From a virus (lineage: Duplodnaviria > Caudoviricetes): a DNA stretch of 61,715 nucleotides. A program made the translations under genes and the position numbers. Under the pieces are notes generated by a model. The model was not told the origin of the DNA. It saw only the letters and a program-made list of their open reading frames with translations, and did not search any database. The stretch's first letter is position 1; the number at the start of each line of letters is the position of its first letter. Positions 1 through 61,715 of this stretch are shown here, in pieces. The stretch is taken from IMG/VR virus record IMGVR_UViG_3300021961_007533, positions 1 through 61,715 of that record. One strand, given 5' to 3'.

Positions 1-76
1 TCAAAACTGAAGACAATTCTGAAAAACAGAAAAGTGATTTTATGTTAGTAATAAAACAAATATTAAATATATCATA

Positions 77-1435
77 ATGAGAGATAGTGAAATCAATAAA
101 ATTGTTAAAAAAATAATCAAAGAAGCACCAGTTGATTATGGCGACTATCCTGAAAGAATGCACCCAAGAAGTCAAGCAAAAATCGAAGATCCAGAGGGTA
201 TTTACGCAAAAAATAGAGGATTTAGAAAAGGTGTTGGGGACGTAGAAAGAATCGCAGGTAAACGATTTAAAGAAATTGTTGATTATGTTAAAAGATATTA
301 TGGGACAGATAGAAATATAACTGACCCCCAAGTAAAAATGTCAATACAAATGGCCCAAATGCAAGCAGTAAGACAAGTAATGCAAATTGAGCCAACTCAT
401 AGAGAATTACTAAGAGACCTGGCTGTTGAAATTGCAGCAAAAGAAGAGGGGTGGTTACCATATGCAAAAAGTATGGAACAGGCAATAGAAGACGGTTTAG
501 TTACTAAAGAAAAAAAACAAGGTGGCATCGAGTACCAATTTGATTTTATTAACATTTTAACTTTTCTTGGTGAAAAAAGAATTGACCCAAATATGTTTCA
601 GATGAAACCAAAAGAAATGAAAAAATTGGAGTTACCAAAAGATTTTTCTTTTGACATTGATGATTTAACACCAGAAGAAGAAAGACAATTAGAATTAGAA
701 AAAAGACACGTAATTAACGCACTTATACAAGGAAAGGGTAAGAGAGGGCAATTCGCATACCAAATGTATAAAGATCGATTAGACGAAATAGACCCAAGAT
801 TATACGATTTATATAACAAAATAATGGGTGCTAATGATTTAATGTATTTTACAGATGAAGATTTAATTGAAGCTCTTGGTGGAAATGCCGCCGGTGCCGC
901 CGGTAAAATGGAAGGTGGTGACGATAATGATGATGAAGAAGGTGGTGAAGAAGAAAACGACACATATTTTGCAAATGGTGTAATTTTCCCAATATTACTA
1001 CATGAACTATTTAAAGTATTTTCAGTACCAACGTCTCAAGCTCAATGGGATGATGTTGACCCAGGAATTGCGCAAGATGTTGTAGATAAAGCAGACTCAA
1101 TGGAGAATGAACCAATGAACTTTAGAGTTGGGGGTGAATTAGTTAGAAAATTAAGAACATTACTTCCAGATGATCTAGTTCTAGTACCTGAAAATAGAGT
1201 TTATATGCCATTCTTTGAGCAGGCACTATATTCAGTACCAGCTGAAGATTTCCTTAAAAATATTATAGCAAATGTTGTATCAGAAGATAAAGAAGATAAT
1301 AATAAAGCAAAAAGACGTTTTGAGGAACTTTACAAAAAGGCTAAAACTGAGTATGAAAAATACAAAGGTAATGGTGGTGACGATGATGAGTACGAAGATG
1401 ATGAAGATGATATTTTATCACAATTAGGGTTATAA
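77..1435 (+). CDS. Hypothetical phage protein (452 aa), probable head-associated protein with N-terminal IVKKIIKE leader
   Basis: Long ORF directly upstream of TerL; acidic C-terminus; leader motif shared with other small proteins in the window. Confidence 0.6.
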   Translation: MRDSEINKIVKKIIKEAPVDYGDYPERMHPRSQAKIEDPEGIYAKNRGFRKGVGDVERIAGKRFKEIVDYVKRYYGTDRNITDPQVKMSIQMAQMQAVRQVMQIEPTHRELLRDLAVEIAAKEEGWLPYAKSMEQAIEDGLVTKEKKQGGIEYQFDFINILTFLGEKRIDPNMFQMKPKEMKKLELPKDFSFDIDDLTPEEERQLELEKRHVINALIQGKGKRGQFAYQMYKDRLDEIDPRLYDLYNKIMGANDLMYFTDEDLIEALGGNAAGAAGKMEGGDDNDDEEGGEEENDTYFANGVIFPILLHELFKVFSVPTSQAQWDDVDPGIAQDVVDKADSMENEPMNFRVGGELVRKLRTLLPDDLVLVPENRVYMPFFEQALYSVPAEDFLKNIIANVVSEDKEDNNKAKRRFEELYKKAKTEYEKYKGNGGDDDEYEDDEDDILSQLGL

Positions 1436-1452
1436 ATAAAACCAACTAAACC

Positions 1453-1488
1453 AAAGAACCCCCTTTTATTTACTAATTGGGGGTTTTT
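1453..1488 (+). terminator. Rho-independent terminator-like hairpin
   Basis: AACCCCC...GGGGGTT stem (long loop) followed by TTT, right after the 77..1435 stop. Confidence 0.5.
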
Positions 1489-1490
1489 GA

Positions 1491-1498
1491 TATTTATA
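1491..1498 (+). promoter_or_regulatory. Putative phage late promoter motif TATTTATA (before terL)
   Basis: Same octamer recurs upstream of about 18 mostly structural genes. Confidence 0.6.
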
Positions 1499-1510
1499 TA
1501 AAAAGACTTT

Positions 1511-3286
1511 ATGGGTTTATCTAAAGAACAATTAATGTTAGAATATATAAAGTGTATGAAAGACACGTCATACGCTTTAAGAACATATTTACAGACATAT
1601 GACAATACAGTATCAAAATATGTCCCATTAGAGTTATTTCCAGATCAAGAAAATTTATTAAATGACTACGAGGAACATGAAGAAAATATTGCTTTAAAAT
1701 ATAGACAAGCTGGCGTATCAACAGTTACTGCTGCATGGGTATCAAAAAGACTTGTTTTTGCAAAAAAAGAAAGACCTGAAAAAATTCTAATTATTGCAAA
1801 TAAATTAGATACCTCTATGGAAATGGCAAATAAGATTAGAGCTTTTATAGAACAATGGCCTAATTGGGTTGGAGCACAATTTTCACCAGATAAAAATTCA
1901 CAAAGACATTATAAATTAACAAATGGTTGTGAGGTAAAAGCAGTTGCAACATCAAGGGACGCACTTAGAGGTTATACACCAACAATTCTTGTTTTTGATG
2001 AGGCCGCGTTTATTGAAGCTGACAATGATTTCTGGGCGGCTTGTATGGCATCGCTATCTACTGGGGGTAAAGTAATTGTTGTGTCAACACCAAATGGGTA
2101 TGACCCAATATATTATGAGATATATAATCAAGCGTCAAAGGGTATTAATAATTTTAAAATTACAGAGATGTTTTGGTGGAAAGACCCAAGATATACAAAA
2201 GATTTATATTTAGTACCAACAGAAGACATGATTGATTATCTACTTAATAAAACAGAAAGAGACCATAGTAAAAATATATCATATGAAGGTACTAATCCAT
2301 ATGAAAGGGATTATGATGAAATAAAAGAATATTTTAAACAAGGATATAAACCATGCTCATCTTGGTATGAAAAAATGGTTAAAAAACTTAAATACGATAA
2401 AAGAAAAATAAACCAAGAATTAAATTGTGAATTTTTAGGATCTGGTGATAACGTATTTGATAATAAACAATTAGAGTATATTAAAAATAACACACTAGTT
2501 GAGACTCAAACAAAAATGATGGGCAACTCCCTTTGGATATGGAAAGACCCACAAGAGGGTCATAAATATATTATGGGAATTGATGTTTCTAGGGGAGATA
2601 GTGAGGATTTCTCAACAATACAAATTATAGATTTTGACGAAAGAGAACAAGTGCTTGAGTACGTTGGAAAAATTCCACCAGACGCATTAGCTGAAATAGC
2701 ATATAAATGGGGGGTTATGTATAGTGCGTTTATTGTAATTGATATTACTGGTGGTATGGGTGTTGCGACATCAAGAAAACTACAAGAAATGGGGTATAAA
2801 AATCTATATATTGATGGTGTTGACTCAACAAATATATGGAACTACAATCCTAAAGCACAAGATAAGATACCAGGAATAAACTTTAATAATAAACGAGTTC
2901 AAATTATTGCGGCTTTTGAGGAATATGTTAGACACAAATTTAAAATTAAAAGTAGTCGTTTATACGATGAGATGAATAACTTTATTTATGTAAATGGTAG
3001 ACCCGATCACCAAAAAGGACAACATGACGATTTAATTATGGCAATAGCTATGGCTATATATGTAGGGGAAATCGCATTCCAAAAACTAGAAAAGGTAACC
3101 CAACAAACAAAAGTGATGCTTGAGTCATGGACTGTAAGTAATAACGAAAGTGTTAATAGGGATTTAGAGTTTAACCCAGTAATCCCAAATAATTATATGA
3201 TGAATGAAAAAAACAAAATAAACAATGTATCAAAAGATGACTATATAAAATATGGTTGGTTATTTGGTTCTAGTAAAAGATATTAA
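1511..3286 (+). CDS. terL: Terminase large subunit (T4 gp17-like)
   Basis: Walker A-like KYRQAGVST, Walker B LVFDEAAF, STPNG coupling motif, RNase H nuclease motifs GIDVSRG and HDDLIMA. Confidence 0.95.
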   Translation: MGLSKEQLMLEYIKCMKDTSYALRTYLQTYDNTVSKYVPLELFPDQENLLNDYEEHEENIALKYRQAGVSTVTAAWVSKRLVFAKKERPEKILIIANKLDTSMEMANKIRAFIEQWPNWVGAQFSPDKNSQRHYKLTNGCEVKAVATSRDALRGYTPTILVFDEAAFIEADNDFWAACMASLSTGGKVIVVSTPNGYDPIYYEIYNQASKGINNFKITEMFWWKDPRYTKDLYLVPTEDMIDYLLNKTERDHSKNISYEGTNPYERDYDEIKEYFKQGYKPCSSWYEKMVKKLKYDKRKINQELNCEFLGSGDNVFDNKQLEYIKNNTLVETQTKMMGNSLWIWKDPQEGHKYIMGIDVSRGDSEDFSTIQIIDFDEREQVLEYVGKIPPDALAEIAYKWGVMYSAFIVIDITGGMGVATSRKLQEMGYKNLYIDGVDSTNIWNYNPKAQDKIPGINFNNKRVQIIAAFEEYVRHKFKIKSSRLYDEMNNFIYVNGRPDHQKGQHDDLIMAIAMAIYVGEIAFQKLEKVTQQTKVMLESWTVSNNESVNRDLEFNPVIPNNYMMNEKNKINNVSKDDYIKYGWLFGSSKRY

Positions 3287-3287
3287 A

Positions 3288-3452
3288 ATGGGAAAAGAAC
3301 TTAGAAAGACATCGGGTAAAATAATAGGTGGGTCAACATTAATTGTCCCTGACCAACCAGTATATTCAGTTAAGGTATTTCCACCAACATTTAAATATAA
3401 ACAAAGTAATATTAAACAAGAAGTTAATTCAAGTAACTCTAAAAATGTTTAA
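3288..3452 (+). CDS. Small hypothetical protein (54 aa, MGKELRKTSG...)
   Basis: ATG 1 nt after the terL stop; fills the terL-portal gap; start re-called from the 3252 ORF. Confidence 0.5.
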   Translation: MGKELRKTSGKIIGGSTLIVPDQPVYSVKVFPPTFKYKQSNIKQEVNSSNSKNV

Positions 3453-3488
3453 TATTTATATTTAAAGTATATATACTAATTTTTAATT

Positions 3489-5267
3489 ATGGAAAATTTA
3501 AATAAAGATTTAACTGTTTGGCAAAGAATATCAAAGGCCTTTGGACCAAATTCATTATTAGGTCAGGACATCTCACCAAGCTACCGTTTTGACAAAAAAG
3601 AACTTTTAAGAACTAAAGATAGAAATGAGTATGAGAAAGAATTATTACAGTCACAACAGTCTCTTTATTTAGCGAATCAATGGCAAAAAATTGAGAGTAA
3701 TTTATATACTCAAGCAATATATTATGAACCAACTAGATTAGCGGCTTTCTATGATTATGAATCTATGGAGTTTACACCTGAAATATCAACAGCTCTTGAC
3801 ATATACGCGGAAGAATCTACAACACCAAATGAGAATGGTTATATATTACAAATTTATTCAGAATCAAAAAGAATAAAAGGTGTATTAGCCGATTTATTTA
3901 ATAATACATTAGATATTAACACAAACTTACAAATGTGGATTAGAAACACTTGTAAGTATGGTGACAACTTTGTTTATTTAAAACTAGACCCAGAAAAAGG
4001 AATCATTGGTTGCGTACAATTACCAAATATTGAGATTGAAAGGTTAGAAAGGGGAATGAAACCAAAAACCCCAAATAGTGAAGTAAACACAGATGAAAAA
4101 GGTGTAAGATTTTCTTGGAAAGAGAAAAATATGGAGTTTAACACATGGGAGGTTGCACACTTTAGACTCCTAGGTGATGATAGAAAACTACCCTATGGTA
4201 CATCAATGCTTGAAAAAGCAAGAAGGATTTGGAAACAATTAGTATTAGCTGAAGACGCTATGCTTATTTATCGTACATCAAGAGCACCAGAAAGAAGGGT
4301 ATTTAAAGTTTTTGTTGGTAATATGGACGACAAAGATGTTGAGCCATACGTACAAAGAGTTGCTAATAAATTTAAAAGGGATCAGATTGTTGATCAGAAA
4401 ACAGGAAATGTAGATTTACGATTTAATCAAATGGCTGTAGATCAAGATTATTTTATTCCAGTTAGAGATGCCGCGCAAACAATGCCAATTGAGACATTAC
4501 CTGGTGGTACTAACTTATCTGAAATTGCGGATATTGAATATATTCAGAAAAAACTTGTGACGGCATTAAGGATACCAAAAGCATACCTTGGTTTTGAGGA
4601 GCCTGTTGGTGATGGTAAAAACTTATCATTACTTGATATTCGTTTTGCTAGAACAATTAATAGAATACAGAAAAATATGTTATCTGAATTAAATAAGATA
4701 GCAATTATTCACTTATTTCTTTTAGGGTTTGAGGATGAGTTAAATAACTTTACTTTAGGGCTAACAAATCCATCAAAACAAGCAGATCTATTAATGGTCG
4801 ATATTTGGAAAGAGAAAGTTTTACTATATAAAGACCTAGTAACTGAAATTCCAAACTCATTAGCTCCAACATCATCAACTTGGGCTAAAAAACATATATT
4901 TGGTTTTTCAGATGAAGATATTAAATTAGACATACAACAACAAAGAATGGAAAGAGCTGTTTCTGCCGAGTTAGCAAATACAGCAACAATCATTACACAC
5001 ACTGGTTTATTTGATAATGTAGATAGATTGTACAAAACAGTAAGTGGAGCTACAGGGAGCGCACCAGCTGAAGGAGGAGGAGGTGCACCACCATCACCAG
5101 GTGCTGGAGGGCCTCCACCGCCACCAGGAGGAGGAGAAGTTGGTGGTCTTCCAGAAAGTAAAAATAATTTAGAAAATTTAATATTAGAAGACATAGATTA
5201 TAACCCATTTAATAATAATTCTTTGGGTGATATGGAGTCAACATTGGATAAATTGATAAATGGTTGA
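3489..5267 (+). CDS. Portal vertex protein (T4 gp20-like)
   Basis: gp20 motifs LAEDAMLIYRTSRAPERRVF, DYFIPVR, IETLPGG, DIEYIQKKL, DIRFARTI; Gly/Pro-rich C-terminal tail. Confidence 0.93.
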   Translation: MENLNKDLTVWQRISKAFGPNSLLGQDISPSYRFDKKELLRTKDRNEYEKELLQSQQSLYLANQWQKIESNLYTQAIYYEPTRLAAFYDYESMEFTPEISTALDIYAEESTTPNENGYILQIYSESKRIKGVLADLFNNTLDINTNLQMWIRNTCKYGDNFVYLKLDPEKGIIGCVQLPNIEIERLERGMKPKTPNSEVNTDEKGVRFSWKEKNMEFNTWEVAHFRLLGDDRKLPYGTSMLEKARRIWKQLVLAEDAMLIYRTSRAPERRVFKVFVGNMDDKDVEPYVQRVANKFKRDQIVDQKTGNVDLRFNQMAVDQDYFIPVRDAAQTMPIETLPGGTNLSEIADIEYIQKKLVTALRIPKAYLGFEEPVGDGKNLSLLDIRFARTINRIQKNMLSELNKIAIIHLFLLGFEDELNNFTLGLTNPSKQADLLMVDIWKEKVLLYKDLVTEIPNSLAPTSSTWAKKHIFGFSDEDIKLDIQQQRMERAVSAELANTATIITHTGLFDNVDRLYKTVSGATGSAPAEGGGGAPPSPGAGGPPPPPGGGEVGGLPESKNNLENLILEDIDYNPFNNNSLGDMESTLDKLING

Positions 5268-5288
5268 TATTTATTAAAAAACAAAAAA

Positions 5289-5996
5289 ATGGAATTTGGA
5301 TTAATTAAAAGTAAAATAGAAAAAAGACTATCTAGTTCTTATTTAAACGAGAGTCTTAAAAATGATTTATTCATATTTAACGAACTTGTTTTAAAAAACA
5401 AAGATGTTAGTAAATTATTTTCTTTATATAGTGATTTAGCAGAAAATAGAGGTTATGATAATTCTTTTGCAACTGAATTTATAAAAGAATCAGTTGATAG
5501 AATAAAAAAAATTAAACCAAGTAAAAAAGCTATAGATGAAATTAATATGTGGTTATCACATATTGACGTTAAAAATGAATATACTAATATTGATAATCTA
5601 GTATCTGAAAGATATGTTAGTGTTGAGGATAAATTAAAAAGTAAGGAAAGTATTTTAGAATCATTAAAACAAAAAAAGGTTACTTATGATGAAATTAAAA
5701 AATTACCAATTAGTGATATTGTAAATGTTGCTAATAGCACTATTAATTCACACTTAAACACATTAGGTGAATCAGAAAAAAAACAACTACAATCTATTTT
5801 AAAAGAAAGTGATGAAAAACTAAAATTAAAATATGAAATAATAAAAGAAGATGTTTTATCTAAATTAGAAAATCTAAAAAATGATTCTGATACTGAGGTT
5901 TTAGGTAGAATTAACGAGACCTTTGAGAAAATATCAGCAGAAGATTATAGTAAATTAAATTATTTTAAATTAAAGGAATTAAATAACAACTTATAA
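5289..5996 (+). CDS. Hypothetical protein (235 aa) in head module
   Basis: ORF with TATTTATT motif at 5268-5275. Confidence 0.65.
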   Translation: MEFGLIKSKIEKRLSSSYLNESLKNDLFIFNELVLKNKDVSKLFSLYSDLAENRGYDNSFATEFIKESVDRIKKIKPSKKAIDEINMWLSHIDVKNEYTNIDNLVSERYVSVEDKLKSKESILESLKQKKVTYDEIKKLPISDIVNVANSTINSHLNTLGESEKKQLQSILKESDEKLKLKYEIIKEDVLSKLENLKNDSDTEVLGRINETFEKISAEDYSKLNYFKLKELNNNL

Positions 5997-6173
5997 ATCT
6001 TTTATTTTTTGAACGTGTATTGCCCGTTGTTTTTGGGCGCGTCTTTTTACGGACTTTTTAATAAACTCAACCTTAGAGTTTATTTGTGAATTTTGCCTAG
6101 TCTTTATTACCTTACTTTTTAATTCTTTTATAGCACGTTCAATATTACTATTCTTTACTTTAACAATTAACAT
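5991..6173 (-). CDS. rpsU: Phage-encoded 30S ribosomal protein bS21
   Basis: 60-aa basic protein MLIVKVKNSNIERAIKELKSK...EFIKKSVKRR matching the bS21 pattern (NIxRALKxxKxK...FxKPSVxRR) with a Bacteroidota-type MLI start; antisense within the head cluster, as described for bS21 phages. Confidence 0.85.
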   Translation of the reverse strand: MLIVKVKNSNIERAIKELKSKVIKTRQNSQINSKVEFIKKSVKRRAQKQRAIHVQKIKDL

Positions 6174-6211
6174 ATTTTATTTGGGTTATTTTTATATATT
6201 GATATATATCA

Positions 6212-6244
6212 CAAAATTATATAAACTTTTTAAAAATAAACAAA
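6212..6244 (-). promoter_or_regulatory. Bacteroidota-type housekeeping promoter upstream of bS21 (TTTG-N21-TAATTTTG)
   Basis: Minus strand TTTG (6244-6241), 21-nt spacer, TAATTTTG (6219-6212). Confidence 0.5.
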
Positions 6245-6263
6245 TTTACTATGAGAAATTTAT

Positions 6264-6743
6264 ATGAAAAAAGGAAAATCAATAAAACTTACGGGTTTTA
6301 GAAATTGTAAAGTTAATTACGGTACTGTTGACTCAAAAGAATTTAAGTCTTTATATATTAACTTACAAACTTGGGTCGAACCAAAAACACACGAACTAAA
6401 TTGGGAACGAATAGTTTTAAATATGTCTAGAAATATTAAACATTCAATATATGATAGCATAGATAAAACCCAATTTAACGAAAATTTTATTGTTGATTTA
6501 GATTTAAGAACTAGTGGAATACAATTAAAAAAGAAATCATTTATGAATCTAGAAATTAATCTTTTTATAAACGAAGAAATAAAAGAAGAAATTGATTTTA
6601 AATCACAAAAATTAAAAAAATCCATAAAAAAATTAGTGAAAGAATTACATTCAGATATGTTAGTAAAAAATAGATATTTTAAATTTTATTTAACAAAATA
6701 TGGAAATAATAAACCAGAAAAAATAAAAACCCAAGTTATTTAG
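6264..6743 (+). CDS. Hypothetical protein (159 aa)
   Basis: ORF between bS21 and prohead protease. Confidence 0.65.
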   Translation: MKKGKSIKLTGFRNCKVNYGTVDSKEFKSLYINLQTWVEPKTHELNWERIVLNMSRNIKHSIYDSIDKTQFNENFIVDLDLRTSGIQLKKKSFMNLEINLFINEEIKEEIDFKSQKLKKSIKKLVKELHSDMLVKNRYFKFYLTKYGNNKPEKIKTQVI

Positions 6744-6764
6744 TATTTATATTAAAACTTTAGT

Positions 6765-7490
6765 ATGAATAATTACAAAATTTTATCCCCAAATGACATT
6801 GGTAAAGGTATTCTAATTGAGTATGATGCTGGATATATAAACCCAAAAACTGAGGGTAATAAATATATTATGGAATCTAAAGGGTATTTAGATCATAGCA
6901 AACCATTTGAGTTCTATGCAGTATTACAAAAATACGACACACCAAATAGAAATGGTAGAGTATACCCAAAAGAGATATTAATGCGTGAAGCTGAGAATTA
7001 TAAAAAGATGATTGAGAAGGGTACTTCACTCTCGGAATTAAATCACCCAGAATCTTCATTAATTGATCTTGATAGGGTTTCACATATTATAACTGAAATA
7101 TGGTGGGATGGAAAAATGTTAATGGGAAAACTAAAACTATTAACAAGTCCGGGTTTTCACGAAAGAGGAATTGTATCAACAAAAGGAGATATGGCCGCAA
7201 ACTATTTAAGACAAGGTGTTACCCTTGGTATTTCTTCTAGAGGTGTTGGGTCTTTAAAAAAGGTTGGTGAAACAAATGAGGTGCAAAAAGACTTTGAATT
7301 AATTTGTTTTGACTTGGTTTCCTCACCATCTACACCTGGTGCTTACCTATTCTTAAATCCAAACGATAAATCTAAGTTCGAAGAAAACTTAGATGAAGAA
7401 AAAAGAATGTACTCAGAAAGAAATAGTGAGGAAGTTGGTGGTAAATCTCTTGACTTAATGAAAAAATTATCCGATTATTTGGGTAAATAA
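6765..7490 (+). CDS. Prohead core protease (T4 gp21-like)
   Basis: Motifs NRNGRVYP, ELNHP, RVSH, GISSRGVGS, FDLVSSPSTPGAY. Confidence 0.93.
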   Translation: MNNYKILSPNDIGKGILIEYDAGYINPKTEGNKYIMESKGYLDHSKPFEFYAVLQKYDTPNRNGRVYPKEILMREAENYKKMIEKGTSLSELNHPESSLIDLDRVSHIITEIWWDGKMLMGKLKLLTSPGFHERGIVSTKGDMAANYLRQGVTLGISSRGVGSLKKVGETNEVQKDFELICFDLVSSPSTPGAYLFLNPNDKSKFEENLDEEKRMYSERNSEEVGGKSLDLMKKLSDYLGK

Positions 7491-7496
7491 AAAATT

Positions 7497-7712
7497 ATGG
7501 AACAAGGAGAAAAATATTTTGTAGCAAAAATTTCATTAGATTTGGTTGATAATGAAAGTGGAAAAGTTAGAAAAACCAAAGAAGAAAAATTAGTACTAGG
7601 TTATACGCCAACTGACGTTGAGGCAAAGGTGACAAAAATTTTTGAGAACTATAGTATGGACTGGAGAATTACCGCAATTACTGAAAGTAAGATTGATGAG
7701 GTAATTGAATAA
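7497..7712 (+). CDS. Small hypothetical protein (71 aa)
   Basis: ORF immediately after the protease, followed by a terminator. Confidence 0.65.
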   Translation: MEQGEKYFVAKISLDLVDNESGKVRKTKEEKLVLGYTPTDVEAKVTKIFENYSMDWRITAITESKIDEVIE

Positions 7713-7734
7713 AAAAACATTTATTTAATTTTTT

Positions 7735-7766
7735 AAAGGACACACAAATAGTGTGTCTTTTTTTTT
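7735..7766 (+). terminator. Rho-independent terminator
   Basis: AAAGGACACAC-AAATA-GTGTGTCTTTT followed by a T run. Confidence 0.8.
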
Positions 7767-7793
7767 ATGATATATTTATAATAAAAAATTATT

Positions 7794-8126
7794 ATGAAAA
7801 AAAGAATTAGACTTACAGAATCAGATCTTGAAAAATTAATTGGAAGGGTAATTAAAGAATCTGATGAAGATATGGAACAAGGTGGTGAAAATATTGGTGA
7901 TGTTATAAATTACATTGAAAAGTTATATAAGCAATTAGCTAGTTTAAATCAAATAATGGATAGATTTCTTAATGATGTTGATGGTATTGACCATTTTTCA
8001 GATATTATTGAAGATTCAGATTTGTCCGAAGACGAAAAAGATGAACTACTTGATGATTTAAGTTTTTTATATGAAATTACAGATTCCTTATTTGATTTAG
8101 AGAATAAGTATTTTCGTAAATATTAA
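7794..8126 (+). CDS. Acidic hypothetical protein with MKKRIRLTESDL...VIKE leader (putative internal head protein)
   Basis: Late motif at 7773-7780, own terminator, shared leader. Confidence 0.65.
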   Translation: MKKRIRLTESDLEKLIGRVIKESDEDMEQGGENIGDVINYIEKLYKQLASLNQIMDRFLNDVDGIDHFSDIIEDSDLSEDEKDELLDDLSFLYEITDSLFDLENKYFRKY

Positions 8127-8145
8127 TAATAACAAAACATAAAAC

Positions 8146-8174
8146 AAAGGGAGGACAATAGTCTTCCCTTTTTT
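8146..8174 (+). terminator. Rho-independent terminator
   Basis: AAAGGGAGGAC-AATA-GTCTTCCCTTT followed by a T run. Confidence 0.8.
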
Positions 8175-8239
8175 ATTTTCTAATAATTTAAAATTTTTTA
8201 TTAGTTGTAAGTATTTATTATTAAACACAAAAATAGTAA

Positions 8240-9799
8240 ATGACAAAAAATAAAAATGTTATTGAGGACACTCTTATCCAAATTACAAAGTTGGAGGAGT
8301 CTCTTAATCAAAATGCACAAGGAATACTTGCTTCGACAATGAGGGAAGAAATCAGCAATCTAGTAAAAGAATCTCTAAAAGAACAAGACGAGGTTGATGA
8401 CGAAGAAGTTGACGTTGAAGAAACTGATACTGATAATTTTGATGAAATGGGTGACGAAGAAGTAGAAGACATCGAAGGAGATGTTGATTTTGAAGAGGAG
8501 CCAATGGCTGAATTACCTATGGATTCTGATGAAGAAGATGATGATGTTATTGATATGACACAAGCTTCAGATACTGAATTGATTAAAGTATTTAAAGCTA
8601 TGGATGCCAATGATGGAATCATCGTACAAAAAGACAACAATATGTTAAGTATTAAAGATAACGATACAGATAGTGAATATATTGTTCAGTTGAGTGAATC
8701 TGACTTTGATTTTGACGAAGATGAGGATGACTTTGATTTTGACGAAGATGAGGATGACTTTGATTTTGAAGACCTTGATATGCACGACATTGATATGGGT
8801 ATAAAAGATAAGGGTATGCTTAATCGTGATTCAAGAAAACATAAATTTGATAGACGTAAAGATGACTTTGAAGATGACTTTGATTTTGAAGAGTTTACAG
8901 AAGGAGTACTATCATCAATTGAGGACAAAGGCGAACAAAATGAAAACATCTATGAGTTAGAACTTGAAGATGAAGATGATTTTAATGAAATGCTTGAAAA
9001 CATCTATGAGTTAGAACTTGAAGATGAAGATGAAGATGAAGGTGGAGATAGTATTGAAGATGAATTAGCTTTTGAATTTGATGAGTCTGATGAAATTATG
9101 GAATCTAAAAAAGCTAAAGGCATGGGAATGGGTAAAGCTTCGAAGTTTAAGTACTCTAAAAAACCAAATCAAGAAGGTGGATTCAAAACAGTCAAAAGAA
9201 ATGCTAACAAAACTATGGGAACTGGAAAACCTAAGTATGACTGGAAAGAAGAAGTTAATATGAAAGGTTTTGGTGAAAAAGTTGAAGGCAAGAAGACTGA
9301 AACTAAAGAAGCTTCTAGAACATTAGGTAGTGGTAAAAGATTTGGTAGAAAAGGTTTAGACAAACCAAAGGCAGCACCAAGAAATCTAAGAAAAGAATCT
9401 ATCGATAGAGAAGTTAACATTTTAAGAGAAAAGAATGAAGAGTATAAGAACGCACTTAATCTATTTAGAAATAAACTAAATGAAGTTGCAATATTTAACT
9501 CTAACCTTGCTTACGCTACTAGATTGTTTACTGAACACTCAACAACGAAACAAGAAAAAATAAACATTCTAAGAAGGTTTGACAATGTTGAAACCTTAAA
9601 AGAGTCAAAGACTCTATACAAAGTTATTAAAAGTGAACTAAGTTCTGAAAAACCAATCGAAAATACAATAACTGAATCAATTCAGAGAACAGTAGAAAAA
9701 ACTCCTTCAACAGGATCTGCGGTAAATCTAATTGAGTCAAAAACGTATGAAAATCCACAGTTTTTAAGAATGAAAGACTTGATGACGAAAATAAAATAA
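8240..9799 (+). CDS. Prohead core / scaffolding protein (gp22-like position)
   Basis: Lies between protease and MCP; very acidic low-complexity centre, coiled-coil-like C-terminus, many (L/I)xE sites. Confidence 0.7.
   Translation: MTKNKNVIEDTLIQITKLEESLNQNAQGILASTMREEISNLVKESLKEQDEVDDEEVDVEETDTDNFDEMGDEEVEDIEGDVDFEEEPMAELPMDSDEEDDDVIDMTQASDTELIKVFKAMDANDGIIVQKDNNMLSIKDNDTDSEYIVQLSESDFDFDEDEDDFDFDEDEDDFDFEDLDMHDIDMGIKDKGMLNRDSRKHKFDRRKDDFEDDFDFEEFTEGVLSSIEDKGEQNENIYELELEDEDDFNEMLENIYELELEDEDEDEGGDSIEDELAFEFDESDEIMESKKAKGMGMGKASKFKYSKKPNQEGGFKTVKRNANKTMGTGKPKYDWKEEVNMKGFGEKVEGKKTETKEASRTLGSGKRFGRKGLDKPKAAPRNLRKESIDREVNILREKNEEYKNALNLFRNKLNEVAIFNSNLAYATRLFTEHSTTKQEKINILRRFDNVETLKESKTLYKVIKSELSSEKPIENTITESIQRTVEKTPSTGSAVNLIESKTYENPQFLRMKDLMTKIK
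8701..8769 (+). repeat. 27-bp in-frame tandem repeat (about 2.5 copies; DFDFDEDED)
   Basis: tgactttgattttgacgaagatgagga at 8701 and 8728, partial copy at 8755. Confidence 0.9.
8941..9033 (+). repeat. 39-bp direct repeat with 54-bp period (ENIYELELEDED x2)
   Basis: tgaaaacatctatgagttagaacttgaagatgaagatga at 8941 and 8995. Confidence 0.9.
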
Positions 9800-9819
9800 A
9801 ACTTTTTAAAAGTAAAGAG

Positions 9820-9827
9820 TATTTATA
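9820..9827 (+). promoter_or_regulatory. Putative late promoter TATTTATA upstream of major capsid gene
   Basis: Recurrent octamer, 40 nt upstream of the ATG. Confidence 0.6.
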
Positions 9828-9867
9828 AAATACAAAAATAAACGAAATAAAGCTAAAAAAAATAAAA

Positions 9868-11670
9868 ATGGGAGCATTATTAGAATCAGGTCTTGTTGGT
9901 AACATTGGGTTGAAGCACCTTAAAGTTATCAAGGAAGACACAATTGAAAAGTGGAACAAATTAGGGTTCCTAGAAGGCCTTAGAGGTCATCTAAAAGAAA
10001 ACGTTGCACAGTTGTATGAGAACCAAGCGTCTCACCTAATCAACGAAGCAACATCAGAAGGGTCAAACGGAGCATTCGAAACCGTTGTATTCCCTATCGT
10101 GAGAAGAGTATTCTCTAAATTGTTGGCTAACGACATCGTATCAGTACAAGCTATGAACCTACCTATTGGTAAATTGTTCTACTTTGTACCTAAAATTCAA
10201 GGTTATAATGCAGGTGCTGCTAATCCTAACACTCACTTTGCACCTGTTGGAGCGCCTAATGGACCAACACTAGCTGACGCACAAGCGGCTTATGATGGAG
10301 TTAAAAACACATATGATAGATTCTACGAAGGAGCTGAACCAGCTCTAGAACCTGCAGGATTGTTCGATTATTCTAAAGGACAATACTCTGCTATTACATC
10401 AGACACAACTGTTGTATTTTGGCAAAATGGTGGTTTAAGACCAGATAGTAATAGCGACCAATACACAGGTACAACTAGAAAAATTATTATCCAACTTTGT
10501 GGATGGCAAAATGTACAAGGTGCTGGTAAATTAATTGGTCCTGATGGAAATGAAATTGATACTGAATCTTTCCTTTCTGATTTGACAATTACAGCAAATG
10601 ACTTTACGGCAGAAACAACACCTTGTAATGTTTCATCTGGACCTCTTTTATTTAGAGTTGTAACTCAAAAATATGGTAAAGGAATTGTTGAGTATGGTCA
10701 ACAAACTACACTTGGATTCCCAGCTAAAGGAAATGGAGGTTCATTCTACGATATTTGTGATGCAGAGGGATGTATCTACCTAGAAGTAGATCTTTCTTGT
10801 CCAGCATGTGCTGATTGCGGTGCAACAACGCTTGATGGTTACACTGGAGCAACAGTTACAGATTATGTATTTGATTCAGCGTTTACTGCTACTTGGAGAA
10901 GATACAAGAATCTTGAATTCGAAGATGAAATTGGTGAAGTATCATTTGATCTTGAGTCAGTTACTGTATCAGTTACAGAAAGAAAATTAAGAGCGCAGTG
11001 GTCTCCAGAACTTGCACAAGACGTTGCTGCATTCCACAACATTGATGCGGAAGCTGAGCTTACAGCGTTGTTGTCTGAGCAAGTTGCTGCTGAAATCGAT
11101 AGAGAAATCCTTCGTGACCTTCGTAAAGGGGCTGCTTGGAATCTACGTTGGGATTACAATGGATGGAGAAGATTGAATCTTACAACATCTTACACTCAAA
11201 AAGACTGGAACCAGACTTTGATTACTGCAATCAACCAGTTGTCTGCTCAAATCCACAAGTCTACACTTCGTGGTGGTGCTAACTGGATCGTAGTTTCTTC
11301 TGAGGTTTCTGCAATTTTTGATGATCTAGAATACTTCCACGTATCTAACGCTTCACCTGAGCAAGATCAGTATAATATGGGTATTGAAAGAGTTGGTACT
11401 CTTGCAGGACGTTACCAAGTTTATCGTGATCCTTACTTCCCACCAAACCAAGTGTTGATTGGACATAAAGGAACATCATTGTTAGACACAGGTTACATCT
11501 ACGCACCGTATGTACCTCTACAATTAACACCTACAATGTACAATCCATTCAACTTCACGCCTATCAAAGGTATTATGACTAGATACGCGAAGAAGATGGT
11601 AAATAACCGTTTCTATGGACGTATTACTGTAGATGGAGTTCGTACATTTGATTTACAAGAATTGAGATAA
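9868..11670 (+). CDS. Major capsid protein (T4 gp23-like) with a Cys-containing insertion
   Basis: gp23 motifs PIVRRVF, VSVQAMNLP, RKLRAQWSPELAQD, DAEAEL, EIDREI, YAPYVPL, P-GIMTRY. Confidence 0.96.
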   Translation: MGALLESGLVGNIGLKHLKVIKEDTIEKWNKLGFLEGLRGHLKENVAQLYENQASHLINEATSEGSNGAFETVVFPIVRRVFSKLLANDIVSVQAMNLPIGKLFYFVPKIQGYNAGAANPNTHFAPVGAPNGPTLADAQAAYDGVKNTYDRFYEGAEPALEPAGLFDYSKGQYSAITSDTTVVFWQNGGLRPDSNSDQYTGTTRKIIIQLCGWQNVQGAGKLIGPDGNEIDTESFLSDLTITANDFTAETTPCNVSSGPLLFRVVTQKYGKGIVEYGQQTTLGFPAKGNGGSFYDICDAEGCIYLEVDLSCPACADCGATTLDGYTGATVTDYVFDSAFTATWRRYKNLEFEDEIGEVSFDLESVTVSVTERKLRAQWSPELAQDVAAFHNIDAEAELTALLSEQVAAEIDREILRDLRKGAAWNLRWDYNGWRRLNLTTSYTQKDWNQTLITAINQLSAQIHKSTLRGGANWIVVSSEVSAIFDDLEYFHVSNASPEQDQYNMGIERVGTLAGRYQVYRDPYFPPNQVLIGHKGTSLLDTGYIYAPYVPLQLTPTMYNPFNFTPIKGIMTRYAKKMVNNRFYGRITVDGVRTFDLQELR

Positions 11671-11692
11671 TCAAATCTTAAAATAGAATAAG

Positions 11693-11720
11693 AAAAGGTC
11701 AGAGAAATCTGACCTTTTTT
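11693..11720 (+). terminator. Rho-independent terminator after MCP
   Basis: AAAAGGTCAGA-GAAA-TCTGACCTTTT perfect stem, GNRA loop, T tail. Confidence 0.9.
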
Positions 11721-11815
11721 ATTTGGTTAATTTAACAATTGGTTTTTTGTTCATATTTATAATATATACACAATCATTTTAATCCAATATATATTTTAAT
11801 TATGAAAAATTATAG

Positions 11816-12289
11816 ATGATAAGTCGATTTGACATATTTGAACGTTTATTTACAACTATTTTAGCTGTAGTATTACCATTTATAATTTATTTTACGTATC
11901 CAGAATTAAAAACAATTTCACAAAGCTGGATAACCCCATTACAACCAATGTTTATAATCACAAACGCACTTGTTAGCTTTTTCTTTTTTAAATTACCAAA
12001 GTGGAGAATTCCAGCGTTACTATTGTTGTTATTAACAGCATTTCCGGTTTGTGATTATTTTGTATTACATAATATTTTTGCGATATTATTTTTTATATTT
12101 TCTGGAATATCACTTCTTTCATTAAAAAAATTTAGATTTTATATATTAATATATATAATGTCTTTATTTTTTATAACTAGTGGACTTTTTTGGGTTGAGA
12201 CCTGGGCAATTATTACTTTATGTTTATATCATATGCACATTATGGTATACACATTACTCATTTCTAGAAATAGACCTAATCGCCTTTGA
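11816..12289 (+). CDS. Multi-pass membrane protein (157 aa)
   Basis: About 5-6 hydrophobic segments. Confidence 0.65.
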   Translation: MISRFDIFERLFTTILAVVLPFIIYFTYPELKTISQSWITPLQPMFIITNALVSFFFFKLPKWRIPALLLLLLTAFPVCDYFVLHNIFAILFFIFSGISLLSLKKFRFYILIYIMSLFFITSGLFWVETWAIITLCLYHMHIMVYTLLISRNRPNRL

Positions 12290-12469
12290 GACTACCTCAA
12301 CTTCACCAATTGTAAATGCACCTCTTTTATGTGCCGCCTTTAGTGCCTCAACAATAAAGTAAGTTGCAGAATCTTTATCCATTGTGGTCAAAATTACATC
12401 CAAGTGATTTTCTGATAGTAAATCTATTGTTCCAAATAGATTGCCATATAGTTCTTTTTTTTCTTCCAT
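12254..12469 (-). CDS. Hypothetical protein (71 aa, MEEKKELYGNLF...)
   Basis: Start re-called to the ATG at 12469 to avoid overlap with the divergent gene. Confidence 0.55.
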   Translation of the reverse strand: MEEKKELYGNLFGTIDLLSENHLDVILTTMDKDSATYFIVEALKAAHKRGAFTIGEVEVVSKAIRSISRNE

Positions 12470-12485
12470 AATATATTTATATAAT

Positions 12486-13151
12486 ATGAATATTAGAAAT
12501 ATTGTAAAGAAAATATTACGTGAGGCCACATCGGACAGTGGTGGTAGAGGATCATATGTTGGCCCATTACAATATGGGATTAGAAGATTTAAAGATTCAC
12601 AAAATGGACCATTTACAATTAAAGTATCCAAATATGATTCACCTGAACTAGCGCATGATAGTTATGATGGTAAAATGGACACACCAAAAAGTAAGATAAA
12701 AAAAATTGAGAGTGAGGCAAAGAAGATAACAAAGTATATTACAGATCATCCAGATTTATTTACTAGTGATGAAGAAGGGAACGTTATAAATCAATTACCT
12801 GGTAAAAATTTAAAGATAGTTCCAATAGATGAGTGGGTTGAGATTACCCAAGATATTATTGCTGAAGATTTAGCAGTTTGGTTTGGTAAAAAGAAAAAAC
12901 CAAAAGGGTCTAAACAGCCAAAGGGTCCTTGGGTTGATATATGTAGAAAAGTAGATGGTAAACATCCTCCTTGTGGAAGAAAAGACGCGGATAAAGGTTC
13001 TTATCCTAAATGTAGAGCGGCTGGTGTTGCGGGTAAAATGACTGATGACGAAAAAAGAAACGCCTGTAGACAAAAAAGAGCTGTGGAAAGAAAAGATACA
13101 CAAACAGGAAAAGGGCAAAAACCTAATTGGGTTTCTTATAAAAAGAAATAA
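12486..13151 (+). CDS. Hypothetical protein with IVKKILRE leader and basic Cys/Trp-containing C-terminal domain
   Basis: Start re-called to 12486 (MNIRNIVKK); late motif at 12474-12481; C-terminal WVDIC...CGR...YPKCR. Confidence 0.7.
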   Translation: MNIRNIVKKILREATSDSGGRGSYVGPLQYGIRRFKDSQNGPFTIKVSKYDSPELAHDSYDGKMDTPKSKIKKIESEAKKITKYITDHPDLFTSDEEGNVINQLPGKNLKIVPIDEWVEITQDIIAEDLAVWFGKKKKPKGSKQPKGPWVDICRKVDGKHPPCGRKDADKGSYPKCRAAGVAGKMTDDEKRNACRQKRAVERKDTQTGKGQKPNWVSYKKK

Positions 13152-13268
13152 TTAATAGTATTTCTGATTTTTGTGTTTTTCCTTACGGGTATACTTCTTT
13201 CTATTACGATAAACATTTGGTCTCGTAGCCATTCTAATTTCTTCGTATGTAATTTCAATTGTTTTCAT
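13152..13268 (-). CDS. 38-aa basic peptide, ArfA (alternative ribosome rescue factor)-like
   Basis: Manual translation MKTIEITYEEIRMATRPNVYRNRKKYTRKEKHKNQKYY; starts 1 nt after the upstream stop; RxxVxxNxK...YxRKxKH pattern. Confidence 0.5.
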   Translation of the reverse strand: MKTIEITYEEIRMATRPNVYRNRKKYTRKEKHKNQKYY

Positions 13269-13269
13269 A

Positions 13270-13563
13270 TTAGTGTAGTCTAATAATATGTTGAATAATT
13301 CTATCGATATCCTCTTCCGTTTGGTAACCTAGTACATCACCAGTTAACTTTGTGTCATAACATATGTCCCATCCATTTTCATCACTCTTTAGAATCGCAA
13401 CTTCCCACTCATCATCATTTGATGTGTATGAAGAATATCGATTACTGCCAGGTATTTTAAATCTAACAATAGATAATCCATATCCACCAGGAAAAAAGAT
13501 TCTACCAAGTAATCCATCACCTACTGGGTGCGGCTTAAGTTCAATGTCTTTAAATGTTACCAT
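13270..13563 (-). CDS. Phage hypothetical protein (97 aa)
   Basis: ORF with GYGxSIV...EVAIL...YDTxLTxDVLGY pattern that I recognise from phage proteins; host-type promoter upstream. Confidence 0.7.
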   Translation of the reverse strand: MVTFKDIELKPHPVGDGLLGRIFFPGGYGLSIVRFKIPGSNRYSSYTSNDDEWEVAILKSDENGWDICYDTKLTGDVLGYQTEEDIDRIIQHIIRLH

Positions 13564-13567
13564 AACA

Positions 13568-13598
13568 CAAATATAAAAATATTATTTTAATTTACAAA
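13568..13598 (-). promoter_or_regulatory. Bacteroidota -33/-7 promoter (TTTG-N19-TATATTTG), near-leaderless transcript
   Basis: Exact match to TTTG-N19-21-TAnnTTTG; ATG lies 4 nt downstream. Confidence 0.7.
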
Positions 13599-13611
13599 AA
13601 TTTTTTAAATA

Positions 13612-13639
13612 AAAATCCCACCTAAAAAGATGGGATTTT
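13612..13639 (-). terminator. Intrinsic terminator (possibly bidirectional)
   Basis: AAAATCCCA...TGGGATTTT stem downstream of the 13661 stop. Confidence 0.7.
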
Positions 13640-13660
13640 AAAATTAATTATATTAACCAA

Positions 13661-14056
13661 TTAATTTTCTATATCTTCCTCCCAGTCATCACTCTCAATC
13701 TCACTCCATTGTTTATCATACTCAGGATTTTGAACCATCGTATCGGCATCTTTAGCTTCATGCTCCAAATCTTTTATATAATCTAACAATAATTTAATTA
13801 CTTGTCTAATTCTTTCTTGTCTTTGTCTTGGACTAACTTTTTTACCTAGTTGATGTTCTCTTGAAAGATACCCAAATTCTCCTGGTTCACTAAATAGATT
13901 TCCTTCATCATGTCTAAAAAAAATATCATCTAATTTACCTCGTAAGTTTAAATCCTCATCTTCCTTTTTGTTGGATTTAAAGTCGTCACCTTCATTTATA
14001 ATTTTTCTAACAATTCTAGTTAAATCAAATTCAGTTAATCTTATAATTTTTTTCAT
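13661..14056 (-). CDS. Hypothetical protein with MKKIIRLTEFDL...IINE leader (putative internal head protein)
   Basis: Start re-called to 14056; late motif at 14069-14076 on the minus strand. Confidence 0.65.
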   Translation of the reverse strand: MKKIIRLTEFDLTRIVRKIINEGDDFKSNKKEDEDLNLRGKLDDIFFRHDEGNLFSEPGEFGYLSREHQLGKKVSPRQRQERIRQVIKLLLDYIKDLEHEAKDADTMVQNPEYDKQWSEIESDDWEEDIEN

Positions 14057-14094
14057 ATTAGTTTTTATTATAAATATCAATTTTTAAATAAAAA

Positions 14095-14322
14095 CTAAAT
14101 AATATTTTTATACAACTTTATTGTATTAGGATTTACAGGCCAAATAGGACAACCACTAAGTGTTACTTGAAATTTTTTATGCAGTAACTCGTTTACCCCA
14201 GCGAATTGTAGGATACCAACACGCTTATTACCATCTTTATCGATACATTGTACACGTTTACCAATTAGTGGTTTAAATTGATCTTGAGTTCTATTATATA
14301 GGTTATCATTTATACTATTCAT
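14095..14322 (-). CDS. Hypothetical protein (75 aa)
   Basis: ORF coupled to the upstream gene. Confidence 0.6.
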   Translation of the reverse strand: MNSINDNLYNRTQDQFKPLIGKRVQCIDKDGNKRVGILQFAGVNELLHKKFQVTLSGCPIWPVNPNTIKLYKNII

Positions 14323-14324
14323 TA

Positions 14325-14822
14325 CTACTTAATTTGAAAAGCACATAGTACTCTAGTTCTTAATTTTTTAGCATCATCCCAATTACCAATAACAACCCCA
14401 TCTTTAATACTAAATGCGTGTCCACTAACAAGTATAAAAAATGTTCCTTCTGGATTGTTTTTAACAAATCGACCAACAGTCATTTTTCTTTTTTTAATAA
14501 CACCTTTAACTTTCACATCATAGTCTAAAGATCTAGACATAAAATTATTAGATCTAACACCCATAGTATGAATAGTTTTATTATTAATAGTCATTTTTTT
14601 GTCAGCCATCTGAACTAATTTATATGAAACTAGATACGTCCCCTTTCTTGGTTGTCTATTAAAGAATTTAGCAACAAAACTATGAGCCTCATCATATGGA
14701 ATCTCAAATGAAGACGCAAAGGTTCTTACAACACAATCGTTTGTTTCTCCTTTTGCTATTTTAGAATCAACATATCCTTTGATTGCTTTTGATGTTTGCT
14801 CGTATGGTAATCTATTTTTCAT
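14325..14822 (-). CDS. Hypothetical protein, possible Cys-His peptidase-like fold
   Basis: NDCVVR...GHAFSIKDG...NWD motifs; TAAATTTG -7 element at 14827-14834 just upstream. Confidence 0.55.
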   Translation of the reverse strand: MKNRLPYEQTSKAIKGYVDSKIAKGETNDCVVRTFASSFEIPYDEAHSFVAKFFNRQPRKGTYLVSYKLVQMADKKMTINNKTIHTMGVRSNNFMSRSLDYDVKVKGVIKKRKMTVGRFVKNNPEGTFFILVSGHAFSIKDGVVIGNWDDAKKLRTRVLCAFQIK

Positions 14823-14869
14823 ATAACAAATTTACAAAAACTTTTTTGATTATAAAAATATTTATTAAT

Positions 14870-15238
14870 ATGAATTACACAAAAAAAAGACATATTGAAG
14901 AGTCAAATCGTATTTTAGAAAATAGATTTTTATTAAATGAGGTTATGCAGGCACCCGAAGAAGAATTTTTAAATACGGCAATGGAGATTTTATGCTATCA
15001 ATTTAACGAATTTTGTGATTTAAAAGAAAACCCAGAAATACATAATATATTTCCAAAAAAAGAAATTAGAGATCAAGTAGCCGAAGCTTTAAATAAATTA
15101 GATAGTTATTGTGATAGTGGAAAAATTAATCGCACCAATCATACAAAATTTTCTTGTGTAGATGTCAAAGACTATATTGTAGGAGAAAAATCTTCGTATA
15201 TACAAGGGTTTATGGATATTTTTGGTAAAAGTGTGTAA
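14870..15238 (+). CDS. Hypothetical protein (122 aa, MNYTKKRHIEESNRILE...)
   Basis: Start re-called to 14870; TATTTATT at 14859-14866. Confidence 0.6.
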   Translation: MNYTKKRHIEESNRILENRFLLNEVMQAPEEEFLNTAMEILCYQFNEFCDLKENPEIHNIFPKKEIRDQVAEALNKLDSYCDSGKINRTNHTKFSCVDVKDYIVGEKSSYIQGFMDIFGKSV

Positions 15239-15676
15239 CTATTTTTTATCTAATTTAGATTTTGTTATTTTATCTAATACTTTATGTAAAGAATTTTCAA
15301 TTTGTGAATTAATTGTGTTTTCATAATTTGTAATTCTTTTATCAGTTTCTTTATCAAAAATAAAAATAAGTCTATCCCAATCTCTATTACTTAATTTTAC
15401 ACTATAATGATAAACGTGATTTGTTAAATCGACTCTATTGTTTGAAATTGTAATGAATAGGTGTAGTGTGTCGTTTTTAATGTACCTTTTATTTGAAACC
15501 GGCGCAATCATAAATTCACTATCCTTACGACCAATTATTTTAGTACAGATTAGGAAAAAAGTTTTTTCATACGACTCAACATCATCACTATAGGTTTTAA
15601 TGAATGTTTTTTTTGTAAGCCAAATATATGTCTTTAACTTTAACCTTTTAAAAAATCTAAAAATTTTTTTCTTCAT
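15239..15676 (-). CDS. Hypothetical protein (145 aa)
   Basis: ORF; near-consensus TATACTTG element upstream at 15695-15702. Confidence 0.6.
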   Translation of the reverse strand: MKKKIFRFFKRLKLKTYIWLTKKTFIKTYSDDVESYEKTFFLICTKIIGRKDSEFMIAPVSNKRYIKNDTLHLFITISNNRVDLTNHVYHYSVKLSNRDWDRLIFIFDKETDKRITNYENTINSQIENSLHKVLDKITKSKLDKK

Positions 15677-15741
15677 ATTTTATGTTTTATAGCACAAGTA
15701 TACAAAAAAATATAATTATAAAAAAATTTTAAAAAATATTA

Positions 15742-16203
15742 TTAACAATAAGGCGATGAACATCTTTTTTTACCATCTAATCCTGGTTTCTTACCCTGAC
15801 ATACTTGTACTGCGTACCCATTAGCATATGCGGAGGGGTAAACTTCGAATTTAGCTTTTGCTGCAGACTTTCCTCTAGCACATAATTTTGTTCCGGACTT
15901 TTTTCTTCCTTCCATAACCATATCCTCATCGTCTATATTCATAGATGACTCCATTCCATCTTTTTTTGATTCATTCATTATAAAATCAAAAACTTGATCC
16001 ATATTATTTTTGGCTTCAGCAATATGGTCTTGAGCCCAGTCATGACCACTTTCTAAAATCCCCTCAACCATTTCTGGGTCCAAGTCTAACAACAAATCAC
16101 ATTGTCTTCTCATTTGTTGTAGGTTTTGAAAAAACATATATCTACCTGAGCGATATTCGTTTTCTTCTCTTAAAACTTTTTTAATAATTCTATTTAAATT
16201 CAT
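15742..16203 (-). CDS. Hypothetical protein with IIKKVLRE leader and basic C-terminal YPSAYANG domain
   Basis: ORF at the end of the leftward structural operon. Confidence 0.7.
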   Translation of the reverse strand: MNLNRIIKKVLREENEYRSGRYMFFQNLQQMRRQCDLLLDLDPEMVEGILESGHDWAQDHIAEAKNNMDQVFDFIMNESKKDGMESSMNIDDEDMVMEGRKKSGTKLCARGKSAAKAKFEVYPSAYANGYAVQVCQGKKPGLDGKKRCSSPYC

Positions 16204-16208
16204 TTTAC

Positions 16209-16385
16209 CTAAGAGTTTAATCCATTACGACCGCCAAGAGCAATCATATTTAATTGTGTAACAGTACCCCCAGTTAAATCGCTATATACTGGATGTGGAG
16301 GGACAATTTGTACAACTGTATTAAGTGGGTCACCACAAATTTCTTGACAAATTATTGTTTCTGTATTTGCACTTGTTTCTGCCAT
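16209..16385 (-). CDS. Small hypothetical protein (58 aa, MAETSANTETIICQEICG...GGRNGLNS), not in ORF track
   Basis: Manual translation; fills the gap between two co-oriented genes. Confidence 0.6.
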   Translation of the reverse strand: MAETSANTETIICQEICGDPLNTVVQIVPPHPVYSDLTGGTVTQLNMIALGGRNGLNS

Positions 16386-16396
16386 ATCTTATTTTT

Positions 16397-17854
16397 TTAT
16401 TTTTTATTAACTATTTGGAACTTTATCGTTCTTTTATAAGTATTTACTTCACCCGATGAAATTACTTTTAAATCAATATAATATTCATTTGGTATCTTAT
16501 CTCTAGTGTCAAACATTAAGTAGTATTCATTTGGACTTCTATTTAGTTTTGTCCAGTCTTGTACTTGAACCTCCGTTTGTCCTTCCCTAACATATACTCT
16601 ATATTCCGCAACAACATTAGGTAACATTTTATTTGTTGTGTAAGCTTGTTTGATGATAACACCAACTTTTCTAACATCAGTATTTAATATTTTTTCGTCT
16701 TGTTTAATACCAAAAAAATCAAATCCATAAATTGCTGGATCATTTGTTGTTGTACCAAATTGTAATGAATGTTTAATAGGATATATTACAAACTCGTTAT
16801 TTATATCTGGTAGTGAGAAATTATTTAGTTTAATATTTGACCAGTTATCTGTGAATATACATGGCGTACTATAACCTAATAGTGGGGGTATTACAACTTC
16901 ATAAACCCCCATTGTTTTTAAACAACTAGGCATATTTATTAAACCATCAATTACGTTACCATTTTGGTCTAGTATTGTTACTAATGGATTTTCATCTAGA
17001 TTTATAAAGTCACCATTTTCATATGTGTATAGATATAACTTATTTGATTTCCCTAACGCAAAGTTATTTCTATTATCTTCAATAATATCATCATATGTTG
17101 TCTCTAATCTTGGTTCATAAAAAGTTTGTGTGTGCCTAGAAAAGAACCCAACGTAGCTTGAGTCTGTATTACCACTTAAATTTTCTAATTGTGGTAGAAA
17201 TGAAATTCCCCAACCAACAGGGTTTTCAAATGATCCATTAATAATCTCATTAATCTCGCTTGTCATATCAAACTCAATATCCTCATTTCCAAATTCAAAG
17301 TGCTGGACATCGACAATTGTTAAATCTAAAAAATTAAAAGTACCACTATTTGTGTTACTATATATTCCAGGTTGCTCCCAATCGTATATTGTTTGTCTTT
17401 GTGTCCAGTTAGAAGGTCTATCAGAGTAGTTTTTATCACCAGGTAAAGAAGCTATATTTGTAAAATCATAACCAACACCCTCATCCCATTCTTGGGGTTT
17501 TGTCGGGTCAAAATCTTCATATGGTATTCTCCATAAAATTAAATCAAAAGATGTTGCCCTTAGCTTATTCTCAGATGTTTTACTATTTAAGAAGTCCCTA
17601 TCAAATAGACCAGTATTTGTTAGTTTTAATATATGTCTAATATTTGTTGTACACTCTGATGATATTGTACCATTATTATATTTTTCAATTAAACCATTCA
17701 AGTCGAGATCAAAAATTAGTCTTGAGAATCCCGTTGGGTAAGCCATATTACCATCACCATAAAAAAGTTCAATTATTGGGTTTCTACCAACGTTAACTAA
17801 TTCACCATTAACTATAGTGTTATTTTTACTAAAATAAGAATTATGAATTGACAT
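16397..17854 (-). CDS. Putative virion structural / baseplate-associated protein (485 aa)
   Basis: Late motif at 17868-17875 (-); adjacent to gp5-like gene. Confidence 0.55.
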   Translation of the reverse strand: MSIHNSYFSKNNTIVNGELVNVGRNPIIELFYGDGNMAYPTGFSRLIFDLDLNGLIEKYNNGTISSECTTNIRHILKLTNTGLFDRDFLNSKTSENKLRATSFDLILWRIPYEDFDPTKPQEWDEGVGYDFTNIASLPGDKNYSDRPSNWTQRQTIYDWEQPGIYSNTNSGTFNFLDLTIVDVQHFEFGNEDIEFDMTSEINEIINGSFENPVGWGISFLPQLENLSGNTDSSYVGFFSRHTQTFYEPRLETTYDDIIEDNRNNFALGKSNKLYLYTYENGDFINLDENPLVTILDQNGNVIDGLINMPSCLKTMGVYEVVIPPLLGYSTPCIFTDNWSNIKLNNFSLPDINNEFVIYPIKHSLQFGTTTNDPAIYGFDFFGIKQDEKILNTDVRKVGVIIKQAYTTNKMLPNVVAEYRVYVREGQTEVQVQDWTKLNRSPNEYYLMFDTRDKIPNEYYIDLKVISSGEVNTYKRTIKFQIVNKK

Positions 17855-17875
17855 TTGTCTTTTTTATAATAAATA

Positions 17876-19414
17876 TCAATTAATTCGAATATTTTGATTT
17901 AGGATTGTATTTTGTGCATTTTCTATTAGAGAACGAATCTCCGACATTTTAACACTATTATTTGGTTCTTGTATTGGGTGGATACCCGGGAATGGATGAA
18001 CATGATCGGATAAGAACTGAACAATTTTATTTAATAAGTCTAATAATTCTTCACCTCTAACAATAGAACTTGTTTTTGGTTTTACCTCCTCAATAAACTG
18101 AGTTTGCGTTATACCATAAAGTGTATCCTTTAGATTAATTTTATCAAAGTTTGGTTTTTGTGATTTGTGTGATAACAAATATAAATAATCCCCACCAACA
18201 ACACCATATGTCGTTTGTACCTGTTCGTATCTTGATTTTTTAATTTCTTGGTTTTTATCAGTAGTTTGAGCCCCAACAACACCTTTACTCCATATCACAC
18301 CAAAACCAAAGAAGTTATCGACCTCATTGAATTTTACATTGTTATATACTTCAGTAAAGACTGAAAACACATTAGGATCCGTACTATTGTTTAATTTATA
18401 TGTTGCAGGATTTGGCCCGAAAAAAAATGGAAATTGTTCTGCAATTCTACCAGGTATTGATGGATATGAAAAATCTTCATTAACCAAATTAACAACTCCA
18501 TTGTTAACACCTTGAATATATTGGTTTATTAGTTTTATAACATCGTTTGTGTTGTACCCACTAAAATTAAACTGACTATTAGGTACCACTGTTGTGTTTA
18601 AAGTACTACCAGATGGGTTTGAGATTTCAAATTTTGAAACTAATGTGGTATCGTTTTCTTTAACAGTATTTAATCTAACATATCCATTTATACTAGCGCC
18701 AGACTGAGTTGTTGTAATTGAATCAAGAGCCCACTCAACATACATTTTAACAAAGATATCAACATATTCTACAGACACAATATTCTCTGTACCATCATCT
18801 AATAGTGTGAAATCATAATTAGACAACTGAATAAATGATCTATTATCGTTTTTAGTTGGTATCTCATCATTACTTATAGTATTAAACTTACCAGCTCTAA
18901 TTAATAAATCATCATCTTTTAATACAATATCAGTACTACCCCTACCAATAATGGCATTATCTCCTGGTTCTGGATAAAGTCCTCTATATGGTTCTTCTAC
19001 TTCTCCAGTTTCTGAATTCCTAATAGATTTTGCCTTTTGTAGGTTGTCACCATTAGCCATAACACTTTGAGCGTTCCTATAACCTTCAAATGAGTTATTC
19101 CATGGCCTAGATAATGGTCCTTGAATATAAAATTTTGTACCGTCTTTTCTTTCTTGTTTTGTTGCGTATACAATATGAACGTACTCATCAATTTTTGGAA
19201 CTTGACTTATATAATATGGTATTAATGGTAAAAAAACAAATGGGTCTTTAATTGTCCATTCATCTTTTTTTGACCAATTTTCAGGATATGCTTGAATTTC
19301 GTTTTCAGTTGATGGTAATACCCTAATCCTACCAATCATAAGTGGGTCTTGGTTGTCCAATACAACACCAGGTATAATAATCCTCTGATCCTGAAGATCC
19401 ATATTATTTGCCAT
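17876..19414 (-). CDS. Baseplate hub / central spike protein (gp5/VgrG OB-fold-like)
   Basis: N-terminal GVVLDNQDPLMIGRIRV...PKIDEYV OB-fold pattern; PGDNAIIGRG; C-terminal HVHP metal-tip motif. Confidence 0.7.
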   Translation of the reverse strand: MANNMDLQDQRIIIPGVVLDNQDPLMIGRIRVLPSTENEIQAYPENWSKKDEWTIKDPFVFLPLIPYYISQVPKIDEYVHIVYATKQERKDGTKFYIQGPLSRPWNNSFEGYRNAQSVMANGDNLQKAKSIRNSETGEVEEPYRGLYPEPGDNAIIGRGSTDIVLKDDDLLIRAGKFNTISNDEIPTKNDNRSFIQLSNYDFTLLDDGTENIVSVEYVDIFVKMYVEWALDSITTTQSGASINGYVRLNTVKENDTTLVSKFEISNPSGSTLNTTVVPNSQFNFSGYNTNDVIKLINQYIQGVNNGVVNLVNEDFSYPSIPGRIAEQFPFFFGPNPATYKLNNSTDPNVFSVFTEVYNNVKFNEVDNFFGFGVIWSKGVVGAQTTDKNQEIKKSRYEQVQTTYGVVGGDYLYLLSHKSQKPNFDKINLKDTLYGITQTQFIEEVKPKTSSIVRGEELLDLLNKIVQFLSDHVHPFPGIHPIQEPNNSVKMSEIRSLIENAQNTILNQNIRIN

Positions 19415-19634
19415 TCCTAGAATTATGTTCTTTTAATAGTTTATTGTAGGTTAACTCTAGTCTATCTAGATGTTTTGTCATTTTAATCAAATGTTCTTTT
19501 GTGTTGTAAAAATCTAGTTTAACAAAACCAAGAGCCTTTTCCAAATCTTTATTAGACGAGTTCTTATAATCGGCAATAATTTTTAAAACATCATTAGCCA
19601 TAACCTTTTCATTTTCATTATAGTTTTTTTCCAT
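19404..19634 (-). CDS. Small coiled-coil hypothetical protein
   Basis: ORF overlapping both neighbours in the operon. Confidence 0.55.
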   Translation of the reverse strand: MEKNYNENEKVMANDVLKIIADYKNSSNKDLEKALGFVKLDFYNTKEHLIKMTKHLDRLELTYNKLLKEHNSRNGK

Positions 19635-21573
19635 ATACTACTTTAGGTATTGTTTGTCCAATTGGTGTTGTGGATAAAAAGTCAACAGCAACTTGCACTT
19701 GACCATTTTCACTTTCTTCTTTATCCATACCATCAATCAAAGCTTTTATTGATGCAAGCATTAGGTTAGGACTCCCATCTGGCATTGGGCCTGTTGGTAG
19801 TCCAAGTTTCTCAAACTCCCCAATAACATTAATATATGCTCTACTTGCTGAAAATCCAGTTAAAAATCTAGAAGCTAGTAATAATGGTAATGGGATTTGA
19901 TCGTTAAATCCTTTTGATGCTATCTTTAGTAATTTTTGTAATTCATCTATCACACTTCTACAACTTCTAATATCTGAAATTAAACTAGCAATAGTTACTA
20001 AAACCTCGGCTAAGGTTAAAATTATTGCCATCTTTTTATTCTTTTTTTCCTTAGCAATATCCTGTGTAACATCCTGGATTAATTTTTTAATGTCCTTTAC
20101 CACCGAATCAAAAATAAGCTTAGCATATATACCACCAATTTTAGATGAAACGTTAATGAAAAAACTTCTAAAGTTTTTTATAAAGTCCATATAGTTGGTT
20201 ATATAATTCATACTATTATTACCTGTTGATTTCAAGGCAATCGATAGTGGCAATAATGTTTTAGGTGATAGAGCAGCCATAGTTACTGCCTTTGGGAATT
20301 CTTTTATAAATTCAGTATCGATATTAATTTTAAGGGGTAACCAATCTGGGTTTTGTGTTAACGTATTGGCAAGATTTGCCGCGTTTTCAATCTGATTAGA
20401 ATTATTTGTTCCAGGAACAAAAGACAAATTGTTTATTGCGTTTACAATTGCCAATGAATTTATTGGTAGTTTAACATTATCACACTCTAAAAACTCAGCA
20501 ACACCATTTAAAATATTAGATACTTGTCCATCAATAAAAGTAAGGTCAAGTTCGTCAAATTCAAAAAAAGCATCATCAACATTATCTAACTCTGATGTTT
20601 TAGCAGTACCAGACACATCAATTTCTTTTGTACTATCAAAACACAATCCAAGAATTCTTTGTAAAATTAAAAATACTTTTTGTAGACCTTCAAGATCACC
20701 CTTTCCGTCTCCCTTTTCTATTGATATCGCACCAGTTAGGATATTCATTAGATTTGCAAAAATGTTTTTAAAGTCAATAATATCTATTGTTTTATAATAA
20801 TCTTTTACAAAATCTTTTATTTTATTTCCAGTAATTCTATTGGCTGGTGTTACTTTAAAAAAGAAACCAGGGTTCCCAAGATCATCCTGCTCAACATAAG
20901 TAATGTCAAATAAGTCTTGTTGAGATGCACCAATATACTGTGAAGAATATTGTGTAGAAAATGGTTGTGATATATTTTGTATACGATTATATAATTCCCG
21001 ATTCATAGAGAATGGTTTTGCAGGAAATGGTGTTTGACTTTCTTCATAACTAATAGCACCAACCTTACTTGATGGGTCTATTTTTAATTGTCCTAATAAG
21101 TCAATTGATTGTACTTTAATATAAAAGTCTTGACCTGCGATAAACTCTTGCTCTTCGGAACATCCCGCAGCAGTTAAAATCTCGGTTCCTAATAATTCTA
21201 CTAGTTTTGGTTTTAAATCAATTAAAGCATTTATGAATTTGTTAACTATATATACTTTAACACTACTACCTTTATTATATTTACGTAAATTTTCTGGTTT
21301 AAAACTATCTAGAGCCTTTTCGAACTGATCCTCAGCAGAGATAAATTTAGTATCTAGTAGTTTATCTAATTGTGTTTCACTACTTTTTAAAGCTCTATTT
21401 GTTTTTTTCTTATAACTATTATATGTTCTAGTAACCTTACTCTTTTTATCTTCAAAGGTTTTACCAGCTTTTTTCTTTAATCTTTTGTAATCGGCGGTTA
21501 ACTTTTTATACTTTTTAGTCTTACTAATAGAATCATCAATATCAGTATACCCCTGTTCTATATCGAGAGCCAT
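19618..21573 (-). CDS. Hypothetical protein, probably structural (651 aa)
   Basis: Long ORF in the late operon with the gp5-like gene. Confidence 0.6.
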   Translation of the reverse strand: MALDIEQGYTDIDDSISKTKKYKKLTADYKRLKKKAGKTFEDKKSKVTRTYNSYKKKTNRALKSSETQLDKLLDTKFISAEDQFEKALDSFKPENLRKYNKGSSVKVYIVNKFINALIDLKPKLVELLGTEILTAAGCSEEQEFIAGQDFYIKVQSIDLLGQLKIDPSSKVGAISYEESQTPFPAKPFSMNRELYNRIQNISQPFSTQYSSQYIGASQQDLFDITYVEQDDLGNPGFFFKVTPANRITGNKIKDFVKDYYKTIDIIDFKNIFANLMNILTGAISIEKGDGKGDLEGLQKVFLILQRILGLCFDSTKEIDVSGTAKTSELDNVDDAFFEFDELDLTFIDGQVSNILNGVAEFLECDNVKLPINSLAIVNAINNLSFVPGTNNSNQIENAANLANTLTQNPDWLPLKINIDTEFIKEFPKAVTMAALSPKTLLPLSIALKSTGNNSMNYITNYMDFIKNFRSFFINVSSKIGGIYAKLIFDSVVKDIKKLIQDVTQDIAKEKKNKKMAIILTLAEVLVTIASLISDIRSCRSVIDELQKLLKIASKGFNDQIPLPLLLASRFLTGFSASRAYINVIGEFEKLGLPTGPMPDGSPNLMLASIKALIDGMDKEESENGQVQVAVDFLSTTPIGQTIPKVVYGKKL

Positions 21574-21944
21574 TACTTATCAAGTTTATAATTTTTATCA
21601 GTAGAAATGTCTTTATCAATTAGATTTTTAAATAAATCACCATCTAAATCTAAATCAGAAAGAGTTAAATCATCTTGTTTTTCCTGTGATTTTTGCCAAA
21701 TTTGTGCCTGCAGTTTAGACAATGAAAGTTTCTTTTCGACACAATCATTTACAATTTTTTGTTGCTTTTCTATGATTGGACCAATTAAAGTCATGTCTTC
21801 AGGTTCCTTCATCATAGTTAACATTTTATTTTGAATCCTTATTGCAGTATTTCTCTGTTCCACTAACTCATTATAAATTTCTTGCATTAGAGATAGTAGT
21901 GAATCTTTAGTTAAATTAATCTTTTTTTTTGTTGGTCTTGGCAT
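21573..21944 (-). CDS. Hypothetical coiled-coil protein (123 aa)
   Basis: Late motif at 21951-21958 (-). Confidence 0.65.
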   Translation of the reverse strand: MPRPTKKKINLTKDSLLSLMQEIYNELVEQRNTAIRIQNKMLTMMKEPEDMTLIGPIIEKQQKIVNDCVEKKLSLSKLQAQIWQKSQEKQDDLTLSDLDLDGDLFKNLIDKDISTDKNYKLDK

Positions 21945-21958
21945 ATTAATTATAAATA

Positions 21959-22705
21959 TTACTTATTTAAAATATCTTGAACTATTTCGACATAAATTTT
22001 TTTAAACTTTTTCATTGAATTTCTTATCTCTTTAGTTGATAGATTCGTCATCTCCCGCAATTCAAATAAGATTACATTCTTGTTAAACTTATTGTTTGTT
22101 GAGTCTGGAAATCTAGTTGAATAGTTTTCGAGTAAGTCTTGGATTGCTTGCCCCAATCTATTTTCCTCAATAGAAATCCGGTCATTATCAATAATACTAC
22201 CTAATTTTATTAAAAATTTTTCAATGATTTCCTCAGTTGTAACATCCTCATTGTCCAAATAGTATATCATATCTGGGGTGTGTTCTAAGTTTGTAGAAAT
22301 GTCCTCATATGATATTTTTCTATTTGTTTCTTTTTGATCTTTCATTATCTGTCCCATCAAATAATTTTTACAAATAGTACCAAAATAAGAATAGGCCTTT
22401 TTACCTTTTGCTGGCCTAAACTTATCTATTTTTGTCATTAAAAATGAGTGCGTGTCGACATGAATTTCTTCAAAATTCATATCCTTCCTATATAATTTAT
22501 ATCTTCTAATTATAGATGATATCATCTTATCTAAAGGGTCTCGTAAGTGCGCATTATAGATTTTATTTTTTTCATCAAATGTCGTAGCGGTTAAATAATC
22601 AACTACGGCTTGCTCCTCTGTTTCTGCAAAATAATTCTTACTTTTTCTCCCCTTCTTCTTCTTTACCTCACTTGTGTTATCTATTTTTTCATTTTCCTTG
22701 AGCAT
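21959..22705 (-). CDS. Phage RNA polymerase sigma factor for late transcription (T4 gp55-like)
   Basis: N-terminal KNYF, region-2-like IDKFRPAKGKKAYSYFGTICKN. Confidence 0.7.
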   Translation of the reverse strand: MLKENEKIDNTSEVKKKKGRKSKNYFAETEEQAVVDYLTATTFDEKNKIYNAHLRDPLDKMISSIIRRYKLYRKDMNFEEIHVDTHSFLMTKIDKFRPAKGKKAYSYFGTICKNYLMGQIMKDQKETNRKISYEDISTNLEHTPDMIYYLDNEDVTTEEIIEKFLIKLGSIIDNDRISIEENRLGQAIQDLLENYSTRFPDSTNNKFNKNVILFELREMTNLSTKEIRNSMKKFKKIYVEIVQDILNK

Positions 22706-23511
22706 TAAACTACTTGTGGTTCATAATTTATTTCTCGATCTATAATATATAAGTGCTCATTTTTTGCTGACTCAATCCAAAATCTAACCTCATCATCAAC
22801 TAGTTTTTCATCACCATTTTTATAGTTCCAGAATATTGAACCCTCCCTTAAATTCATATGTTTGTAACCAATTTTTGGTATTGTCATAAATCTTACGTTA
22901 TTTTTTGTCATTCTTAGTAAGAACTCATACCCAAAAGTTAGTTTAAATGATGGTTTTAACATCCCATTTTTAACAAAAGAATCTTTTTTAATAACAAGAC
23001 CTGAAATTTGGAAATTTTGATATGACATTAAAATTTCATTATCTAAAATTCCCATCTCACTTGTAAAGTTTGCGGCAAAAGTTGCCTCATTTGTAAACCC
23101 AACAAAAACACCCTTATTATCAACATCAACAACTATTGGCATAAATGCGTCTGTTTCTGGGTAATAATTAATATAGGATTTAACATTTTTAAACCAAATA
23201 TTTGAGTATTCGTCATCAAATTCTAGAATTGAAACCCAATTAGATGATGAGTTCTCAACACCATAGTTAACTTGACTCGCAAAGTTTGGTTTTCCAGTGT
23301 ATTCTTTAATCACTACATTTAAACCATTAAAGTCATACTCATCTAAAAAGTTTTTTAGTGTATCCTCACTTGTAGGTACAATAACTAGTTCGTTAATTAA
23401 TTCTTTTTGAGACTCAAGTGACTTTACCGCCTTATCAAAAAAATCTGCAAAGTCAGTAGGTCTTGCTGACTTTATTGGTAAAATAACCGATATTGTATTT
23501 TTATTTTCCAT
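22705..23511 (-). CDS. Glycosyltransferase, GT-A fold (GT2-like)
   Basis: ISVILP start, NYGVE, LEFDD (DxD equivalent), YEFLLR. Confidence 0.75.
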   Translation of the reverse strand: MENKNTISVILPIKSARPTDFADFFDKAVKSLESQKELINELVIVPTSEDTLKNFLDEYDFNGLNVVIKEYTGKPNFASQVNYGVENSSSNWVSILEFDDEYSNIWFKNVKSYINYYPETDAFMPIVVDVDNKGVFVGFTNEATFAANFTSEMGILDNEILMSYQNFQISGLVIKKDSFVKNGMLKPSFKLTFGYEFLLRMTKNNVRFMTIPKIGYKHMNLREGSIFWNYKNGDEKLVDDEVRFWIESAKNEHLYIIDREINYEPQVV

Positions 23512-23512
23512 A

Positions 23513-24574
23513 TTATTCTATTGTTTCAAATTTATTTAGTTGTTCTTCAAATGACTCTATTCTTTTACTAATCATATCTGAAAATGTTGTTATTACATCC
23601 ATCTTAAATTTCTCCATACTAGAATATGTATTCGCTGTGGATTCCATATCAGTATATAAATCTGGGCTAATATTATCTTCTAACCAATTTTGGATGAAAT
23701 CAGCAACAACATCAGCCATTGTATTTTTATTTGCAATCCAAATACCATTATTTTCACTTAACCATTCTGGTTGTAGATGCGGTAATACACCAATAACCGG
23801 AACTCCCATCTTCATTGACTCTAATGGGAAAGTACCAAATCCACTAGTTGGGTCAATCCAAACTGATAGGAAACTATCTTTCATCGCATTAGCGAATTCT
23901 TGTTCGCTTAATCCTCTCATATCTCTAAATGTAATCCATCTATATTGTGGAAACTTAACATAGAATTTTTTAATTAAATTTGTTGTATCTCGTTGATCTC
24001 TAGTATGAATTGAAATAACTGTCTTTGGTGGTAATTCTGGTTTAGTAAAACATTCACTAATTACTGGATTTATGACACTAAATGATGTTCTCCTCATAAT
24101 TTTACTAATGTAGTCCTCTTGTGATTTAGATGTTGTTAAACATTTAAGAAAACTTAGTTGATCCCAAGATTGCCCAGGTTGTAAAGTCTCAAACATATGG
24201 TCATAAGCCTGTGCTAGAACAATCTTACCACAAGGTAAATTTTTAACTTGTTCCATAATGTAACCAAATATTTCTGGGATAATTAACAAGTCGTCTGGGG
24301 AAATTTCAAGGTTACCATCATCAATTGCTTTATGCGGTAATTCTGTCATATACTCTTCACCTAACCAATCCTTAACTCCAAAATAATCTTTTGTTTCGTG
24401 TAAAATAATTGGATTATAACCATCTTCTTTTAAGATCATTGCCATTTGGTAAATAAACCTTAGAGACGCTCTAGCGTTTCCTTTAGTATCTTGTACCATA
24501 AAATACAACCTAGATTTTTTATCGCGCATATTCTGAATCGAGCGTTCTAATTTTTTTAATTGTTCTGCGTCCAT
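23513..24574 (-). CDS. Glycosyltransferase, GT-B fold (GT4-like)
   Basis: IIPE motif; GFGTFPLESMKMGVPVIG donor-binding motif. Confidence 0.75.
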   Translation of the reverse strand: MDAEQLKKLERSIQNMRDKKSRLYFMVQDTKGNARASLRFIYQMAMILKEDGYNPIILHETKDYFGVKDWLGEEYMTELPHKAIDDGNLEISPDDLLIIPEIFGYIMEQVKNLPCGKIVLAQAYDHMFETLQPGQSWDQLSFLKCLTTSKSQEDYISKIMRRTSFSVINPVISECFTKPELPPKTVISIHTRDQRDTTNLIKKFYVKFPQYRWITFRDMRGLSEQEFANAMKDSFLSVWIDPTSGFGTFPLESMKMGVPVIGVLPHLQPEWLSENNGIWIANKNTMADVVADFIQNWLEDNISPDLYTDMESTANTYSSMEKFKMDVITTFSDMISKRIESFEEQLNKFETIE

Positions 24575-24580
24575 AATTTT

Positions 24581-24835
24581 CTATATTTTTTTTATTATTT
24601 TTTTTAATAATAGTGAATTAAATGCAAATTTAAATGGTAAAGTTAGTTCACTACCTTTTAAACCTAAATTTTCATCCACTTCATTTGCTTCTGTTAAGAT
24701 AGTATCTAACATATTTTTTACTAATTCGTATTTAACGACATTAATCTGTGTTTCACCTGATGTACCAGTCATATTTACATAAACTTCGATTTCATCAAAA
24801 TCGATATAATACATTTCATTAAATAATTTAAACAT
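24581..24835 (-). CDS. Hypothetical protein (84 aa)
   Basis: ORF in operon. Confidence 0.65.
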   Translation of the reverse strand: MFKLFNEMYYIDFDEIEVYVNMTGTSGETQINVVKYELVKNMLDTILTEANEVDENLGLKGSELTLPFKFAFNSLLLKKIIKKI

Positions 24836-25499
24836 TTACATTCATATTTTTTATTACATCATCTAGTTCATTTAATGTATCAATATTAAAATTAGATGAT
24901 ATGGTTTTATTGTATTTTGTGTTATACTTTATAACAACTTTATTATCTGGTATATCTAATAATAGATCTGGATTTGCCGTAAGTAAAACATCAAGGGATT
25001 CCCACATATTATTTTTAGTTATTTCACTATAAAAGAATACTGATTCTATTAGACAACCAAATTTAGATAGGAAGAACAATGATGCTGGTTTTGATTTTCC
25101 CATCTCATTTGAAATAATCTTAATATCCATATTATCTCTATTATTGTAGTAAAAATCATTAAGGACATTAAACGAATTAAGTTCCGTTGATGGGGCATGT
25201 CCAAAAAGCTCCATAGTATATTCTTCATACATAAATGAAAATAAATCTTCTTGACTTGGAAATGCAAAGTGATTCATTAGATTGTTTGTGTCAACATCAC
25301 TTAAAATTTTATACTCAAAACTCTGTTCTGTTATGGTTTTTGTAAGTCCACTAATTTCATTTGTTTCACCAGAAAATGATAAATCATACGTTTGTATTTC
25401 ATCATCACCCTTATCAATTAAATGTTTTTCGTATATCTGTTCGAACTTAAGATATGTATCCCTTAAGACACCATTAAGATCAATCCCTATTCTCATCAT
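24828..25499 (-). CDS. HAD-superfamily 5'-nucleotidase-like protein
   Basis: RIGIDLNGVLRD motif I (DxN in place of DxD). Confidence 0.6.
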   Translation of the reverse strand: MMRIGIDLNGVLRDTYLKFEQIYEKHLIDKGDDEIQTYDLSFSGETNEISGLTKTITEQSFEYKILSDVDTNNLMNHFAFPSQEDLFSFMYEEYTMELFGHAPSTELNSFNVLNDFYYNNRDNMDIKIISNEMGKSKPASLFFLSKFGCLIESVFFYSEITKNNMWESLDVLLTANPDLLLDIPDNKVVIKYNTKYNKTISSNFNIDTLNELDDVIKNMNVNV

Positions 25500-26196
25500 A
25501 CTTCTCTAATATTTTACTAATTAATGGGTTACGAACAACATCTTTACCATTAAATTCAAAAACACCAACTCTAGCAACGTCTTTAAATTTTTGTAGTGCG
25601 TCATAAAGACCTGAATGTTTTTTATCCTTATACCGGTCAGTCTGTTCGATATCACCAGATATAAAGAATTTACTATTAAACCCAATTCTTGTCAATAGTA
25701 ATTTCATCTGATTTGGACTTGCGTTTTGAGCCTCCTCAAAAATTAGAATTGAATTATCAATATTCATTCCTCTCATATAAGCAAGAGCAAAGACCTCAAT
25801 AACCTCAATTTCTTTTAGTTTTTCTCTAGCCTCTTTACCAATAATCTTATTTAGTAGATAATATGACGGGAAAATGTATGGATCTAATTTTTCTTCTAAT
25901 CCACCTGGTAGAGAACCTAATTTTTCTTCCGCCTCAACCGCAGGTCTAACGATTATAATTTTCTCATATGAATTATTTTGGTCCACTAACAAATCAATTG
26001 CTGCTTTCATTGCGATATACGATTTACCAACACCAGCTGGGCCCGAACATATTGTTATCTCATTGGTTTTTAATGTATCGTAATATTCTTCTTGATTTGA
26101 TGTTAAAAACTTGTTCCTTTGTTTCTTTTTAATTATTAAATTAATTAGGTCTTTTTTTGATGATGTACCATCATTTTGATTTTTCTTTGTTGTCAT
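25480..26196 (-). CDS. phoH: PhoH-family ATPase
   Basis: GPAGVGKS, RPAVEAEEKLGSLPG, YMRG, EAQN, GDxxQxD, DVVRNPLI. Confidence 0.93.
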   Translation of the reverse strand: MTTKKNQNDGTSSKKDLINLIIKKKQRNKFLTSNQEEYYDTLKTNEITICSGPAGVGKSYIAMKAAIDLLVDQNNSYEKIIIVRPAVEAEEKLGSLPGGLEEKLDPYIFPSYYLLNKIIGKEAREKLKEIEVIEVFALAYMRGMNIDNSILIFEEAQNASPNQMKLLLTRIGFNSKFFISGDIEQTDRYKDKKHSGLYDALQKFKDVARVGVFEFNGKDVVRNPLISKILEKYDENRD

Positions 26197-26202
26197 ATAT
26201 TT

Positions 26203-27174
26203 TTATTTATTATAATAATTTAACCAGTAGGAAATCATCTCATCTAACATAGACTCAAATGTGTACTCAGGTTCCCATAATAATTCTTTCCTTAATTTTG
26301 TAGAGTCCCCTTTAAGGTTTTCTAATTCCTCTGGTCTCATATGTTTTTCATCTATCTTAATATAATCTAAATAGTTTAAATCTAATTCGTCAAAAACGTA
26401 CTTACATAAATCCATAACAGAATGTGAAATACCTGTGGCGCATACATAATCATCTGGTTTATCTGTTTGTAACATCATCCACATTGCCCTCACATAGTCT
26501 TTGGCATGTCCCCAGTCTCTTGTTGCAGATAAATTACCTATTGATAGTTTTTCTTGTAAACCTAATTTAATTCTTACCGCTGCTTTAACCACCTTATTAG
26601 TTACAAAGTTTGTTCCTCTTCTTGGTGATTCATGGTTAAAAAGAATCCCATTCCATATTTTCATACCATAAGAATTTCTATAATTTCTTGTTATATTGTA
26701 TGAAAATACTTTAGCGCACCCATATGGTGAAACAGGGTTCATAGGAGTTGTTTCTCTTTGATAACCATCACTATCAATGTTATTACCAAACATTTCTGAT
26801 GAAGAAGCCTGGTATACCTTAGATTTAGGTGATACCATTCTAATCGCTTCTAACAAATTAAGTACACCTAATCCAGTTGCGTTTGCGGTATATATTGGCT
26901 GATCAAAACTAACCTTAACGTGTGATTGTGCCGCCAAGTTATATATTTCATTAGGTTGTATTTTTTGTAATACACTAACTAGTGAAGCCATATCAGTTAA
27001 ATCGGCATATTCTAAATTAATTTTATCAAAAATATGATCTATTCTAACTGATTGTGTTTCTGATACAGAATTTCTTTTTACAATACCCCACACTTCATAA
27101 CCTTTATCTAAAAGAAATTCAGCTAAGTATGAACCGTCTTGTCCATTTATACCTGTTATTAAAGCTTTTTTCAT
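26203..27174 (-). CDS. gmd: GDP-mannose 4,6-dehydratase
   Basis: ALITGINGQDGSYLAE, YNLAAQSHVKVSF, QASSSE, SPYGCAK, LFNHESPRRG, RDWGHAKDYV. Confidence 0.96.
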   Translation of the reverse strand: MKKALITGINGQDGSYLAEFLLDKGYEVWGIVKRNSVSETQSVRIDHIFDKINLEYADLTDMASLVSVLQKIQPNEIYNLAAQSHVKVSFDQPIYTANATGLGVLNLLEAIRMVSPKSKVYQASSSEMFGNNIDSDGYQRETTPMNPVSPYGCAKVFSYNITRNYRNSYGMKIWNGILFNHESPRRGTNFVTNKVVKAAVRIKLGLQEKLSIGNLSATRDWGHAKDYVRAMWMMLQTDKPDDYVCATGISHSVMDLCKYVFDELDLNYLDYIKIDEKHMRPEELENLKGDSTKLRKELLWEPEYTFESMLDEMISYWLNYYNK

Positions 27175-28346
27175 GTTTGGTACGCAAAGTTTAAAATTCT
27201 TGTTATTGTGTTAATGTCGGTTTCAGATAAGTCTTGGTGGTTTGGTACGTAGAAACCGTATTTATCTATTAGTTCACAGTTGGGTAAATCTTTTTGATCT
27301 TTATCCCACATAGGTTTATTTGCCATATTACCAGCGATTAAAGGTCTAACTTCAATATTAGATTCCTGTAGGGCTTTAACTAAGTAATTTCTTTCATTAT
27401 GGATTACTGGTATGGCAAAACTAGAAACGTAGTCACCCTCACGTTCAACCAACCGTAACTTACTGGTTAACATTAAATCTTTATATTTAAAGAAATTATT
27501 TCTTCTCTTTTCACTATACTCATCCAACCTATCAATAGCCTTAAGACCAATAAAAGCTTGTAGGTCTGTAGAACGTAGATTCATACCAGGTACATAGAAA
27601 TTATATAAGGCTTCAAAATCCGAACACCCATACTCTTCTCTAAGTTCCTTTTGTTTCCACTCAGGTAAATCCCTATCCCAACCATGACTTCTCATCATCA
27701 ACAACAAGTGATAGAAATCCTCATCATCTGTGTTAATGAAACCACCCTCAATAGTGGATAAGTGGTGCCCGAAATACATTGAAAAGAATGAAGCAAACCC
27801 AAAACTACCTAGATACTTACCTTGGTATTTAGACCCCATACTCTCACACACATCTTCTAATAACAATACACCATATTCTTCACATAAACGAAGAACTTCA
27901 TCCATTTGTGGTACTAAGCCTAGTGGAGAAACCAAAATCATAACTGACGGATTATGTTCCACAAATAATGATTCTAGATGGTTTAAATCACAAGAAAGAT
28001 CAGTTAAATTACAATCACACATAACTGTGTCGTAACCTAACAACATAGGTGAGCTAACATCCGTAGCCCAACTTAAAGCTGGTACCACGATTTTGTTGTT
28101 TTTTAATTTTCCTAATTGTTTTAATGCTGCTAATGTTAATAAGATTGACGATGAACCAGAATTCACAAACACCGAATACTTGGTACCAATCTTTTTAGCC
28201 CATTTTTTTTCCAATTCCCAAGTTAATTCACCCTTAGTGAGTCTTGGGATTTCATCTTGGGATAACCATTCAACTAAACTATTGATGTCATCTCTATTGA
28301 TTGTATCACTTACTAATTTTATCATATACTTTTTTAATTCCTTCAC
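27171..28346 (-). CDS. colD: GDP-4-keto-6-deoxy-D-mannose 3-dehydratase (ColD-like, PLP-dependent DegT family); true start probably 28325
   Basis: LLEDVCESMG, FSMYFGHHLSTIEGG with His where DegT aminotransferases have the Schiff-base Lys, RSHGWxRxL, PGxNLR; about 385-390 aa; lies between gmd and an fcl-like gene. Confidence 0.8.
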   Translation of the reverse strand: MKELKKYMIKLVSDTINRDDINSLVEWLSQDEIPRLTKGELTWELEKKWAKKIGTKYSVFVNSGSSSILLTLAALKQLGKLKNNKIVVPALSWATDVSSPMLLGYDTVMCDCNLTDLSCDLNHLESLFVEHNPSVMILVSPLGLVPQMDEVLRLCEEYGVLLLEDVCESMGSKYQGKYLGSFGFASFFSMYFGHHLSTIEGGFINTDDEDFYHLLLMMRSHGWDRDLPEWKQKELREEYGCSDFEALYNFYVPGMNLRSTDLQAFIGLKAIDRLDEYSEKRRNNFFKYKDLMLTSKLRLVEREGDYVSSFAIPVIHNERNYLVKALQESNIEVRPLIAGNMANKPMWDKDQKDLPNCELIDKYGFYVPNHQDLSETDINTITRILNFAYQT

Positions 28347-29208
28347 TTAAAGATATTGTCTTAAAGTCAGGAAGTAAATTCTTAAGTTTATCAATTGATA
28401 CATCTTTTCTATATTGACCATCAGGTTTTGTTGAGTCGAAAATAATTTTGGTTTTGGGTAATCCACAAGAATTTAAAGCAATTTCAGCAATCCCCTTTAT
28501 TGATAAGTTATCTTCTGTTGCTACATTAAAATTTTCGTATATACCTCTTTCTAAACACTCATTAATAACCCAGGCTAAGTCATCTGAATGTATAAACTGC
28601 CTTAAAGGATTACCAGTACCAAATAATTCTAACTGATTACTACCTTCTTCCTCCATTTTAACTATTTTCTTAACTAAGGCAGCAATAAAATGACTATTCT
28701 TCCCAAATTTATCGTTCTCACCATATAAGTTACAAGGTATTAGGTATTGATATTTGGTTCCATATTGTTCGTTACAAGCGTCAATGTGTACAGCCAAACA
28801 TCTTTTAGCGTAACCATATGAGAAGTTTGTTGGGGTGGGTGGTCCTTGATGTAACATCTCTTCAGTCATTGGATATTCCTCTACTTTATTGGGGTAAATA
28901 CAAGTACTTAATATACCAATAAACCTTTTAACACCTGTAATTCTAGACCACTTAACTATATTAGTGTTCATTTGTATGTTATCTACAAAATACGTATCAG
29001 GGTTTTCTATGTTATCAATAATACCACCAACCTTAGCTGCTAAATGTATAACAACATCAAAATTGTTTCTACTCATTAATAAGGCTACTTCATTTTCATT
29101 GGTTAAATCACAATCTTTAGAGGATAGGTATGTGGCGTTAGGTAAAAACTTTTTTAAAGACTTACCAACCATTCCAGATCCACCAGTAACTAAAATCTTT
29201 TTACTCAT
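28306..29208 (-). CDS. fcl: GDP-L-fucose synthase family epimerase/reductase (Fcl / ColC)
   Basis: VTGGSGMVG, HLAAKVGGI, STCIYP, YGYAK, PCNLYGEND, SHFIAAL, PLRQFIHSDD. Confidence 0.88.
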   Translation of the reverse strand: MSKKILVTGGSGMVGKSLKKFLPNATYLSSKDCDLTNENEVALLMSRNNFDVVIHLAAKVGGIIDNIENPDTYFVDNIQMNTNIVKWSRITGVKRFIGILSTCIYPNKVEEYPMTEEMLHQGPPTPTNFSYGYAKRCLAVHIDACNEQYGTKYQYLIPCNLYGENDKFGKNSHFIAALVKKIVKMEEEGSNQLELFGTGNPLRQFIHSDDLAWVINECLERGIYENFNVATEDNLSIKGIAEIALNSCGLPKTKIIFDSTKPDGQYRKDVSIDKLKNLLPDFKTISLSEGIKKVYDKISK

Positions 29209-29962
29209 TTGTACTATTTTTAATAAATTCTAGATAATCGACATAAGGAAAAATTCCATTAACTCTTGACCCATCGGTACATGAGTTAATATTAACTTTA
29301 ATTCTCTTTCCTAGCTTAGCTATATTTTGATATGGCGACAAGTCATTACCAGCAACACCGGTTAAATTACTTTTAGAGGTCATATGACCCTTTCCATGGT
29401 AATTACTAATATAATGGTTTGGATCATTATCTGATGTGAATATCACCTTTGGTTTACCTTTATGCTCTCCTTCGGTATAAACACCATCAACCCTAACGTC
29501 TATTCTTGGGGCATATCTGGCGTCAACACCAACTAACCCTATGTTGTCATAACCCAACATAATTGCTATTTGTATTACATATGCTGTAACACTGTATTGT
29601 ATTGGTAGATTGTTAATTTTATTTGGTATTTTATTTTCCCACTCATTAAACTTAACGTAACTACCAAATCCAGTAACCACACTAACTCGTTCATCATCAA
29701 TTTGAGCAAACTTAAAATCGTCTTTAAGATCACATAGGAAAAATTTCTTAATGTATTTATTAGTCTTAACCAACTCCTTAATATCATCAACTAAAAACCT
29801 AGTAGAATTACCATCGATAATACAGTAATATGTTGGACTAAAGCCCCATTCATCATAAGACATAAACGCACCATTAACTGAGAATGTATCGATACCTTTT
29901 AATTTATCAATATCTATTTTATTCAACGATGGACCATTACCCATTATTATACAACTCTTCAT
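29201..29962 (-). CDS. Sialyltransferase-fold protein (GT42/Maf/DUF115-like)
   Basis: IIMGNGPSLNKID start and QIAIMLGYDNIGLVGVD, as in CstII-type and Maf proteins. Confidence 0.65.
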   Translation of the reverse strand: MKSCIIMGNGPSLNKIDIDKLKGIDTFSVNGAFMSYDEWGFSPTYYCIIDGNSTRFLVDDIKELVKTNKYIKKFFLCDLKDDFKFAQIDDERVSVVTGFGSYVKFNEWENKIPNKINNLPIQYSVTAYVIQIAIMLGYDNIGLVGVDARYAPRIDVRVDGVYTEGEHKGKPKVIFTSDNDPNHYISNYHGKGHMTSKSNLTGVAGNDLSPYQNIAKLGKRIKVNINSCTDGSRVNGIFPYVDYLEFIKNSTNE

Positions 29963-30777
29963 TCCTTAATTTTTTTATAAACCCATTCATCCGGTAATAA
30001 GAATTCCTTAGCCTTAGCAAGGTTAGCCTTGATATATGGTAGCATTTCATTATATCTTTCTTCTGTTAAACTATTAACTAAACCTAGTACATTTGAGATG
30101 TCTTCAATATTATCAACAATAATAAAGCCTCTAGTGTCGAAGAAATCACCTATTGATGGACAACCCCAATATATTGGGACAGTTCCAGTTACTAAACAAT
30201 CGATAAGTTTTTCAGTAAACCAATAATCACGTTTACAGTTTTCAATAACAATATGGAACATATAATCTTTAAGACCATCTAATTTATAAACTAATGGATT
30301 GTACTTTCTACCATATACATCAAAATTAGTTAGGTGTCTATGTGTACTAATTACTTGATGTCTTAACTTATGACCGCTAGTTTCGGTCTTGTTAGATGCT
30401 ATGATACTAATAAATTTTGACTTTGGCCACATTCTTTGGTCTTCTAGTTTAATCCAACAACAACCAAATGGAACAAAAGTATATGGACTACCTAAGTCTA
30501 GTAATGTTTTTTCGTGTGTAAAAACCTTATAAAAAAAATGTTCATTTTGTTTAATTATACTATAATTTTTAGGTGAAATATCAACAGGCTCTATTAACCA
30601 CGCATAGTTTTTACCAATATCGTTTTTTTTAACAAGATTAAGAGTCATATCGGTATAAACTATATCACCACTAATGTTATTTCTATCCCACACAAACTGT
30701 TTTGATGTTTGAAAGTCGCTACAGTACCCTAATTTCGAATGACTAAAAGATTTATCAACAATACTTATTTTATCCAT
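29959..30777 (-). CDS. Glycosyltransferase family 10 (alpha-1,3/4-fucosyltransferase-like)
   Basis: YMFHIVIEN...YWFTEKLIDC...GTVPIYWG GT10 signature. Confidence 0.85.
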   Translation of the reverse strand: MDKISIVDKSFSHSKLGYCSDFQTSKQFVWDRNNISGDIVYTDMTLNLVKKNDIGKNYAWLIEPVDISPKNYSIIKQNEHFFYKVFTHEKTLLDLGSPYTFVPFGCCWIKLEDQRMWPKSKFISIIASNKTETSGHKLRHQVISTHRHLTNFDVYGRKYNPLVYKLDGLKDYMFHIVIENCKRDYWFTEKLIDCLVTGTVPIYWGCPSIGDFFDTRGFIIVDNIEDISNVLGLVNSLTEERYNEMLPYIKANLAKAKEFLLPDEWVYKKIKE

Positions 30778-31783
30778 TTAAATAATCTTTTAATATTTCT
30801 TTAATTATATTTGGGTTTTCTTGTGTTAGAAACATATTACCAAGACCTTTGGTTAAAACTAACCCAAAAGTTAGGTCTATGTTTTTCTTGTCTTTACTTA
30901 AAGCATTCATCATATCATCTAATTCGATATGTGGTAATTCCTTTATTTTATGTACGTACTTTAAAACATCGTACATTTCATCGTACTCTTCTTTATTTAT
31001 ATACCCTAGACTCATTGAAACGTAGTTAGACATATCCATACCATATGAAACAGCAATTCCATGTGGAATATCATAACTTGTTATCGACTCAATTGCATGA
31101 CCAAAAGAATGTCCATAATTAAAAACACGTCTAGGGCCAATATCAAATTCATCAATCTCAACCATACGTTTTTTAATTTTTAAACTATGTTGTATTAGTG
31201 ATTTTACGTCAAGTTGATCTATATTGAATAAATAATCTCTAAAAAAGTCAAATGACTCTTTACCATCTATAAAAAAATAATGCGCCATTTCACCTATACC
31301 TGAATACGTTTGTAGTGTTGTTAGAGTTTTTAGAAAATTAGTATCTATTATGATTTTATGTGGTGGATAAAATCCGCCTATTTGATTTTTATACTCACCA
31401 AAATTTATAGATGTCTTACCTCCAATACAACTATCACCTTGAGCTAATAATGTTGTTGGGAAGAAAACCCATTTAACACCTCTATAAAGAATTGAGGATA
31501 TAAAACCTGATATATCTTGTACCACGCCACCACCTATTGCTATAATTTTATTGTTCTTTCTAAACCCACATTCAATAATATTATTAATTATTGATGTTAT
31601 GTAACTATATTCTTTACTACGTTCAGTGGCGTCTACAACAAATTTTGGGTTGTCTTGTATAACTTTCCAAAAATCACCTAATAGATTACCATCAACAATT
31701 ATATAATCACCTTTATCCACTTCTATATCATTTATAGAACCAAACTCAACCATATAATTATGTACACTAGATTTTATTTCCAT
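30770..31783 (-). CDS. AroB / 3-dehydroquinate-synthase-like sugar phosphate cyclase
   Basis: GGGVVQD, PTTLLAQGDSCIGGKTSIN, KNQIGGFYPP, NYGHSFGHAIE, HGIAV; EMAH in place of the usual ExxK. Confidence 0.85.
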   Translation of the reverse strand: MEIKSSVHNYMVEFGSINDIEVDKGDYIIVDGNLLGDFWKVIQDNPKFVVDATERSKEYSYITSIINNIIECGFRKNNKIIAIGGGVVQDISGFISSILYRGVKWVFFPTTLLAQGDSCIGGKTSINFGEYKNQIGGFYPPHKIIIDTNFLKTLTTLQTYSGIGEMAHYFFIDGKESFDFFRDYLFNIDQLDVKSLIQHSLKIKKRMVEIDEFDIGPRRVFNYGHSFGHAIESITSYDIPHGIAVSYGMDMSNYVSMSLGYINKEEYDEMYDVLKYVHKIKELPHIELDDMMNALSKDKKNIDLTFGLVLTKGLGNMFLTQENPNIIKEILKDYLNG

Positions 31784-32463
31784 TACATATTAATTGTATA
31801 TCCACCATCAACCACTATGTTTTGTCCTGTAACATACGTGTTTAAGTCACTAACAAAAAAACTAACTAAATTTGCTATATCCTCCACTTCGCCAAACCGG
31901 TTCATAGGGATTCTTTCAACTAGGTAGTCTTTATCTGATTGAGTTAACATTGAATCGGTTAATTCTGTATTGGTAAATCCTGGTGATATAGAATTAACTA
32001 AAATACCATATGGTGCCAAATCACAAGCCATAGTTCTAGTCATACCATTTAAACCACTTTTAGATGTGGTATAGGACAATCTTCCTTGGGAAGAACCAGT
32101 TCCTTTTATTGATGATATGTTTACTATTCTACCATACCCTCTTTTTTTCATACCCTCACAAACAACTTGAGTCACTCTAAAAGGTCCATATAGGTTAACT
32201 TTCTGTACTTTGTCGAAATCTTCGTAAGAAACATCACCGATAAAATTATTAATACATATACCAGCGTTGTTTACTAATATATCAATATCAGTGTCTTTGA
32301 TTTTATCTAAGAAGTTTTTAGTGGATTCTTCATTTGAAAAATCCACTTCACTAGTACTAGTTCGTATAACTTTAGCACCATAAGATTCTAGTTTATCACT
32401 AATGGCTTTACCTATGCCTCTAGAACCACCAGTTACTAACGCCTTTTTTCCATTTAAATTCAT
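31783..32463 (-). CDS. Classical SDR oxidoreductase (FabG-like)
   Basis: TGGSRGIG, LVNNAG, YTTSK, NSISPG, TGQNIVVDGG. Confidence 0.9.
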   Translation of the reverse strand: MNLNGKKALVTGGSRGIGKAISDKLESYGAKVIRTSTSEVDFSNEESTKNFLDKIKDTDIDILVNNAGICINNFIGDVSYEDFDKVQKVNLYGPFRVTQVVCEGMKKRGYGRIVNISSIKGTGSSQGRLSYTTSKSGLNGMTRTMACDLAPYGILVNSISPGFTNTELTDSMLTQSDKDYLVERIPMNRFGEVEDIANLVSFFVSDLNTYVTGQNIVVDGGYTINM

Positions 32464-33077
32464 TACTTAGTTGGGTTTCTATCAATACTTTCCGCGGCAC
32501 CTTTTCTCACTACCTCATCTTTTATTGATGGGCATTGTGCGCCACAAGCATGAATTAAATCATAAAATAATATTAAAGTAAGTACCTCAACAGTATGAAA
32601 ATACTTACATTCTAAATTTATTTCATTAACTTTTTCTGGGAGTACTTGACTTTTAGCGCCAGATATTAAAGCCGATTTAAAACCATTTTTTTTTGCCCAA
32701 TGTAAACAAGATATTACATTCTTAGAGTTGCCTGAACAAGATAATGCAATAATCATAACTTTTTTACCATCCATTTTCCCTGTCTGTTTTGCTAAATCTA
32801 ACCAATTAAGGAATAGGTTATTATAACCATAATCGTTAGCAATACTAGTAATCAAACATTGACTTTCCATTGTGGAAATATGTTTCTTAATACCAGCTTT
32901 TGCAAAAAGTCTTGTACAGTCATCCGCCGCATGATTACCAACCGCCCATAATCCACCATTAGCGACTATATAAATGTCATCGCATTCATTAAAATCCTTT
33001 ACAAATTTTTCCCACTCTTTTGTTGTTAATGTTTTTTCGAATTTTTCTTCAATATTTTCAAAATCAATATTTGACAT
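32463..33077 (-). CDS. SIS-domain sugar-phosphate isomerase, GmhA-like (divergent)
   Basis: ANGG...H, TSIANDYGY, SCSGNSKNV motifs. Confidence 0.75.
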   Translation of the reverse strand: MSNIDFENIEEKFEKTLTTKEWEKFVKDFNECDDIYIVANGGLWAVGNHAADDCTRLFAKAGIKKHISTMESQCLITSIANDYGYNNLFLNWLDLAKQTGKMDGKKVMIIALSCSGNSKNVISCLHWAKKNGFKSALISGAKSQVLPEKVNEINLECKYFHTVEVLTLILFYDLIHACGAQCPSIKDEVVRKGAAESIDRNPTK

Positions 33078-33139
33078 AATAATTATTTTTTATAATTATA
33101 ATTATAATTATATTTTTTTTAATTTAAAGTTTTTATTTA

Positions 33140-34321
33140 TTATTTTACATATACATGTGCCATTTCTTTTCCACCACAAGCTAATCTAACACCAGGTTCA
33201 TCACTAATACAAGAAATAATGTGTACAGTTCCTTTAGGTAAAAATACTAAATTACCTGATTTTGCGACTATTATTTTATCGGGACTTCCTTTTGGGTTTT
33301 CTCTATTGTACCATAATTTATATTCAAACTCACCCCTATAGATAACCCACCATTCATCTTTAGTGGGATGATAATGTTTTCTACAACCTTTACCTTTAGA
33401 TTGTCTTATAAAAGCGATTTGATCATTATCGGTATAAACTACAGGGTAACACCAATCATCATCACCTAGTTTTTTTTCTATCTCATCTAAATCCATTAAG
33501 GTTTCATTATGACCTAATACATCTTCTGATGGTATTGGTGATCCGTCTAACGCTATTAAATCAACTAAAGCAGATTCAATAGAAGTTATATTATTATGGT
33601 AATAAAATTTACCAACACTATCTTTTCTTTTTCTATGATTTAAACAAGCTTCTGCAATGTACAATTCATCCATTGTGTCTACATCTATAGCCTCTATTTT
33701 ACTTATAGGGAAGTACCCAAATTCCCCACAAAAAGTAGGCCCTGTTTCATATTCTTTTATAAAAGTTTCTTTTTTCCACCCTGTCATTGCCCAGCAAATA
33801 GAATCTACTGGTGATAATGACTGTGTTTCTTGTTTTTTCTTAGGGTTAAAATTTATGGGTTTACCATCCATAAAACTCTCAGAGTATGTTTGTTCTGTCG
33901 TTACTAGAGAATCGTAATATTCTAGTTTTTTAGAAAAATTATATATTGTTTTAGGTTCTAACAATGGCGATGTTGTGTGTACTTGTATTATGTAATCACA
34001 TTCTATATTCTTAATAAAATCATAAAGAAAATGATCATGTATTGTACATCTATTACCACCACAATCCTTAGAATTATTTATCATAGTACATTTAGAACCA
34101 CCATTTTTTTCATCTCTATAATAAAACTTAACACCTAATTCTTTGGCTATTTGTTTAAAAATTAAGCTATCTGAATTAATATATATTTCATCAAAAGCTT
34201 CTGATTTTTTACAAGACTTTACAACATAGTATATTAATGGGAAACCGTCAACTAACATTAGGTTTTTGTTAGGTACTCTAGTACTATTTAATAACGCTGG
34301 TATTACTGCGACTTTTTTCAT
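33140..34321 (-). CDS. CMP-ulosonate synthetase-like cytidylyltransferase (NeuA/KdsB family) fused to a C-terminal cupin
   Basis: VIPALLNSTRVPNKNL, YINSDS, TTSPLL, EAIDVDT; cupin motifs HYHPTKDEWW and PKGTVH. Confidence 0.8.
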   Translation of the reverse strand: MKKVAVIPALLNSTRVPNKNLMLVDGFPLIYYVVKSCKKSEAFDEIYINSDSLIFKQIAKELGVKFYYRDEKNGGSKCTMINNSKDCGGNRCTIHDHFLYDFIKNIECDYIIQVHTTSPLLEPKTIYNFSKKLEYYDSLVTTEQTYSESFMDGKPINFNPKKKQETQSLSPVDSICWAMTGWKKETFIKEYETGPTFCGEFGYFPISKIEAIDVDTMDELYIAEACLNHRKRKDSVGKFYYHNNITSIESALVDLIALDGSPIPSEDVLGHNETLMDLDEIEKKLGDDDWCYPVVYTDNDQIAFIRQSKGKGCRKHYHPTKDEWWVIYRGEFEYKLWYNRENPKGSPDKIIVAKSGNLVFLPKGTVHIISCISDEPGVRLACGGKEMAHVYVK

Positions 34322-34349
34322 TTTTAAGTGTATTGTATATGTTGATTTT

Positions 34350-35132
34350 TTATAAAAATAAATTTTTGGTTAGATACTTATCTAGCTTTATTATTTCCTT
34401 ATTTTCGTTATATAATTTTTTAAAATATTCTATTTGGGGTTTTTGTTTATGTATTTTATGTGCATGACTATCTTTATCTATATTTTGACCAGAACTTTCT
34501 ACCGAATCTTTATAGTCATCATAGTAAATATCACCAAACTTACCCATATTATAAAACGTTAAACCGGCAACGTAGAGTTCCTTTATATTATAGTTCATTA
34601 AAAAAATAATACCCATTAACCCACTATTTGGCACAGTCCCAACGTCTTTAAACACCTTATAGATATATCTATCATTTAGTCTTGTAGAATTTACACCATC
34701 CCTAATTAATTTCTCAAAGAAATTAATTTTAGGTTGATAGTTAGAACTAGGCATAACCCCTATAATGTGTTGAAAAGACTTTATATATTCATAATTTTTA
34801 TCGCACTCTTTAATGTTTTCACTATTAAAACTACCTATTAGTATGTCATTTCTAGATCCGTAATCTTTTTCATTTTTGGTTGAAAGTTTAAATTTTTGAT
34901 TTACTCTTACCACAACATCATATGAGTCTATTAGATTACCATCACCCAAACCAATTAAGGATGGTGCTGGACCCACTAACGCAACTCTTTTATTTGTTAC
35001 AATATTTTCTATATTAGGGATTTTAGTGTGTTCCATAAACCCATTTACATCTTTAATTAAAGAATGATTGGGTGTACCTGGTTCTATAGTTATTGAATCC
35101 CACTTATTCATTTTTTCATATAGTTTACCCAA
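34350..35132 (-). CDS. GT29-like sialyltransferase-fold glycosyltransferase
   Basis: Sialylmotif-L-like VALVGPA...IDSYDVVVRVN, S-like PNSGLMGI...GLTFY, C-terminal His. Confidence 0.65.
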   Translation of the reverse strand: MGKLYEKMNKWDSITIEPGTPNHSLIKDVNGFMEHTKIPNIENIVTNKRVALVGPAPSLIGLGDGNLIDSYDVVVRVNQKFKLSTKNEKDYGSRNDILIGSFNSENIKECDKNYEYIKSFQHIIGVMPSSNYQPKINFFEKLIRDGVNSTRLNDRYIYKVFKDVGTVPNSGLMGIIFLMNYNIKELYVAGLTFYNMGKFGDIYYDDYKDSVESSGQNIDKDSHAHKIHKQKPQIEYFKKLYNENKEIIKLDKYLTKNLFL

Positions 35133-35728
35133 ACATAATTATATTCATATGTTGGTATGAATGACTCCCTTATCACAGTTTCAATTAGAACCTTTCTATT
35201 ATCATAGTCTTTACCATACCTATGAAATTGTATTTGTAGATTGTTAAAAATGGATAAATTATTACCTTCAATAAGACCCTCTAAAATGTTATACTCCTCA
35301 CCCTCAACATTTAATTTCATTAAATCGACTTTACTTAGGTTTAATTTTTTTAATGTCTGATTAATATCAACAAGTTTAATAGTTTCTTTTGTACCATTAT
35401 TAGTATAAATAGATGACGCATCATTCTCTATCGAAATATCAACACTCCTATCCATATTGGATAGACCATAGTTGTGAACATACACCTTATCGTTACCATT
35501 AAATTTTTCCTTTATTATGTCATAAAACTTTTTAACAGGCTCAAAAATATGAATTGTACATTTATACTTTTCAAATATGTCGCTTGCCCATTCACCTTTA
35601 TAACCACCGCCATCGATAACTATTGAGTTTTCATTTAGATTATAATTTAACCTAAGTGTTTTATCTCCATTATTTAATTTCCATTGTTCTACTAACTTGT
35701 GATGATTCATAATTAAAGTTTTATCCAC
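35108..35728 (-). CDS. FkbM-family SAM methyltransferase
   Basis: VIDGGGYKG, IFEP, DLMKLNVEGEEY, QIQFH. Confidence 0.85.
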   Translation of the reverse strand: MDKTLIMNHHKLVEQWKLNNGDKTLRLNYNLNENSIVIDGGGYKGEWASDIFEKYKCTIHIFEPVKKFYDIIKEKFNGNDKVYVHNYGLSNMDRSVDISIENDASSIYTNNGTKETIKLVDINQTLKKLNLSKVDLMKLNVEGEEYNILEGLIEGNNLSIFNNLQIQFHRYGKDYDNRKVLIETVIRESFIPTYEYNYVWVNYMKK

Positions 35729-36483
35729 CCATCTGGATATAAGTCTTTTGTTGGTAAATTATTTTTTGCATTACCAAACCATATACGTGGGATTATTATT
35801 TTTTTATTTTTGTTTTTATTTAACCAGGCGCCCCACCATGAAAATGTTGAGTTCGCTATAATATTGTTGTCACATAAACTCATTAAATATATATCAATAT
35901 AATCTTTTTCGTTTTCTATAAAAACAAAGTTATTACCTTTAAAATTTTTTTTACACCAACCAATATCATCTGAAAAAACTAAAAAAGTATGATCATTACC
36001 AATAATATTAATCGCACTTTTATAATAATCAATGGCACATATTGGGTGATGATTTTGTAGATTTAAATAGTCTCCACGTCTAACATGTATCGAACAAGTT
36101 TTTTTATTAAGGATGTCTTTATATTTGTTATTAATATAAGACAAATCGTTATCTGTTGCCGAAAATAAATCTATAATTAAGTTTCTATTATGTAAAAAGT
36201 ACTTTTCAGACTGGAAGTAACCATTTAGTTTTGTATTATCTCTTATTGAGATTTTTTTATAGCTAAATTCTGGTTCAGTATATAAAAATTCTTGGGTAAA
36301 ACTAAGGTCAAATTTTAATTTCCTAAAGACATTATTTTTATAGTAGTTAATGCTATTATGTTTTTTTAAATAATTTTTTGTACTAAATGTTATGTCAAAT
36401 CCATAATCCTTAGATAGTGAATAAGTTGTCGCAATCTGAAACATATAATTACCTAACCCACCCTGTAAATAACAACTAATCAT
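35713..36483 (-). CDS. Glycosyltransferase family 11 (alpha-1,2-fucosyl/colitosyltransferase)
   Basis: GGLGNYMFQ, GYFQSEKYF, SIHVRRGDY, FSDD, IIANSTFSWWGAWL. Confidence 0.92.
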   Translation of the reverse strand: MISCYLQGGLGNYMFQIATTYSLSKDYGFDITFSTKNYLKKHNSINYYKNNVFRKLKFDLSFTQEFLYTEPEFSYKKISIRDNTKLNGYFQSEKYFLHNRNLIIDLFSATDNDLSYINNKYKDILNKKTCSIHVRRGDYLNLQNHHPICAIDYYKSAINIIGNDHTFLVFSDDIGWCKKNFKGNNFVFIENEKDYIDIYLMSLCDNNIIANSTFSWWGAWLNKNKNKKIIIPRIWFGNAKNNLPTKDLYPDGWIKL

Positions 36484-36485
36484 AA

Positions 36486-37106
36486 CTATTTAAATAACCA
36501 TCTATTATCCATAAATTTATTTTCAATGTCACTATAACTAGGTCGTTGGGTCGCAATATTAGGGTAGAACCCATAACAATTAAATGATTTTTGTAAATCA
36601 CAATAATAAACATCTATAGGTTTTTTCTTTTTAGATATTAATTTTGGGATAACATCAAACATAGATTTATTTATTATTACTGCGTGTGTCGCATACGTAG
36701 AGTGTAGTTTAATTATCTTATCGTTAATCTTATTAACTAATTTACCCATATGTAAATTATGGTTACCACCTAGCCAAACCATATCGTAATCTTTAGGGAG
36801 TTGATTATAATAGTCCGCAAAAAGATCTATATTTTTAGTAAATTCAACATCATCTTCTAATATTAAAATATTATCATAGTTCTTCTCTTTAGCGTCATTA
36901 ATAATTTTAATATTAGTTTCTATCAAACCAACATTACCTAAACTAATTGGGTATTCACCTATTATATCACTCCCATCAATAGCGCTATACCTCTCAACTT
37001 GATTTAATAATCCCCATTTATTTAATTCATTAACTGTCTCGTCCCAGCGATCTTTTCTCCGGTCTAAATTTATACAGTATATCTTATCAAAATATTTATT
37101 CAACAT
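36486..37106 (-). CDS. Glycosyltransferase family 25
   Basis: YCINLDRRKDRW, AIDG, LILEDD, THA, PIDVY. Confidence 0.85.
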   Translation of the reverse strand: MLNKYFDKIYCINLDRRKDRWDETVNELNKWGLLNQVERYSAIDGSDIIGEYPISLGNVGLIETNIKIINDAKEKNYDNILILEDDVEFTKNIDLFADYYNQLPKDYDMVWLGGNHNLHMGKLVNKINDKIIKLHSTYATHAVIINKSMFDVIPKLISKKKKPIDVYYCDLQKSFNCYGFYPNIATQRPSYSDIENKFMDNRWLFK

Positions 37107-37107
37107 A

Positions 37108-37680
37108 TTAAAAACCTACTTTATAATAAATTTCATCTGTTACAATAAAATTATTTGTTTTATTTAAAATTTCCATTACAACATCAAAGTCCTCACCATC
37201 TCTATTGTTTCTAAATCTTAATCCCTCATCTAAAAATTTCCTTTTAAATGAGACTGAAATACCAACATTACCAAAATACAATCTATTATCGTTAAGTCTA
37301 GGAATTATTAAATCTCTTTTATAATACTTCATCCTCCAAATAACTAAATCTAAATCCTTATACTTAGATAGTAATGTCTCAACGTATTTTGGTTCTATGG
37401 TATCATCATCATCCAAAAACCCAACCCAATTAGTATCACATATATCTAGACCATAATTTCTAACTAACCCAGATTGACCATGGTTACGACCAAATTCACC
37501 AGTCTTATTTATCTTAACAACTTTAATTTTTTCAGAAGAGTAATCATAATCTGGATTAACACCATCAAAAATAATAATAGCAAACCACCTATCACTTGTT
37601 TGGTTATTTAAAGAGTCTATTGTTCTTTTTAATGTTTCCCTATTAATAGATGGTATTATGAATGTAATTGAATCTTCCAT
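37108..37680 (-). CDS. Glycosyltransferase family 2
   Basis: TFIIPS, RNYGL, FLDDDD, EDFD. Confidence 0.8.
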   Translation of the reverse strand: MEDSITFIIPSINRETLKRTIDSLNNQTSDRWFAIIIFDGVNPDYDYSSEKIKVVKINKTGEFGRNHGQSGLVRNYGLDICDTNWVGFLDDDDTIEPKYVETLLSKYKDLDLVIWRMKYYKRDLIIPRLNDNRLYFGNVGISVSFKRKFLDEGLRFRNNRDGEDFDVVMEILNKTNNFIVTDEIYYKVGF

Positions 37681-37694
37681 GTTACAAATAAATT

Positions 37695-39212
37695 CTATTG
37701 TGATATTGTTTTTATATATTTATCTAATTTATTTCTATTTTTAATATAAAATGGTTTTAAATTATTTGTATAATCTATTATAAATTTTTTTTCTTTTTCG
37801 TTATCCAAATTCCTAGTTTGTGACTCATAGTGATACGCAACAGAATTACCATCACAGATATTCTCAAACCCTAGTAAATTACACATTAAGTTTAATTCAA
37901 CGTCCTCTAGACAAGAGATATAGTTTTCATTAAAATAACCAAGGTTCTCAAATAAATTTTTTCTAATCATCATTAATCCACCTGTATTACCAATAACCAG
38001 ACTACTATTTAATTTAAAATTAAAATAGCTACCAAACCCAAGATGTCCTAACATCAATTCATTATTTTTAATATTATTATAGACAAAAATCCCATCGTGT
38101 TGTATTGTGTTGTCTTTAAAATGTAACCTAGCACCAATAGTACCAGTTCTTTTATTTTTTTTCATAATAGATAGCATACTATGAATAACATTGTTCATAA
38201 TTTTTATGTCGTTATTTGAAAATAAAATAAACTCGTAGCCCTTAGTTACGTAGTTCTTTACAACATCATTATTAATTTTTGCAAAATTATAATAATCATA
38301 TTCTATTAAGTTTACATTACCTAGTTTAAGTATGTTATTTTTAATCCAGGTCTTTTCCTCATCTGTTGACCCAGTGTCTGCAATAAAGACATCAAACAAA
38401 TCGGAATTACAATTTTGGTAAAATGAATTAATACAATCAAATAACATTTCAACATTACCCTTAGTTGGTATTATAATGGCCACTTTACCAATATTTTTAA
38501 TTGGTTTTTCTTTTATTTCTGGAACATATATATTCTCCGGTTTTAAATCAAGTGGCAACTTATCTCCCCATTTTTTTATAAACTTATTTTTACTTTCAAA
38601 AAACTCCTCGTTTGGTTGACCAACAGATTCGTGTGTAATATCAAATGATGATGTCACACCAATTTTAACATTATCCAAATAGTTAGGGACGCAAAATAAA
38701 TGATCATAAAAGTGGAACTTACCAATTGTCTCATCAAATTTATGTTTTATTTTTGTTTTATTAAAAGCCATAAATAAACCATCAATTGTTACAACTGGAA
38801 TTAAAAAAGGTAGTTTAGGTGAATATTTACTTAACCATTTTTTTTGATCTTCTAGGTGATGATAAACCTGACCTACCATTGTTTGTTGCATTTTTTCCCA
38901 GTAAACTCCAGATTCTGGAAAATAACAAGACCCTGCTTTACCAATTATACCAAAGTCTTGATTATTTTTAAAATCACCTAGTAATTTTTTACCCCAACCA
39001 TTTCCAAGTTTTATATCATTATGACAACAGACAACAATATCATAAATAGATTCTGTTATACCACTATTATAAACTTCAGCTAAACTATATTGATTATGAT
39101 TTACATATTCTAAAATCTGAACATTTTTTAAACCAACACTTTTTAATATGTGTGATTTAAAGTTTTTGTTATAGTCTTCGTCTTTATGTGTTGAATATAT
39201 TATCGTAATCAT
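37695..39212 (-). CDS. Two-domain GT2-type glycosyltransferase
   Basis: N-domain YNSGI...CHND...IDGLF...FHFYD; C-domain IIIPTK...FSNND...EDVELNL...HYESQTR. Confidence 0.8.
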   Translation of the reverse strand: MITIIYSTHKDEDYNKNFKSHILKSVGLKNVQILEYVNHNQYSLAEVYNSGITESIYDIVVCCHNDIKLGNGWGKKLLGDFKNNQDFGIIGKAGSCYFPESGVYWEKMQQTMVGQVYHHLEDQKKWLSKYSPKLPFLIPVVTIDGLFMAFNKTKIKHKFDETIGKFHFYDHLFCVPNYLDNVKIGVTSSFDITHESVGQPNEEFFESKNKFIKKWGDKLPLDLKPENIYVPEIKEKPIKNIGKVAIIIPTKGNVEMLFDCINSFYQNCNSDLFDVFIADTGSTDEEKTWIKNNILKLGNVNLIEYDYYNFAKINNDVVKNYVTKGYEFILFSNNDIKIMNNVIHSMLSIMKKNKRTGTIGARLHFKDNTIQHDGIFVYNNIKNNELMLGHLGFGSYFNFKLNSSLVIGNTGGLMMIRKNLFENLGYFNENYISCLEDVELNLMCNLLGFENICDGNSVAYHYESQTRNLDNEKEKKFIIDYTNNLKPFYIKNRNKLDKYIKTISQ

Positions 39213-39436
39213 TTTTTAAATTTTTTAAATTCTTCTTCTGTTAGTTCATAATCGATTTCGAATTCTGTTGTAGTATACTCGCCAGTGGTATTTACTTTTA
39301 TGTTATAATATTTACCACCTACTACTACATAACAACCACGTTTAGAAGTAATACACCAATCAAACCACACATCTTCTAATCTTTCTGAAGGTATTTCTCT
39401 AAGCCTAATCATCCTTTTAAATTCCAGTTGAACCAA
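39209..39436 (-). CDS. Hypothetical protein (75 aa)
   Basis: ORF overlapping both neighbours. Confidence 0.5.
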   Translation of the reverse strand: MVQLEFKRMIRLREIPSERLEDVWFDWCITSKRGCYVVVGGKYYNIKVNTTGEYTTTEFEIDYELTEEEFKKFKK

Positions 39437-39983
39437 ACCCTTTATCAGACCTATCTTTATCTTCTATATTATTAACTTTAACTAAGTTAACCCATTTACC
39501 GGCGACAACAGGACAAAGAACTGCCTGGGCTACTTTTTGTCCTTTATTAATTATTGCAACATCATTTGTTGTGTTAAAAATAATTGCCATAACCTCACCT
39601 GTATAACCCTGATCCACAGTTCCTGGTGAGTTTAAAACCATTAACCCTTGTTTTAAAGCAAGTCCACTTTTTGATCTCACTTGGATTTCGTATCCATCTG
39701 GAATATCAAAGTGAAGTCCAGTTGGAACTAGAGCTCTACCAAATGGAGGAATCTCAACTCCAATGCTAGAATGTAAATCAAACCCAGAGTCTGTGTCATA
39801 CGCATAACTAGGTTCATTACTATTACTTAAAGTATTTGTGTATGGTAAATTAATTTTTGGGTTTGTTTCATTTAAACTATTTTCAAGCTCCCTAACGTCT
39901 AACCCCAAGATTTCAGATAATCTATCGTAGTCAAAATCTTCTACTGAATCATCAAAAAGATTCTCTATATTATTTTCTTCCAC
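39417..39983 (-). CDS. dut: Trimeric dUTPase
   Basis: SGFDL, RSKSGLA, NSPGTVDQGYTGE, AQ, RSDKGFGSTG. Confidence 0.95.
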   Translation of the reverse strand: MEENNIENLFDDSVEDFDYDRLSEILGLDVRELENSLNETNPKINLPYTNTLSNSNEPSYAYDTDSGFDLHSSIGVEIPPFGRALVPTGLHFDIPDGYEIQVRSKSGLALKQGLMVLNSPGTVDQGYTGEVMAIIFNTTNDVAIINKGQKVAQAVLCPVVAGKWVNLVKVNNIEDKDRSDKGFGSTGI

Positions 39984-40711
39984 TATTTTAATTCTTTTAA
40001 TGTTTTTATTACTTCAACTAAAACGTTGACATCTTTTTCACAGTATTCTGCGATTTTATCTAAGTTTCTTTTTTCCCAGTAGTTTTCATGAACATTCTCA
40101 CCACTTACTTCACCATCCTTTGGTGTTGGGATATCTAAACAAGAACATAATAAGTCCAATGACCCAATTGATGTATAGGCGCCATATTGCCAAATTTCTT
40201 TTGTGTCAATTGCTTTAACTTCCCAAGGCTTGGTATCATATGATGGTAAGATTTTAGAAGGTCTAATACCATTTACAATCATTCTTTTTGCAAGCATTGG
40301 AATATCAAAATTCTTTAAGTTATGTCCACATAAATGAAAGTCTAGTTTTTCACAACGATCAAGTAGATTTCTAACCTCAATTAATAATTGTGTCTCGTCT
40401 TCATTTGAGAATGTTTGTTTTTTAATCTCACCATTATCCATAACAAAAGCCATTGACACACAGATAACTTTTGCAAACTCTGGAACTAATGCGGCACGTT
40501 TTTTAAAAACATAGTTCATATGTTCTTCTGTTGTCATATTAATCTGTTCATTGGTCGCATCTTCTGGAAACCTTTTTAAAAACCAATTAAAGTATTTATC
40601 AAATTGGTCTGCTAGATTTGGATTAAACTTTTGGCATGACTCAAAATCAGGACAACCGCCAACAGTCTCGATGTCAAGGAATAAAATTTTTGTAATAGGA
40701 ATATTAATCAT
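39983..40711 (-). CDS. DEDD 3'-5' exonuclease (PolB-exonuclease-like)
   Basis: FLDIETV, GHNLKNFDIP, YCEKDV. Confidence 0.85.
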   Translation of the reverse strand: MINIPITKILFLDIETVGGCPDFESCQKFNPNLADQFDKYFNWFLKRFPEDATNEQINMTTEEHMNYVFKKRAALVPEFAKVICVSMAFVMDNGEIKKQTFSNEDETQLLIEVRNLLDRCEKLDFHLCGHNLKNFDIPMLAKRMIVNGIRPSKILPSYDTKPWEVKAIDTKEIWQYGAYTSIGSLDLLCSCLDIPTPKDGEVSGENVHENYWEKRNLDKIAEYCEKDVNVLVEVIKTLKELK

Positions 40712-41159
40712 TTTTTACTTCGTTATAAATTTTAGGATTTTGTTTTAGTGTCTGTATTGTAATTAAATCTTTTATTCTAGTTGTTGACCAACCATGTGAT
40801 CTAGTTGTATAAATAACCTCAATTGGAAGATGGTCACCTGTAAATCTATTACCAATGTAGTCATCACCTAATATTCTAACATCTGGTTTATAAAATTGTA
40901 TTAAACGAAGTAAATCATCTTCATCATCATAACATACTACCTCATCAATATATTTTATTGCCATTAGAGTTTTATATCTTTCATATAAAGGAATTACAGG
41001 TTTATATTTTGTAAACCTTGTTTCAGATGGGTCTCTTTGTAAAAAAACCATAAAATAATCACAATTTTCCTTTGCAGTTTCAAATGTGTATATGTATCCA
41101 GGGTGTAGTAAGTCAAAATTACCAGCAGTAAACCCTATTCTTCCTTTTTTACTATCCAT
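40704..41159 (-). CDS. HxGH-family cytidylyl/adenylyltransferase (TagD / RfaE-like)
   Basis: AGNFDLLHPGY, ER...IKYIDEV, GDDY, RSHGWSTTRIK. Confidence 0.8.
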   Translation of the reverse strand: MDSKKGRIGFTAGNFDLLHPGYIYTFETAKENCDYFMVFLQRDPSETRFTKYKPVIPLYERYKTLMAIKYIDEVVCYDDEDDLLRLIQFYKPDVRILGDDYIGNRFTGDHLPIEVIYTTRSHGWSTTRIKDLITIQTLKQNPKIYNEVKND

Positions 41160-42373
41160 TATACTATTGATTTATAAAATTCAGCTCTATCTCTTGTAAC
41201 ATTATTTAAGTCATATCTATCTTTAACAGTTTCATATAATCTTTCTCCAAGATCGGTAATCATATTTGGATTGTCAACAAGTTTTTTAATGTTTTTGGCC
41301 CAGTCACTATGATTATTATTTTCACCAACTAATAAAGCATTACCGTCAGTAAAATTACCACCATTTAGTGCGTGTTTTAAATCTATTATATAAGGACCAA
41401 TATTAGATGCAATTAATGCCTTTTTATAAAAACCAGCCTCAATTACTTTTAATTGTGATTTCATTCTATTAAAGATATGGTTTTTAATTGGTGCCAATGA
41501 AATATCAAACTTAGCATAATTTTTAGCATAAGTTGTGACTGGTCTAGTCCAAACCCTAACATAGTTTTCATTCATAATACCTGCATAATCATTTTCAGTA
41601 AATGTCTTTAGATAGTCCATATACTTTGGTGTGATAATTTTATAATTATTTGTAAAAATTTCTTCGTATTTAACCCAAACAGTTTCTTCTGGTTTTATAG
41701 GTCTTTGTGTTTTTTGCCCTGTTTGTTGGTTTATCTCTGTTACGCTACCACGAATATCAAAACCACAAATATAATATTGTAGCTTATTTTGAATTGGAGA
41801 TAATTTAGATACCATACCATCTAACAATTTTAAGTCATGTAAATGTGATGACCCACCAAGCCAACCAACTCTAATTTTTTCAGATGGTTCAGTTTTTTCA
41901 TTAAATTGAGGGTCGTTAGGGTCAATTGCGTTTGGAAAAATAACCACGTTTTTGTTAAACTTTTTAATTTCATTTGCAAATAACTCAGTTGTTGTTGTAA
42001 CGTAATCTACAATTTTTAAGTTATTAACTATCTTCTTGTGAATTTCCTCTTTAACTATTATTTGGTGTATTGGGTGTTCTTTGGTTGGTAACCAATAATC
42101 ATCGATATCACAAATAACAACAATACCCATACTCTTTAACTTATGGATTAATTCTACGCATTTTTCATAGTCTTGACCAATATTTCTATGAAAATGAACT
42201 ATTTGGTAATTCTTCCAAAAGTTAATATCATCAACATTTACTGTGGGGTTAATATCAACGTGAAATTCGTTAGGATATAAATTTTGTAGTTTAACGTGTG
42301 GATCGACTGACCGGTATTTACCAACTCCAGAACCATCTGATGGGATTACTAATACTTTAATTTTTTGACTCAT
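41159..42373 (-). CDS. Glycosyltransferase, GT-B fold (GT4-like)
   Basis: DIDDYW, PNAID, GWLGGSSH, DISLAP...FNRMKSQLKVIEAG. Confidence 0.8.
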   Translation of the reverse strand: MSQKIKVLVIPSDGSGVGKYRSVDPHVKLQNLYPNEFHVDINPTVNVDDINFWKNYQIVHFHRNIGQDYEKCVELIHKLKSMGIVVICDIDDYWLPTKEHPIHQIIVKEEIHKKIVNNLKIVDYVTTTTELFANEIKKFNKNVVIFPNAIDPNDPQFNEKTEPSEKIRVGWLGGSSHLHDLKLLDGMVSKLSPIQNKLQYYICGFDIRGSVTEINQQTGQKTQRPIKPEETVWVKYEEIFTNNYKIITPKYMDYLKTFTENDYAGIMNENYVRVWTRPVTTYAKNYAKFDISLAPIKNHIFNRMKSQLKVIEAGFYKKALIASNIGPYIIDLKHALNGGNFTDGNALLVGENNNHSDWAKNIKKLVDNPNMITDLGERLYETVKDRYDLNNVTRDRAEFYKSIV

Positions 42374-42400
42374 ACTTAATTTTACTTAAATTATCAATAA

Positions 42401-42429
42401 AGTATAGTTGTTATTTTACATTATGTCAA
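42401..42429 (-). promoter_or_regulatory. Sigma70-like promoter TTGACA-N17-TATACT heading the glycosylation/sigma operon
   Basis: Minus strand TTGACA (42429-42424), 17-nt spacer, TATACT (42406-42401), just downstream of a terminator hairpin. Confidence 0.65.
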
Positions 42430-42440
42430 TTTTATTAAAT

Positions 42441-42466
42441 AAAAAACCCTCCATTTGGAGGGCTCT
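42441..42466 (-). terminator. Rho-independent terminator
   Basis: CCCTCCA-TT-TGGAGGG stem preceded by an A6 run on + (U tail on -), after the 42469 stop. Confidence 0.75.
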
Positions 42467-42468
42467 TA

Positions 42469-43095
42469 TTAGGATTTAATTTTTTTTACTTTTGTGACTT
42501 TTCCTAAGAAAATGTGGTTACCAACTTTAAATTGTATCATATCGTTTGAGTTAGTTGTTGATTCGACTAACATTCCAGCCTCCATTAGTTCCTCTCTAAT
42601 AACATCTCTAACTGTATCTCTAACAATATCTCTAATCATAGTCTTAAGATCTTGATTTGATGTTACTTGTTGGCTCATTCTATTTTCATTAACAATTTGA
42701 TTTTGAGTATTAACATTAGACTCTTTATTTGTTCCCATTAATCTAGATGCCTTTTCGACTAACTCATTACTAATACCAACATTAGTGTTAACACCCATTG
42801 TTGGTTTCTCTATTGGATGTTCAATCATTAGTCTTTTTATTTCTTCAGGTAATCTTGAGTTTATAATTCTATCTTGTGTTGGAACTTCTGTGTTATATGT
42901 TTTTGTGGTTTCTTGTTCCATAAGTCCTTCTGGAATATTATACGTTGCTGGTAATGGGTTAAAGTTACTAACCTGTGGTGAGTCACCAATATTTAAGTTT
43001 GGGCTACCATTTTGACCTCTACCAATGGAGTCATGTTTATCCATTATTTTTTTAGACATCATTAATTTTGCCATTAAATTTTGTTCTGAATTCAT
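42469..43095 (-). CDS. Hypothetical protein (208 aa)
   Basis: ORF; internal IRDIVRDTVRDVIREE helix. Confidence 0.7.
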   Translation of the reverse strand: MNSEQNLMAKLMMSKKIMDKHDSIGRGQNGSPNLNIGDSPQVSNFNPLPATYNIPEGLMEQETTKTYNTEVPTQDRIINSRLPEEIKRLMIEHPIEKPTMGVNTNVGISNELVEKASRLMGTNKESNVNTQNQIVNENRMSQQVTSNQDLKTMIRDIVRDTVRDVIREELMEAGMLVESTTNSNDMIQFKVGNHIFLGKVTKVKKIKS

Positions 43096-43096
43096 A

Positions 43097-43483
43097 TTAA
43101 TTATTAAATTCTGCGTTTATTATAACCCTAGTCATACTCTTATCTCCATTAGGATTGTAATTTGGTCTAGCCTCATTAAAATTCTCCAAAGTTTCTTTAT
43201 ATGTAATAATTTTATCAACTCTAAATAATCTCCAACTAGGTAGAGGCTTTTCACCTAGATACGCCCTATGTGACGCACCTTCTAAATCCCAAGCCCTTAA
43301 AACTGGGTTACCCGCCTTACTATATCCATAACAAACTGGCTCAACAATTCTAAGTCCTTTTCCTCCAGGTTCATCACCATCATAATAAATAATAACACGT
43401 TTTTTCTTTTTTATCGAATCAACTATATCATTTATTGATGCTATCTCAAGTATAAGATTTCTATGTATATTGTAAAGATTCAT
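43097..43483 (-). CDS. Stand-alone WYL-domain protein
   Basis: IYY...RIVEPVCYG...LRAW...WRLFRVDKI pattern. Confidence 0.7.
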   Translation of the reverse strand: MNLYNIHRNLILEIASINDIVDSIKKKKRVIIYYDGDEPGGKGLRIVEPVCYGYSKAGNPVLRAWDLEGASHRAYLGEKPLPSWRLFRVDKIITYKETLENFNEARPNYNPNGDKSMTRVIINAEFNN

Positions 43484-43770
43484 TAAACAGTTGGAGTGGT
43501 GTATGGCTTATCTACTTGGTATTCATTTATTTTTATCTCATTTACCCTCTCAATAATATCAACCGATGACCCACCATTTGCGGTATCTAGAAAAACACCA
43601 GTACCCTTACCAAACTCATCACCATCTGATATTGCATCGGGATTTGTTTGGGAATACTCATTTGTTGGTTTGTAGTCATTTTTTGGAATCAATCTATTCC
43701 TTTGTTCTACGCCAATAGTTCCTAATTCATTTAGAGGTTGGCTAAAATCTAATCTTTCTGTCGCTGGCAT
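43483..43770 (-). CDS. Hypothetical protein (95 aa)
   Basis: ORF with overlapping stop/start junctions. Confidence 0.7.
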   Translation of the reverse strand: MPATERLDFSQPLNELGTIGVEQRNRLIPKNDYKPTNEYSQTNPDAISDGDEFGKGTGVFLDTANGGSSVDIIERVNEIKINEYQVDKPYTTPTV

Positions 43771-44240
43771 TATAATTGTTTTTTCATTATTTGGTTTATC
43801 CTTTTAAGGTTTTCAGTTATTTTAATATCATCAGTGAAAGTACTATGCTCTTTTGATGGTCTATTTAAATCCGCTAACCAACCCATCTTTTCAGATAAAT
43901 CAGTATCAATAGGATCTATATTATATTCTTTTTTAATTTCTTTATATGTATTGTCATCCCTTCTTAATCCATCTAAAGTTCTATCAACCCAACTCCTCAT
44001 ATAGTCAGCACCATTTAGTATAAATGGAGCGTCTTTACCGTCTCCACTATATTCATCAAACCAATTTTTAATTCTACCTAATTGCTGGTATGTAGCATAA
44101 CCAGTATTCCTTAGTTCTTGGTTTCTATTATGCCCCTCCATATTAGCGTTAGAGTTTGGGATATGATTAAAGCAAACCTCTAGATACTCTAAAATTTCTT
44201 TAGGTAAATAAATAATTTTATTATATAAATCTTTATTCAC
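43770..44240 (-). CDS. Hypothetical protein (156 aa)
   Basis: ORF in operon. Confidence 0.7.
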   Translation of the reverse strand: MNKDLYNKIIYLPKEILEYLEVCFNHIPNSNANMEGHNRNQELRNTGYATYQQLGRIKNWFDEYSGDGKDAPFILNGADYMRSWVDRTLDGLRRDDNTYKEIKKEYNIDPIDTDLSEKMGWLADLNRPSKEHSTFTDDIKITENLKRINQIMKKQL

Positions 44241-45102
44241 CTATCTTAAGATATTTTATCAATTTGTTTATATCAATATCCTCTTTTTCTGCAATTTTTT
44301 TTATAGAGTCTAAATTCCTATATAATATTTTTGTTATTACACTATCTTCATCATCGACTTTAACTTTCTGAACATCATTATCTTTATTTTTCTTTTTTAA
44401 CAATAATTCATCTATTAAATCAACCATTTTTCTTTTACCTAATTCGACTATTCTTTGTTGACCCTCCTTATCTAATTTAGGATCAAATCCAAAACTCATA
44501 CAACGTTCATATTTTTCAAAAGGATCTTCGATTTCTAATTCATCAAAAATTTTATAACAATCTTTAAATGTTTTAATGTTGTCATCAAAAATCTCATCAT
44601 AACCATAAGCGTCAGAAAAATCTTCTTCGTCTAATACTTTTTTATCTTCATCTGATTCACCATAGTAAATTCTAGCTTTAAATGGAAAAGTATCACCAGC
44701 CTGTCTAACTAATGCCGCACGCATATCTTGAGTCCAATGAGTATGTTGTCCCATATCTAAAATTGGGATATCTGAGTTTAAAAAACTACCATCATCACCA
44801 ATAAGCTCAGTTATTTCACCATCTTCTTTTTGATCCTTATTTTTTTTATATTTATTTTTTAACTTATTAATAATAGTTGTTAGCTTACTCTTAGATTTTG
44901 TTCTATCCTTAAGTAAATTTCTAATCATATTTTTTACATCATTTTCAGCATTTTTTGGTAAATCAAGTTTCGTATCACTTTTTCTAGCCTCATTTATTGT
45001 CCCAATAGAAGATGAGTAATATAGTGATATGTCACCATTATTTCTTTTTTTTAAGAAAAAATAGTAAGGACTACTAAAATATTCAGTTTCAAAATTAATC
45101 AT
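44233..45102 (-). CDS. Hypothetical protein (289 aa)
   Basis: Late motif at 45116-45123 (-). Confidence 0.7.
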   Translation of the reverse strand: MINFETEYFSSPYYFFLKKRNNGDISLYYSSSIGTINEARKSDTKLDLPKNAENDVKNMIRNLLKDRTKSKSKLTTIINKLKNKYKKNKDQKEDGEITELIGDDGSFLNSDIPILDMGQHTHWTQDMRAALVRQAGDTFPFKARIYYGESDEDKKVLDEEDFSDAYGYDEIFDDNIKTFKDCYKIFDELEIEDPFEKYERCMSFGFDPKLDKEGQQRIVELGKRKMVDLIDELLLKKKNKDNDVQKVKVDDEDSVITKILYRNLDSIKKIAEKEDIDINKLIKYLKIGE

Positions 45103-45115
45103 ACAAACTTTTTAA

Positions 45116-45144
45116 TATAAATACTTTGATTTGTGGTATTTATT
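45116..45144. promoter_or_regulatory. Back-to-back divergent late-promoter motifs
   Basis: TATTTATA on - (45116-45123) and TATTTATT on + (45137-45144) between divergent operons. Confidence 0.65.
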
Positions 45145-45155
45145 AATAAATAATT

Positions 45156-47354
45156 ATGGCTTACCAAAATATTAATCAATATAACTATAAAAAGTATGGT
45201 CTTAATATTATCTATGATGGAATGGATATGTCCTTAGCATCAGATGAACGAGATTATAATGAAGAGGTTGTTTTTTCACCATATATTATAGCGCAAACAT
45301 ACGGTAACAAATTACCTTTTTATTTTGACTTAAACGATACTGATATATGTCAGAATATTAACCTATATTATAAAGATTTTAATCCTAACAATATTTTAGT
45401 CTCACAAAACTACTACGACCCAAATAACGATAATTTTAATTGTTTTTCTGCGACATCATCATGTGACATTGGTTTTACTGGAATTGACAATGGTTTAGTT
45501 GATAACATTAGTAATCAGACAATTTATTTCACAAATGGTATTTTTGAACCATCAGTTAAATTTAGTAGAAAATATTTTGATAGAAGACTAAAGTTATTTC
45601 AAGTAACTGGTTATACCGGATCGTATGAAAGATTCGAAGCTTTTAATAAAAATACTTTATATGAAGTTGTCAGTAAAGAAGATGTAAACTTTGGTAGATA
45701 CCATGATTTGTATGGGGGGTTTTACCAAGGGTTTTATAAATTATTTGGTTATGATTATGATATATTCCCAGAAAGAGTTAATAAAGGTTGGAGTGTTGAG
45801 ATGGTTTTAAGACCTAGACTATATGATGAATACACGCCAGGACCAAATGAAACTACTTTAAATCAAATATACCCAAATAATAAAAATACGTTTTTTTATT
45901 TAGGAGCTAGAGCTGAAAATAAGTTTTACCATTATGCGGATGGGACACCAGAATGTTTTAGCGCCTACACTAGAGTAACAACTCCATTAGCTGAGTGTTT
46001 AGAAACTTGCGCTTGTTGTAATGATAATATAACAAATAGTAGATGTATATATCTTTATCCACCAAGATCTATAAATGGTTTACATGATCCACACGTGAAT
46101 TATGGTTGTAATAGTTGTGGAGGAAATGTTGTTAGCGCGACTACTTGTGGTTGTGGATGCTATGACTCAAAATGTACTAGCTGTGGATGGGAATGTAAAA
46201 CGCATAATTGCGATGAAATTATTTTAGTAACCCCAACCCCAACACCAATACCTAGTCAGACACCAACTTGTAATACACAACAAACACCAATTTGTACACC
46301 AACATGTTCTACTTGTAATACATGTTCTACTTGTGATGATTGTGTAACACTAGGATATAAATCAATAGAGGATACGTGTGAAAAAGACCCATTATTTGAT
46401 TCGATGTCAAACAATATCTCTTTTAAACTATGTGGTGACCCAAAAAATCCTAGTATTGGGATTAAGGTTTTAAGATTTACAGGTGGGTGTGAGACAACTG
46501 GAACTTGTGTTACAGGGCAAACTTATGTTACTGGATATACAATACAAGAGTGGTGTACAGACCCAATATATCCTTATTGTGAAAAAGAAAATCCAGCTTT
46601 TTTAGATTATGAACATTGGTTTTTACTAGATGTTGTTTGGGAAAGAAATACTAACTTGGACAACTGTGACTTATGGTGGTATGGAGGCCTAGGAGATATA
46701 ACAAAAACTGAATATTTAGAATCTTTAGCAAACAATACAACATCTTTAATCGCACCACCATACACAAACAACAGTTCAGTTGCTAAAACTGTTGATATAG
46801 TAAATTTAAATGAAAAATGGTTAGATGATTCTAAATATAGAAAAGGTAAATTAAAAATTTATGTTAATGGTGTTTTAATTTACACTATTAATGATTTTGA
46901 GGAAATAATACCTAGAGGATTAAATACAGATAAAGAAAAACAAGTTGGTGTACCATTTAACGTTTCTTGGGGCGGAGGAACACAAGGGTTACATGAAAAT
47001 TTAATACCTTCTTCTTGCGATAATTTAACCGGAGACTATATTCAGGACCCAGAGTCATTTCCAACATCAGCATTAAATAATTCATATTTATCTGGACTAA
47101 AGACAGACATTTTATTAGAACAAGAGTTTGGGGGCACTTTTGATGGTGGTATTTCACAATTTAGATTATATGTTGAGCCATTAGATGCTACAGAGGTAAG
47201 ACATAATTTTAATGTATTAAAAGATAAATTTGGTTTCTTTAATCCATTTTGTCCTAATTGTAAAACAGTATTTTGTGCACCAAATGATTTTACATATCAA
47301 ATAACTGATACGTCTACAACAATTGTTACCACAACAACAACTATGTTTATATGA
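45156..47354 (+). CDS. Cys-rich putative virion protein with LamG/ConA-like C-terminal region
   Basis: Dense Cys clusters and a short PT stretch; LKIYVNG...FDGGISQFRLYVEPL motif. Confidence 0.6.
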   Translation: MAYQNINQYNYKKYGLNIIYDGMDMSLASDERDYNEEVVFSPYIIAQTYGNKLPFYFDLNDTDICQNINLYYKDFNPNNILVSQNYYDPNNDNFNCFSATSSCDIGFTGIDNGLVDNISNQTIYFTNGIFEPSVKFSRKYFDRRLKLFQVTGYTGSYERFEAFNKNTLYEVVSKEDVNFGRYHDLYGGFYQGFYKLFGYDYDIFPERVNKGWSVEMVLRPRLYDEYTPGPNETTLNQIYPNNKNTFFYLGARAENKFYHYADGTPECFSAYTRVTTPLAECLETCACCNDNITNSRCIYLYPPRSINGLHDPHVNYGCNSCGGNVVSATTCGCGCYDSKCTSCGWECKTHNCDEIILVTPTPTPIPSQTPTCNTQQTPICTPTCSTCNTCSTCDDCVTLGYKSIEDTCEKDPLFDSMSNNISFKLCGDPKNPSIGIKVLRFTGGCETTGTCVTGQTYVTGYTIQEWCTDPIYPYCEKENPAFLDYEHWFLLDVVWERNTNLDNCDLWWYGGLGDITKTEYLESLANNTTSLIAPPYTNNSSVAKTVDIVNLNEKWLDDSKYRKGKLKIYVNGVLIYTINDFEEIIPRGLNTDKEKQVGVPFNVSWGGGTQGLHENLIPSSCDNLTGDYIQDPESFPTSALNNSYLSGLKTDILLEQEFGGTFDGGISQFRLYVEPLDATEVRHNFNVLKDKFGFFNPFCPNCKTVFCAPNDFTYQITDTSTTIVTTTTTMFI

Positions 47355-47614
47355 AAATTTTAATCGAAGATACTATAAAAATTTTAGGCATTGGTACCCC
47401 TGTTACAACTACAATTTTTAATAGTACAAATCAAAATGATGAGAATTACTATGACATCTCAAGATGTTGTGATAAAACCTATACTATCCTATTTAAATAT
47501 GATGATAATACAATAATTTTACAAGATAAAATTCGTTTAATAATACCAAATAATTTAAGTGAAATTGAAGTTAAAGATTTTATTATAGTAGAAATAAATA
47601 ATTATTTAATGTAA
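47351..47614 (+). CDS. Hypothetical protein (87 aa)
   Basis: ATGA overlap with the upstream gene. Confidence 0.55.
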   Translation: MKILIEDTIKILGIGTPVTTTIFNSTNQNDENYYDISRCCDKTYTILFKYDDNTIILQDKIRLIIPNNLSEIEVKDFIIVEINNYLM

Positions 47615-47655
47615 AAATTAAATGTGTTTTATGGTATTTATTGATAAACTACTAA

Positions 47656-48444
47656 GTGAGTCAAATAATAACAATAAATAGTATTAATTTTGATGGTGAG
47701 CAGGCTAATGTGCTTTTTAAACCAGATATCTCATTAGACGTAATAAATCTTGGGGTTGTAACACTACCATTCACATTTCAACCAGGACTACTAGTTCCAC
47801 CACAAGAAGTTTATGGAACATACACAATTTTAGTTGTTGGTGACGACTGTCCAAATATATTAAACGTACCTAGACCTACACCTACACCTACACCTACAGT
47901 TACACCAACAAGGACACCAACACCAACACCAACTGTAACACCTACAGTTACACCAACAAGTGACCCTTGTCCAACAAAAACACCTACGCCTACACCTACG
48001 TCAACACCAGCACCTACTGCGTCTCCAACGAGAACACCTACACCAACACCAACATCTTCACCATGTAAGACGCCAACACCTACGCCAACACCAACGACTA
48101 GTTTATTACCAGCGCCATCTGGAATTTATTATGGTAAATTTATTGGGTCAACAATAACTAGTGGTGATGTGTCAACATTTACATTTATAACAACAAATAA
48201 CCCAACAAATTCATATGTGTCATTTAGTACTGGTGAAGCTTATGGATATATTTTAATTCCAATAACATTACCTCAACCATCTGAATTTAGAGATAGTAAT
48301 ACTGGTTGTTCTGGTACAAATATACCAATTAATAATATTGGTACTGTAGTTATTTTAGATACAAATGGGTTTGCAATAACATATAACATATATAGAACAT
48401 TCTATAGTTTCTTTGGTAATACTGACTGTTGGATGTGTATTTAA
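47656..48444 (+). CDS. Pro/Thr-repeat (mucin-like linker) putative virion protein, GTG start
   Basis: About 78-aa PT/TP repeat; late motif at 47635-47642. Confidence 0.7.
47869..48102 (+). repeat. (Pro-Thr)n low-complexity repeat
   Basis: acacct/acacca hexamer arrays. Confidence 0.85.
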
Positions 48445-48458
48445 ATAAATAAATTATT

Positions 48459-51143
48459 ATGAGTTTTAAGTTTTCAGGAGGAGTCGAAGTCTTAGGGTTT
48501 ATATCCCCAACAGAACCAACGGATCAATATCCAGTTATAGATCCTTTATATGGTATTGATGGGTTTAGAAATGTTGACACACTATTAGACTTAAATGCAA
48601 TACCAAATTTAAGAAGACGAGCAGGAATGGTTGTTGGAATAAATGGGGGAGCTCAATATTATAAACTAAACCCTAGTCCTTGGAATGGGACAATAACCGA
48701 TTGGTCAATTTTTAATACAGGAGGTGGTGGTAATCCATATGTTACAGGATTTACTTATGATAATTCAAATACATTCACAATATTAACAAGTAGTCCATCA
48801 ATTTTTAACGCAACAATAAATGAAGTAACTGGACTAACAATTAATGGTAATCTATTGGTGACTGGTAATACAAATTTATTTGGGTTATCCACTTATCAGG
48901 GACCAGTTACTGGGCTAAACACAAAGGAACTTATAAATTACGAATACTTAACATCATATGTTAGTGCTAACGACATTTATAGTACTGGTGGTACGGTATC
49001 ACAATACCCATCACCAAGTAGTAACGTAGTTTCAGTACAAATTGATGGTAATTCTGGTTTTACACCATTTAATATTACTGGTCTTACAGATACATTTATA
49101 AATGACTTTAGCTATAGTGCAAACACATTCACCATCTCACAAAATGATGGTAGTAATTTTGATGCAATAATAGATACAATAAATTTAGAGTCTGTATTAA
49201 GTGCGGCTACTTTTGATATTGGTACTACTGGTACCATTTCTGCAAATATATTTAGTGGTGGCACTTATTATGGTGACGGCTCAAATTTAAGTGGTATTAC
49301 AACGGCAAATGTGTTTGTTTATAGTGGAAACGCAAATGTCTCAACATCTGAGTTAACATTTTTAAATACCACTGGCGGGACATTCACTGTAACAAACTCG
49401 GCTGCACTATTTGCGGATAATGATATCAATGTTACTGGTGGGACATATAACCCAACAACAGGTTGTGTTACATTTACAACCAATAGCGGAACTACCTTTG
49501 ATGTATGTGGTTTCTTAACTGGATTTACAGATACATACGTTACTGGTGCAACATTTAGTGCTAACCAGGTAATATTATCTAGAAATGATGGATTTGACGT
49601 ACTAAAGATAAGTGGTGGGACAAATGTAACACTAACTAACCCATCCACAAATGAAATAGTTATTGGTGTTACCATACCTCCTGATACGAACACTTTTGTA
49701 ACAGGGTTCACATACAATGATAACAACACATTTACTTTAACAAGAAATGATGGTGTAGATATTAGTACTTCTATTAATATTGTCACAGGTTTAACAGTTA
49801 ATGGAGATATCGAAATGGGTAATAGTTCTACAAGGCAAATTTACTCTACAGGTGTAAGTGAGATATCATCTATTGAGTTCACTACTAGTGGAACATCAGT
49901 TCAGATGAGATGGGATGGTAGTGGTAATAGTACTGTGTTTACTGTAAACAACACAGATTTTGCGACATTATCATCAAATAAAACCGCGTTTGGTGGTTTA
50001 ACATATGGTTCAGACTACTCACCTTACTACACTGATAGATCTTTAATTGATTTAGGATACTTTAATTCGAATAATAGATATGTTACTGGTGGTACATATA
50101 ATAGCGGCACAACATCAATAGACTATGTGGGTGTTAATGGATTTACACCATTTAGTGTTAATTTATCTAGTTTAGCTGGCGGTTTAAACACATATGTTAC
50201 TGGGTTTACGTATGATGACTCAAACACATTAACTATATCACAAAACGATGGATCAAATTATACCGCTAATATATCCATAATGACAGGATTAACCATTAGT
50301 GGTAATTTATATACTCAGTATATTTTTGATAAAAATAATGTATATGGGACCCCAGGGCAAATATTAGTTAGTACTAGTACTGGTGTTGAATGGGCAACAG
50401 TTAACTCAACTTGCCAATCAACTTCGGCAACAACAAATAATTTAGAATATAAATTTATTGATAATATAACAGGGTTTACTAATGGATCATATATTGTTAA
50501 ATCTTATATTACATCTTATAGTGGTACATCTAAATATGGTTTTTGGGAAAGAACTTTAGGTGTTGTAACAACAGGCGACACACCAGTTATTTCTATTATA
50601 ACTCAAGATTTTGATGATTATAGTCTAGGATTTTTACCAACCCAAATAGATTATATACCAAAAACAGGTAACACTATTGATATTTATATTAGTGGGTTAA
50701 CCTCTGAAGATTTATATTGGGAATCTCACTACGATATAATTGGTCAAAATTGTACCTCAAATGTCGATGTTTTATCATCTTGTAATTTAGGTTCGTTTGG
50801 GATTAATCTAAGTAATGGTTCTAGTGATATAACAACAGGTCAAAAAGGTTATGTGAAAATACCATACCCTGGTACTATATCTGATTGGACAATTATGACA
50901 GATACTTCAGGGTCAATAGTTATAGATATTTGGAAGGATTCTTTAGCCAATTTTCCCCCAACAAGTTTAGACAGTATAACAAATGGAAATTATGCTTATT
51001 TGTCAAATCAAATAGTTAACTCTGATAATGTTTTATCTGGATGGACAACTACCTTTTTGGCTAATGATGTATTTACTTTTGATGTAATTGGAGTTACTGG
51101 GGTAACAAATATAAATTTAACATTAAATGTTATAAAAAATTAA
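48459..51143 (+). CDS. Fibre / decoration protein built from TxVTGxTY...NDG repeats (894 aa)
   Basis: Thr/Gly/Ser-rich, about 7 copies of the module; C-terminal GSIVIDIWKD domain. Confidence 0.65.
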   Translation: MSFKFSGGVEVLGFISPTEPTDQYPVIDPLYGIDGFRNVDTLLDLNAIPNLRRRAGMVVGINGGAQYYKLNPSPWNGTITDWSIFNTGGGGNPYVTGFTYDNSNTFTILTSSPSIFNATINEVTGLTINGNLLVTGNTNLFGLSTYQGPVTGLNTKELINYEYLTSYVSANDIYSTGGTVSQYPSPSSNVVSVQIDGNSGFTPFNITGLTDTFINDFSYSANTFTISQNDGSNFDAIIDTINLESVLSAATFDIGTTGTISANIFSGGTYYGDGSNLSGITTANVFVYSGNANVSTSELTFLNTTGGTFTVTNSAALFADNDINVTGGTYNPTTGCVTFTTNSGTTFDVCGFLTGFTDTYVTGATFSANQVILSRNDGFDVLKISGGTNVTLTNPSTNEIVIGVTIPPDTNTFVTGFTYNDNNTFTLTRNDGVDISTSINIVTGLTVNGDIEMGNSSTRQIYSTGVSEISSIEFTTSGTSVQMRWDGSGNSTVFTVNNTDFATLSSNKTAFGGLTYGSDYSPYYTDRSLIDLGYFNSNNRYVTGGTYNSGTTSIDYVGVNGFTPFSVNLSSLAGGLNTYVTGFTYDDSNTLTISQNDGSNYTANISIMTGLTISGNLYTQYIFDKNNVYGTPGQILVSTSTGVEWATVNSTCQSTSATTNNLEYKFIDNITGFTNGSYIVKSYITSYSGTSKYGFWERTLGVVTTGDTPVISIITQDFDDYSLGFLPTQIDYIPKTGNTIDIYISGLTSEDLYWESHYDIIGQNCTSNVDVLSSCNLGSFGINLSNGSSDITTGQKGYVKIPYPGTISDWTIMTDTSGSIVIDIWKDSLANFPPTSLDSITNGNYAYLSNQIVNSDNVLSGWTTTFLANDVFTFDVIGVTGVTNINLTLNVIKN

Positions 51144-51149
51144 TATATT

Positions 51150-54100
51150 ATGGCAAAAAATTTTATAGAATTTAATTCATCAACAGCAGATATAGTTTCA
51201 TATAGTAATTATGACTCAACAAAAACTATTTTGGGTCCTTCTATTTATCAATTTAGTGGTGCATCTACTTACGATTATTATATAGGACCCAATCAAACTG
51301 CTTTTAGAGATATTACTCAAGATACTGGTTTATCAAATTGGGGTGATATTGACGCAATTACATATTCTGGCGACACACAATGGGTATTTGTTCTTAAAGG
51401 ATTTAGCACCACAGTATCAACTAATGATATTGCAATGTATGAGTTTAATAAATCAAATTTTAATTACAATTATGTTGGGTCCATTTCTTGTATAGGAGTT
51501 GATGCTACAAGTAGACAGCATCAAGGAATTAAAGCTAATTTAAGTTATTATACTGGTGGTACGGTTATGGTTAACGGAACCTCTGTTACAGGAACTAGTA
51601 CTGATTGGATTGGAAATAGAATCCCTATTGGTGCTAAAATTGGTTTTGGCTCTTCTGACCCAGGATCCATTTCAACATGGTATAGAATAAGTGATTACCC
51701 ATTAATGAATTCTATACCAACATTAGTTAATGCGGCAGTATACTGTGTTGAGGTTGATTCTTCTGGAGGAATTTATATTGGTGGTGCATTTACTTCATAT
51801 AATAGTGTAACATCAAATAGAATAATTAAATTAAATTCTGATGGTACAGTTGATGGTACCTTTAATGCGGGATCAGGATTTAATGGTAATGTTAGAACGA
51901 TAAGAATTGATTCTTCTGGAGGAATTTATGTTGGTGGTGATTTTACAACCTATGATGGAGTTACTGCAAACAGGATAATTAAATTAAATTCAGATGGAAC
52001 AAAAGATGTATCATTTGATAACACAACAGCATTTAATACAGGTGGTTTATTTGATATTCAATTTGATTCGACTGGGGCTCTATGGTGTTGTGGATCATTT
52101 ACAACATATAAAGGTGCTTCCTCTCCATATTTAGCCAAGATATTAACCAATGGTACTCGTGATACCACATATGTAACAACAAATAGCCCTAATACAAGCG
52201 TTTATACAATTGCGGTAGATAATAACGATGATGTATACATTGGGGGTAACTTCACTCAAGTAGGAGCAACCACTAATAACTCAAGATATATAGCTAAGAT
52301 ACTTAAAACTGGTGGTTTAGATTCTACATTTGTAGTTGGGGCTGCAGGCACTTCCAATGCCTTCAATACCACAGTATATTCTATAGTATACAACTCAATA
52401 TCTAATGATATTATTGTTGGTGGCAATTTTGGTAACTGGAAGGGTAGTGGTAACATTAACACTTATTTAACAAGGATATCTTCTACCGGAGATGCTATTG
52501 TTTCAAGTGCTTCAGCTAGTGCTATCTTTAATATTAAAAAAGATTCTTTAGAAAATATAATATATTGTAATGGTGGTGGCCAATTAACAACTAAAAGAGA
52601 TATTAGCACTTTGATTTGTGACCAAAATTTTACACCAAATATTGTTTATACAGTCAACTCCTCTTCATATTCTACAAATGGATTTGCTTTAAGTCCATCT
52701 GGAGATACCTTATATGCATTAAGTTCAAATTTAACAGTTGATAGTGGTATTGTTGCAGTTGAGACAACAGGCGGAACAAGAAATGTTAATTTTTTAACAA
52801 CCCCCGATTATGTTAGTCAAGTTATTTCTTTGGATTCTTCAGCCGGGACTTTTTCCGCAGGAACACCTTATGTAATAAGAATGTTAACAATATCATCCCA
52901 AAGAGCCTCAACTGGAACTGTTTTAATTCAAGGTATAGATAAGGATGATTTTACACAAATACCAACGTCAATACCTTTAGTTTCTTTTAATTTTATGGCG
53001 TTATCTAAAGGTTTGTACGATTTACAAGATGGTGCATATATTAATGGTAATTTTTCATCTGGTAATGTGAATAATAACACTGCTAAAGACACTAGGATAA
53101 GGGAAAAATTAAATGATGGAACACAAAATTTATTTGTAATTAGTAACGCTGGAAGAATATCTAGATTCAATATTAGAGATTCTTATGTAACACAGCTTGG
53201 CCTAAACACAAATGGTAGGATAAGATATTCAACACCGAGTCAGTTATTAGTTACAAGCACTGGAATTATATCACCTAGTGGGGCAGCTATTGCAGGGTTT
53301 GCCTCAGGTAAATTTACCATAGGCACTATGCAAAGCGGTTCTGCATCTGGTGTTACTTCTATATTCTTGGATAATTCAGGTATTGTTCAAACACCATTAA
53401 GTGATTTAGAAAATGAAGCAGCACCTATATATACTTATATGTCAGAAGTACCACCTGGTTCTACAACCACATATAATTCTGCGGGTAATGTTGGTCGTGT
53501 TTACTATATGCCAACAATTGATAAATTGATTGTTTTAAACTCATCAACAACAGCAAAAAGTTATATTACAAAATATGAAATAGATTTACAACAACCCACT
53601 TTAGCTAGTACTTTTTATGGACGAGATACCTATGATGAATTGGCATATAATAATTCTTATGATTTAACATTTTTAATGAATGGTAATCAGTTACAAGGAA
53701 ACACGGCAAATGTAAATGCACCTAGGTATCCCGACACTTTGGGTACAGGCTTTTTTGGGTCTGTTGAGAATGGGGTTTTACATTTATCTAGACCACTAGC
53801 TACAATTCAAAATAATTTATACGCAATTCCGTTAGGATGTGATGCTCAATATGTTGATTATAGTAATGATGCGTTTATTACACAAAAGTATGTTTTACCA
53901 AACACAATTGGTATTACAGGGTTATTTGTAAATCAATTAAAAGAATATGGATCAGGTGCCTTTTCAGTACCTCCAGAACCTTTAATTATTCATTATAGAA
54001 CATCAGGTATTGATGATAATTCAGGCGAATGGAATGAATTTACTAATGTTCAAAACTTAAATAACGATATTATATGTGAGGGGGCGTTAAATTCTATCAC

Positions 54101-54506
54101 AATACAATTCAGGTTCTCATATAAGATAGCTGGTAACACTTGCTTGCCTAATAGAGTATATGGATTTACTTTAGTTTATGAAGATGACAGGACAGATTCA
54201 CATTACTCACCTTCAGTTTCAAATTCTAATTTAAATAATAGAATTTTTGCATGGAGACAAGAATCTTTATGGAATGGAAACATACCTAATTTGAAGATTA
54301 GATTATACAATGCGACAAATAACAATATTGTTTTTTATGACACTATTACAAATTCTAGTTCAGGAACTTGGGAGTATTCAACTAATAATGGTGCAACATG
54401 GTTGACATGGAATTCATCTGCAGATGCTGTTGGAAATTATATTAGGTATGTTGCAGATTTCATTCCGTCAGGAATAAAATTAAGAGTGGGATTAAATTCA
54501 TTGTAA
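51150..54506 (+). CDS. Large putative virion protein with inserted Delta-60-like beta-propeller repeats (1118 aa)
   Basis: Repeats of DSSGGIYxGGxFTxY...RIIKLNSDGTxDxxF; flanks paralogous to 54507..56660. Confidence 0.7.
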   Translation: MAKNFIEFNSSTADIVSYSNYDSTKTILGPSIYQFSGASTYDYYIGPNQTAFRDITQDTGLSNWGDIDAITYSGDTQWVFVLKGFSTTVSTNDIAMYEFNKSNFNYNYVGSISCIGVDATSRQHQGIKANLSYYTGGTVMVNGTSVTGTSTDWIGNRIPIGAKIGFGSSDPGSISTWYRISDYPLMNSIPTLVNAAVYCVEVDSSGGIYIGGAFTSYNSVTSNRIIKLNSDGTVDGTFNAGSGFNGNVRTIRIDSSGGIYVGGDFTTYDGVTANRIIKLNSDGTKDVSFDNTTAFNTGGLFDIQFDSTGALWCCGSFTTYKGASSPYLAKILTNGTRDTTYVTTNSPNTSVYTIAVDNNDDVYIGGNFTQVGATTNNSRYIAKILKTGGLDSTFVVGAAGTSNAFNTTVYSIVYNSISNDIIVGGNFGNWKGSGNINTYLTRISSTGDAIVSSASASAIFNIKKDSLENIIYCNGGGQLTTKRDISTLICDQNFTPNIVYTVNSSSYSTNGFALSPSGDTLYALSSNLTVDSGIVAVETTGGTRNVNFLTTPDYVSQVISLDSSAGTFSAGTPYVIRMLTISSQRASTGTVLIQGIDKDDFTQIPTSIPLVSFNFMALSKGLYDLQDGAYINGNFSSGNVNNNTAKDTRIREKLNDGTQNLFVISNAGRISRFNIRDSYVTQLGLNTNGRIRYSTPSQLLVTSTGIISPSGAAIAGFASGKFTIGTMQSGSASGVTSIFLDNSGIVQTPLSDLENEAAPIYTYMSEVPPGSTTTYNSAGNVGRVYYMPTIDKLIVLNSSTTAKSYITKYEIDLQQPTLASTFYGRDTYDELAYNNSYDLTFLMNGNQLQGNTANVNAPRYPDTLGTGFFGSVENGVLHLSRPLATIQNNLYAIPLGCDAQYVDYSNDAFITQKYVLPNTIGITGLFVNQLKEYGSGAFSVPPEPLIIHYRTSGIDDNSGEWNEFTNVQNLNNDIICEGALNSITIQFRFSYKIAGNTCLPNRVYGFTLVYEDDRTDSHYSPSVSNSNLNNRIFAWRQESLWNGNIPNLKIRLYNATNNNIVFYDTITNSSSGTWEYSTNNGATWLTWNSSADAVGNYIRYVADFIPSGIKLRVGLNSL

Positions 54507-56660
54507 ATGGCAAATAATTATCTCTTATATAATTTTAATACAACAACAACGGAGTACCCATCAGGATATGATCCAACAAAACTTAATTTAGGTCATTTGA
54601 TGTCTAAAAACACAGACGAAAATGGAGAGGTATACGTTTCACCATTAGAGCCAAAATTTATCAGAGGGTACGAGGTGGTTAAAAATGCTCCCTATAGTTA
54701 TAGTTATGTTTTAAACTCTTTAGGTAGTTTGAAATACAACGATGATACTACTTGGCTTTTTTATGCTGGGGGTGGGACTCAGGGAGCAATACCTAAAAGA
54801 GTTTTTTTAGCTTCCCATAAAAAATCAACTAATGAATTTTCTGAAATAGGTAGCATTTCAATTAATTATACACCTAATAGTACTCATAACGCCTACAGTA
54901 TAACACCATCTATGGAAAAACACACAGGAGGCACTGTAACTGTTATTGGTAATATAGTAACTGGATCAGGAACAACTTGGTTAGACGATGGTGTATGTGT
55001 TGGAAATAGAATTGGGTTTGAATCAACTAATTCTGATAATATAACTATATGGTATCAAGTTTCTTCTGTAGATAGTAATACGGGTATCACTATAAGTCAG
55101 GAATTTGCAACAGATGGCAATCCATCCAATTTAAATATTACTGGTTCTACGCAATATGTGATAGAGGATTTTAGACTTATTTATGCTAATTATGGTGGAG
55201 GGACCATTAGTGTTAGAGGAATTGCGCTAGCTAAAGGTTTAAGATATGAATTGTTTAAGATTTCACCAACTACTATTCCAGCTGGAACTACAATAGACAA
55301 CTTAAGGGCTTGTTATAGAATTCTAGATAGTGCAACCACGTCAGCCACTTTCTCCCCATTTGGTCTAATTTTAATGGATAAAACATCACTTACAGACCAA
55401 GATTTATATACATTAAGTTTACCAAGCTCAAATTCATCAATACAAAAATTTAATATTAGAGCTCCATTAACATTAACCGCAGGAAGAAGTAATTCACCTT
55501 TTTTATTCACAACAGGAACACAAGCTAATGGAGGAACAAATACAGGTGGGTACATACCTATGACAACAGATTTTAATGGAAATTTTTATATTACAAATTA
55601 TACAAGAATAAGTAGAGTTCCTATTTCAGGAATTACTAATGGATCAACTACTTTTATTGTTGATGCAATGGTAGAAAACCCACCTGGAACATCAACAACT
55701 TATCCATTAAGCTCGCAGTTAATTCAATCTCAATATTTGAGAAATGTTAATAAATTTTATGTTTCTCATATACAAGGAACAATTAGAAACTATTTAACTT
55801 CCTATTCAGTTGGAGGACAATTTGAAAGGCCTGTACATATTAACGACCAAATTGAGCAAAGTACTTATTTGGTAAGTAAATTTGATAATTTAACTACAAA
55901 TTTCTCGACATCATTACTTTACTCTCATTATAATGAAAATGGTTTGTTATTTTTAGTAAGAGACGTTACATCAGATGACAACGTTATTTACTCACTCCCA
56001 ATTGAGGCTGATAAAGATTTTCACACAATAACAAATTCTTGCATTATTACACCTGAATTATTTACATTATCTGCTACTTCATACAATAGGATTTACTTAA
56101 ACACAGAGAGTTATTTTAATAAAGATAAAAGATTTGCAATATCAAGAGAAAATTGTGATGTATATTACAGAACTAGTGGTATTACTACGGATATTGGTAC
56201 ATGGATTTTATTACCTGACAATGGTGAAATTTCAGGCAGCTCAACTTCAATACAATTTAAATTAACGTTTAGAACCGCAGGATTATATTCAATACCATGT
56301 AAAGTTAAAGGAATTGTGTTGTCTTATCAAGGTAACGATATACCATCACCTACAACTTTTTATGACCCATCTATTGGAAATACTAATTTATCATCAAACA
56401 TTTTTTCTTGGAGACAAAATTCATTATTTAATAACGAAATACCAAACTTAAATATAGATATATATGATAGCTCAAATAATTTATTATTAACCGACTCAGT
56501 TAGCGGGTCTACTAATGGTGTTTGGGAATATTCATCAAATAATGGATTAAGTTGGAACTCATGGTCATATTCCGCAAACACAATAAACAACTATATAAGA
56601 TATAGTGCAACTACCCTATCAGCATCTGGGTTAATCGTAAAGCCAATTTTATACATATGA
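54507..56660 (+). CDS. Putative virion protein, paralog of 51150..54506 lacking the propeller (717 aa)
   Basis: Shared TGGTV...RIGF...WY, PPGxSTTY, YRTSGI, IFxWRQ, WEYSxNNG motifs. Confidence 0.7.
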   Translation: MANNYLLYNFNTTTTEYPSGYDPTKLNLGHLMSKNTDENGEVYVSPLEPKFIRGYEVVKNAPYSYSYVLNSLGSLKYNDDTTWLFYAGGGTQGAIPKRVFLASHKKSTNEFSEIGSISINYTPNSTHNAYSITPSMEKHTGGTVTVIGNIVTGSGTTWLDDGVCVGNRIGFESTNSDNITIWYQVSSVDSNTGITISQEFATDGNPSNLNITGSTQYVIEDFRLIYANYGGGTISVRGIALAKGLRYELFKISPTTIPAGTTIDNLRACYRILDSATTSATFSPFGLILMDKTSLTDQDLYTLSLPSSNSSIQKFNIRAPLTLTAGRSNSPFLFTTGTQANGGTNTGGYIPMTTDFNGNFYITNYTRISRVPISGITNGSTTFIVDAMVENPPGTSTTYPLSSQLIQSQYLRNVNKFYVSHIQGTIRNYLTSYSVGGQFERPVHINDQIEQSTYLVSKFDNLTTNFSTSLLYSHYNENGLLFLVRDVTSDDNVIYSLPIEADKDFHTITNSCIITPELFTLSATSYNRIYLNTESYFNKDKRFAISRENCDVYYRTSGITTDIGTWILLPDNGEISGSSTSIQFKLTFRTAGLYSIPCKVKGIVLSYQGNDIPSPTTFYDPSIGNTNLSSNIFSWRQNSLFNNEIPNLNIDIYDSSNNLLLTDSVSGSTNGVWEYSSNNGLSWNSWSYSANTINNYIRYSATTLSASGLIVKPILYI

Positions 56661-56818
56661 TACAAGATGTAATATACGATTCTTTAATTTTTGTTTATGA
56701 AACACCTAATGAACCACTAGGAGGCCAAATTCTTGGATATAGTTATGATGGTGATAATTTTGCTTTTAGCTCTACTAGTGGAGGTACTAGTGAGTATGTT
56801 GCAATATTTATAAATTAA
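56657..56818 (+). CDS. Small hypothetical protein (53 aa, MIQDVIYDSL...VAIFIN), not in ORF track
   Basis: ATGA overlap with the upstream stop; ends 2 nt before the next ATG. Confidence 0.55.
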   Translation: MIQDVIYDSLIFVYETPNEPLGGQILGYSYDGDNFAFSSTSGGTSEYVAIFIN

Positions 56819-56820
56819 AA

Positions 56821-57006
56821 ATGGAAAAAATATTTTTAGAAAAGGGGCAGACTTTATATAATGAACCAAATAGAGTTGTGTGTTTAACTGGTGATTATGA
56901 TCCTGATGAGTTGGTTTTAGTTGGCGAGTTAAATAACCCAAAATATCCACCAGACTTTCCATTATACCAATATCCTGCCTATTATATAAAATATGGTGAT
57001 TATTAA
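56821..57006 (+). CDS. Small hypothetical protein (61 aa)
   Basis: ORF in operon; TATTTATA at 56805-56812. Confidence 0.6.
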   Translation: MEKIFLEKGQTLYNEPNRVVCLTGDYDPDELVLVGELNNPKYPPDFPLYQYPAYYIKYGDY

Positions 57007-57062
57007 ATCACTGTCTTGGAAAATTTCATCTAAGAACTATTTATATATAGTAAATTAAAAAA

Positions 57063-58523
57063 ATGTCAAATAATCTATCTAAACATACATTGGGGCTAAC
57101 CCAATTACAAAGTGGACAAGGAACACCAACACATCAAGCAAAACTTGGGTCCTTATATATTGACGTTTCAAATGCGGATTATTATAAAAACATAGATGGC
57201 CTATCAACTTGGGATTTAATCACAGGTACAAGTGGTGGTACAAATACATATGTTACTGGTACAACATTTAGTTCTAATCAAGCGATTTTATCGAGAAATG
57301 ATGGTTTTGACGTATTAAAATTAAGTGGTGGTACTAATGTAACATTAAATAATCCATCTACTAATGAAATTGTTATAGACGTAACTATACCTTCTGGTAT
57401 AAATACTTTTGTTACAGGATTTACTTATGATAACTCAAATAACCTAACAATTAGTAGAAATGATGGTGTTGACTTTGGTGTTAATATAGATACAATGTCA
57501 GGACTAACAATAAATGGAGATTTATTAGTTACAGGGACAACAAACATAAGTGGTTTAACATCTATTAATAGTTCATTAGATGTTTACAATGGAACAATAG
57601 GTTTAAGGGACAATGATTATTTTCTACAAGGAACAAGTACCGGAGGAACAAATGTACAATTAATAGGTGTATACTCAAACGATGAAATTCTTATAGGTAA
57701 TCAAGGTTACACCAATAGGGTTATGGATGACACCATAGTAGATGGTGTTGTAACAGTATCTAGCGGATTAACTCTTTCATTTATACCAACATTAAATAAT
57801 AGTGGTACAGATATTTTAATTAGAAATAACATTACAGGTGAGGTAGAATATCGACCAGTAAGTGGCATTACACCAGACACAAATACTTTTGTCACAGGAA
57901 CTACATTTGCTTCTAATGAAGCAACATTAACAAGAAATGATGGTTTTGATGTACTTAGTTTAAGTGGGACTAATGATGTTACATTAACAAATCCATCTAC
58001 CAATCAAATTGTAATCGATGTTAATGGATTAAAATATTTTATATCTGAAACATCACCAACAGGATTTACATTAAGTAATGGTTATAGATGGTTTAATACT
58101 AGTATTGGTTCTGAGTTTGTATACATTGATGATGGTGATAGTTCACAATGGGTACAACCATTAATACAACCTGGTCCAGAAGGACCAATTGGCCCACAAG
58201 GACCTGTTGGGCCACAAGGGCCAAGTGGGTTTACAGGTACTTTTATAACAACAGGAATCACAACATCTGCAGCCACTTTAACAACTAATTACACTTACTA
58301 TGGTGTTAATTATATTGGTGATGTAGATTTAACCTTACCCGATCCAACGGGAATTGATGGGGTTAACATTATGATAAAAGATGAGGGTGGTAACGCGTCA
58401 TTTAATAGAATAAGACTAATTACTTCAGTTGGATTAATTGATGGTAATAGTAGTATTGATATGGTAAATAATTACCAATCAACTTATATAGTGGCAAGAA
58501 ATAATAACTGGTGGATAATATAA
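57063..58523 (+). CDS. Tail-fibre-like protein with TxVTG modules and a short collagen (Gly-X-Y) segment
   Basis: GPEGPIGPQGPVGPQGPSG; DGDSSQWV motif; C-terminal LTLP...IKDEGG...IDG...WWII domain. Confidence 0.7.
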   Translation: MSNNLSKHTLGLTQLQSGQGTPTHQAKLGSLYIDVSNADYYKNIDGLSTWDLITGTSGGTNTYVTGTTFSSNQAILSRNDGFDVLKLSGGTNVTLNNPSTNEIVIDVTIPSGINTFVTGFTYDNSNNLTISRNDGVDFGVNIDTMSGLTINGDLLVTGTTNISGLTSINSSLDVYNGTIGLRDNDYFLQGTSTGGTNVQLIGVYSNDEILIGNQGYTNRVMDDTIVDGVVTVSSGLTLSFIPTLNNSGTDILIRNNITGEVEYRPVSGITPDTNTFVTGTTFASNEATLTRNDGFDVLSLSGTNDVTLTNPSTNQIVIDVNGLKYFISETSPTGFTLSNGYRWFNTSIGSEFVYIDDGDSSQWVQPLIQPGPEGPIGPQGPVGPQGPSGFTGTFITTGITTSAATLTTNYTYYGVNYIGDVDLTLPDPTGIDGVNIMIKDEGGNASFNRIRLITSVGLIDGNSSIDMVNNYQSTYIVARNNNWWII

Positions 58524-58536
58524 AAAATAATAAGAT

Positions 58537-60186
58537 ATGAGTTACATACCAAATATACAATCATTGACATCACAAATTGGTGTTAACTCCTATACTGCAA
58601 CAACAGGAAGTTTATGGACTGGAAATGTTTTTGTGGGCGCGGGAGAACAAAACGATTTTAACTATGTAGGAGTTAATCTACAAACAGATGAATCAGGAAC
58701 ATTAACCTTTGAGTTTTCACAAAATGGTACTAATTGGTCTTCTTACCCAACACAAGAGTTTACAATAGCTGCTGGTATAAATGAAGTACATGGTGCATGG
58801 AAAGGCACTAGATATGTTAGACCTAAATTTACAGGTGTAGATGGTAGTAGAACTTATTTTAGAATAAGAACTATGTATTCTTACGCGCCAATAGCTTTAA
58901 GTGCACCACTCAACCAACCAATAGGAGAAGATTCAGACGCAACAATAGTAAAGTCTATTATTGCTGGTCAAAAATTTAACAATAGATTTTCTAACTCACC
59001 TGTAGATAATGAAGGTCATATCTTTGTACATATACACGACCCTAAAACCGCATTTGGTGAAATAAGAATGTCAGAGATGACACCACAAATACAAACATCA
59101 TTTGTATATGGTATCAATCAGTCTTTAATAAATACGGGAAGCACGGGTAGTGGATCCGTATCCTCATCAAATTCTATGATAGTTGTTGAAACAGGTGCTG
59201 CGTCTAGTTCTAGTGCAGAAATATCCACAATTAGACCGCTTAAATATAATCCAGGACAAGGTTCATTGGCTAGATTTACAGGAGTATTCACTAGTGGCGT
59301 TACAGGAAATACTCAATGGATTGGTCCATTAGATGATGAGGATGGTTTTGCTTTTGGTTATAGTGGAAATACTTTTGGGGTTTTAAGAAGACAGAATAGT
59401 GTTGACTTTTTTACACCACAATCTAGTTGGTCTGACGATGTAATGGATGGTAGTTTATCTAATAGTAATCCTTCTGCACAATTATTAGACCCAACAAAAG
59501 GAAATGTCTTTGAAATAAAATTCCAATACTTAGGATTTGGTAATATAGTTTATTCAATAGAAAGAAGTGAAAGTGGTGAATTTGTACCAGTACATTTAGA
59601 TAAATACGCAAATAACTATGTAGTACCTAGTGTTTTTAACCCAACGTTACCAATAAAAGTTATAACAGAAAATACCACCAATACTAGTAATGTAGTATTA
59701 CAATGCGCAAGTATCTCTGGATTTGTTGAGGGTAAAAGAGAATTAACTGGACCAATTAGGGCATTTAGTAATGCTAAAAATCCAGCGACTAGTGAACACA
59801 CATTTAGTATAAGAAACAAATCAACATTTAAAGGTAAGAATAATAAAGTTAGAATTTATATTCAGTTAATTAATGCTTCCTCTAGAGCTGTTGGTGGATC
59901 TGGTGACCCAGTTTCTTTATCAATAATAAAAAATCCAACATTTGGTTCTGTCTTAACTTGGGTAGATGTTAATACTGATTCAGTTGTTGAGACTAGTATT
60001 ACAGATTCTACTGTAACAAATGGTGAAACAATACTTAATTTGTCTTTAGCGTCATCAGACTCAACTAATTTTAGTCCACCCGATAAATTTATATATGAAA
60101 TAGCACCAAATGATATTGTCACTTTTAAGGCAACGGGTACTAATCCAGGGTTTAGTGCTGGAATAACATGGGTGGAAGATTTTTAA
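58537..60186 (+). CDS. Putative virion structural protein (549 aa)
   Basis: TAFGE...YNPGQG...DGFAF...LGFG...PTLP motifs and WVED end that I associate with phage structural proteins. Confidence 0.6.
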   Translation: MSYIPNIQSLTSQIGVNSYTATTGSLWTGNVFVGAGEQNDFNYVGVNLQTDESGTLTFEFSQNGTNWSSYPTQEFTIAAGINEVHGAWKGTRYVRPKFTGVDGSRTYFRIRTMYSYAPIALSAPLNQPIGEDSDATIVKSIIAGQKFNNRFSNSPVDNEGHIFVHIHDPKTAFGEIRMSEMTPQIQTSFVYGINQSLINTGSTGSGSVSSSNSMIVVETGAASSSSAEISTIRPLKYNPGQGSLARFTGVFTSGVTGNTQWIGPLDDEDGFAFGYSGNTFGVLRRQNSVDFFTPQSSWSDDVMDGSLSNSNPSAQLLDPTKGNVFEIKFQYLGFGNIVYSIERSESGEFVPVHLDKYANNYVVPSVFNPTLPIKVITENTTNTSNVVLQCASISGFVEGKRELTGPIRAFSNAKNPATSEHTFSIRNKSTFKGKNNKVRIYIQLINASSRAVGGSGDPVSLSIIKNPTFGSVLTWVDVNTDSVVETSITDSTVTNGETILNLSLASSDSTNFSPPDKFIYEIAPNDIVTFKATGTNPGFSAGITWVEDF

Positions 60187-60209
60187 AAAAAAGATAATTA
60201 TATATTAGT

Positions 60210-61715
60210 ATGGCAATTAATTTTCCAAATAGTCCAATAGTAGGTCAAACTTACACTTATAATGAAAAGACTTGGCAGTGGTCGGGATCTTATTGGGGTG
60301 TGTTTTCAGCACAAACAGGTTACGTACAAGGAGCAATCAATGTGGGTGGCGGAGAAGAGGTATTTAGTGGTAAATCAGGAAATGATTTATATTTTAGAAC
60401 ATTAACAGGTGGGACTAACACTACAATTAGTACTATTGGTGATTTAATTAAAGTAGATGTTACAATACCTCCTGACACAAATACTTTTGTTACAGGATTT
60501 ACATATAACGATGCAAACACCTTTACCATAGGACAAAATGATGGTTCTAATTTTTCTGCAACAATAAATACTATGACAGGGTTAACCATTAATGGTGGTA
60601 TTGAGACCACTACGTTAACCGGTGTTTCCGCTTATTTTTCTAGTGATATAAATGTTAGAGGTGAAGTAAATTATGCTAAAAACGCAACTGACCCATTAGT
60701 AGATATTGGTGAAATGGCGGCATATCTACACCCTATGGGTAGAACACAAGGTGGTAATATAAGTAAAACATATCCTTTTGGAACAGGGACAAGTGGTAGA
60801 ACTATAACAATTTCAGACACTGTTGGTTTTACAATGTTGTCGGTGTCACCCACAACTCATGCAATTACTGAACTAAATATAACAGGAGGGGATTATGTTA
60901 TAGCAGCTAATAGTGATTTATATGTTTATTATGATAGATATGGGGTATTTCAAACCTCCGCAGTACTTCCTTCAAATAGAACTAACATAATACTTGGTAG
61001 AGTAATAACAGATTCAGATTCCATATTATATATTGAAAATTCTAGACTGAACGCTCACCATATGAGTAACTACCAAGATACTATGTTTAGAGAGGCTATT
61101 GGTGCTGTTGTTTCATCAGGTGGTTTTATAACAGAAAATACATCAAACCCACTTCAATTGGACATCACCAATTGTACTTATTTTTATTCTACAAGTGAAT
61201 TAGAATTAGCCGCAACAACTGGAATAACATTCGATAGATATTATAGAGATGTTGCAGAACCTTTCTTTTATATGAGATTAACCGCATCAACACCTAGTGT
61301 TATTGATGGTTTATATGATACAGGATTGAATTCATTAACTGGTGTTACTGATGGGTATTATAAGAAAGATTTATTAATGGGTATTGAAACTATAGATGGG
61401 GATAATTTATACCTATTAATATATGCAGATAGTATTCATACTAATCAAACAGATGCTGAATTATCCCCTTTGCCCCCACCACCTAGTTTTGCAGTAAATA
61501 CATTTATTAGATTAGCATCAATTGTATCAACAACATCTGGTGGTACAACAACGATATCAAGTATATTAGATGAAAGACCCCGTATTGGTTTTGCAACAAG
61601 TGCGGTATCACAATTAAATATAAATGACCATAGTCAACTTAATAATTTAGGTGCTGACGATCATTTACAATATCTAAGAACTGATGGTGGTAGAGTAATG
61701 ACAGGTCCATTAGAT
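60210..61715 (+). CDS. Fibre-like protein, 3'-truncated by the window edge (MAINFPNSPIVGQTYTYNEKTWQW...)
   Basis: Manual translation from ATG 60210, which appears open to the window end; contains the NTFVTGFTYND module and an HSQLNNLGADDHLQYL motif. Confidence 0.75.
   Translation, partial: MAINFPNSPIVGQTYTYNEKTWQWSGSYWGVFSAQTGYVQGAINVGGGEEVFSGKSGNDLYFRTLTGGTNTTISTIGDLIKVDVTIPPDTNTFVTGFTYNDANTFTIGQNDGSNFSATINTMTGLTINGGIETTTLTGVSAYFSSDINVRGEVNYAKNATDPLVDIGEMAAYLHPMGRTQGGNISKTYPFGTGTSGRTITISDTVGFTMLSVSPTTHAITELNITGGDYVIAANSDLYVYYDRYGVFQTSAVLPSNRTNIILGRVITDSDSILYIENSRLNAHHMSNYQDTMFREAIGAVVSSGGFITENTSNPLQLDITNCTYFYSTSELELAATTGITFDRYYRDVAEPFFYMRLTASTPSVIDGLYDTGLNSLTGVTDGYYKKDLLMGIETIDGDNLYLLIYADSIHTNQTDAELSPLPPPPSFAVNTFIRLASIVSTTSGGTTTISSILDERPRIGFATSAVSQLNINDHSQLNNLGADDHLQYLRTDGGRVMTGPLD

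Follow-up and report, generated by a model that had tools for sequence, protein, structure and literature searches.

Among the described systems, those closest to the small phage gene reported here are ribosome-rescue peptides of the ArfA type. Demo et al. (PMC5378476) place ArfA residues His21-Glu30 in the A site and residues 31-48 in the mRNA tunnel, and describe the protein as active when cut at Asn47 and inactive when cut after Met40. In a review (PMC8012679), ArfA and BrfA are described as markedly similar only in the KH motif, which occupies a pocket of the mRNA entry channel. A survey of the FCB group is also at hand (PMC11633108), in which arfA was recorded in 0 of 1,956 genomes and arfB in 1,426 of 1,956. 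Translation genes have also been reported from huge phages, namely bS21, tmRNA, SmpB and RF1/2 (PMC7162821); the literature searched held no report of a phage-encoded ArfA-type factor.

The window, that is, the whole 61.7-kb stretch of DNA analysed, is an IMG/VR virus record with a CheckV completeness of 21%, and is therefore a piece of a roughly 290-kb phage. An un-called 38-aa ORF had been proposed on its minus strand at 13152..13268; the ORF is present there with exactly the residues quoted, and with its 71 homologs and its codon-position pattern it is almost certainly a real phage gene. The product consists of a conserved N-terminal part (residues 1-17) and a basic tail (residues 21-36; NxKK-YxRKxKH). 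We tentatively regard it as belonging to a new phage-borne family of minimal (~38 aa) A-site/mRNA-channel peptides, ArfA-related or convergent, that would rescue or commandeer stalled host ribosomes; the family is widespread among the phages of Bacteroidota, from which no ArfA is known.

The peptide gene and its genomic setting

The features of the window that bear on the peptide gene are the following.

13152..13268, minus strand: 38-aa peptide gene, ATG to TAA, stop codon included
13270..13563, minus strand: 97-aa ORF upstream of the peptide gene, function not assigned (phrog_4074, E 7.6e-11)
13568..13598, minus strand: promoter-like TTTG-N19-TAtaTTTG of the Bacteroidetes type, a pattern match ending 4 nt before the ATG (at 13563) of the 97-aa ORF
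13612..13639, minus strand: terminator-like hairpin, 12-bp stem then U-run (-16.9 kcal/mol, z -4.14, a stability reached by none of 200 shuffles)
1511-3286, plus strand: terminase, head module
3489-5267, plus strand: portal, head module
9868-11670, plus strand: major head protein, head module
6015-6164, minus strand: bS21 gene (30.4 bits against a Pfam cut-off of 27)

Between the TAA of the 97-aa ORF (13270-13272) and the ATG of the peptide gene (at 13268) lies a single base (13269), the spacing given in the original prediction, and the two genes are probably co-transcribed and translationally coupled. The consensus for Bacteroidetes promoters is TTTG-N19-TAnnTTTG. The host-type promoter that had been claimed upstream exists as a match to this pattern (13598..13568), but the pattern is not enriched across the window, where 7 matches stand against 4.5 expected and at least 7 occurred in 20 of 100 shuffles; a sigma-70 promoter scan was not above shuffles either (19 found, 19.1 expected). 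Despite the lack of enrichment, the position of the promoter-like site is apt, directly after the terminator-like hairpin. Since the hairpin closes the upstream unit and the promoter-like site follows it at 4 nt from the ATG, the 97-aa and peptide genes seem to make up a unit of their own, and the same 4-nt distance suggests that a transcript from this site would be leaderless or nearly so. The unit converges, on the minus strand, on the plus-strand head module of terminase, portal and major head protein. A convergent 236-aa ORF (12441-13151, plus strand) adjoins the stop codon of the peptide gene with its last base; its C-terminal domain is cysteine-rich and very basic, and its PHROG matches are weak, with no function assigned (phrog_727, E 1.6e-6).

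The bS21 gene stands in the middle of the head module on the strand opposite to the head genes, and a match to the promoter pattern (TTTG-N-TAnnTTTG) lies just upstream of it (6244..6212, minus strand). Peptide and bS21 had been proposed to form a two-part kit for translation control; the window does hold both, but the association is loose, as only two of the five large phage records carrying the peptide have bS21. In the closest complete relative (L145, handle G385; 97% complete, 290,710 bases in IMG/VR), the peptide gene shares its strand with 14 tRNA genes that surround it within 6.1 kb (1-6099), a full-length tmRNA (114 bits) is found at 285075-285465, and bS21 is also present. This relative also has homologs of the 165-aa and 97-aa genes of the window close by, the latter 1.7 kb from the peptide gene, and at a further locus (L151) a homolog of the 97-aa gene with 62% identity sits beside the peptide gene and overlaps its start. 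A tRNA-array context was found at only 2 of the 50 phage loci, the second one being syntenic with 6 tRNAs and the other 48 having none.

Taken as a whole, the genomic context is suggestive. A small third RF-1-domain (ArfB-like) gene was found in only 2 of 11 peptide-bearing Bacteroidota genomes, against at least three RF-1-domain matches in 49 of 80 genomes of a random Bacteroidia sample; the scarcity of the gene in peptide carriers is a weak phyletic hint, in a comparison that is not independent (a single Bacteroidales clade supplies 6 of the 11 genomes, and MAGs make up most of the set). None of the five large peptide-bearing phage records contains an RF-1-domain gene of its own, so that any release factor involved would be that of the host.

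Conservation and distribution of the family

The possibility that the ORF arose by chance has two observations in its favor: short ORFs are frequent in this AT-rich DNA (39 of at least 25 aa within 4 kb, so that one of 38 aa is by itself within chance expectation), and a Shine-Dalgarno sequence is absent. The case for a genuine gene therefore comes from conservation and not from ORF length. A phmmer search of 1.84 billion representative proteins returned 71 homologs at E ≤ 1e-3, four of them at ≤ 1e-10. The family alignment (A1; 60 sequences) includes the window peptide and 59 of these homologs; the remaining 12 (P0021, P0032-34, P0037, P0038, P0042, P0046, P0054, P0061, P0065 and P0071), in which the motif is lost part-way or the N-terminus is missing, were left out. 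In this alignment the tail is conserved at Y26 (60/60), R28 (60/60), K29 (59/60), K31 (57/60) and H32 (50/60), and the N-terminal part at T7 (56/60), E10 (58/60), A14 (55/60) and P17 (56/60), with T7, E10, A14, R16, P17, N22, K24, K25, K29 and K31 each reaching at least 90%.

Nucleotide comparison of 12 close free-standing copies, the window included (66 pairs), gave 489, 299 and 1037 differences at codon positions 1, 2 and 3, and the amino-acid identity of the same copies is 0.76 in the peptide frame and drops to 0.41 and 0.39 in the two alternative frames. The peptide gene is under purifying selection. Conservation in related phages, which the original prediction had put forward as a check, was found: relatives are encoded at 50 IMG/VR loci, and at 47 of them the ORF is clean, with start and stop conserved (the exceptions, as scored by script, are L147, L154 and L183). 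The 47 phage copies are 36-49 aa long (median 39), end 3-13 residues (median 6) past the KH position, and carry H at that position in 45 cases. In Flavobacterium phage immuto (vB_FspM_immuto), the only cultured carrier found, the homolog (locus tag immuto26A_124) is annotated as a CDS for a hypothetical protein. A chance ORF is refuted by the 71 representative homologs, by the start and stop kept in 47 phage loci and by the codon pattern, in which third-position variation dominates and the alternative frames are without conservation; together with the annotated CDS in phage immuto, these results make it very improbable.

The peptide gene is new to annotation. No source gave a family name or a Pfam domain for it, and its 160 clusters are all labeled 'hypothetical protein' or unnamed. 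The nearest clusters of a protein atlas comprise unnamed 37-43-aa proteins, with one cluster being 30% DUF7230, and NCBIfam returned nothing for the peptide or three neighbours. Among cultured phages, blastn with 2 kb around the peptide gene gave no match, and neither did tblastn with two other subfamily peptides, a search in which the BLAST low-complexity filter may hide them. Whatever its function, the gene represents a large, well-conserved family that is missed by standard ORF calling and unnamed in databases.

The family is chiefly a phage gene, found mainly in phages of Bacteroidota. Matches occurred in only 2 of 151 evenly sampled Bacteroidia genomes, and a scan of 185,579 species genomes yielded 24 loci, many on short MAG contigs. 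Genuine chromosomal copies were found in a Bacteroidales clade, as a ~60-aa form whose locus is constant, close to gyrA and flanked by YtfJ-like and DUF2461 genes. In the MAGs of this clade (L019, L020, L022 and L024-L026; about 3900-4090 in each) the core TRPxxYxNxKKYxRK is kept, and a 25-residue basic N-terminal extension precedes it in the ~60-aa form. Flavobacterium aciduliphilum DSM 25663 carries a 38-aa cellular copy (L013, 4001-4117) flanked by a SIR2-family gene on one side and by unknown or SLOG/DprA-like genes on the other, surroundings reminiscent of a defence island; only two RF-1-domain genes were found in this genome, and thus no ArfB. A 61-aa variant from a Porphyromonadaceae MAG (L021, 1741-1926), with the tail ...VERNRKKYTRKTKHK, is closer to ArfA around its V-E-x-N-x-K stretch than the phage peptides are, and may be a bridging form.

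The peptide ORF is overprinted in full at 15 of the 47 phage loci, where a longer ORF of 378-430 aa on the same strand contains it in another frame.

L174-L177, L180-L182, L184, L186-L188 and L190-L193: overprinted loci, peptide ORF near 3001-3117 of each

The host ORF of the overprinted peptide follows an 811-aa portal gene (phrog_6547) in L180. Of the three frames, that of the peptide is conserved best among the overprinted copies, at an identity of 0.72 compared with 0.54 and 0.50, and 619, 457 and 909 differences fall on its codon positions 1, 2 and 3. Selection would then have been strong enough for one phage lineage to keep the peptide overprinted and out of frame, a point that we advance tentatively as part of the joint new-family interpretation. 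The overprinting gives a clear-cut example of a structural gene that harbors a small one.

Resemblance of the tail to ArfA

The ORF had been described as ArfA-like by comparison with the E. coli ArfA core, and the core sequence quoted there agrees with the PDB and with the ArfA sequences collected here. When the family profile was compared with 177,635 distinct PDB sequences, the best four matches were all ArfA (E 0.038, 0.099, 0.17 and 0.17), followed by a designed coiled coil; neither a ribosomal protein nor another basic peptide appeared at E ≤ 10. The ArfA reference set comprised 24 diverse genes identified with the Pfam model from 28 of 101 genomes of one order; earlier collections had held almost only close relatives (1 of 81 genomes; 1 protein; enterobacterial sets only). 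Four of the 28 ArfA ORFs were dropped, L129, L138 and L141 as near-duplicates and L135 as truncated, and L142 gave no ORF.

Aligned by hhalign, the family (60 sequences) and the 24 ArfA scored 20.4 (P 0.0045) at a probability of only 7.7%, with peptide residues 16-36 placed onto ArfA 26-49, 10 identities and a 3-residue gap opposite G35-K36-G37. Because composition alone could yield such a match, the columns of the ArfA alignment were shuffled: none of 300 shuffled alignments reached the real score of 19.2 (mean 8.8, sd 2.0, maximum 16.6), nor did any of 300 reach the real 16.6 when only the basic-tail columns were shuffled (mean 7.8, maximum 15.7). In these alignments the tail is shown to resemble the A-site/tunnel segment of ArfA beyond composition and in an order-specific manner. 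The statistics of the match are marginal. It spans ~20 residues of a lysine-rich segment, so that convergence or a generic RNA-binding motif is possible.

The basic tunnel segment of ArfA, Y39-x-R41-K42-x-K44-H45, is present in the peptide family, with ArfA K44-H45 mapped by hhalign to peptide K31-H32. Asn47 of ArfA maps to N34, and the phage peptides thus end where active ArfA can end. K34, G35, K36 and G37 of the KGKGS loop are invariant in the 24 diverse ArfA, whereas in the peptide family GKG is absent and a 3-residue deletion is found instead. No N-terminal similarity was detected by hhalign between residues 1-16 and ArfA 1-26 (score 6.0, matched by 50 of 200 shuffles). The Pfam ArfA model (PF03889, gathering score 25.5 bits) gave no match to the window peptide at E ≤ 10 and matched 0 of 60 family members, while the control search matched 24 of 24 true ArfA. 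In the reciprocal check, the second Pfam family of an Escherichia-type ArfA, one of the 24, was DUF7230 (E 0.11).

Ahead of the stop codon, neither the window nor the 47 phage loci show a consistent hairpin, and the local hairpins of the window are weak (z -1.3). With the stop 3-13 residues past KH, the hallmark of non-stop regulation in ArfA and BrfA is therefore missing; ArfT is also without non-stop regulation, so that the missing hairpin does not exclude the functional class. Found here are the features of this class of release-factor-dependent rescue peptides (ArfA, BrfA, ArfT): a size of ~40-60 aa, a basic tail at the C-terminus that is unstructured and as long as the tunnel, and, apart from it, a conserved N-terminal portion. 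The AF2 model (pLDDT 83, pTM 0.32) shows a single short helix at residues 8-15, with the basic tail extended; the peptide is without a globular fold, and the predicted shape fits folding on a partner. A complex prediction with Flavobacterium RF2 (28-row alignment), run without controls, gave ipSAE values of 0.00 and 0.02 and counts neither for nor against an interaction.

As judged from its sequence, the family is not a member of ArfA: a model match, the KGKGS loop, the RF2-binding region and non-stop regulation are all missing. The ArfA likeness asserted in the original prediction stands for the tail including YxRKxKH, through the PDB ranking, hhalign and the shuffles, and falls for family membership, for which the model search, the missing GKG and the dissimilar N-terminus speak against it. 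The profile check that had been suggested divided in the same way, with ArfA as the best four PDB matches of the family profile and none of the 60 members recognized by the Pfam ArfA model. In its mode of action the peptide is probably comparable to the sensor half of ArfA, without itself being ArfA.

Possible functions and relation to known systems

A release-factor-dependent rescue of stalled ribosomes by an ArfA-like sensor peptide is the function we favor, as a tentative proposal. The tail (~16-36: RPxVY-RN-KKK-YxRKxKH-KN) would enter the empty A site as well as the entry channel for mRNA of a host ribosome that had stalled on reaching the end of a broken mRNA, analogous to ArfA residues 26-48. 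At the decoding centre, the well-conserved N-terminal 15-17 residues (with T7, E10, A14, R16 and P17) would bring in a release factor of the host, and this factor would detach the nascent chain. The pool for phage messages could thus regain ribosomes that had stalled on mRNA damage induced by the phage or by defence. We infer that the peptide binds ribosomes and hold its placement in the mRNA channel to be evenly balanced, while recruitment of a release factor is speculative. Several results weigh against the rescue function, namely the marginal PDB E value (0.038) and hhalign probability (7.7%), the 0 of 60 matches to Pfam ArfA with nothing from NCBIfam and GKG missing, and an N-terminus in which nothing resembles the region of ArfA that binds RF2. 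The missing non-stop regulation, with no hairpin ahead of the stop, also counts against it (ArfT being without such regulation too), as do the tRNA array in only 2 of 50 loci and bS21 in two of five large records. In addition, the 15 of 47 copies inside a head-module gene and the abutment of the window copy on the head module would also suit a virion- or DNA-associated peptide.

If the tail binds the entry channel but recruits no release factor, the peptide would act as a plug on vacant or stalled ribosomes, blocking mRNA loading, tmRNA-SmpB or ArfB, with host shut-off, a hibernation-like parking or control of rescue as the outcome. This is unlikely in our assessment, although the evidence from the tail (PDB, hhalign and shuffles) bears on it as much as on rescue and the lack of detectable similarity to the RF2-binding N-terminus of ArfA speaks for it. 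Coronavirus Nsp1, in which the residues of a KH motif plug the channel, is a known viral plug of the mRNA entry channel. A plug alone would be at odds with the 17 N-terminal residues, whose conservation is as good as that of the tail and argues for a second specific partner, and with the chromosomal copies at a fixed Bacteroidales locus, which suggest a function that the cell tolerates or uses. A different role altogether would be that of a non-ribosomal nucleic-acid binder acting on phage DNA or RNA, for instance an RNA chaperone, or a peptide that is packaged or has a condensing role, with the likeness to ArfA a matter of lysine-rich convergence. The gene does abut the head module in the window, is embedded in the ORF after the portal gene at 15 of 47 phage loci, and has an ArfA similarity that is short and marginal. 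A generic condensing peptide, however, needs neither the invariant Y26 and R28 (60/60) nor a conserved non-basic N-terminus; none of the 300 shuffles of the basic columns attains the order-specific score, the best PDB matches are ArfA and not DNA-binding peptides, and the gene has its own host-type promoter (as a pattern match) on the strand opposite the head genes. We consider nucleic-acid binding away from the ribosome improbable.

It is doubtful, although possible, that the peptide is a small regulator or an anti-defence peptide directed at some other host protein or RNA. Such roles are frequent for small, widespread phage genes, none of the 160 clusters is named, and the Flavobacterium aciduliphilum copy lies in its defence-island-like position between SIR2 and SLOG-like genes. 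There is no positive pointer to a particular target, however, and a regulator of this kind would leave unexplained the ArfA-specific match of the tail and the tRNA/tmRNA neighbourhood in the closest complete relative. Rescue by an ArfA-like sensor peptide would have wider consequences: were the peptide to act on ribosomes, viruses, and likewise Bacteroidota, would have their first ArfA-type factor, and phages would tune ribosome rescue besides initiation (bS21) and decoding (tRNAs). The bacterial mRNA channel, which has already been considered as an antibiotic target, would also gain a natural ligand of 38 residues.

Of the Pfam families, DUF7230 (PF23876) comes closest; it matches the window peptide over residues 16-37 (E 7e-5) and 53 of the 60 family members at E ≤ 10 (best 4.2e-6). 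The window score of 23.3 bits (22.2 on DNA) does not reach the gathering cut-off of 27 bits, and the alignment is confined to the tail half; by these profile scores the peptide family is a sister group of DUF7230 and not a member. PHROG 18092, 6310, 1359 and 2701 gave weak matches and, with DUF7230, form collinear models of ~39-46 positions without an assigned function; the literature searched made no mention of DUF7230. ArfT of Francisella, at 40 aa with a basic C-terminal tail, is comparable in size and layout and is described as not regulated via non-stop mRNA in PMC6299226, but its tail motif is of the KKGGS type, unlike that of the phage peptide, and Burroughs and Aravind (PMC6514570) place it in a different, repeat-forming family. 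BrfA of Bacillus has only the KH motif in common with ArfA (PMC8012679), and its PDB chain was not among the family-profile matches at E ≤ 10. The phage-borne translation genes known from huge phages have their counterparts here in bS21 in the window and in the 290-kb relative's tmRNA, its bS21 and the tRNA array around its peptide gene, whereas the release factors of huge phages have none in the five large peptide-bearing records (0/5).

With ArfA (PF03889; E. coli YhdL) the differences lie in range, size and N-terminus. ArfA is confined to Gamma- and Betaproteobacteria and some Bacillus (PMC11633108), and the phage family occurs in phages of Bacteroidota; mature ArfA measures 52-55 aa (PMC6299226), against 36-49 aa. 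The phage N-terminus is 10 residues shorter and unrelated to that of ArfA, whose hydrophobic N-terminal to middle region (aa 15-31) binds RF2, and the phage form is without hairpin or non-stop mRNA control and without the dispensable, hydrophobic C-terminal extension. Like ArfA, the phage peptide is small and unfolded; its residues 16-36 share with ArfA 26-49 the pattern R..V..N.KK...Y.RK.KH.N together with the KH motif, and its natural C-terminus lies where truncated, active ArfA ends.

Follow-up and report, generated by a model that had tools for sequence, protein, structure and literature searches.

We found that a phage record of 61,715 nucleotides (the window) carries, at 29201-35132, seven genuine genes that make up a single module. 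The four central genes encode a SIS protein, an SDR, an AroB-like enzyme and a cupin-fused CMP-transferase; together they represent, in a phage, a cassette that is widespread but uncharacterised. It is not unique to the source phage and is also a widespread bacterial operon, and its DHQS-family enzyme is, on sequence grounds, not the housekeeping AroB but a separate paralogue. The explanation we prefer, to which we give about an even chance, is that a CMP-activated 3-deoxy-ulosonic acid with a deoxy end is made by a route resembling the Kdo pathway, in which the AroB-like enzyme (called the cyclase below) would eliminate the terminal phosphate and the SDR would reduce the ketone. The seven ORFs are co-directional, lie exactly where the initial annotation had placed them, and are joined by overlaps of 1-8 nt or by gaps of 28 and 62 nt. 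With their neighbors, in transcription order, they are:

35108..39212, minus strand: FkbM methyltransferase, GT11, GT25 and two GT2 (Pfam), the upstream context in the same glycosylation island
34350..35132, minus strand: GT29-like (sialyltransferase-fold) glycosyltransferase, putative CMP-donor user (PF00777, Atlas clusters)
33140..34321, minus strand: cytidylyltransferase (CMP-ulosonate-synthetase-like) with C-terminal metal-binding cupin (CTP_transf_3, Cupin_2)
32463..33077, minus strand: GmhA-like single SIS-domain phosphosugar-binding protein, putative isomerase before phosphate removal (gmhA TIGR00441)
31783..32463, minus strand: classical SDR ketoreductase, obligate cyclase partner (adh_short_C2)
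30770..31783, minus strand: DHQS-superfamily enzyme of TIGR04425 type, the AroB-like cyclase (TIGR04425, DHQ_synthase, DHQS_C)
29959..30777, minus strand: GT10-like fucosyltransferase (PF00852)
29201..29962, minus strand: MptE-like, or Maf- or GT42-like, putative ulosonic-acid transferase (PF01973, CST-I, Cst-II)
26203..29208, minus strand: GDP-mannose 4,6-dehydratase, DegT aminotransferase and GDP-fucose-synthase-like epimerase/reductase, a separate donor pathway (Pfam)

The family matches obtained for these ORFs and the recurrence of the gene set in relatives bear out the module as first annotated. A neighborhood search around the cyclase, covering 26 phage contigs and 80 bacterial loci from many phyla, recovered the proposed core set of cyclase, SDR, SIS protein and CMP-transferase. 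The SDR gene (adh_short_C2 at 178 bits in the source phage) immediately precedes the cyclase in 25/26 viral and 75/80 bacterial loci, with one viral and six bacterial loci cut short at this position. All 26 viral and 66/80 bacterial loci have a SIS gene no more than 6.5 kb from the cyclase, and a CMP-transferase is present in 23 and 71, respectively. Because the same genes surround the cyclase in all viral and most bacterial loci, the cassette goes beyond chance, and these sequence comparisons support an evolutionary coupling of the cyclase to its three partners. A class-III aminotransferase is present in 23 of the viral loci, and an HpcH pyruvate aldolase in 39/80 bacterial ones. A literature search found no paper describing an SDR-cyclase/CMP-transferase cassette, in keeping with the earlier remark that no such pathway was known from a phage.

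The cyclase reaches 380.1 bits to TIGR04425 (cut-off 400), which its curators named 'AroB-related putative sugar phosphate phospholyase (cyclizing)', and 263.9 bits to the aroB model TIGR01357 (cut-off 305), with Pfam matches to DHQ_synthase (122 bits) and DHQS_C (108 bits). In the phylogeny that had been suggested as a check, 52 cassette cyclases are separated from 6 canonical AroB at an SH-aLRT of 100. A canonical aroB (327-388 bits, above cut-off) is present in 5/5 operon-bearing bacterial genomes tested, each of which also has the operon cyclase copy at 246-271 bits, below cut-off. The initial annotation's distinction between the cyclase and canonical AroB is thus upheld. The cyclase could also be an auxiliary AroB for host aromatic biosynthesis, with a CMP-transferase that separately activates host Kdo, Kdn or Neu5Ac: the aroB model is still matched at 264 bits, the active site looks competent from its sequence, and aroB-like sequences occur in some phage-database records, though most of these resemble host DNA. 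We consider this highly improbable given the higher TIGR04425 score, the separate clade, the aroB that bacterial genomes keep besides, the invariable pairing with an SDR and linkage to a CMP-transferase, the exchange of SDR and cyclase as a unit with a phosphatase (see below), and the absence of any other shikimate gene among the Pfam-scanned ORFs at 12.4-45.1 kb.

Among PDB entries, the cyclase is closest to DHQS (166 bits), ahead of DOIS (105), ValA (EEVS; 100) and DDGS (82). Using what we take to be the active-site numbering and residue roles of the A. nidulans enzyme, every aligned cassette cyclase keeps the DHQS positions (R130, D146, K152, N162, E194, K250, R264, N268, H271, H275, H287 and K356) except K197, whose equivalent is an invariant His. 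The residues that presumably contact DAHP through its carboxylate and phosphate are nearly all invariant. This suggests a substrate of seven carbons, which under DHQS chemistry is reportedly expected, from work of the Bartlett and Knowles era, to cyclise spontaneously. These observations favor a carbocyclic product: the cyclase would convert a DAHP-like seven-carbon ulosonate 7-phosphate into a dehydroquinate-like compound, the SDR would yield a quinate-like cyclitol acid, and the tertiary hydroxyl beside the carboxylate would be CMP-activated like the anomeric hydroxyl of Kdo, with the product transferred or serving as a stable sugar mimic. The curators' name for the family, an inositol-dehydrogenase-like GFO enzyme added in bacterial operons, the rare occurrence (6 proteins) of a cyclase fused with a domain of the inositol-monophosphatase family, and a DAHP-synthase-like gene inside one cassette type are all consistent with this. 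We nevertheless find a carbocycle unlikely, for reasons that include what occupies the same slot in other phages.

Of 55 viral loci found via the CMP-transferase/cupin, 26 have a cyclase without a HAD protein, 14 a HAD protein without a cyclase, 13 neither and two both, and SDR and cyclase are missing together wherever a phosphatase fills the slot. The small HAD proteins carry DxDG..S..K..DD motifs and match HAD-IIIA models (5/8), the capsule phosphatase model TIGR01689 (4/8) and PDB 9iqw (E 2.5e-9). In the sister phages L144 and L163, which are 95% identical over 11.6 kb, the SDR and cyclase of L144 are replaced in L163 by a 178-aa protein with E values of 9e-9 to 1e-7 to KdsC and KDN-9-P phosphatases. 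In both phages the cassette adjoins genes for a KpsF-type isomerase and a genuine KdsA, which scores 309 bits (cut-off 242). Identity between the two is 97.5% for the SIS protein, 93% for the GT29-like enzyme, 84% for the CMP-transferase and 81% for the aminotransferase, with flanks at 98-100%, a pattern that fits a SIS protein acting before the swapped step and a CMP-transferase and aminotransferase acting after it. On the CMP-transferase tree, the starred branches force at least five changes of HAD label among seven rows, and the observed labels cluster no more strongly than they do after shuffling; the swap has thus recurred, which suggests that closely related CMP-transferases accept either product.

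This repeated replacement of SDR and cyclase by a HAD/KdsC-like phosphatase, next to CMP-transferases that are closely related and a GT29-like gene of 93% identity, favors an ordinary ring-oxygen sugar over a carbocycle, since the phosphatase product retains its ring oxygen. Sialyltransferase-type transfer requires an oxocarbenium-like centre, which a saturated carbocycle should be unable to give. A YhcH/NanQ-family (anomerase-type) protein beside the CMP-transferase in 54/80 bacterial loci implies a mutarotating sugar, and the DAHP-synthase-like gene (type I-beta, 180 bits) belongs to the phosphatase-type cassette of L126/L127 rather than to a cyclase-type one.

The CMP-transferase/cupin reaches 64.8 bits to CTP_transf_3, in a match limited to the first 126 of the 217 profile positions, and 21.8 bits to Cupin_2, whose cut-off is 27.2; the transferase lies at about residues 1-230 and the cupin at about 290-393. 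KdsB and PseF models give 51-54 bits, far under their cut-offs. The AF2 model of the transferase (pLDDT 76) is closest to CMP-Kdn, CMP-Neu5Ac and CMP-Pse synthetases, then KdsB (TM 0.69-0.78 by target), so that CMP-nonulosonate and CMP-Kdo synthetases rank above IspD and GlmU types. In the cupin, H316, H318, E323 and H367 are invariant, and the model of this domain (pLDDT 86) has matches among small cupins (E about 1e-6), such as the CapF cupin and cupin-type isomerases of phosphoglucose, phosphomannose and lyxose. The SIS protein has no Pfam match and reaches 47.6 bits to gmhA TIGR00441 (cut-off 209). Aligned with E. coli GmhA, it conserves H61 and the serines S119, S121 and S124, which we take to bind phosphate; the presumed catalytic positions are altered: throughout the cassette SIS proteins Asp replaces E65 and Glu replaces Q172, and the phage ones also have Tyr in place of H180. 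Sedoheptulose-7-P is therefore not implied as a substrate, and the link to it first drawn from GmhA is not supported.

The GmhA-like SIS protein, the similarity of 2/8 small HAD proteins to a heptose 1,7-bisphosphate 7-phosphatase model (E 2e-4), an RfaE-domain-II-like nucleotidyltransferase in the window (40704-41159, 69.5 bits) and the partial CTP_transf_3 match could also indicate a non-ulosonic product, such as a heptose-type sugar or an aminosugar made with GmhA-like and GmhB-like enzymes, with the 'CMP-transferase' using a sugar phosphate. This is improbable: the Pfam-annotated cassettes of representative loci contain no sugar kinase, the catalytic changes in the SIS protein and the ranking of the transferase fold argue against it, and sister cassettes hold a KdsC-like phosphatase, KdsA and DAHPS-like synthases. 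The GT29-like and GT42-like partners likewise indicate CMP-ulosonate donors.

The GT29-like protein, whose start may lie seven codons further in, matches PF00777 marginally (22.7 bits, gathering cut-off 23) and has no sequence match in PDB; in its nearest ESM Atlas clusters (score 0.95-0.97), PF00777 is found in 67-75% of members. In 20/26 viral loci, a homologue is located no more than 6.5 kb from the cyclase. The transferase at 29201..29962 matches the MptE-like family PF01973 (44.7 bits, cut-off 34.6) and CST-I (18.5 bits), its residues 1-150 resemble C. jejuni Cst-II in PDB (E 0.003), and homologues are near the cyclase in 14/26 viral and 41/80 bacterial loci. The GT10-like enzyme (PF00852, 40.1 bits), originally counted in the donor module, is near the cyclase in only 9/26 viral loci and groups instead with the GDP-fucose genes directly downstream (GDP_Man_Dehyd 406 bits, DegT 185 bits, Epimerase 162 bits; GDP-L-fucose synthase model 202 bits, below the cut-off of 500). 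It is probably part of the surrounding glycan-assembly island.

Gene set, coupling and transferase fold thus agree with the original proposal of an unusual CMP-activated acid sugar as the likely output. In the deoxy-ulosonate route that we infer, with its substrate and order of steps, the SIS protein would isomerise a phosphosugar, and a PEP- or pyruvate-dependent aldolase encoded outside the window would form a 3-deoxy-2-ulosonate omega-phosphate. The host may supply this aldolase, or the phage may have its own KdsA or DAHPS-like gene, as some relatives do. The cyclase, with bound NAD+ and metal, would then oxidise a hydroxyl, eliminate the terminal phosphate and re-reduce in the manner of DHQS, leaving a keto, deoxy end, presumably with no cyclisation, and the SDR would reduce the ketone. 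The cupin, possibly isomerase- or anomerase-like, and the NeuA/KdsB-like domain would produce the CMP-sugar, which the GT29-like and MptE/GT42-like enzymes would move to a glycan of the surrounding 20-kb glycosylation island, the putative target.

As had been noted initially, the window has no ulosonate synthase: family searches gave no match to DAHP_synth_1/KdsA, NeuB or HpcH, and by tblastn the record lacks genes of the class-III aminotransferase, HAD, KdsC-like, KpsF-type SIS, DAHPS-like and IMPase-like types. CheckV puts the record at about 21% of the phage, and the absences hold for that part of it only; in a 165-kb relative (G010, 98% complete), no KdsA/DAHPS gene and no NeuB gene is present. 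The pathway must therefore use some host intermediate. Inference from relatives is indirect, because the source CMP-transferase is a very divergent outlier on a long branch (31-38% identity to relatives) and the class-III aminotransferase is absent from the window. Several points count against the deoxy-ulosonate route. Kdo-8-P as a pyranose should have no free hydroxyl where the chemistry requires one, the role of the SIS protein would be hard to explain if the substrate were host DAHP or Kdo-8-P, and the cyclase-inositol-monophosphatase fusions are not accounted for.

If the deoxy-ulosonate route is correct, a paralogue of dehydroquinate synthase, an enzyme of the shikimate pathway, has been recruited to a new role in making CMP-sugars. 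The cassette would then follow the same logic as the Kdo and sialic-acid pathways, from isomerase to aldol synthase, phosphate removal, CMP activation and transfer.

CheckV places the 61,715-base record at about 21% of a genome. Genes at 1.5-11.7 kb encode a large terminase, a portal and a major head protein of the T4 type, and the head protein is nearest to that of Flavobacterium phage immuto (38% identity), followed by those of Microcystis and Prochlorococcus myophages. At 600 aa (9868-11670) this protein has a long N-terminal extension, with the PHROG head-protein match spanning residues 340-577 only. Between the head genes and a glycosylation island, nine ORFs at 12441-21944 have no Pfam match at E 0.01, and three large ones (485, 512 and 651 aa) also have no PHROG match. 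The island occupies about 20 kb of the minus strand (21959-42373) and holds at least ten glycosyltransferase genes (four GT2, two GT4-like, and GT10, GT11, GT25, GT29-like and MptE-like), an FkbM methyltransferase, an RfaE-domain-II-like nucleotidyltransferase, and a GDP-mannose dehydratase, a DegT aminotransferase and a GDP-fucose-synthase-like reductase, these last three being of the GDP-fucose/perosamine type. PhoH, dUTPase and PolB-type exonuclease genes are scattered among them. The cassette lies in the middle of the island:

29201-35132, minus strand: seven genes, in order GT29-like, CMP-transferase/cupin, SIS, SDR, cyclase, GT10 and MptE/GT42-like
33140-34321, minus strand: CMP-transferase fused to a cupin
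31783-32463, minus strand: SDR
30770-31783, minus strand: AroB-like cyclase

All seven ORFs lie where the initial annotation had placed them, and they are almost certainly co-transcribed, since their junctions are overlaps of 1-8 nt or gaps of 28 and 62 nt. The GT10 gene, which that annotation had listed among the seven, goes with the GDP-fucose genes next door. Its observation that the window has no ulosonate synthase was confirmed, as no member of the KdsA/DAHP-synthase, NeuB or HpcH families was found across the record. Searches of the window with tblastn found no class-III aminotransferase, HAD/KdsC-like phosphatase, KpsF-type isomerase or IMPase-like gene.

The best-scoring model for the cyclase is TIGR04425 (380.1 bits over profile positions 1-345 of 348, 20 bits below the cut-off of 400), an NCBIfam hypothetical equivalog named ‘AroB-related putative sugar phosphate phospholyase (cyclizing)’, in which the function is the curator's guess. 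The aroB model TIGR01357 gives 263.9 bits, below its equivalog cut-off of 305. Homologues of about 50% identity occur in bacterial chromosomes of many phyla, and operon copies, for example in Chlorobium limicola, carry the TIGR04425 name at NCBI; the window cyclase shares both clade and gene neighbourhood (SDR upstream, SIS, CMP-transferase) with these bacterial members. Cultured carriers of the operon include strains of Mucilaginibacter and Draconibacterium (L096 and L040). All five bacterial genomes examined encode a separate canonical aroB (327-388 bits, above cut-off) in addition to the operon copy (246-271 bits). In a tree of 58 rows, built by a quick IQ-TREE search and rooted at the midpoint, six canonical AroB sequences stand apart from 52 cassette cyclases (SH-aLRT 100). 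The window cyclase, 80% identical to a metagenome protein in the tree, falls in a 27-row set with Bacteroidota-type operon copies (SH-aLRT 95), and most phage cyclases form another clade of 14 rows. Because the phage copies are split between two clades, phages gained the gene more than once. Judged by its sequence, the cyclase is not AroB: it has its own clade, scores below the aroB cut-off and coexists with true aroB. A tblastn search of a phage database with the cyclase returned 16 records, all below 60% identity and many of them evidently bacterial DNA. The ebo-operon cyclase (PMC5133447) belongs to another clade, and its context is also different.

In an alignment that includes E. coli AroB as well as five canonical AroBs, the cyclase keeps every active-site position compared (A. 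nidulans numbering: R130, D146, K152, N162, E194, K250, R264, N268, H271, H275, H287 and K356) except the K197 equivalent, which is an invariant His throughout the cassette cyclase family. We take these positions to be the active site, metal ligands and DAHP-binding residues of A. nidulans DHQS. The N268 and K356 equivalents, positions that presumably vary in sedoheptulose-7-P cyclases, are DHQS-like here. A DHQS site this close to complete points to a DAHP-like substrate of seven carbons, and because a substrate of this kind would be expected to cyclise unavoidably, the enzyme might make a quinate-like carbocycle, one of the products that the initial annotation had proposed. With the secondary-metabolism cyclases to which the initial annotation had referred it (EEVS ValA, DDGS, EVS and DOIS BtrC) the cassette cyclase shares superfamily and overall chemistry, but it is more distant from them, with PDB sequence scores of 105 bits for DOIS, 100 for EEVS ValA and 82 for DDGS against 166 for DHQS. 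Two other candidate pathways were dropped: aminocyclitol-antibiotic synthesis, for want of a DOIS or EEVS signature and because the genes stand among those for glycan assembly, and phosphonate synthesis, as no PEP mutase was found among the ORFs scanned.

The gene neighbourhood search, a check that the initial annotation had proposed, covered 26 viral and 80 bacterial loci fetched around cyclase homologues, with bacterial neighbour families annotated on representative loci. SDR, SIS and CMP-transferase genes recur around the cyclase in viruses and bacteria alike.

Genes around cyclase homologues in 26 viral and 80 bacterial loci. One viral and six bacterial loci end short upstream of the cyclase, which affects the SDR count.
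SDR directly upstream of cyclase: viral 25/26, bacterial 75/80
SIS protein near cyclase: viral 26/26, bacterial 66/80
CMP-transferase near cyclase: viral 23/26, bacterial 71/80
MptE-like transferase near cyclase: viral 14/26, bacterial 41/80
GFO/IDH/MocA oxidoreductase near cyclase: viral 1/26, bacterial 67/80
D-2-hydroxyacid dehydrogenase near cyclase: viral 1/26, bacterial 67/80
YhcH/NanQ-family protein beside CMP-transferase: viral 0/26, bacterial 54/80
HpcH pyruvate aldolase near cyclase: viral 0/26, bacterial 39/80
PF04199 hydrolase near cyclase: viral 0/26, bacterial 37/80
Class-III aminotransferase near cyclase: viral 23/26, bacterial 2/80
GT29-like gene near cyclase: viral 20/26, bacterial 2/80

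The HpcH aldolase and the PF04199 hydrolase take the same position, downstream of the CMP-transferase, and it is in the phage versions that a cupin is fused to that enzyme. The window is one of few phage copies without the class-III aminotransferase. A scan of one genome per species yielded 233 bacterial relatives, and scans of virus contigs yielded dozens of large-phage contigs. Another phage lineage (loci L181-L187 and L189, at about 7500-11800) keeps the SDR-cyclase pair, with no SIS or CMP-transferase/cupin detectable. There the pair is preceded by a 266-aa protein that has no PDB sequence match and is followed by a ThDP-dependent enzyme of 575-580 aa (PDB 8rph, 398 bits; acetolactate-synthase-like), which may represent a different use of the two enzymes. 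Six metagenome proteins (P0121-P0126, 617-643 aa) join an N-terminal cassette-type cyclase, 40-51% identical to that of the window, to an inositol-monophosphatase-family domain (PF00459); no such fusion was found on viral contigs. IMPase-like genes separate from the cyclase are rare, as one or two of the 80 bacterial loci gave clear matches, and one stands free in the operon of L076 (11183-11923).

The family assignments of the initial annotation held up overall, with two caveats. The GT29 assignment rests on a marginal Pfam match (PF00777, 22.7 bits against a gathering threshold of 23), the nearest Atlas clusters being viral PF00777 families and the protein having no PDB sequence match, and the ‘GmhA-like’ SIS protein is weakly so (TIGR00441, 47.6 bits; cut-off 209). 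The SIS protein keeps the GmhA serines that we take to bind phosphate, while Glu65 is replaced by Asp and Gln172 by Glu in all cassette copies, and His180 by Tyr in the phage copies; Glu65 and His180 are presumably catalytic in GmhA. From these residues, we read the SIS protein as a phosphosugar-binding protein other than GmhA. The CMP-transferase belongs to PF02348 (64.8 bits; gathering 22.6), and it scores 51-54 bits against the KdsB and PseF equivalogs, short of their cut-offs of 193-255. Foldseek with the full two-domain model returned matches to the transferase domain only, the top ones being CMP-Kdn, CMP-Neu5Ac and CMP-Pse synthetases, followed by KdsB. The cupin keeps a His-x-His...Glu...His metal site. 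Modelled alone, it has generic small-cupin neighbours (E about 1e-6), including, among those of known function, cupin-type phosphoglucose, phosphomannose and lyxose isomerases and the CapF epimerase domain, so that no specific function can be read from its fold. The window copy of the fused protein sits on a very long tree branch and differs from all relatives in two insertions, one of about 20 residues, rich in Cys, within the transferase domain and one of 10 residues within the cupin. The last gene of the cassette matches PF01973 (MptE-like, 44.7 bits against 34.6) and, weakly, Cst-II (E 0.003, residues 1-150).

A search of viral contigs with the CMP-transferase/cupin found 55 loci: 26 with the cyclase but without a HAD protein, 14 with a small HAD protein but without the cyclase, and two with both. 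The remaining 13 have neither, and several of these end short or differ in arrangement. The small HAD proteins show a DxDG...S...K...DD pattern and match HAD-IIIA models (5/8), the capsule phosphatase model TIGR01689 (4/8) and, by profile, PDB 9iqw (E 2.5e-9); a single small HAD protein as query had no PDB sequence match. In otherwise syntenic cassettes the HAD gene fills exactly the SDR-cyclase slot:

Locus L159: GT29, CMP-transferase/cupin, HAD, aminotransferase, SIS
Loci L136 and L142: GT29, CMP-transferase/cupin, SDR, cyclase, aminotransferase, SIS

Two sister phage loci, L144 and L163, are 95% identical across 11.6 kb, and the SDR and cyclase of L144 are exchanged in L163 for a protein of 178 aa with matches to KdsC and KDN-9-P phosphatases. 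Next to the cassette, both loci carry a KpsF-type isomerase and a true Kdo-8-P synthase KdsA (309 bits, cut-off 242).

Identity between the sister loci L144 and L163.
Flanking genes: 98-100%
SIS: 97.5%
GT29-like: 93%
CMP-transferase/cupin: 84%
Class-III aminotransferase: 81%

Such a gradient of divergence is as expected if the SIS protein acts before the exchanged step and the CMP-transferase and aminotransferase act after it. When 41 CMP-transferase/cupin proteins are placed in a tree, the HAD and cyclase labels are mixed, clustering no better than in shuffles, and the starred branches force at least five changes of the HAD label. Short HAD-like ORFs (103-105 aa) adjoin the SDR-cyclase pair in two cyclase-type cassettes, L123 (10844-11155) and L154 (10898-11215), and may be remnants of a displaced phosphatase.

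Easy and repeated exchange of the SDR-cyclase pair with a phosphatase argues against true cyclisation of a DAHP-like precursor to a quinate-like carbocycle, despite the near-complete DHQS site, as do a GT29-like partner that remains so similar across the exchange, an anomerase-family protein (YhcH/NanQ) in the bacterial operons and the sialyltransferase-type transfer chemistry. We regard such a carbocyclic product as rather improbable. Its extension, that the cassette makes a CMP-activated ‘carba-ulosonic acid’ with which phages and many bacteria install a non-hydrolysable sugar mimic on surface glycans, we consider unlikely. If correct, it would add a new class of glycan building block that calls for new transferase chemistry, and with a carbocyclic product, primary glycan assembly would have its first nucleotide-activated carbasugar acid.

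The reading that we prefer, although we hold its chances to be evenly balanced, is a Kdo-like route in which phosphate is removed by DHQS-type chemistry, giving a terminally deoxygenated ulosonic acid that is CMP-activated. From the observed gene identities, their coupling and the exchange, we infer a substrate, an order of steps and a product as follows. A phosphosugar would be isomerised and then condensed to a 3-deoxy-2-ulosonate omega-phosphate by a synthase encoded outside the window, the counterparts elsewhere being KdsA, DAHPS-like or HpcH enzymes. Its phosphate would be removed by the DHQS sequence of NAD+-dependent oxidation, beta-elimination and re-reduction rather than by hydrolysis, leaving a ketone for the obligate SDR partner to reduce. 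The terminally deoxygenated ulosonic acid would then be CMP-activated and transferred. Neither this deoxy-ulosonate route nor a carbocyclic one fits the rare cyclase-IMPase fusions or the role of the SIS protein well.

The synthase was sought in 81 viral loci (L002-L027 and L118-L172, some of which share a contig), where KdsA occurs in three (L144, L145 and L163) and a DAHPS-like gene in two (L126 and L127). The latter are HAD-type cassettes whose gene is of the type-I-beta DAHP-synthase kind (180 bits, the KdsA score being 76). In a phage of 165 kb that is 98% complete and has a cyclase-type cassette, there is no KdsA/DAHPS or NeuB gene, so the precursor can come from the host. Some phosphatase-type cassettes have a short CMP-transferase gene as well as the cupin-fused one; in L126 (5352-5960 and 7995-9161) they flank the DAHP-synthase-like gene and a class-III aminotransferase.

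In the open-access literature we found no paper on the cassette, none for the accession TIGR04425 and none joining dehydroquinate synthase with nonulosonic acid or Maf, which accords with the initial annotation, to which no such pathway was known from a phage. Should the deoxy-ulosonate route be correct, an enzyme of the shikimate pathway has been recruited in place of a phosphatase in ulosonic-acid biosynthesis, turning dephosphorylation into deoxygenation, and the product belongs to an undescribed family of CMP-activated sugars. With 233 bacterial relatives and dozens of phage contigs, the cassette is so widespread that a common surface-glycan component is probably missing from current inventories. 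In phages, sugars of this kind could shield the virion, or could alter the host surface as a defence against superinfection and grazers. With the window, a strongly diverged phage copy that has no aminotransferase joins the set, and sister phages differing only in a phosphatase versus an AroB-like enzyme with its SDR offer a natural design for finding the substrate.

The cassette is most naturally placed with the CMP-ulosonic-acid pathways. Its cyclase resembles AroB (EC 4.2.3.4; e.g. PDB 3CLH) in fold, presumed metal ligands, nearly all presumed substrate-binding positions and presumably in the same NAD+-dependent oxidation and phosphate elimination, but differs in its separate clade, its His at the K197 equivalent and its context of glycan biosynthesis instead of the shikimate pathway. 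With the CMP-Kdo pathway (KdsD, KdsA, the HAD phosphatase KdsC and KdsB) the cassette shares its logic and the enzyme classes for isomerisation, phosphate removal and CMP activation, and in L163 a Kdo-like set of KpsF-type SIS, KdsA, KdsC-like phosphatase and cassette CMP-transferase stands side by side. Unlike that pathway, it has a DHQS-family enzyme and an SDR in the phosphatase step, a SIS protein that is GmhA-like rather than KpsF-like, a transferase that is fused to a metal cupin and nearer in fold to NeuA than to KdsB, and no synthase in the window.

In the Kdo8N branch of Shewanella, the oxidase KdnB (Fe-ADH/DHQS-like superfamily) acts on free Kdo and KdnA is an aminotransferase. As proposed for the cassette, a member of this broad superfamily there acts on the terminal carbon of an ulosonic acid, and an aminotransferase comes next, a step resembling the class-III aminotransferase of 23 of the 26 viral cassettes, though the window is without one; KdnB, however, oxidises free Kdo with no phosphate elimination. 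In common with the 9-deoxy nonulosonic acids, legionaminic and pseudaminic acid, the product would be a sialic-acid-like sugar, CMP-activated and deoxygenated at its end, and its transfer would be by Maf/GT42-like or GT29-like enzymes. Unlike in those pathways, no NeuB is present in the window, and while their deoxy end is formed by an NDP-sugar 4,6-dehydratase before NeuB-type condensation, in the cassette it would be formed on the ulosonate phosphate.
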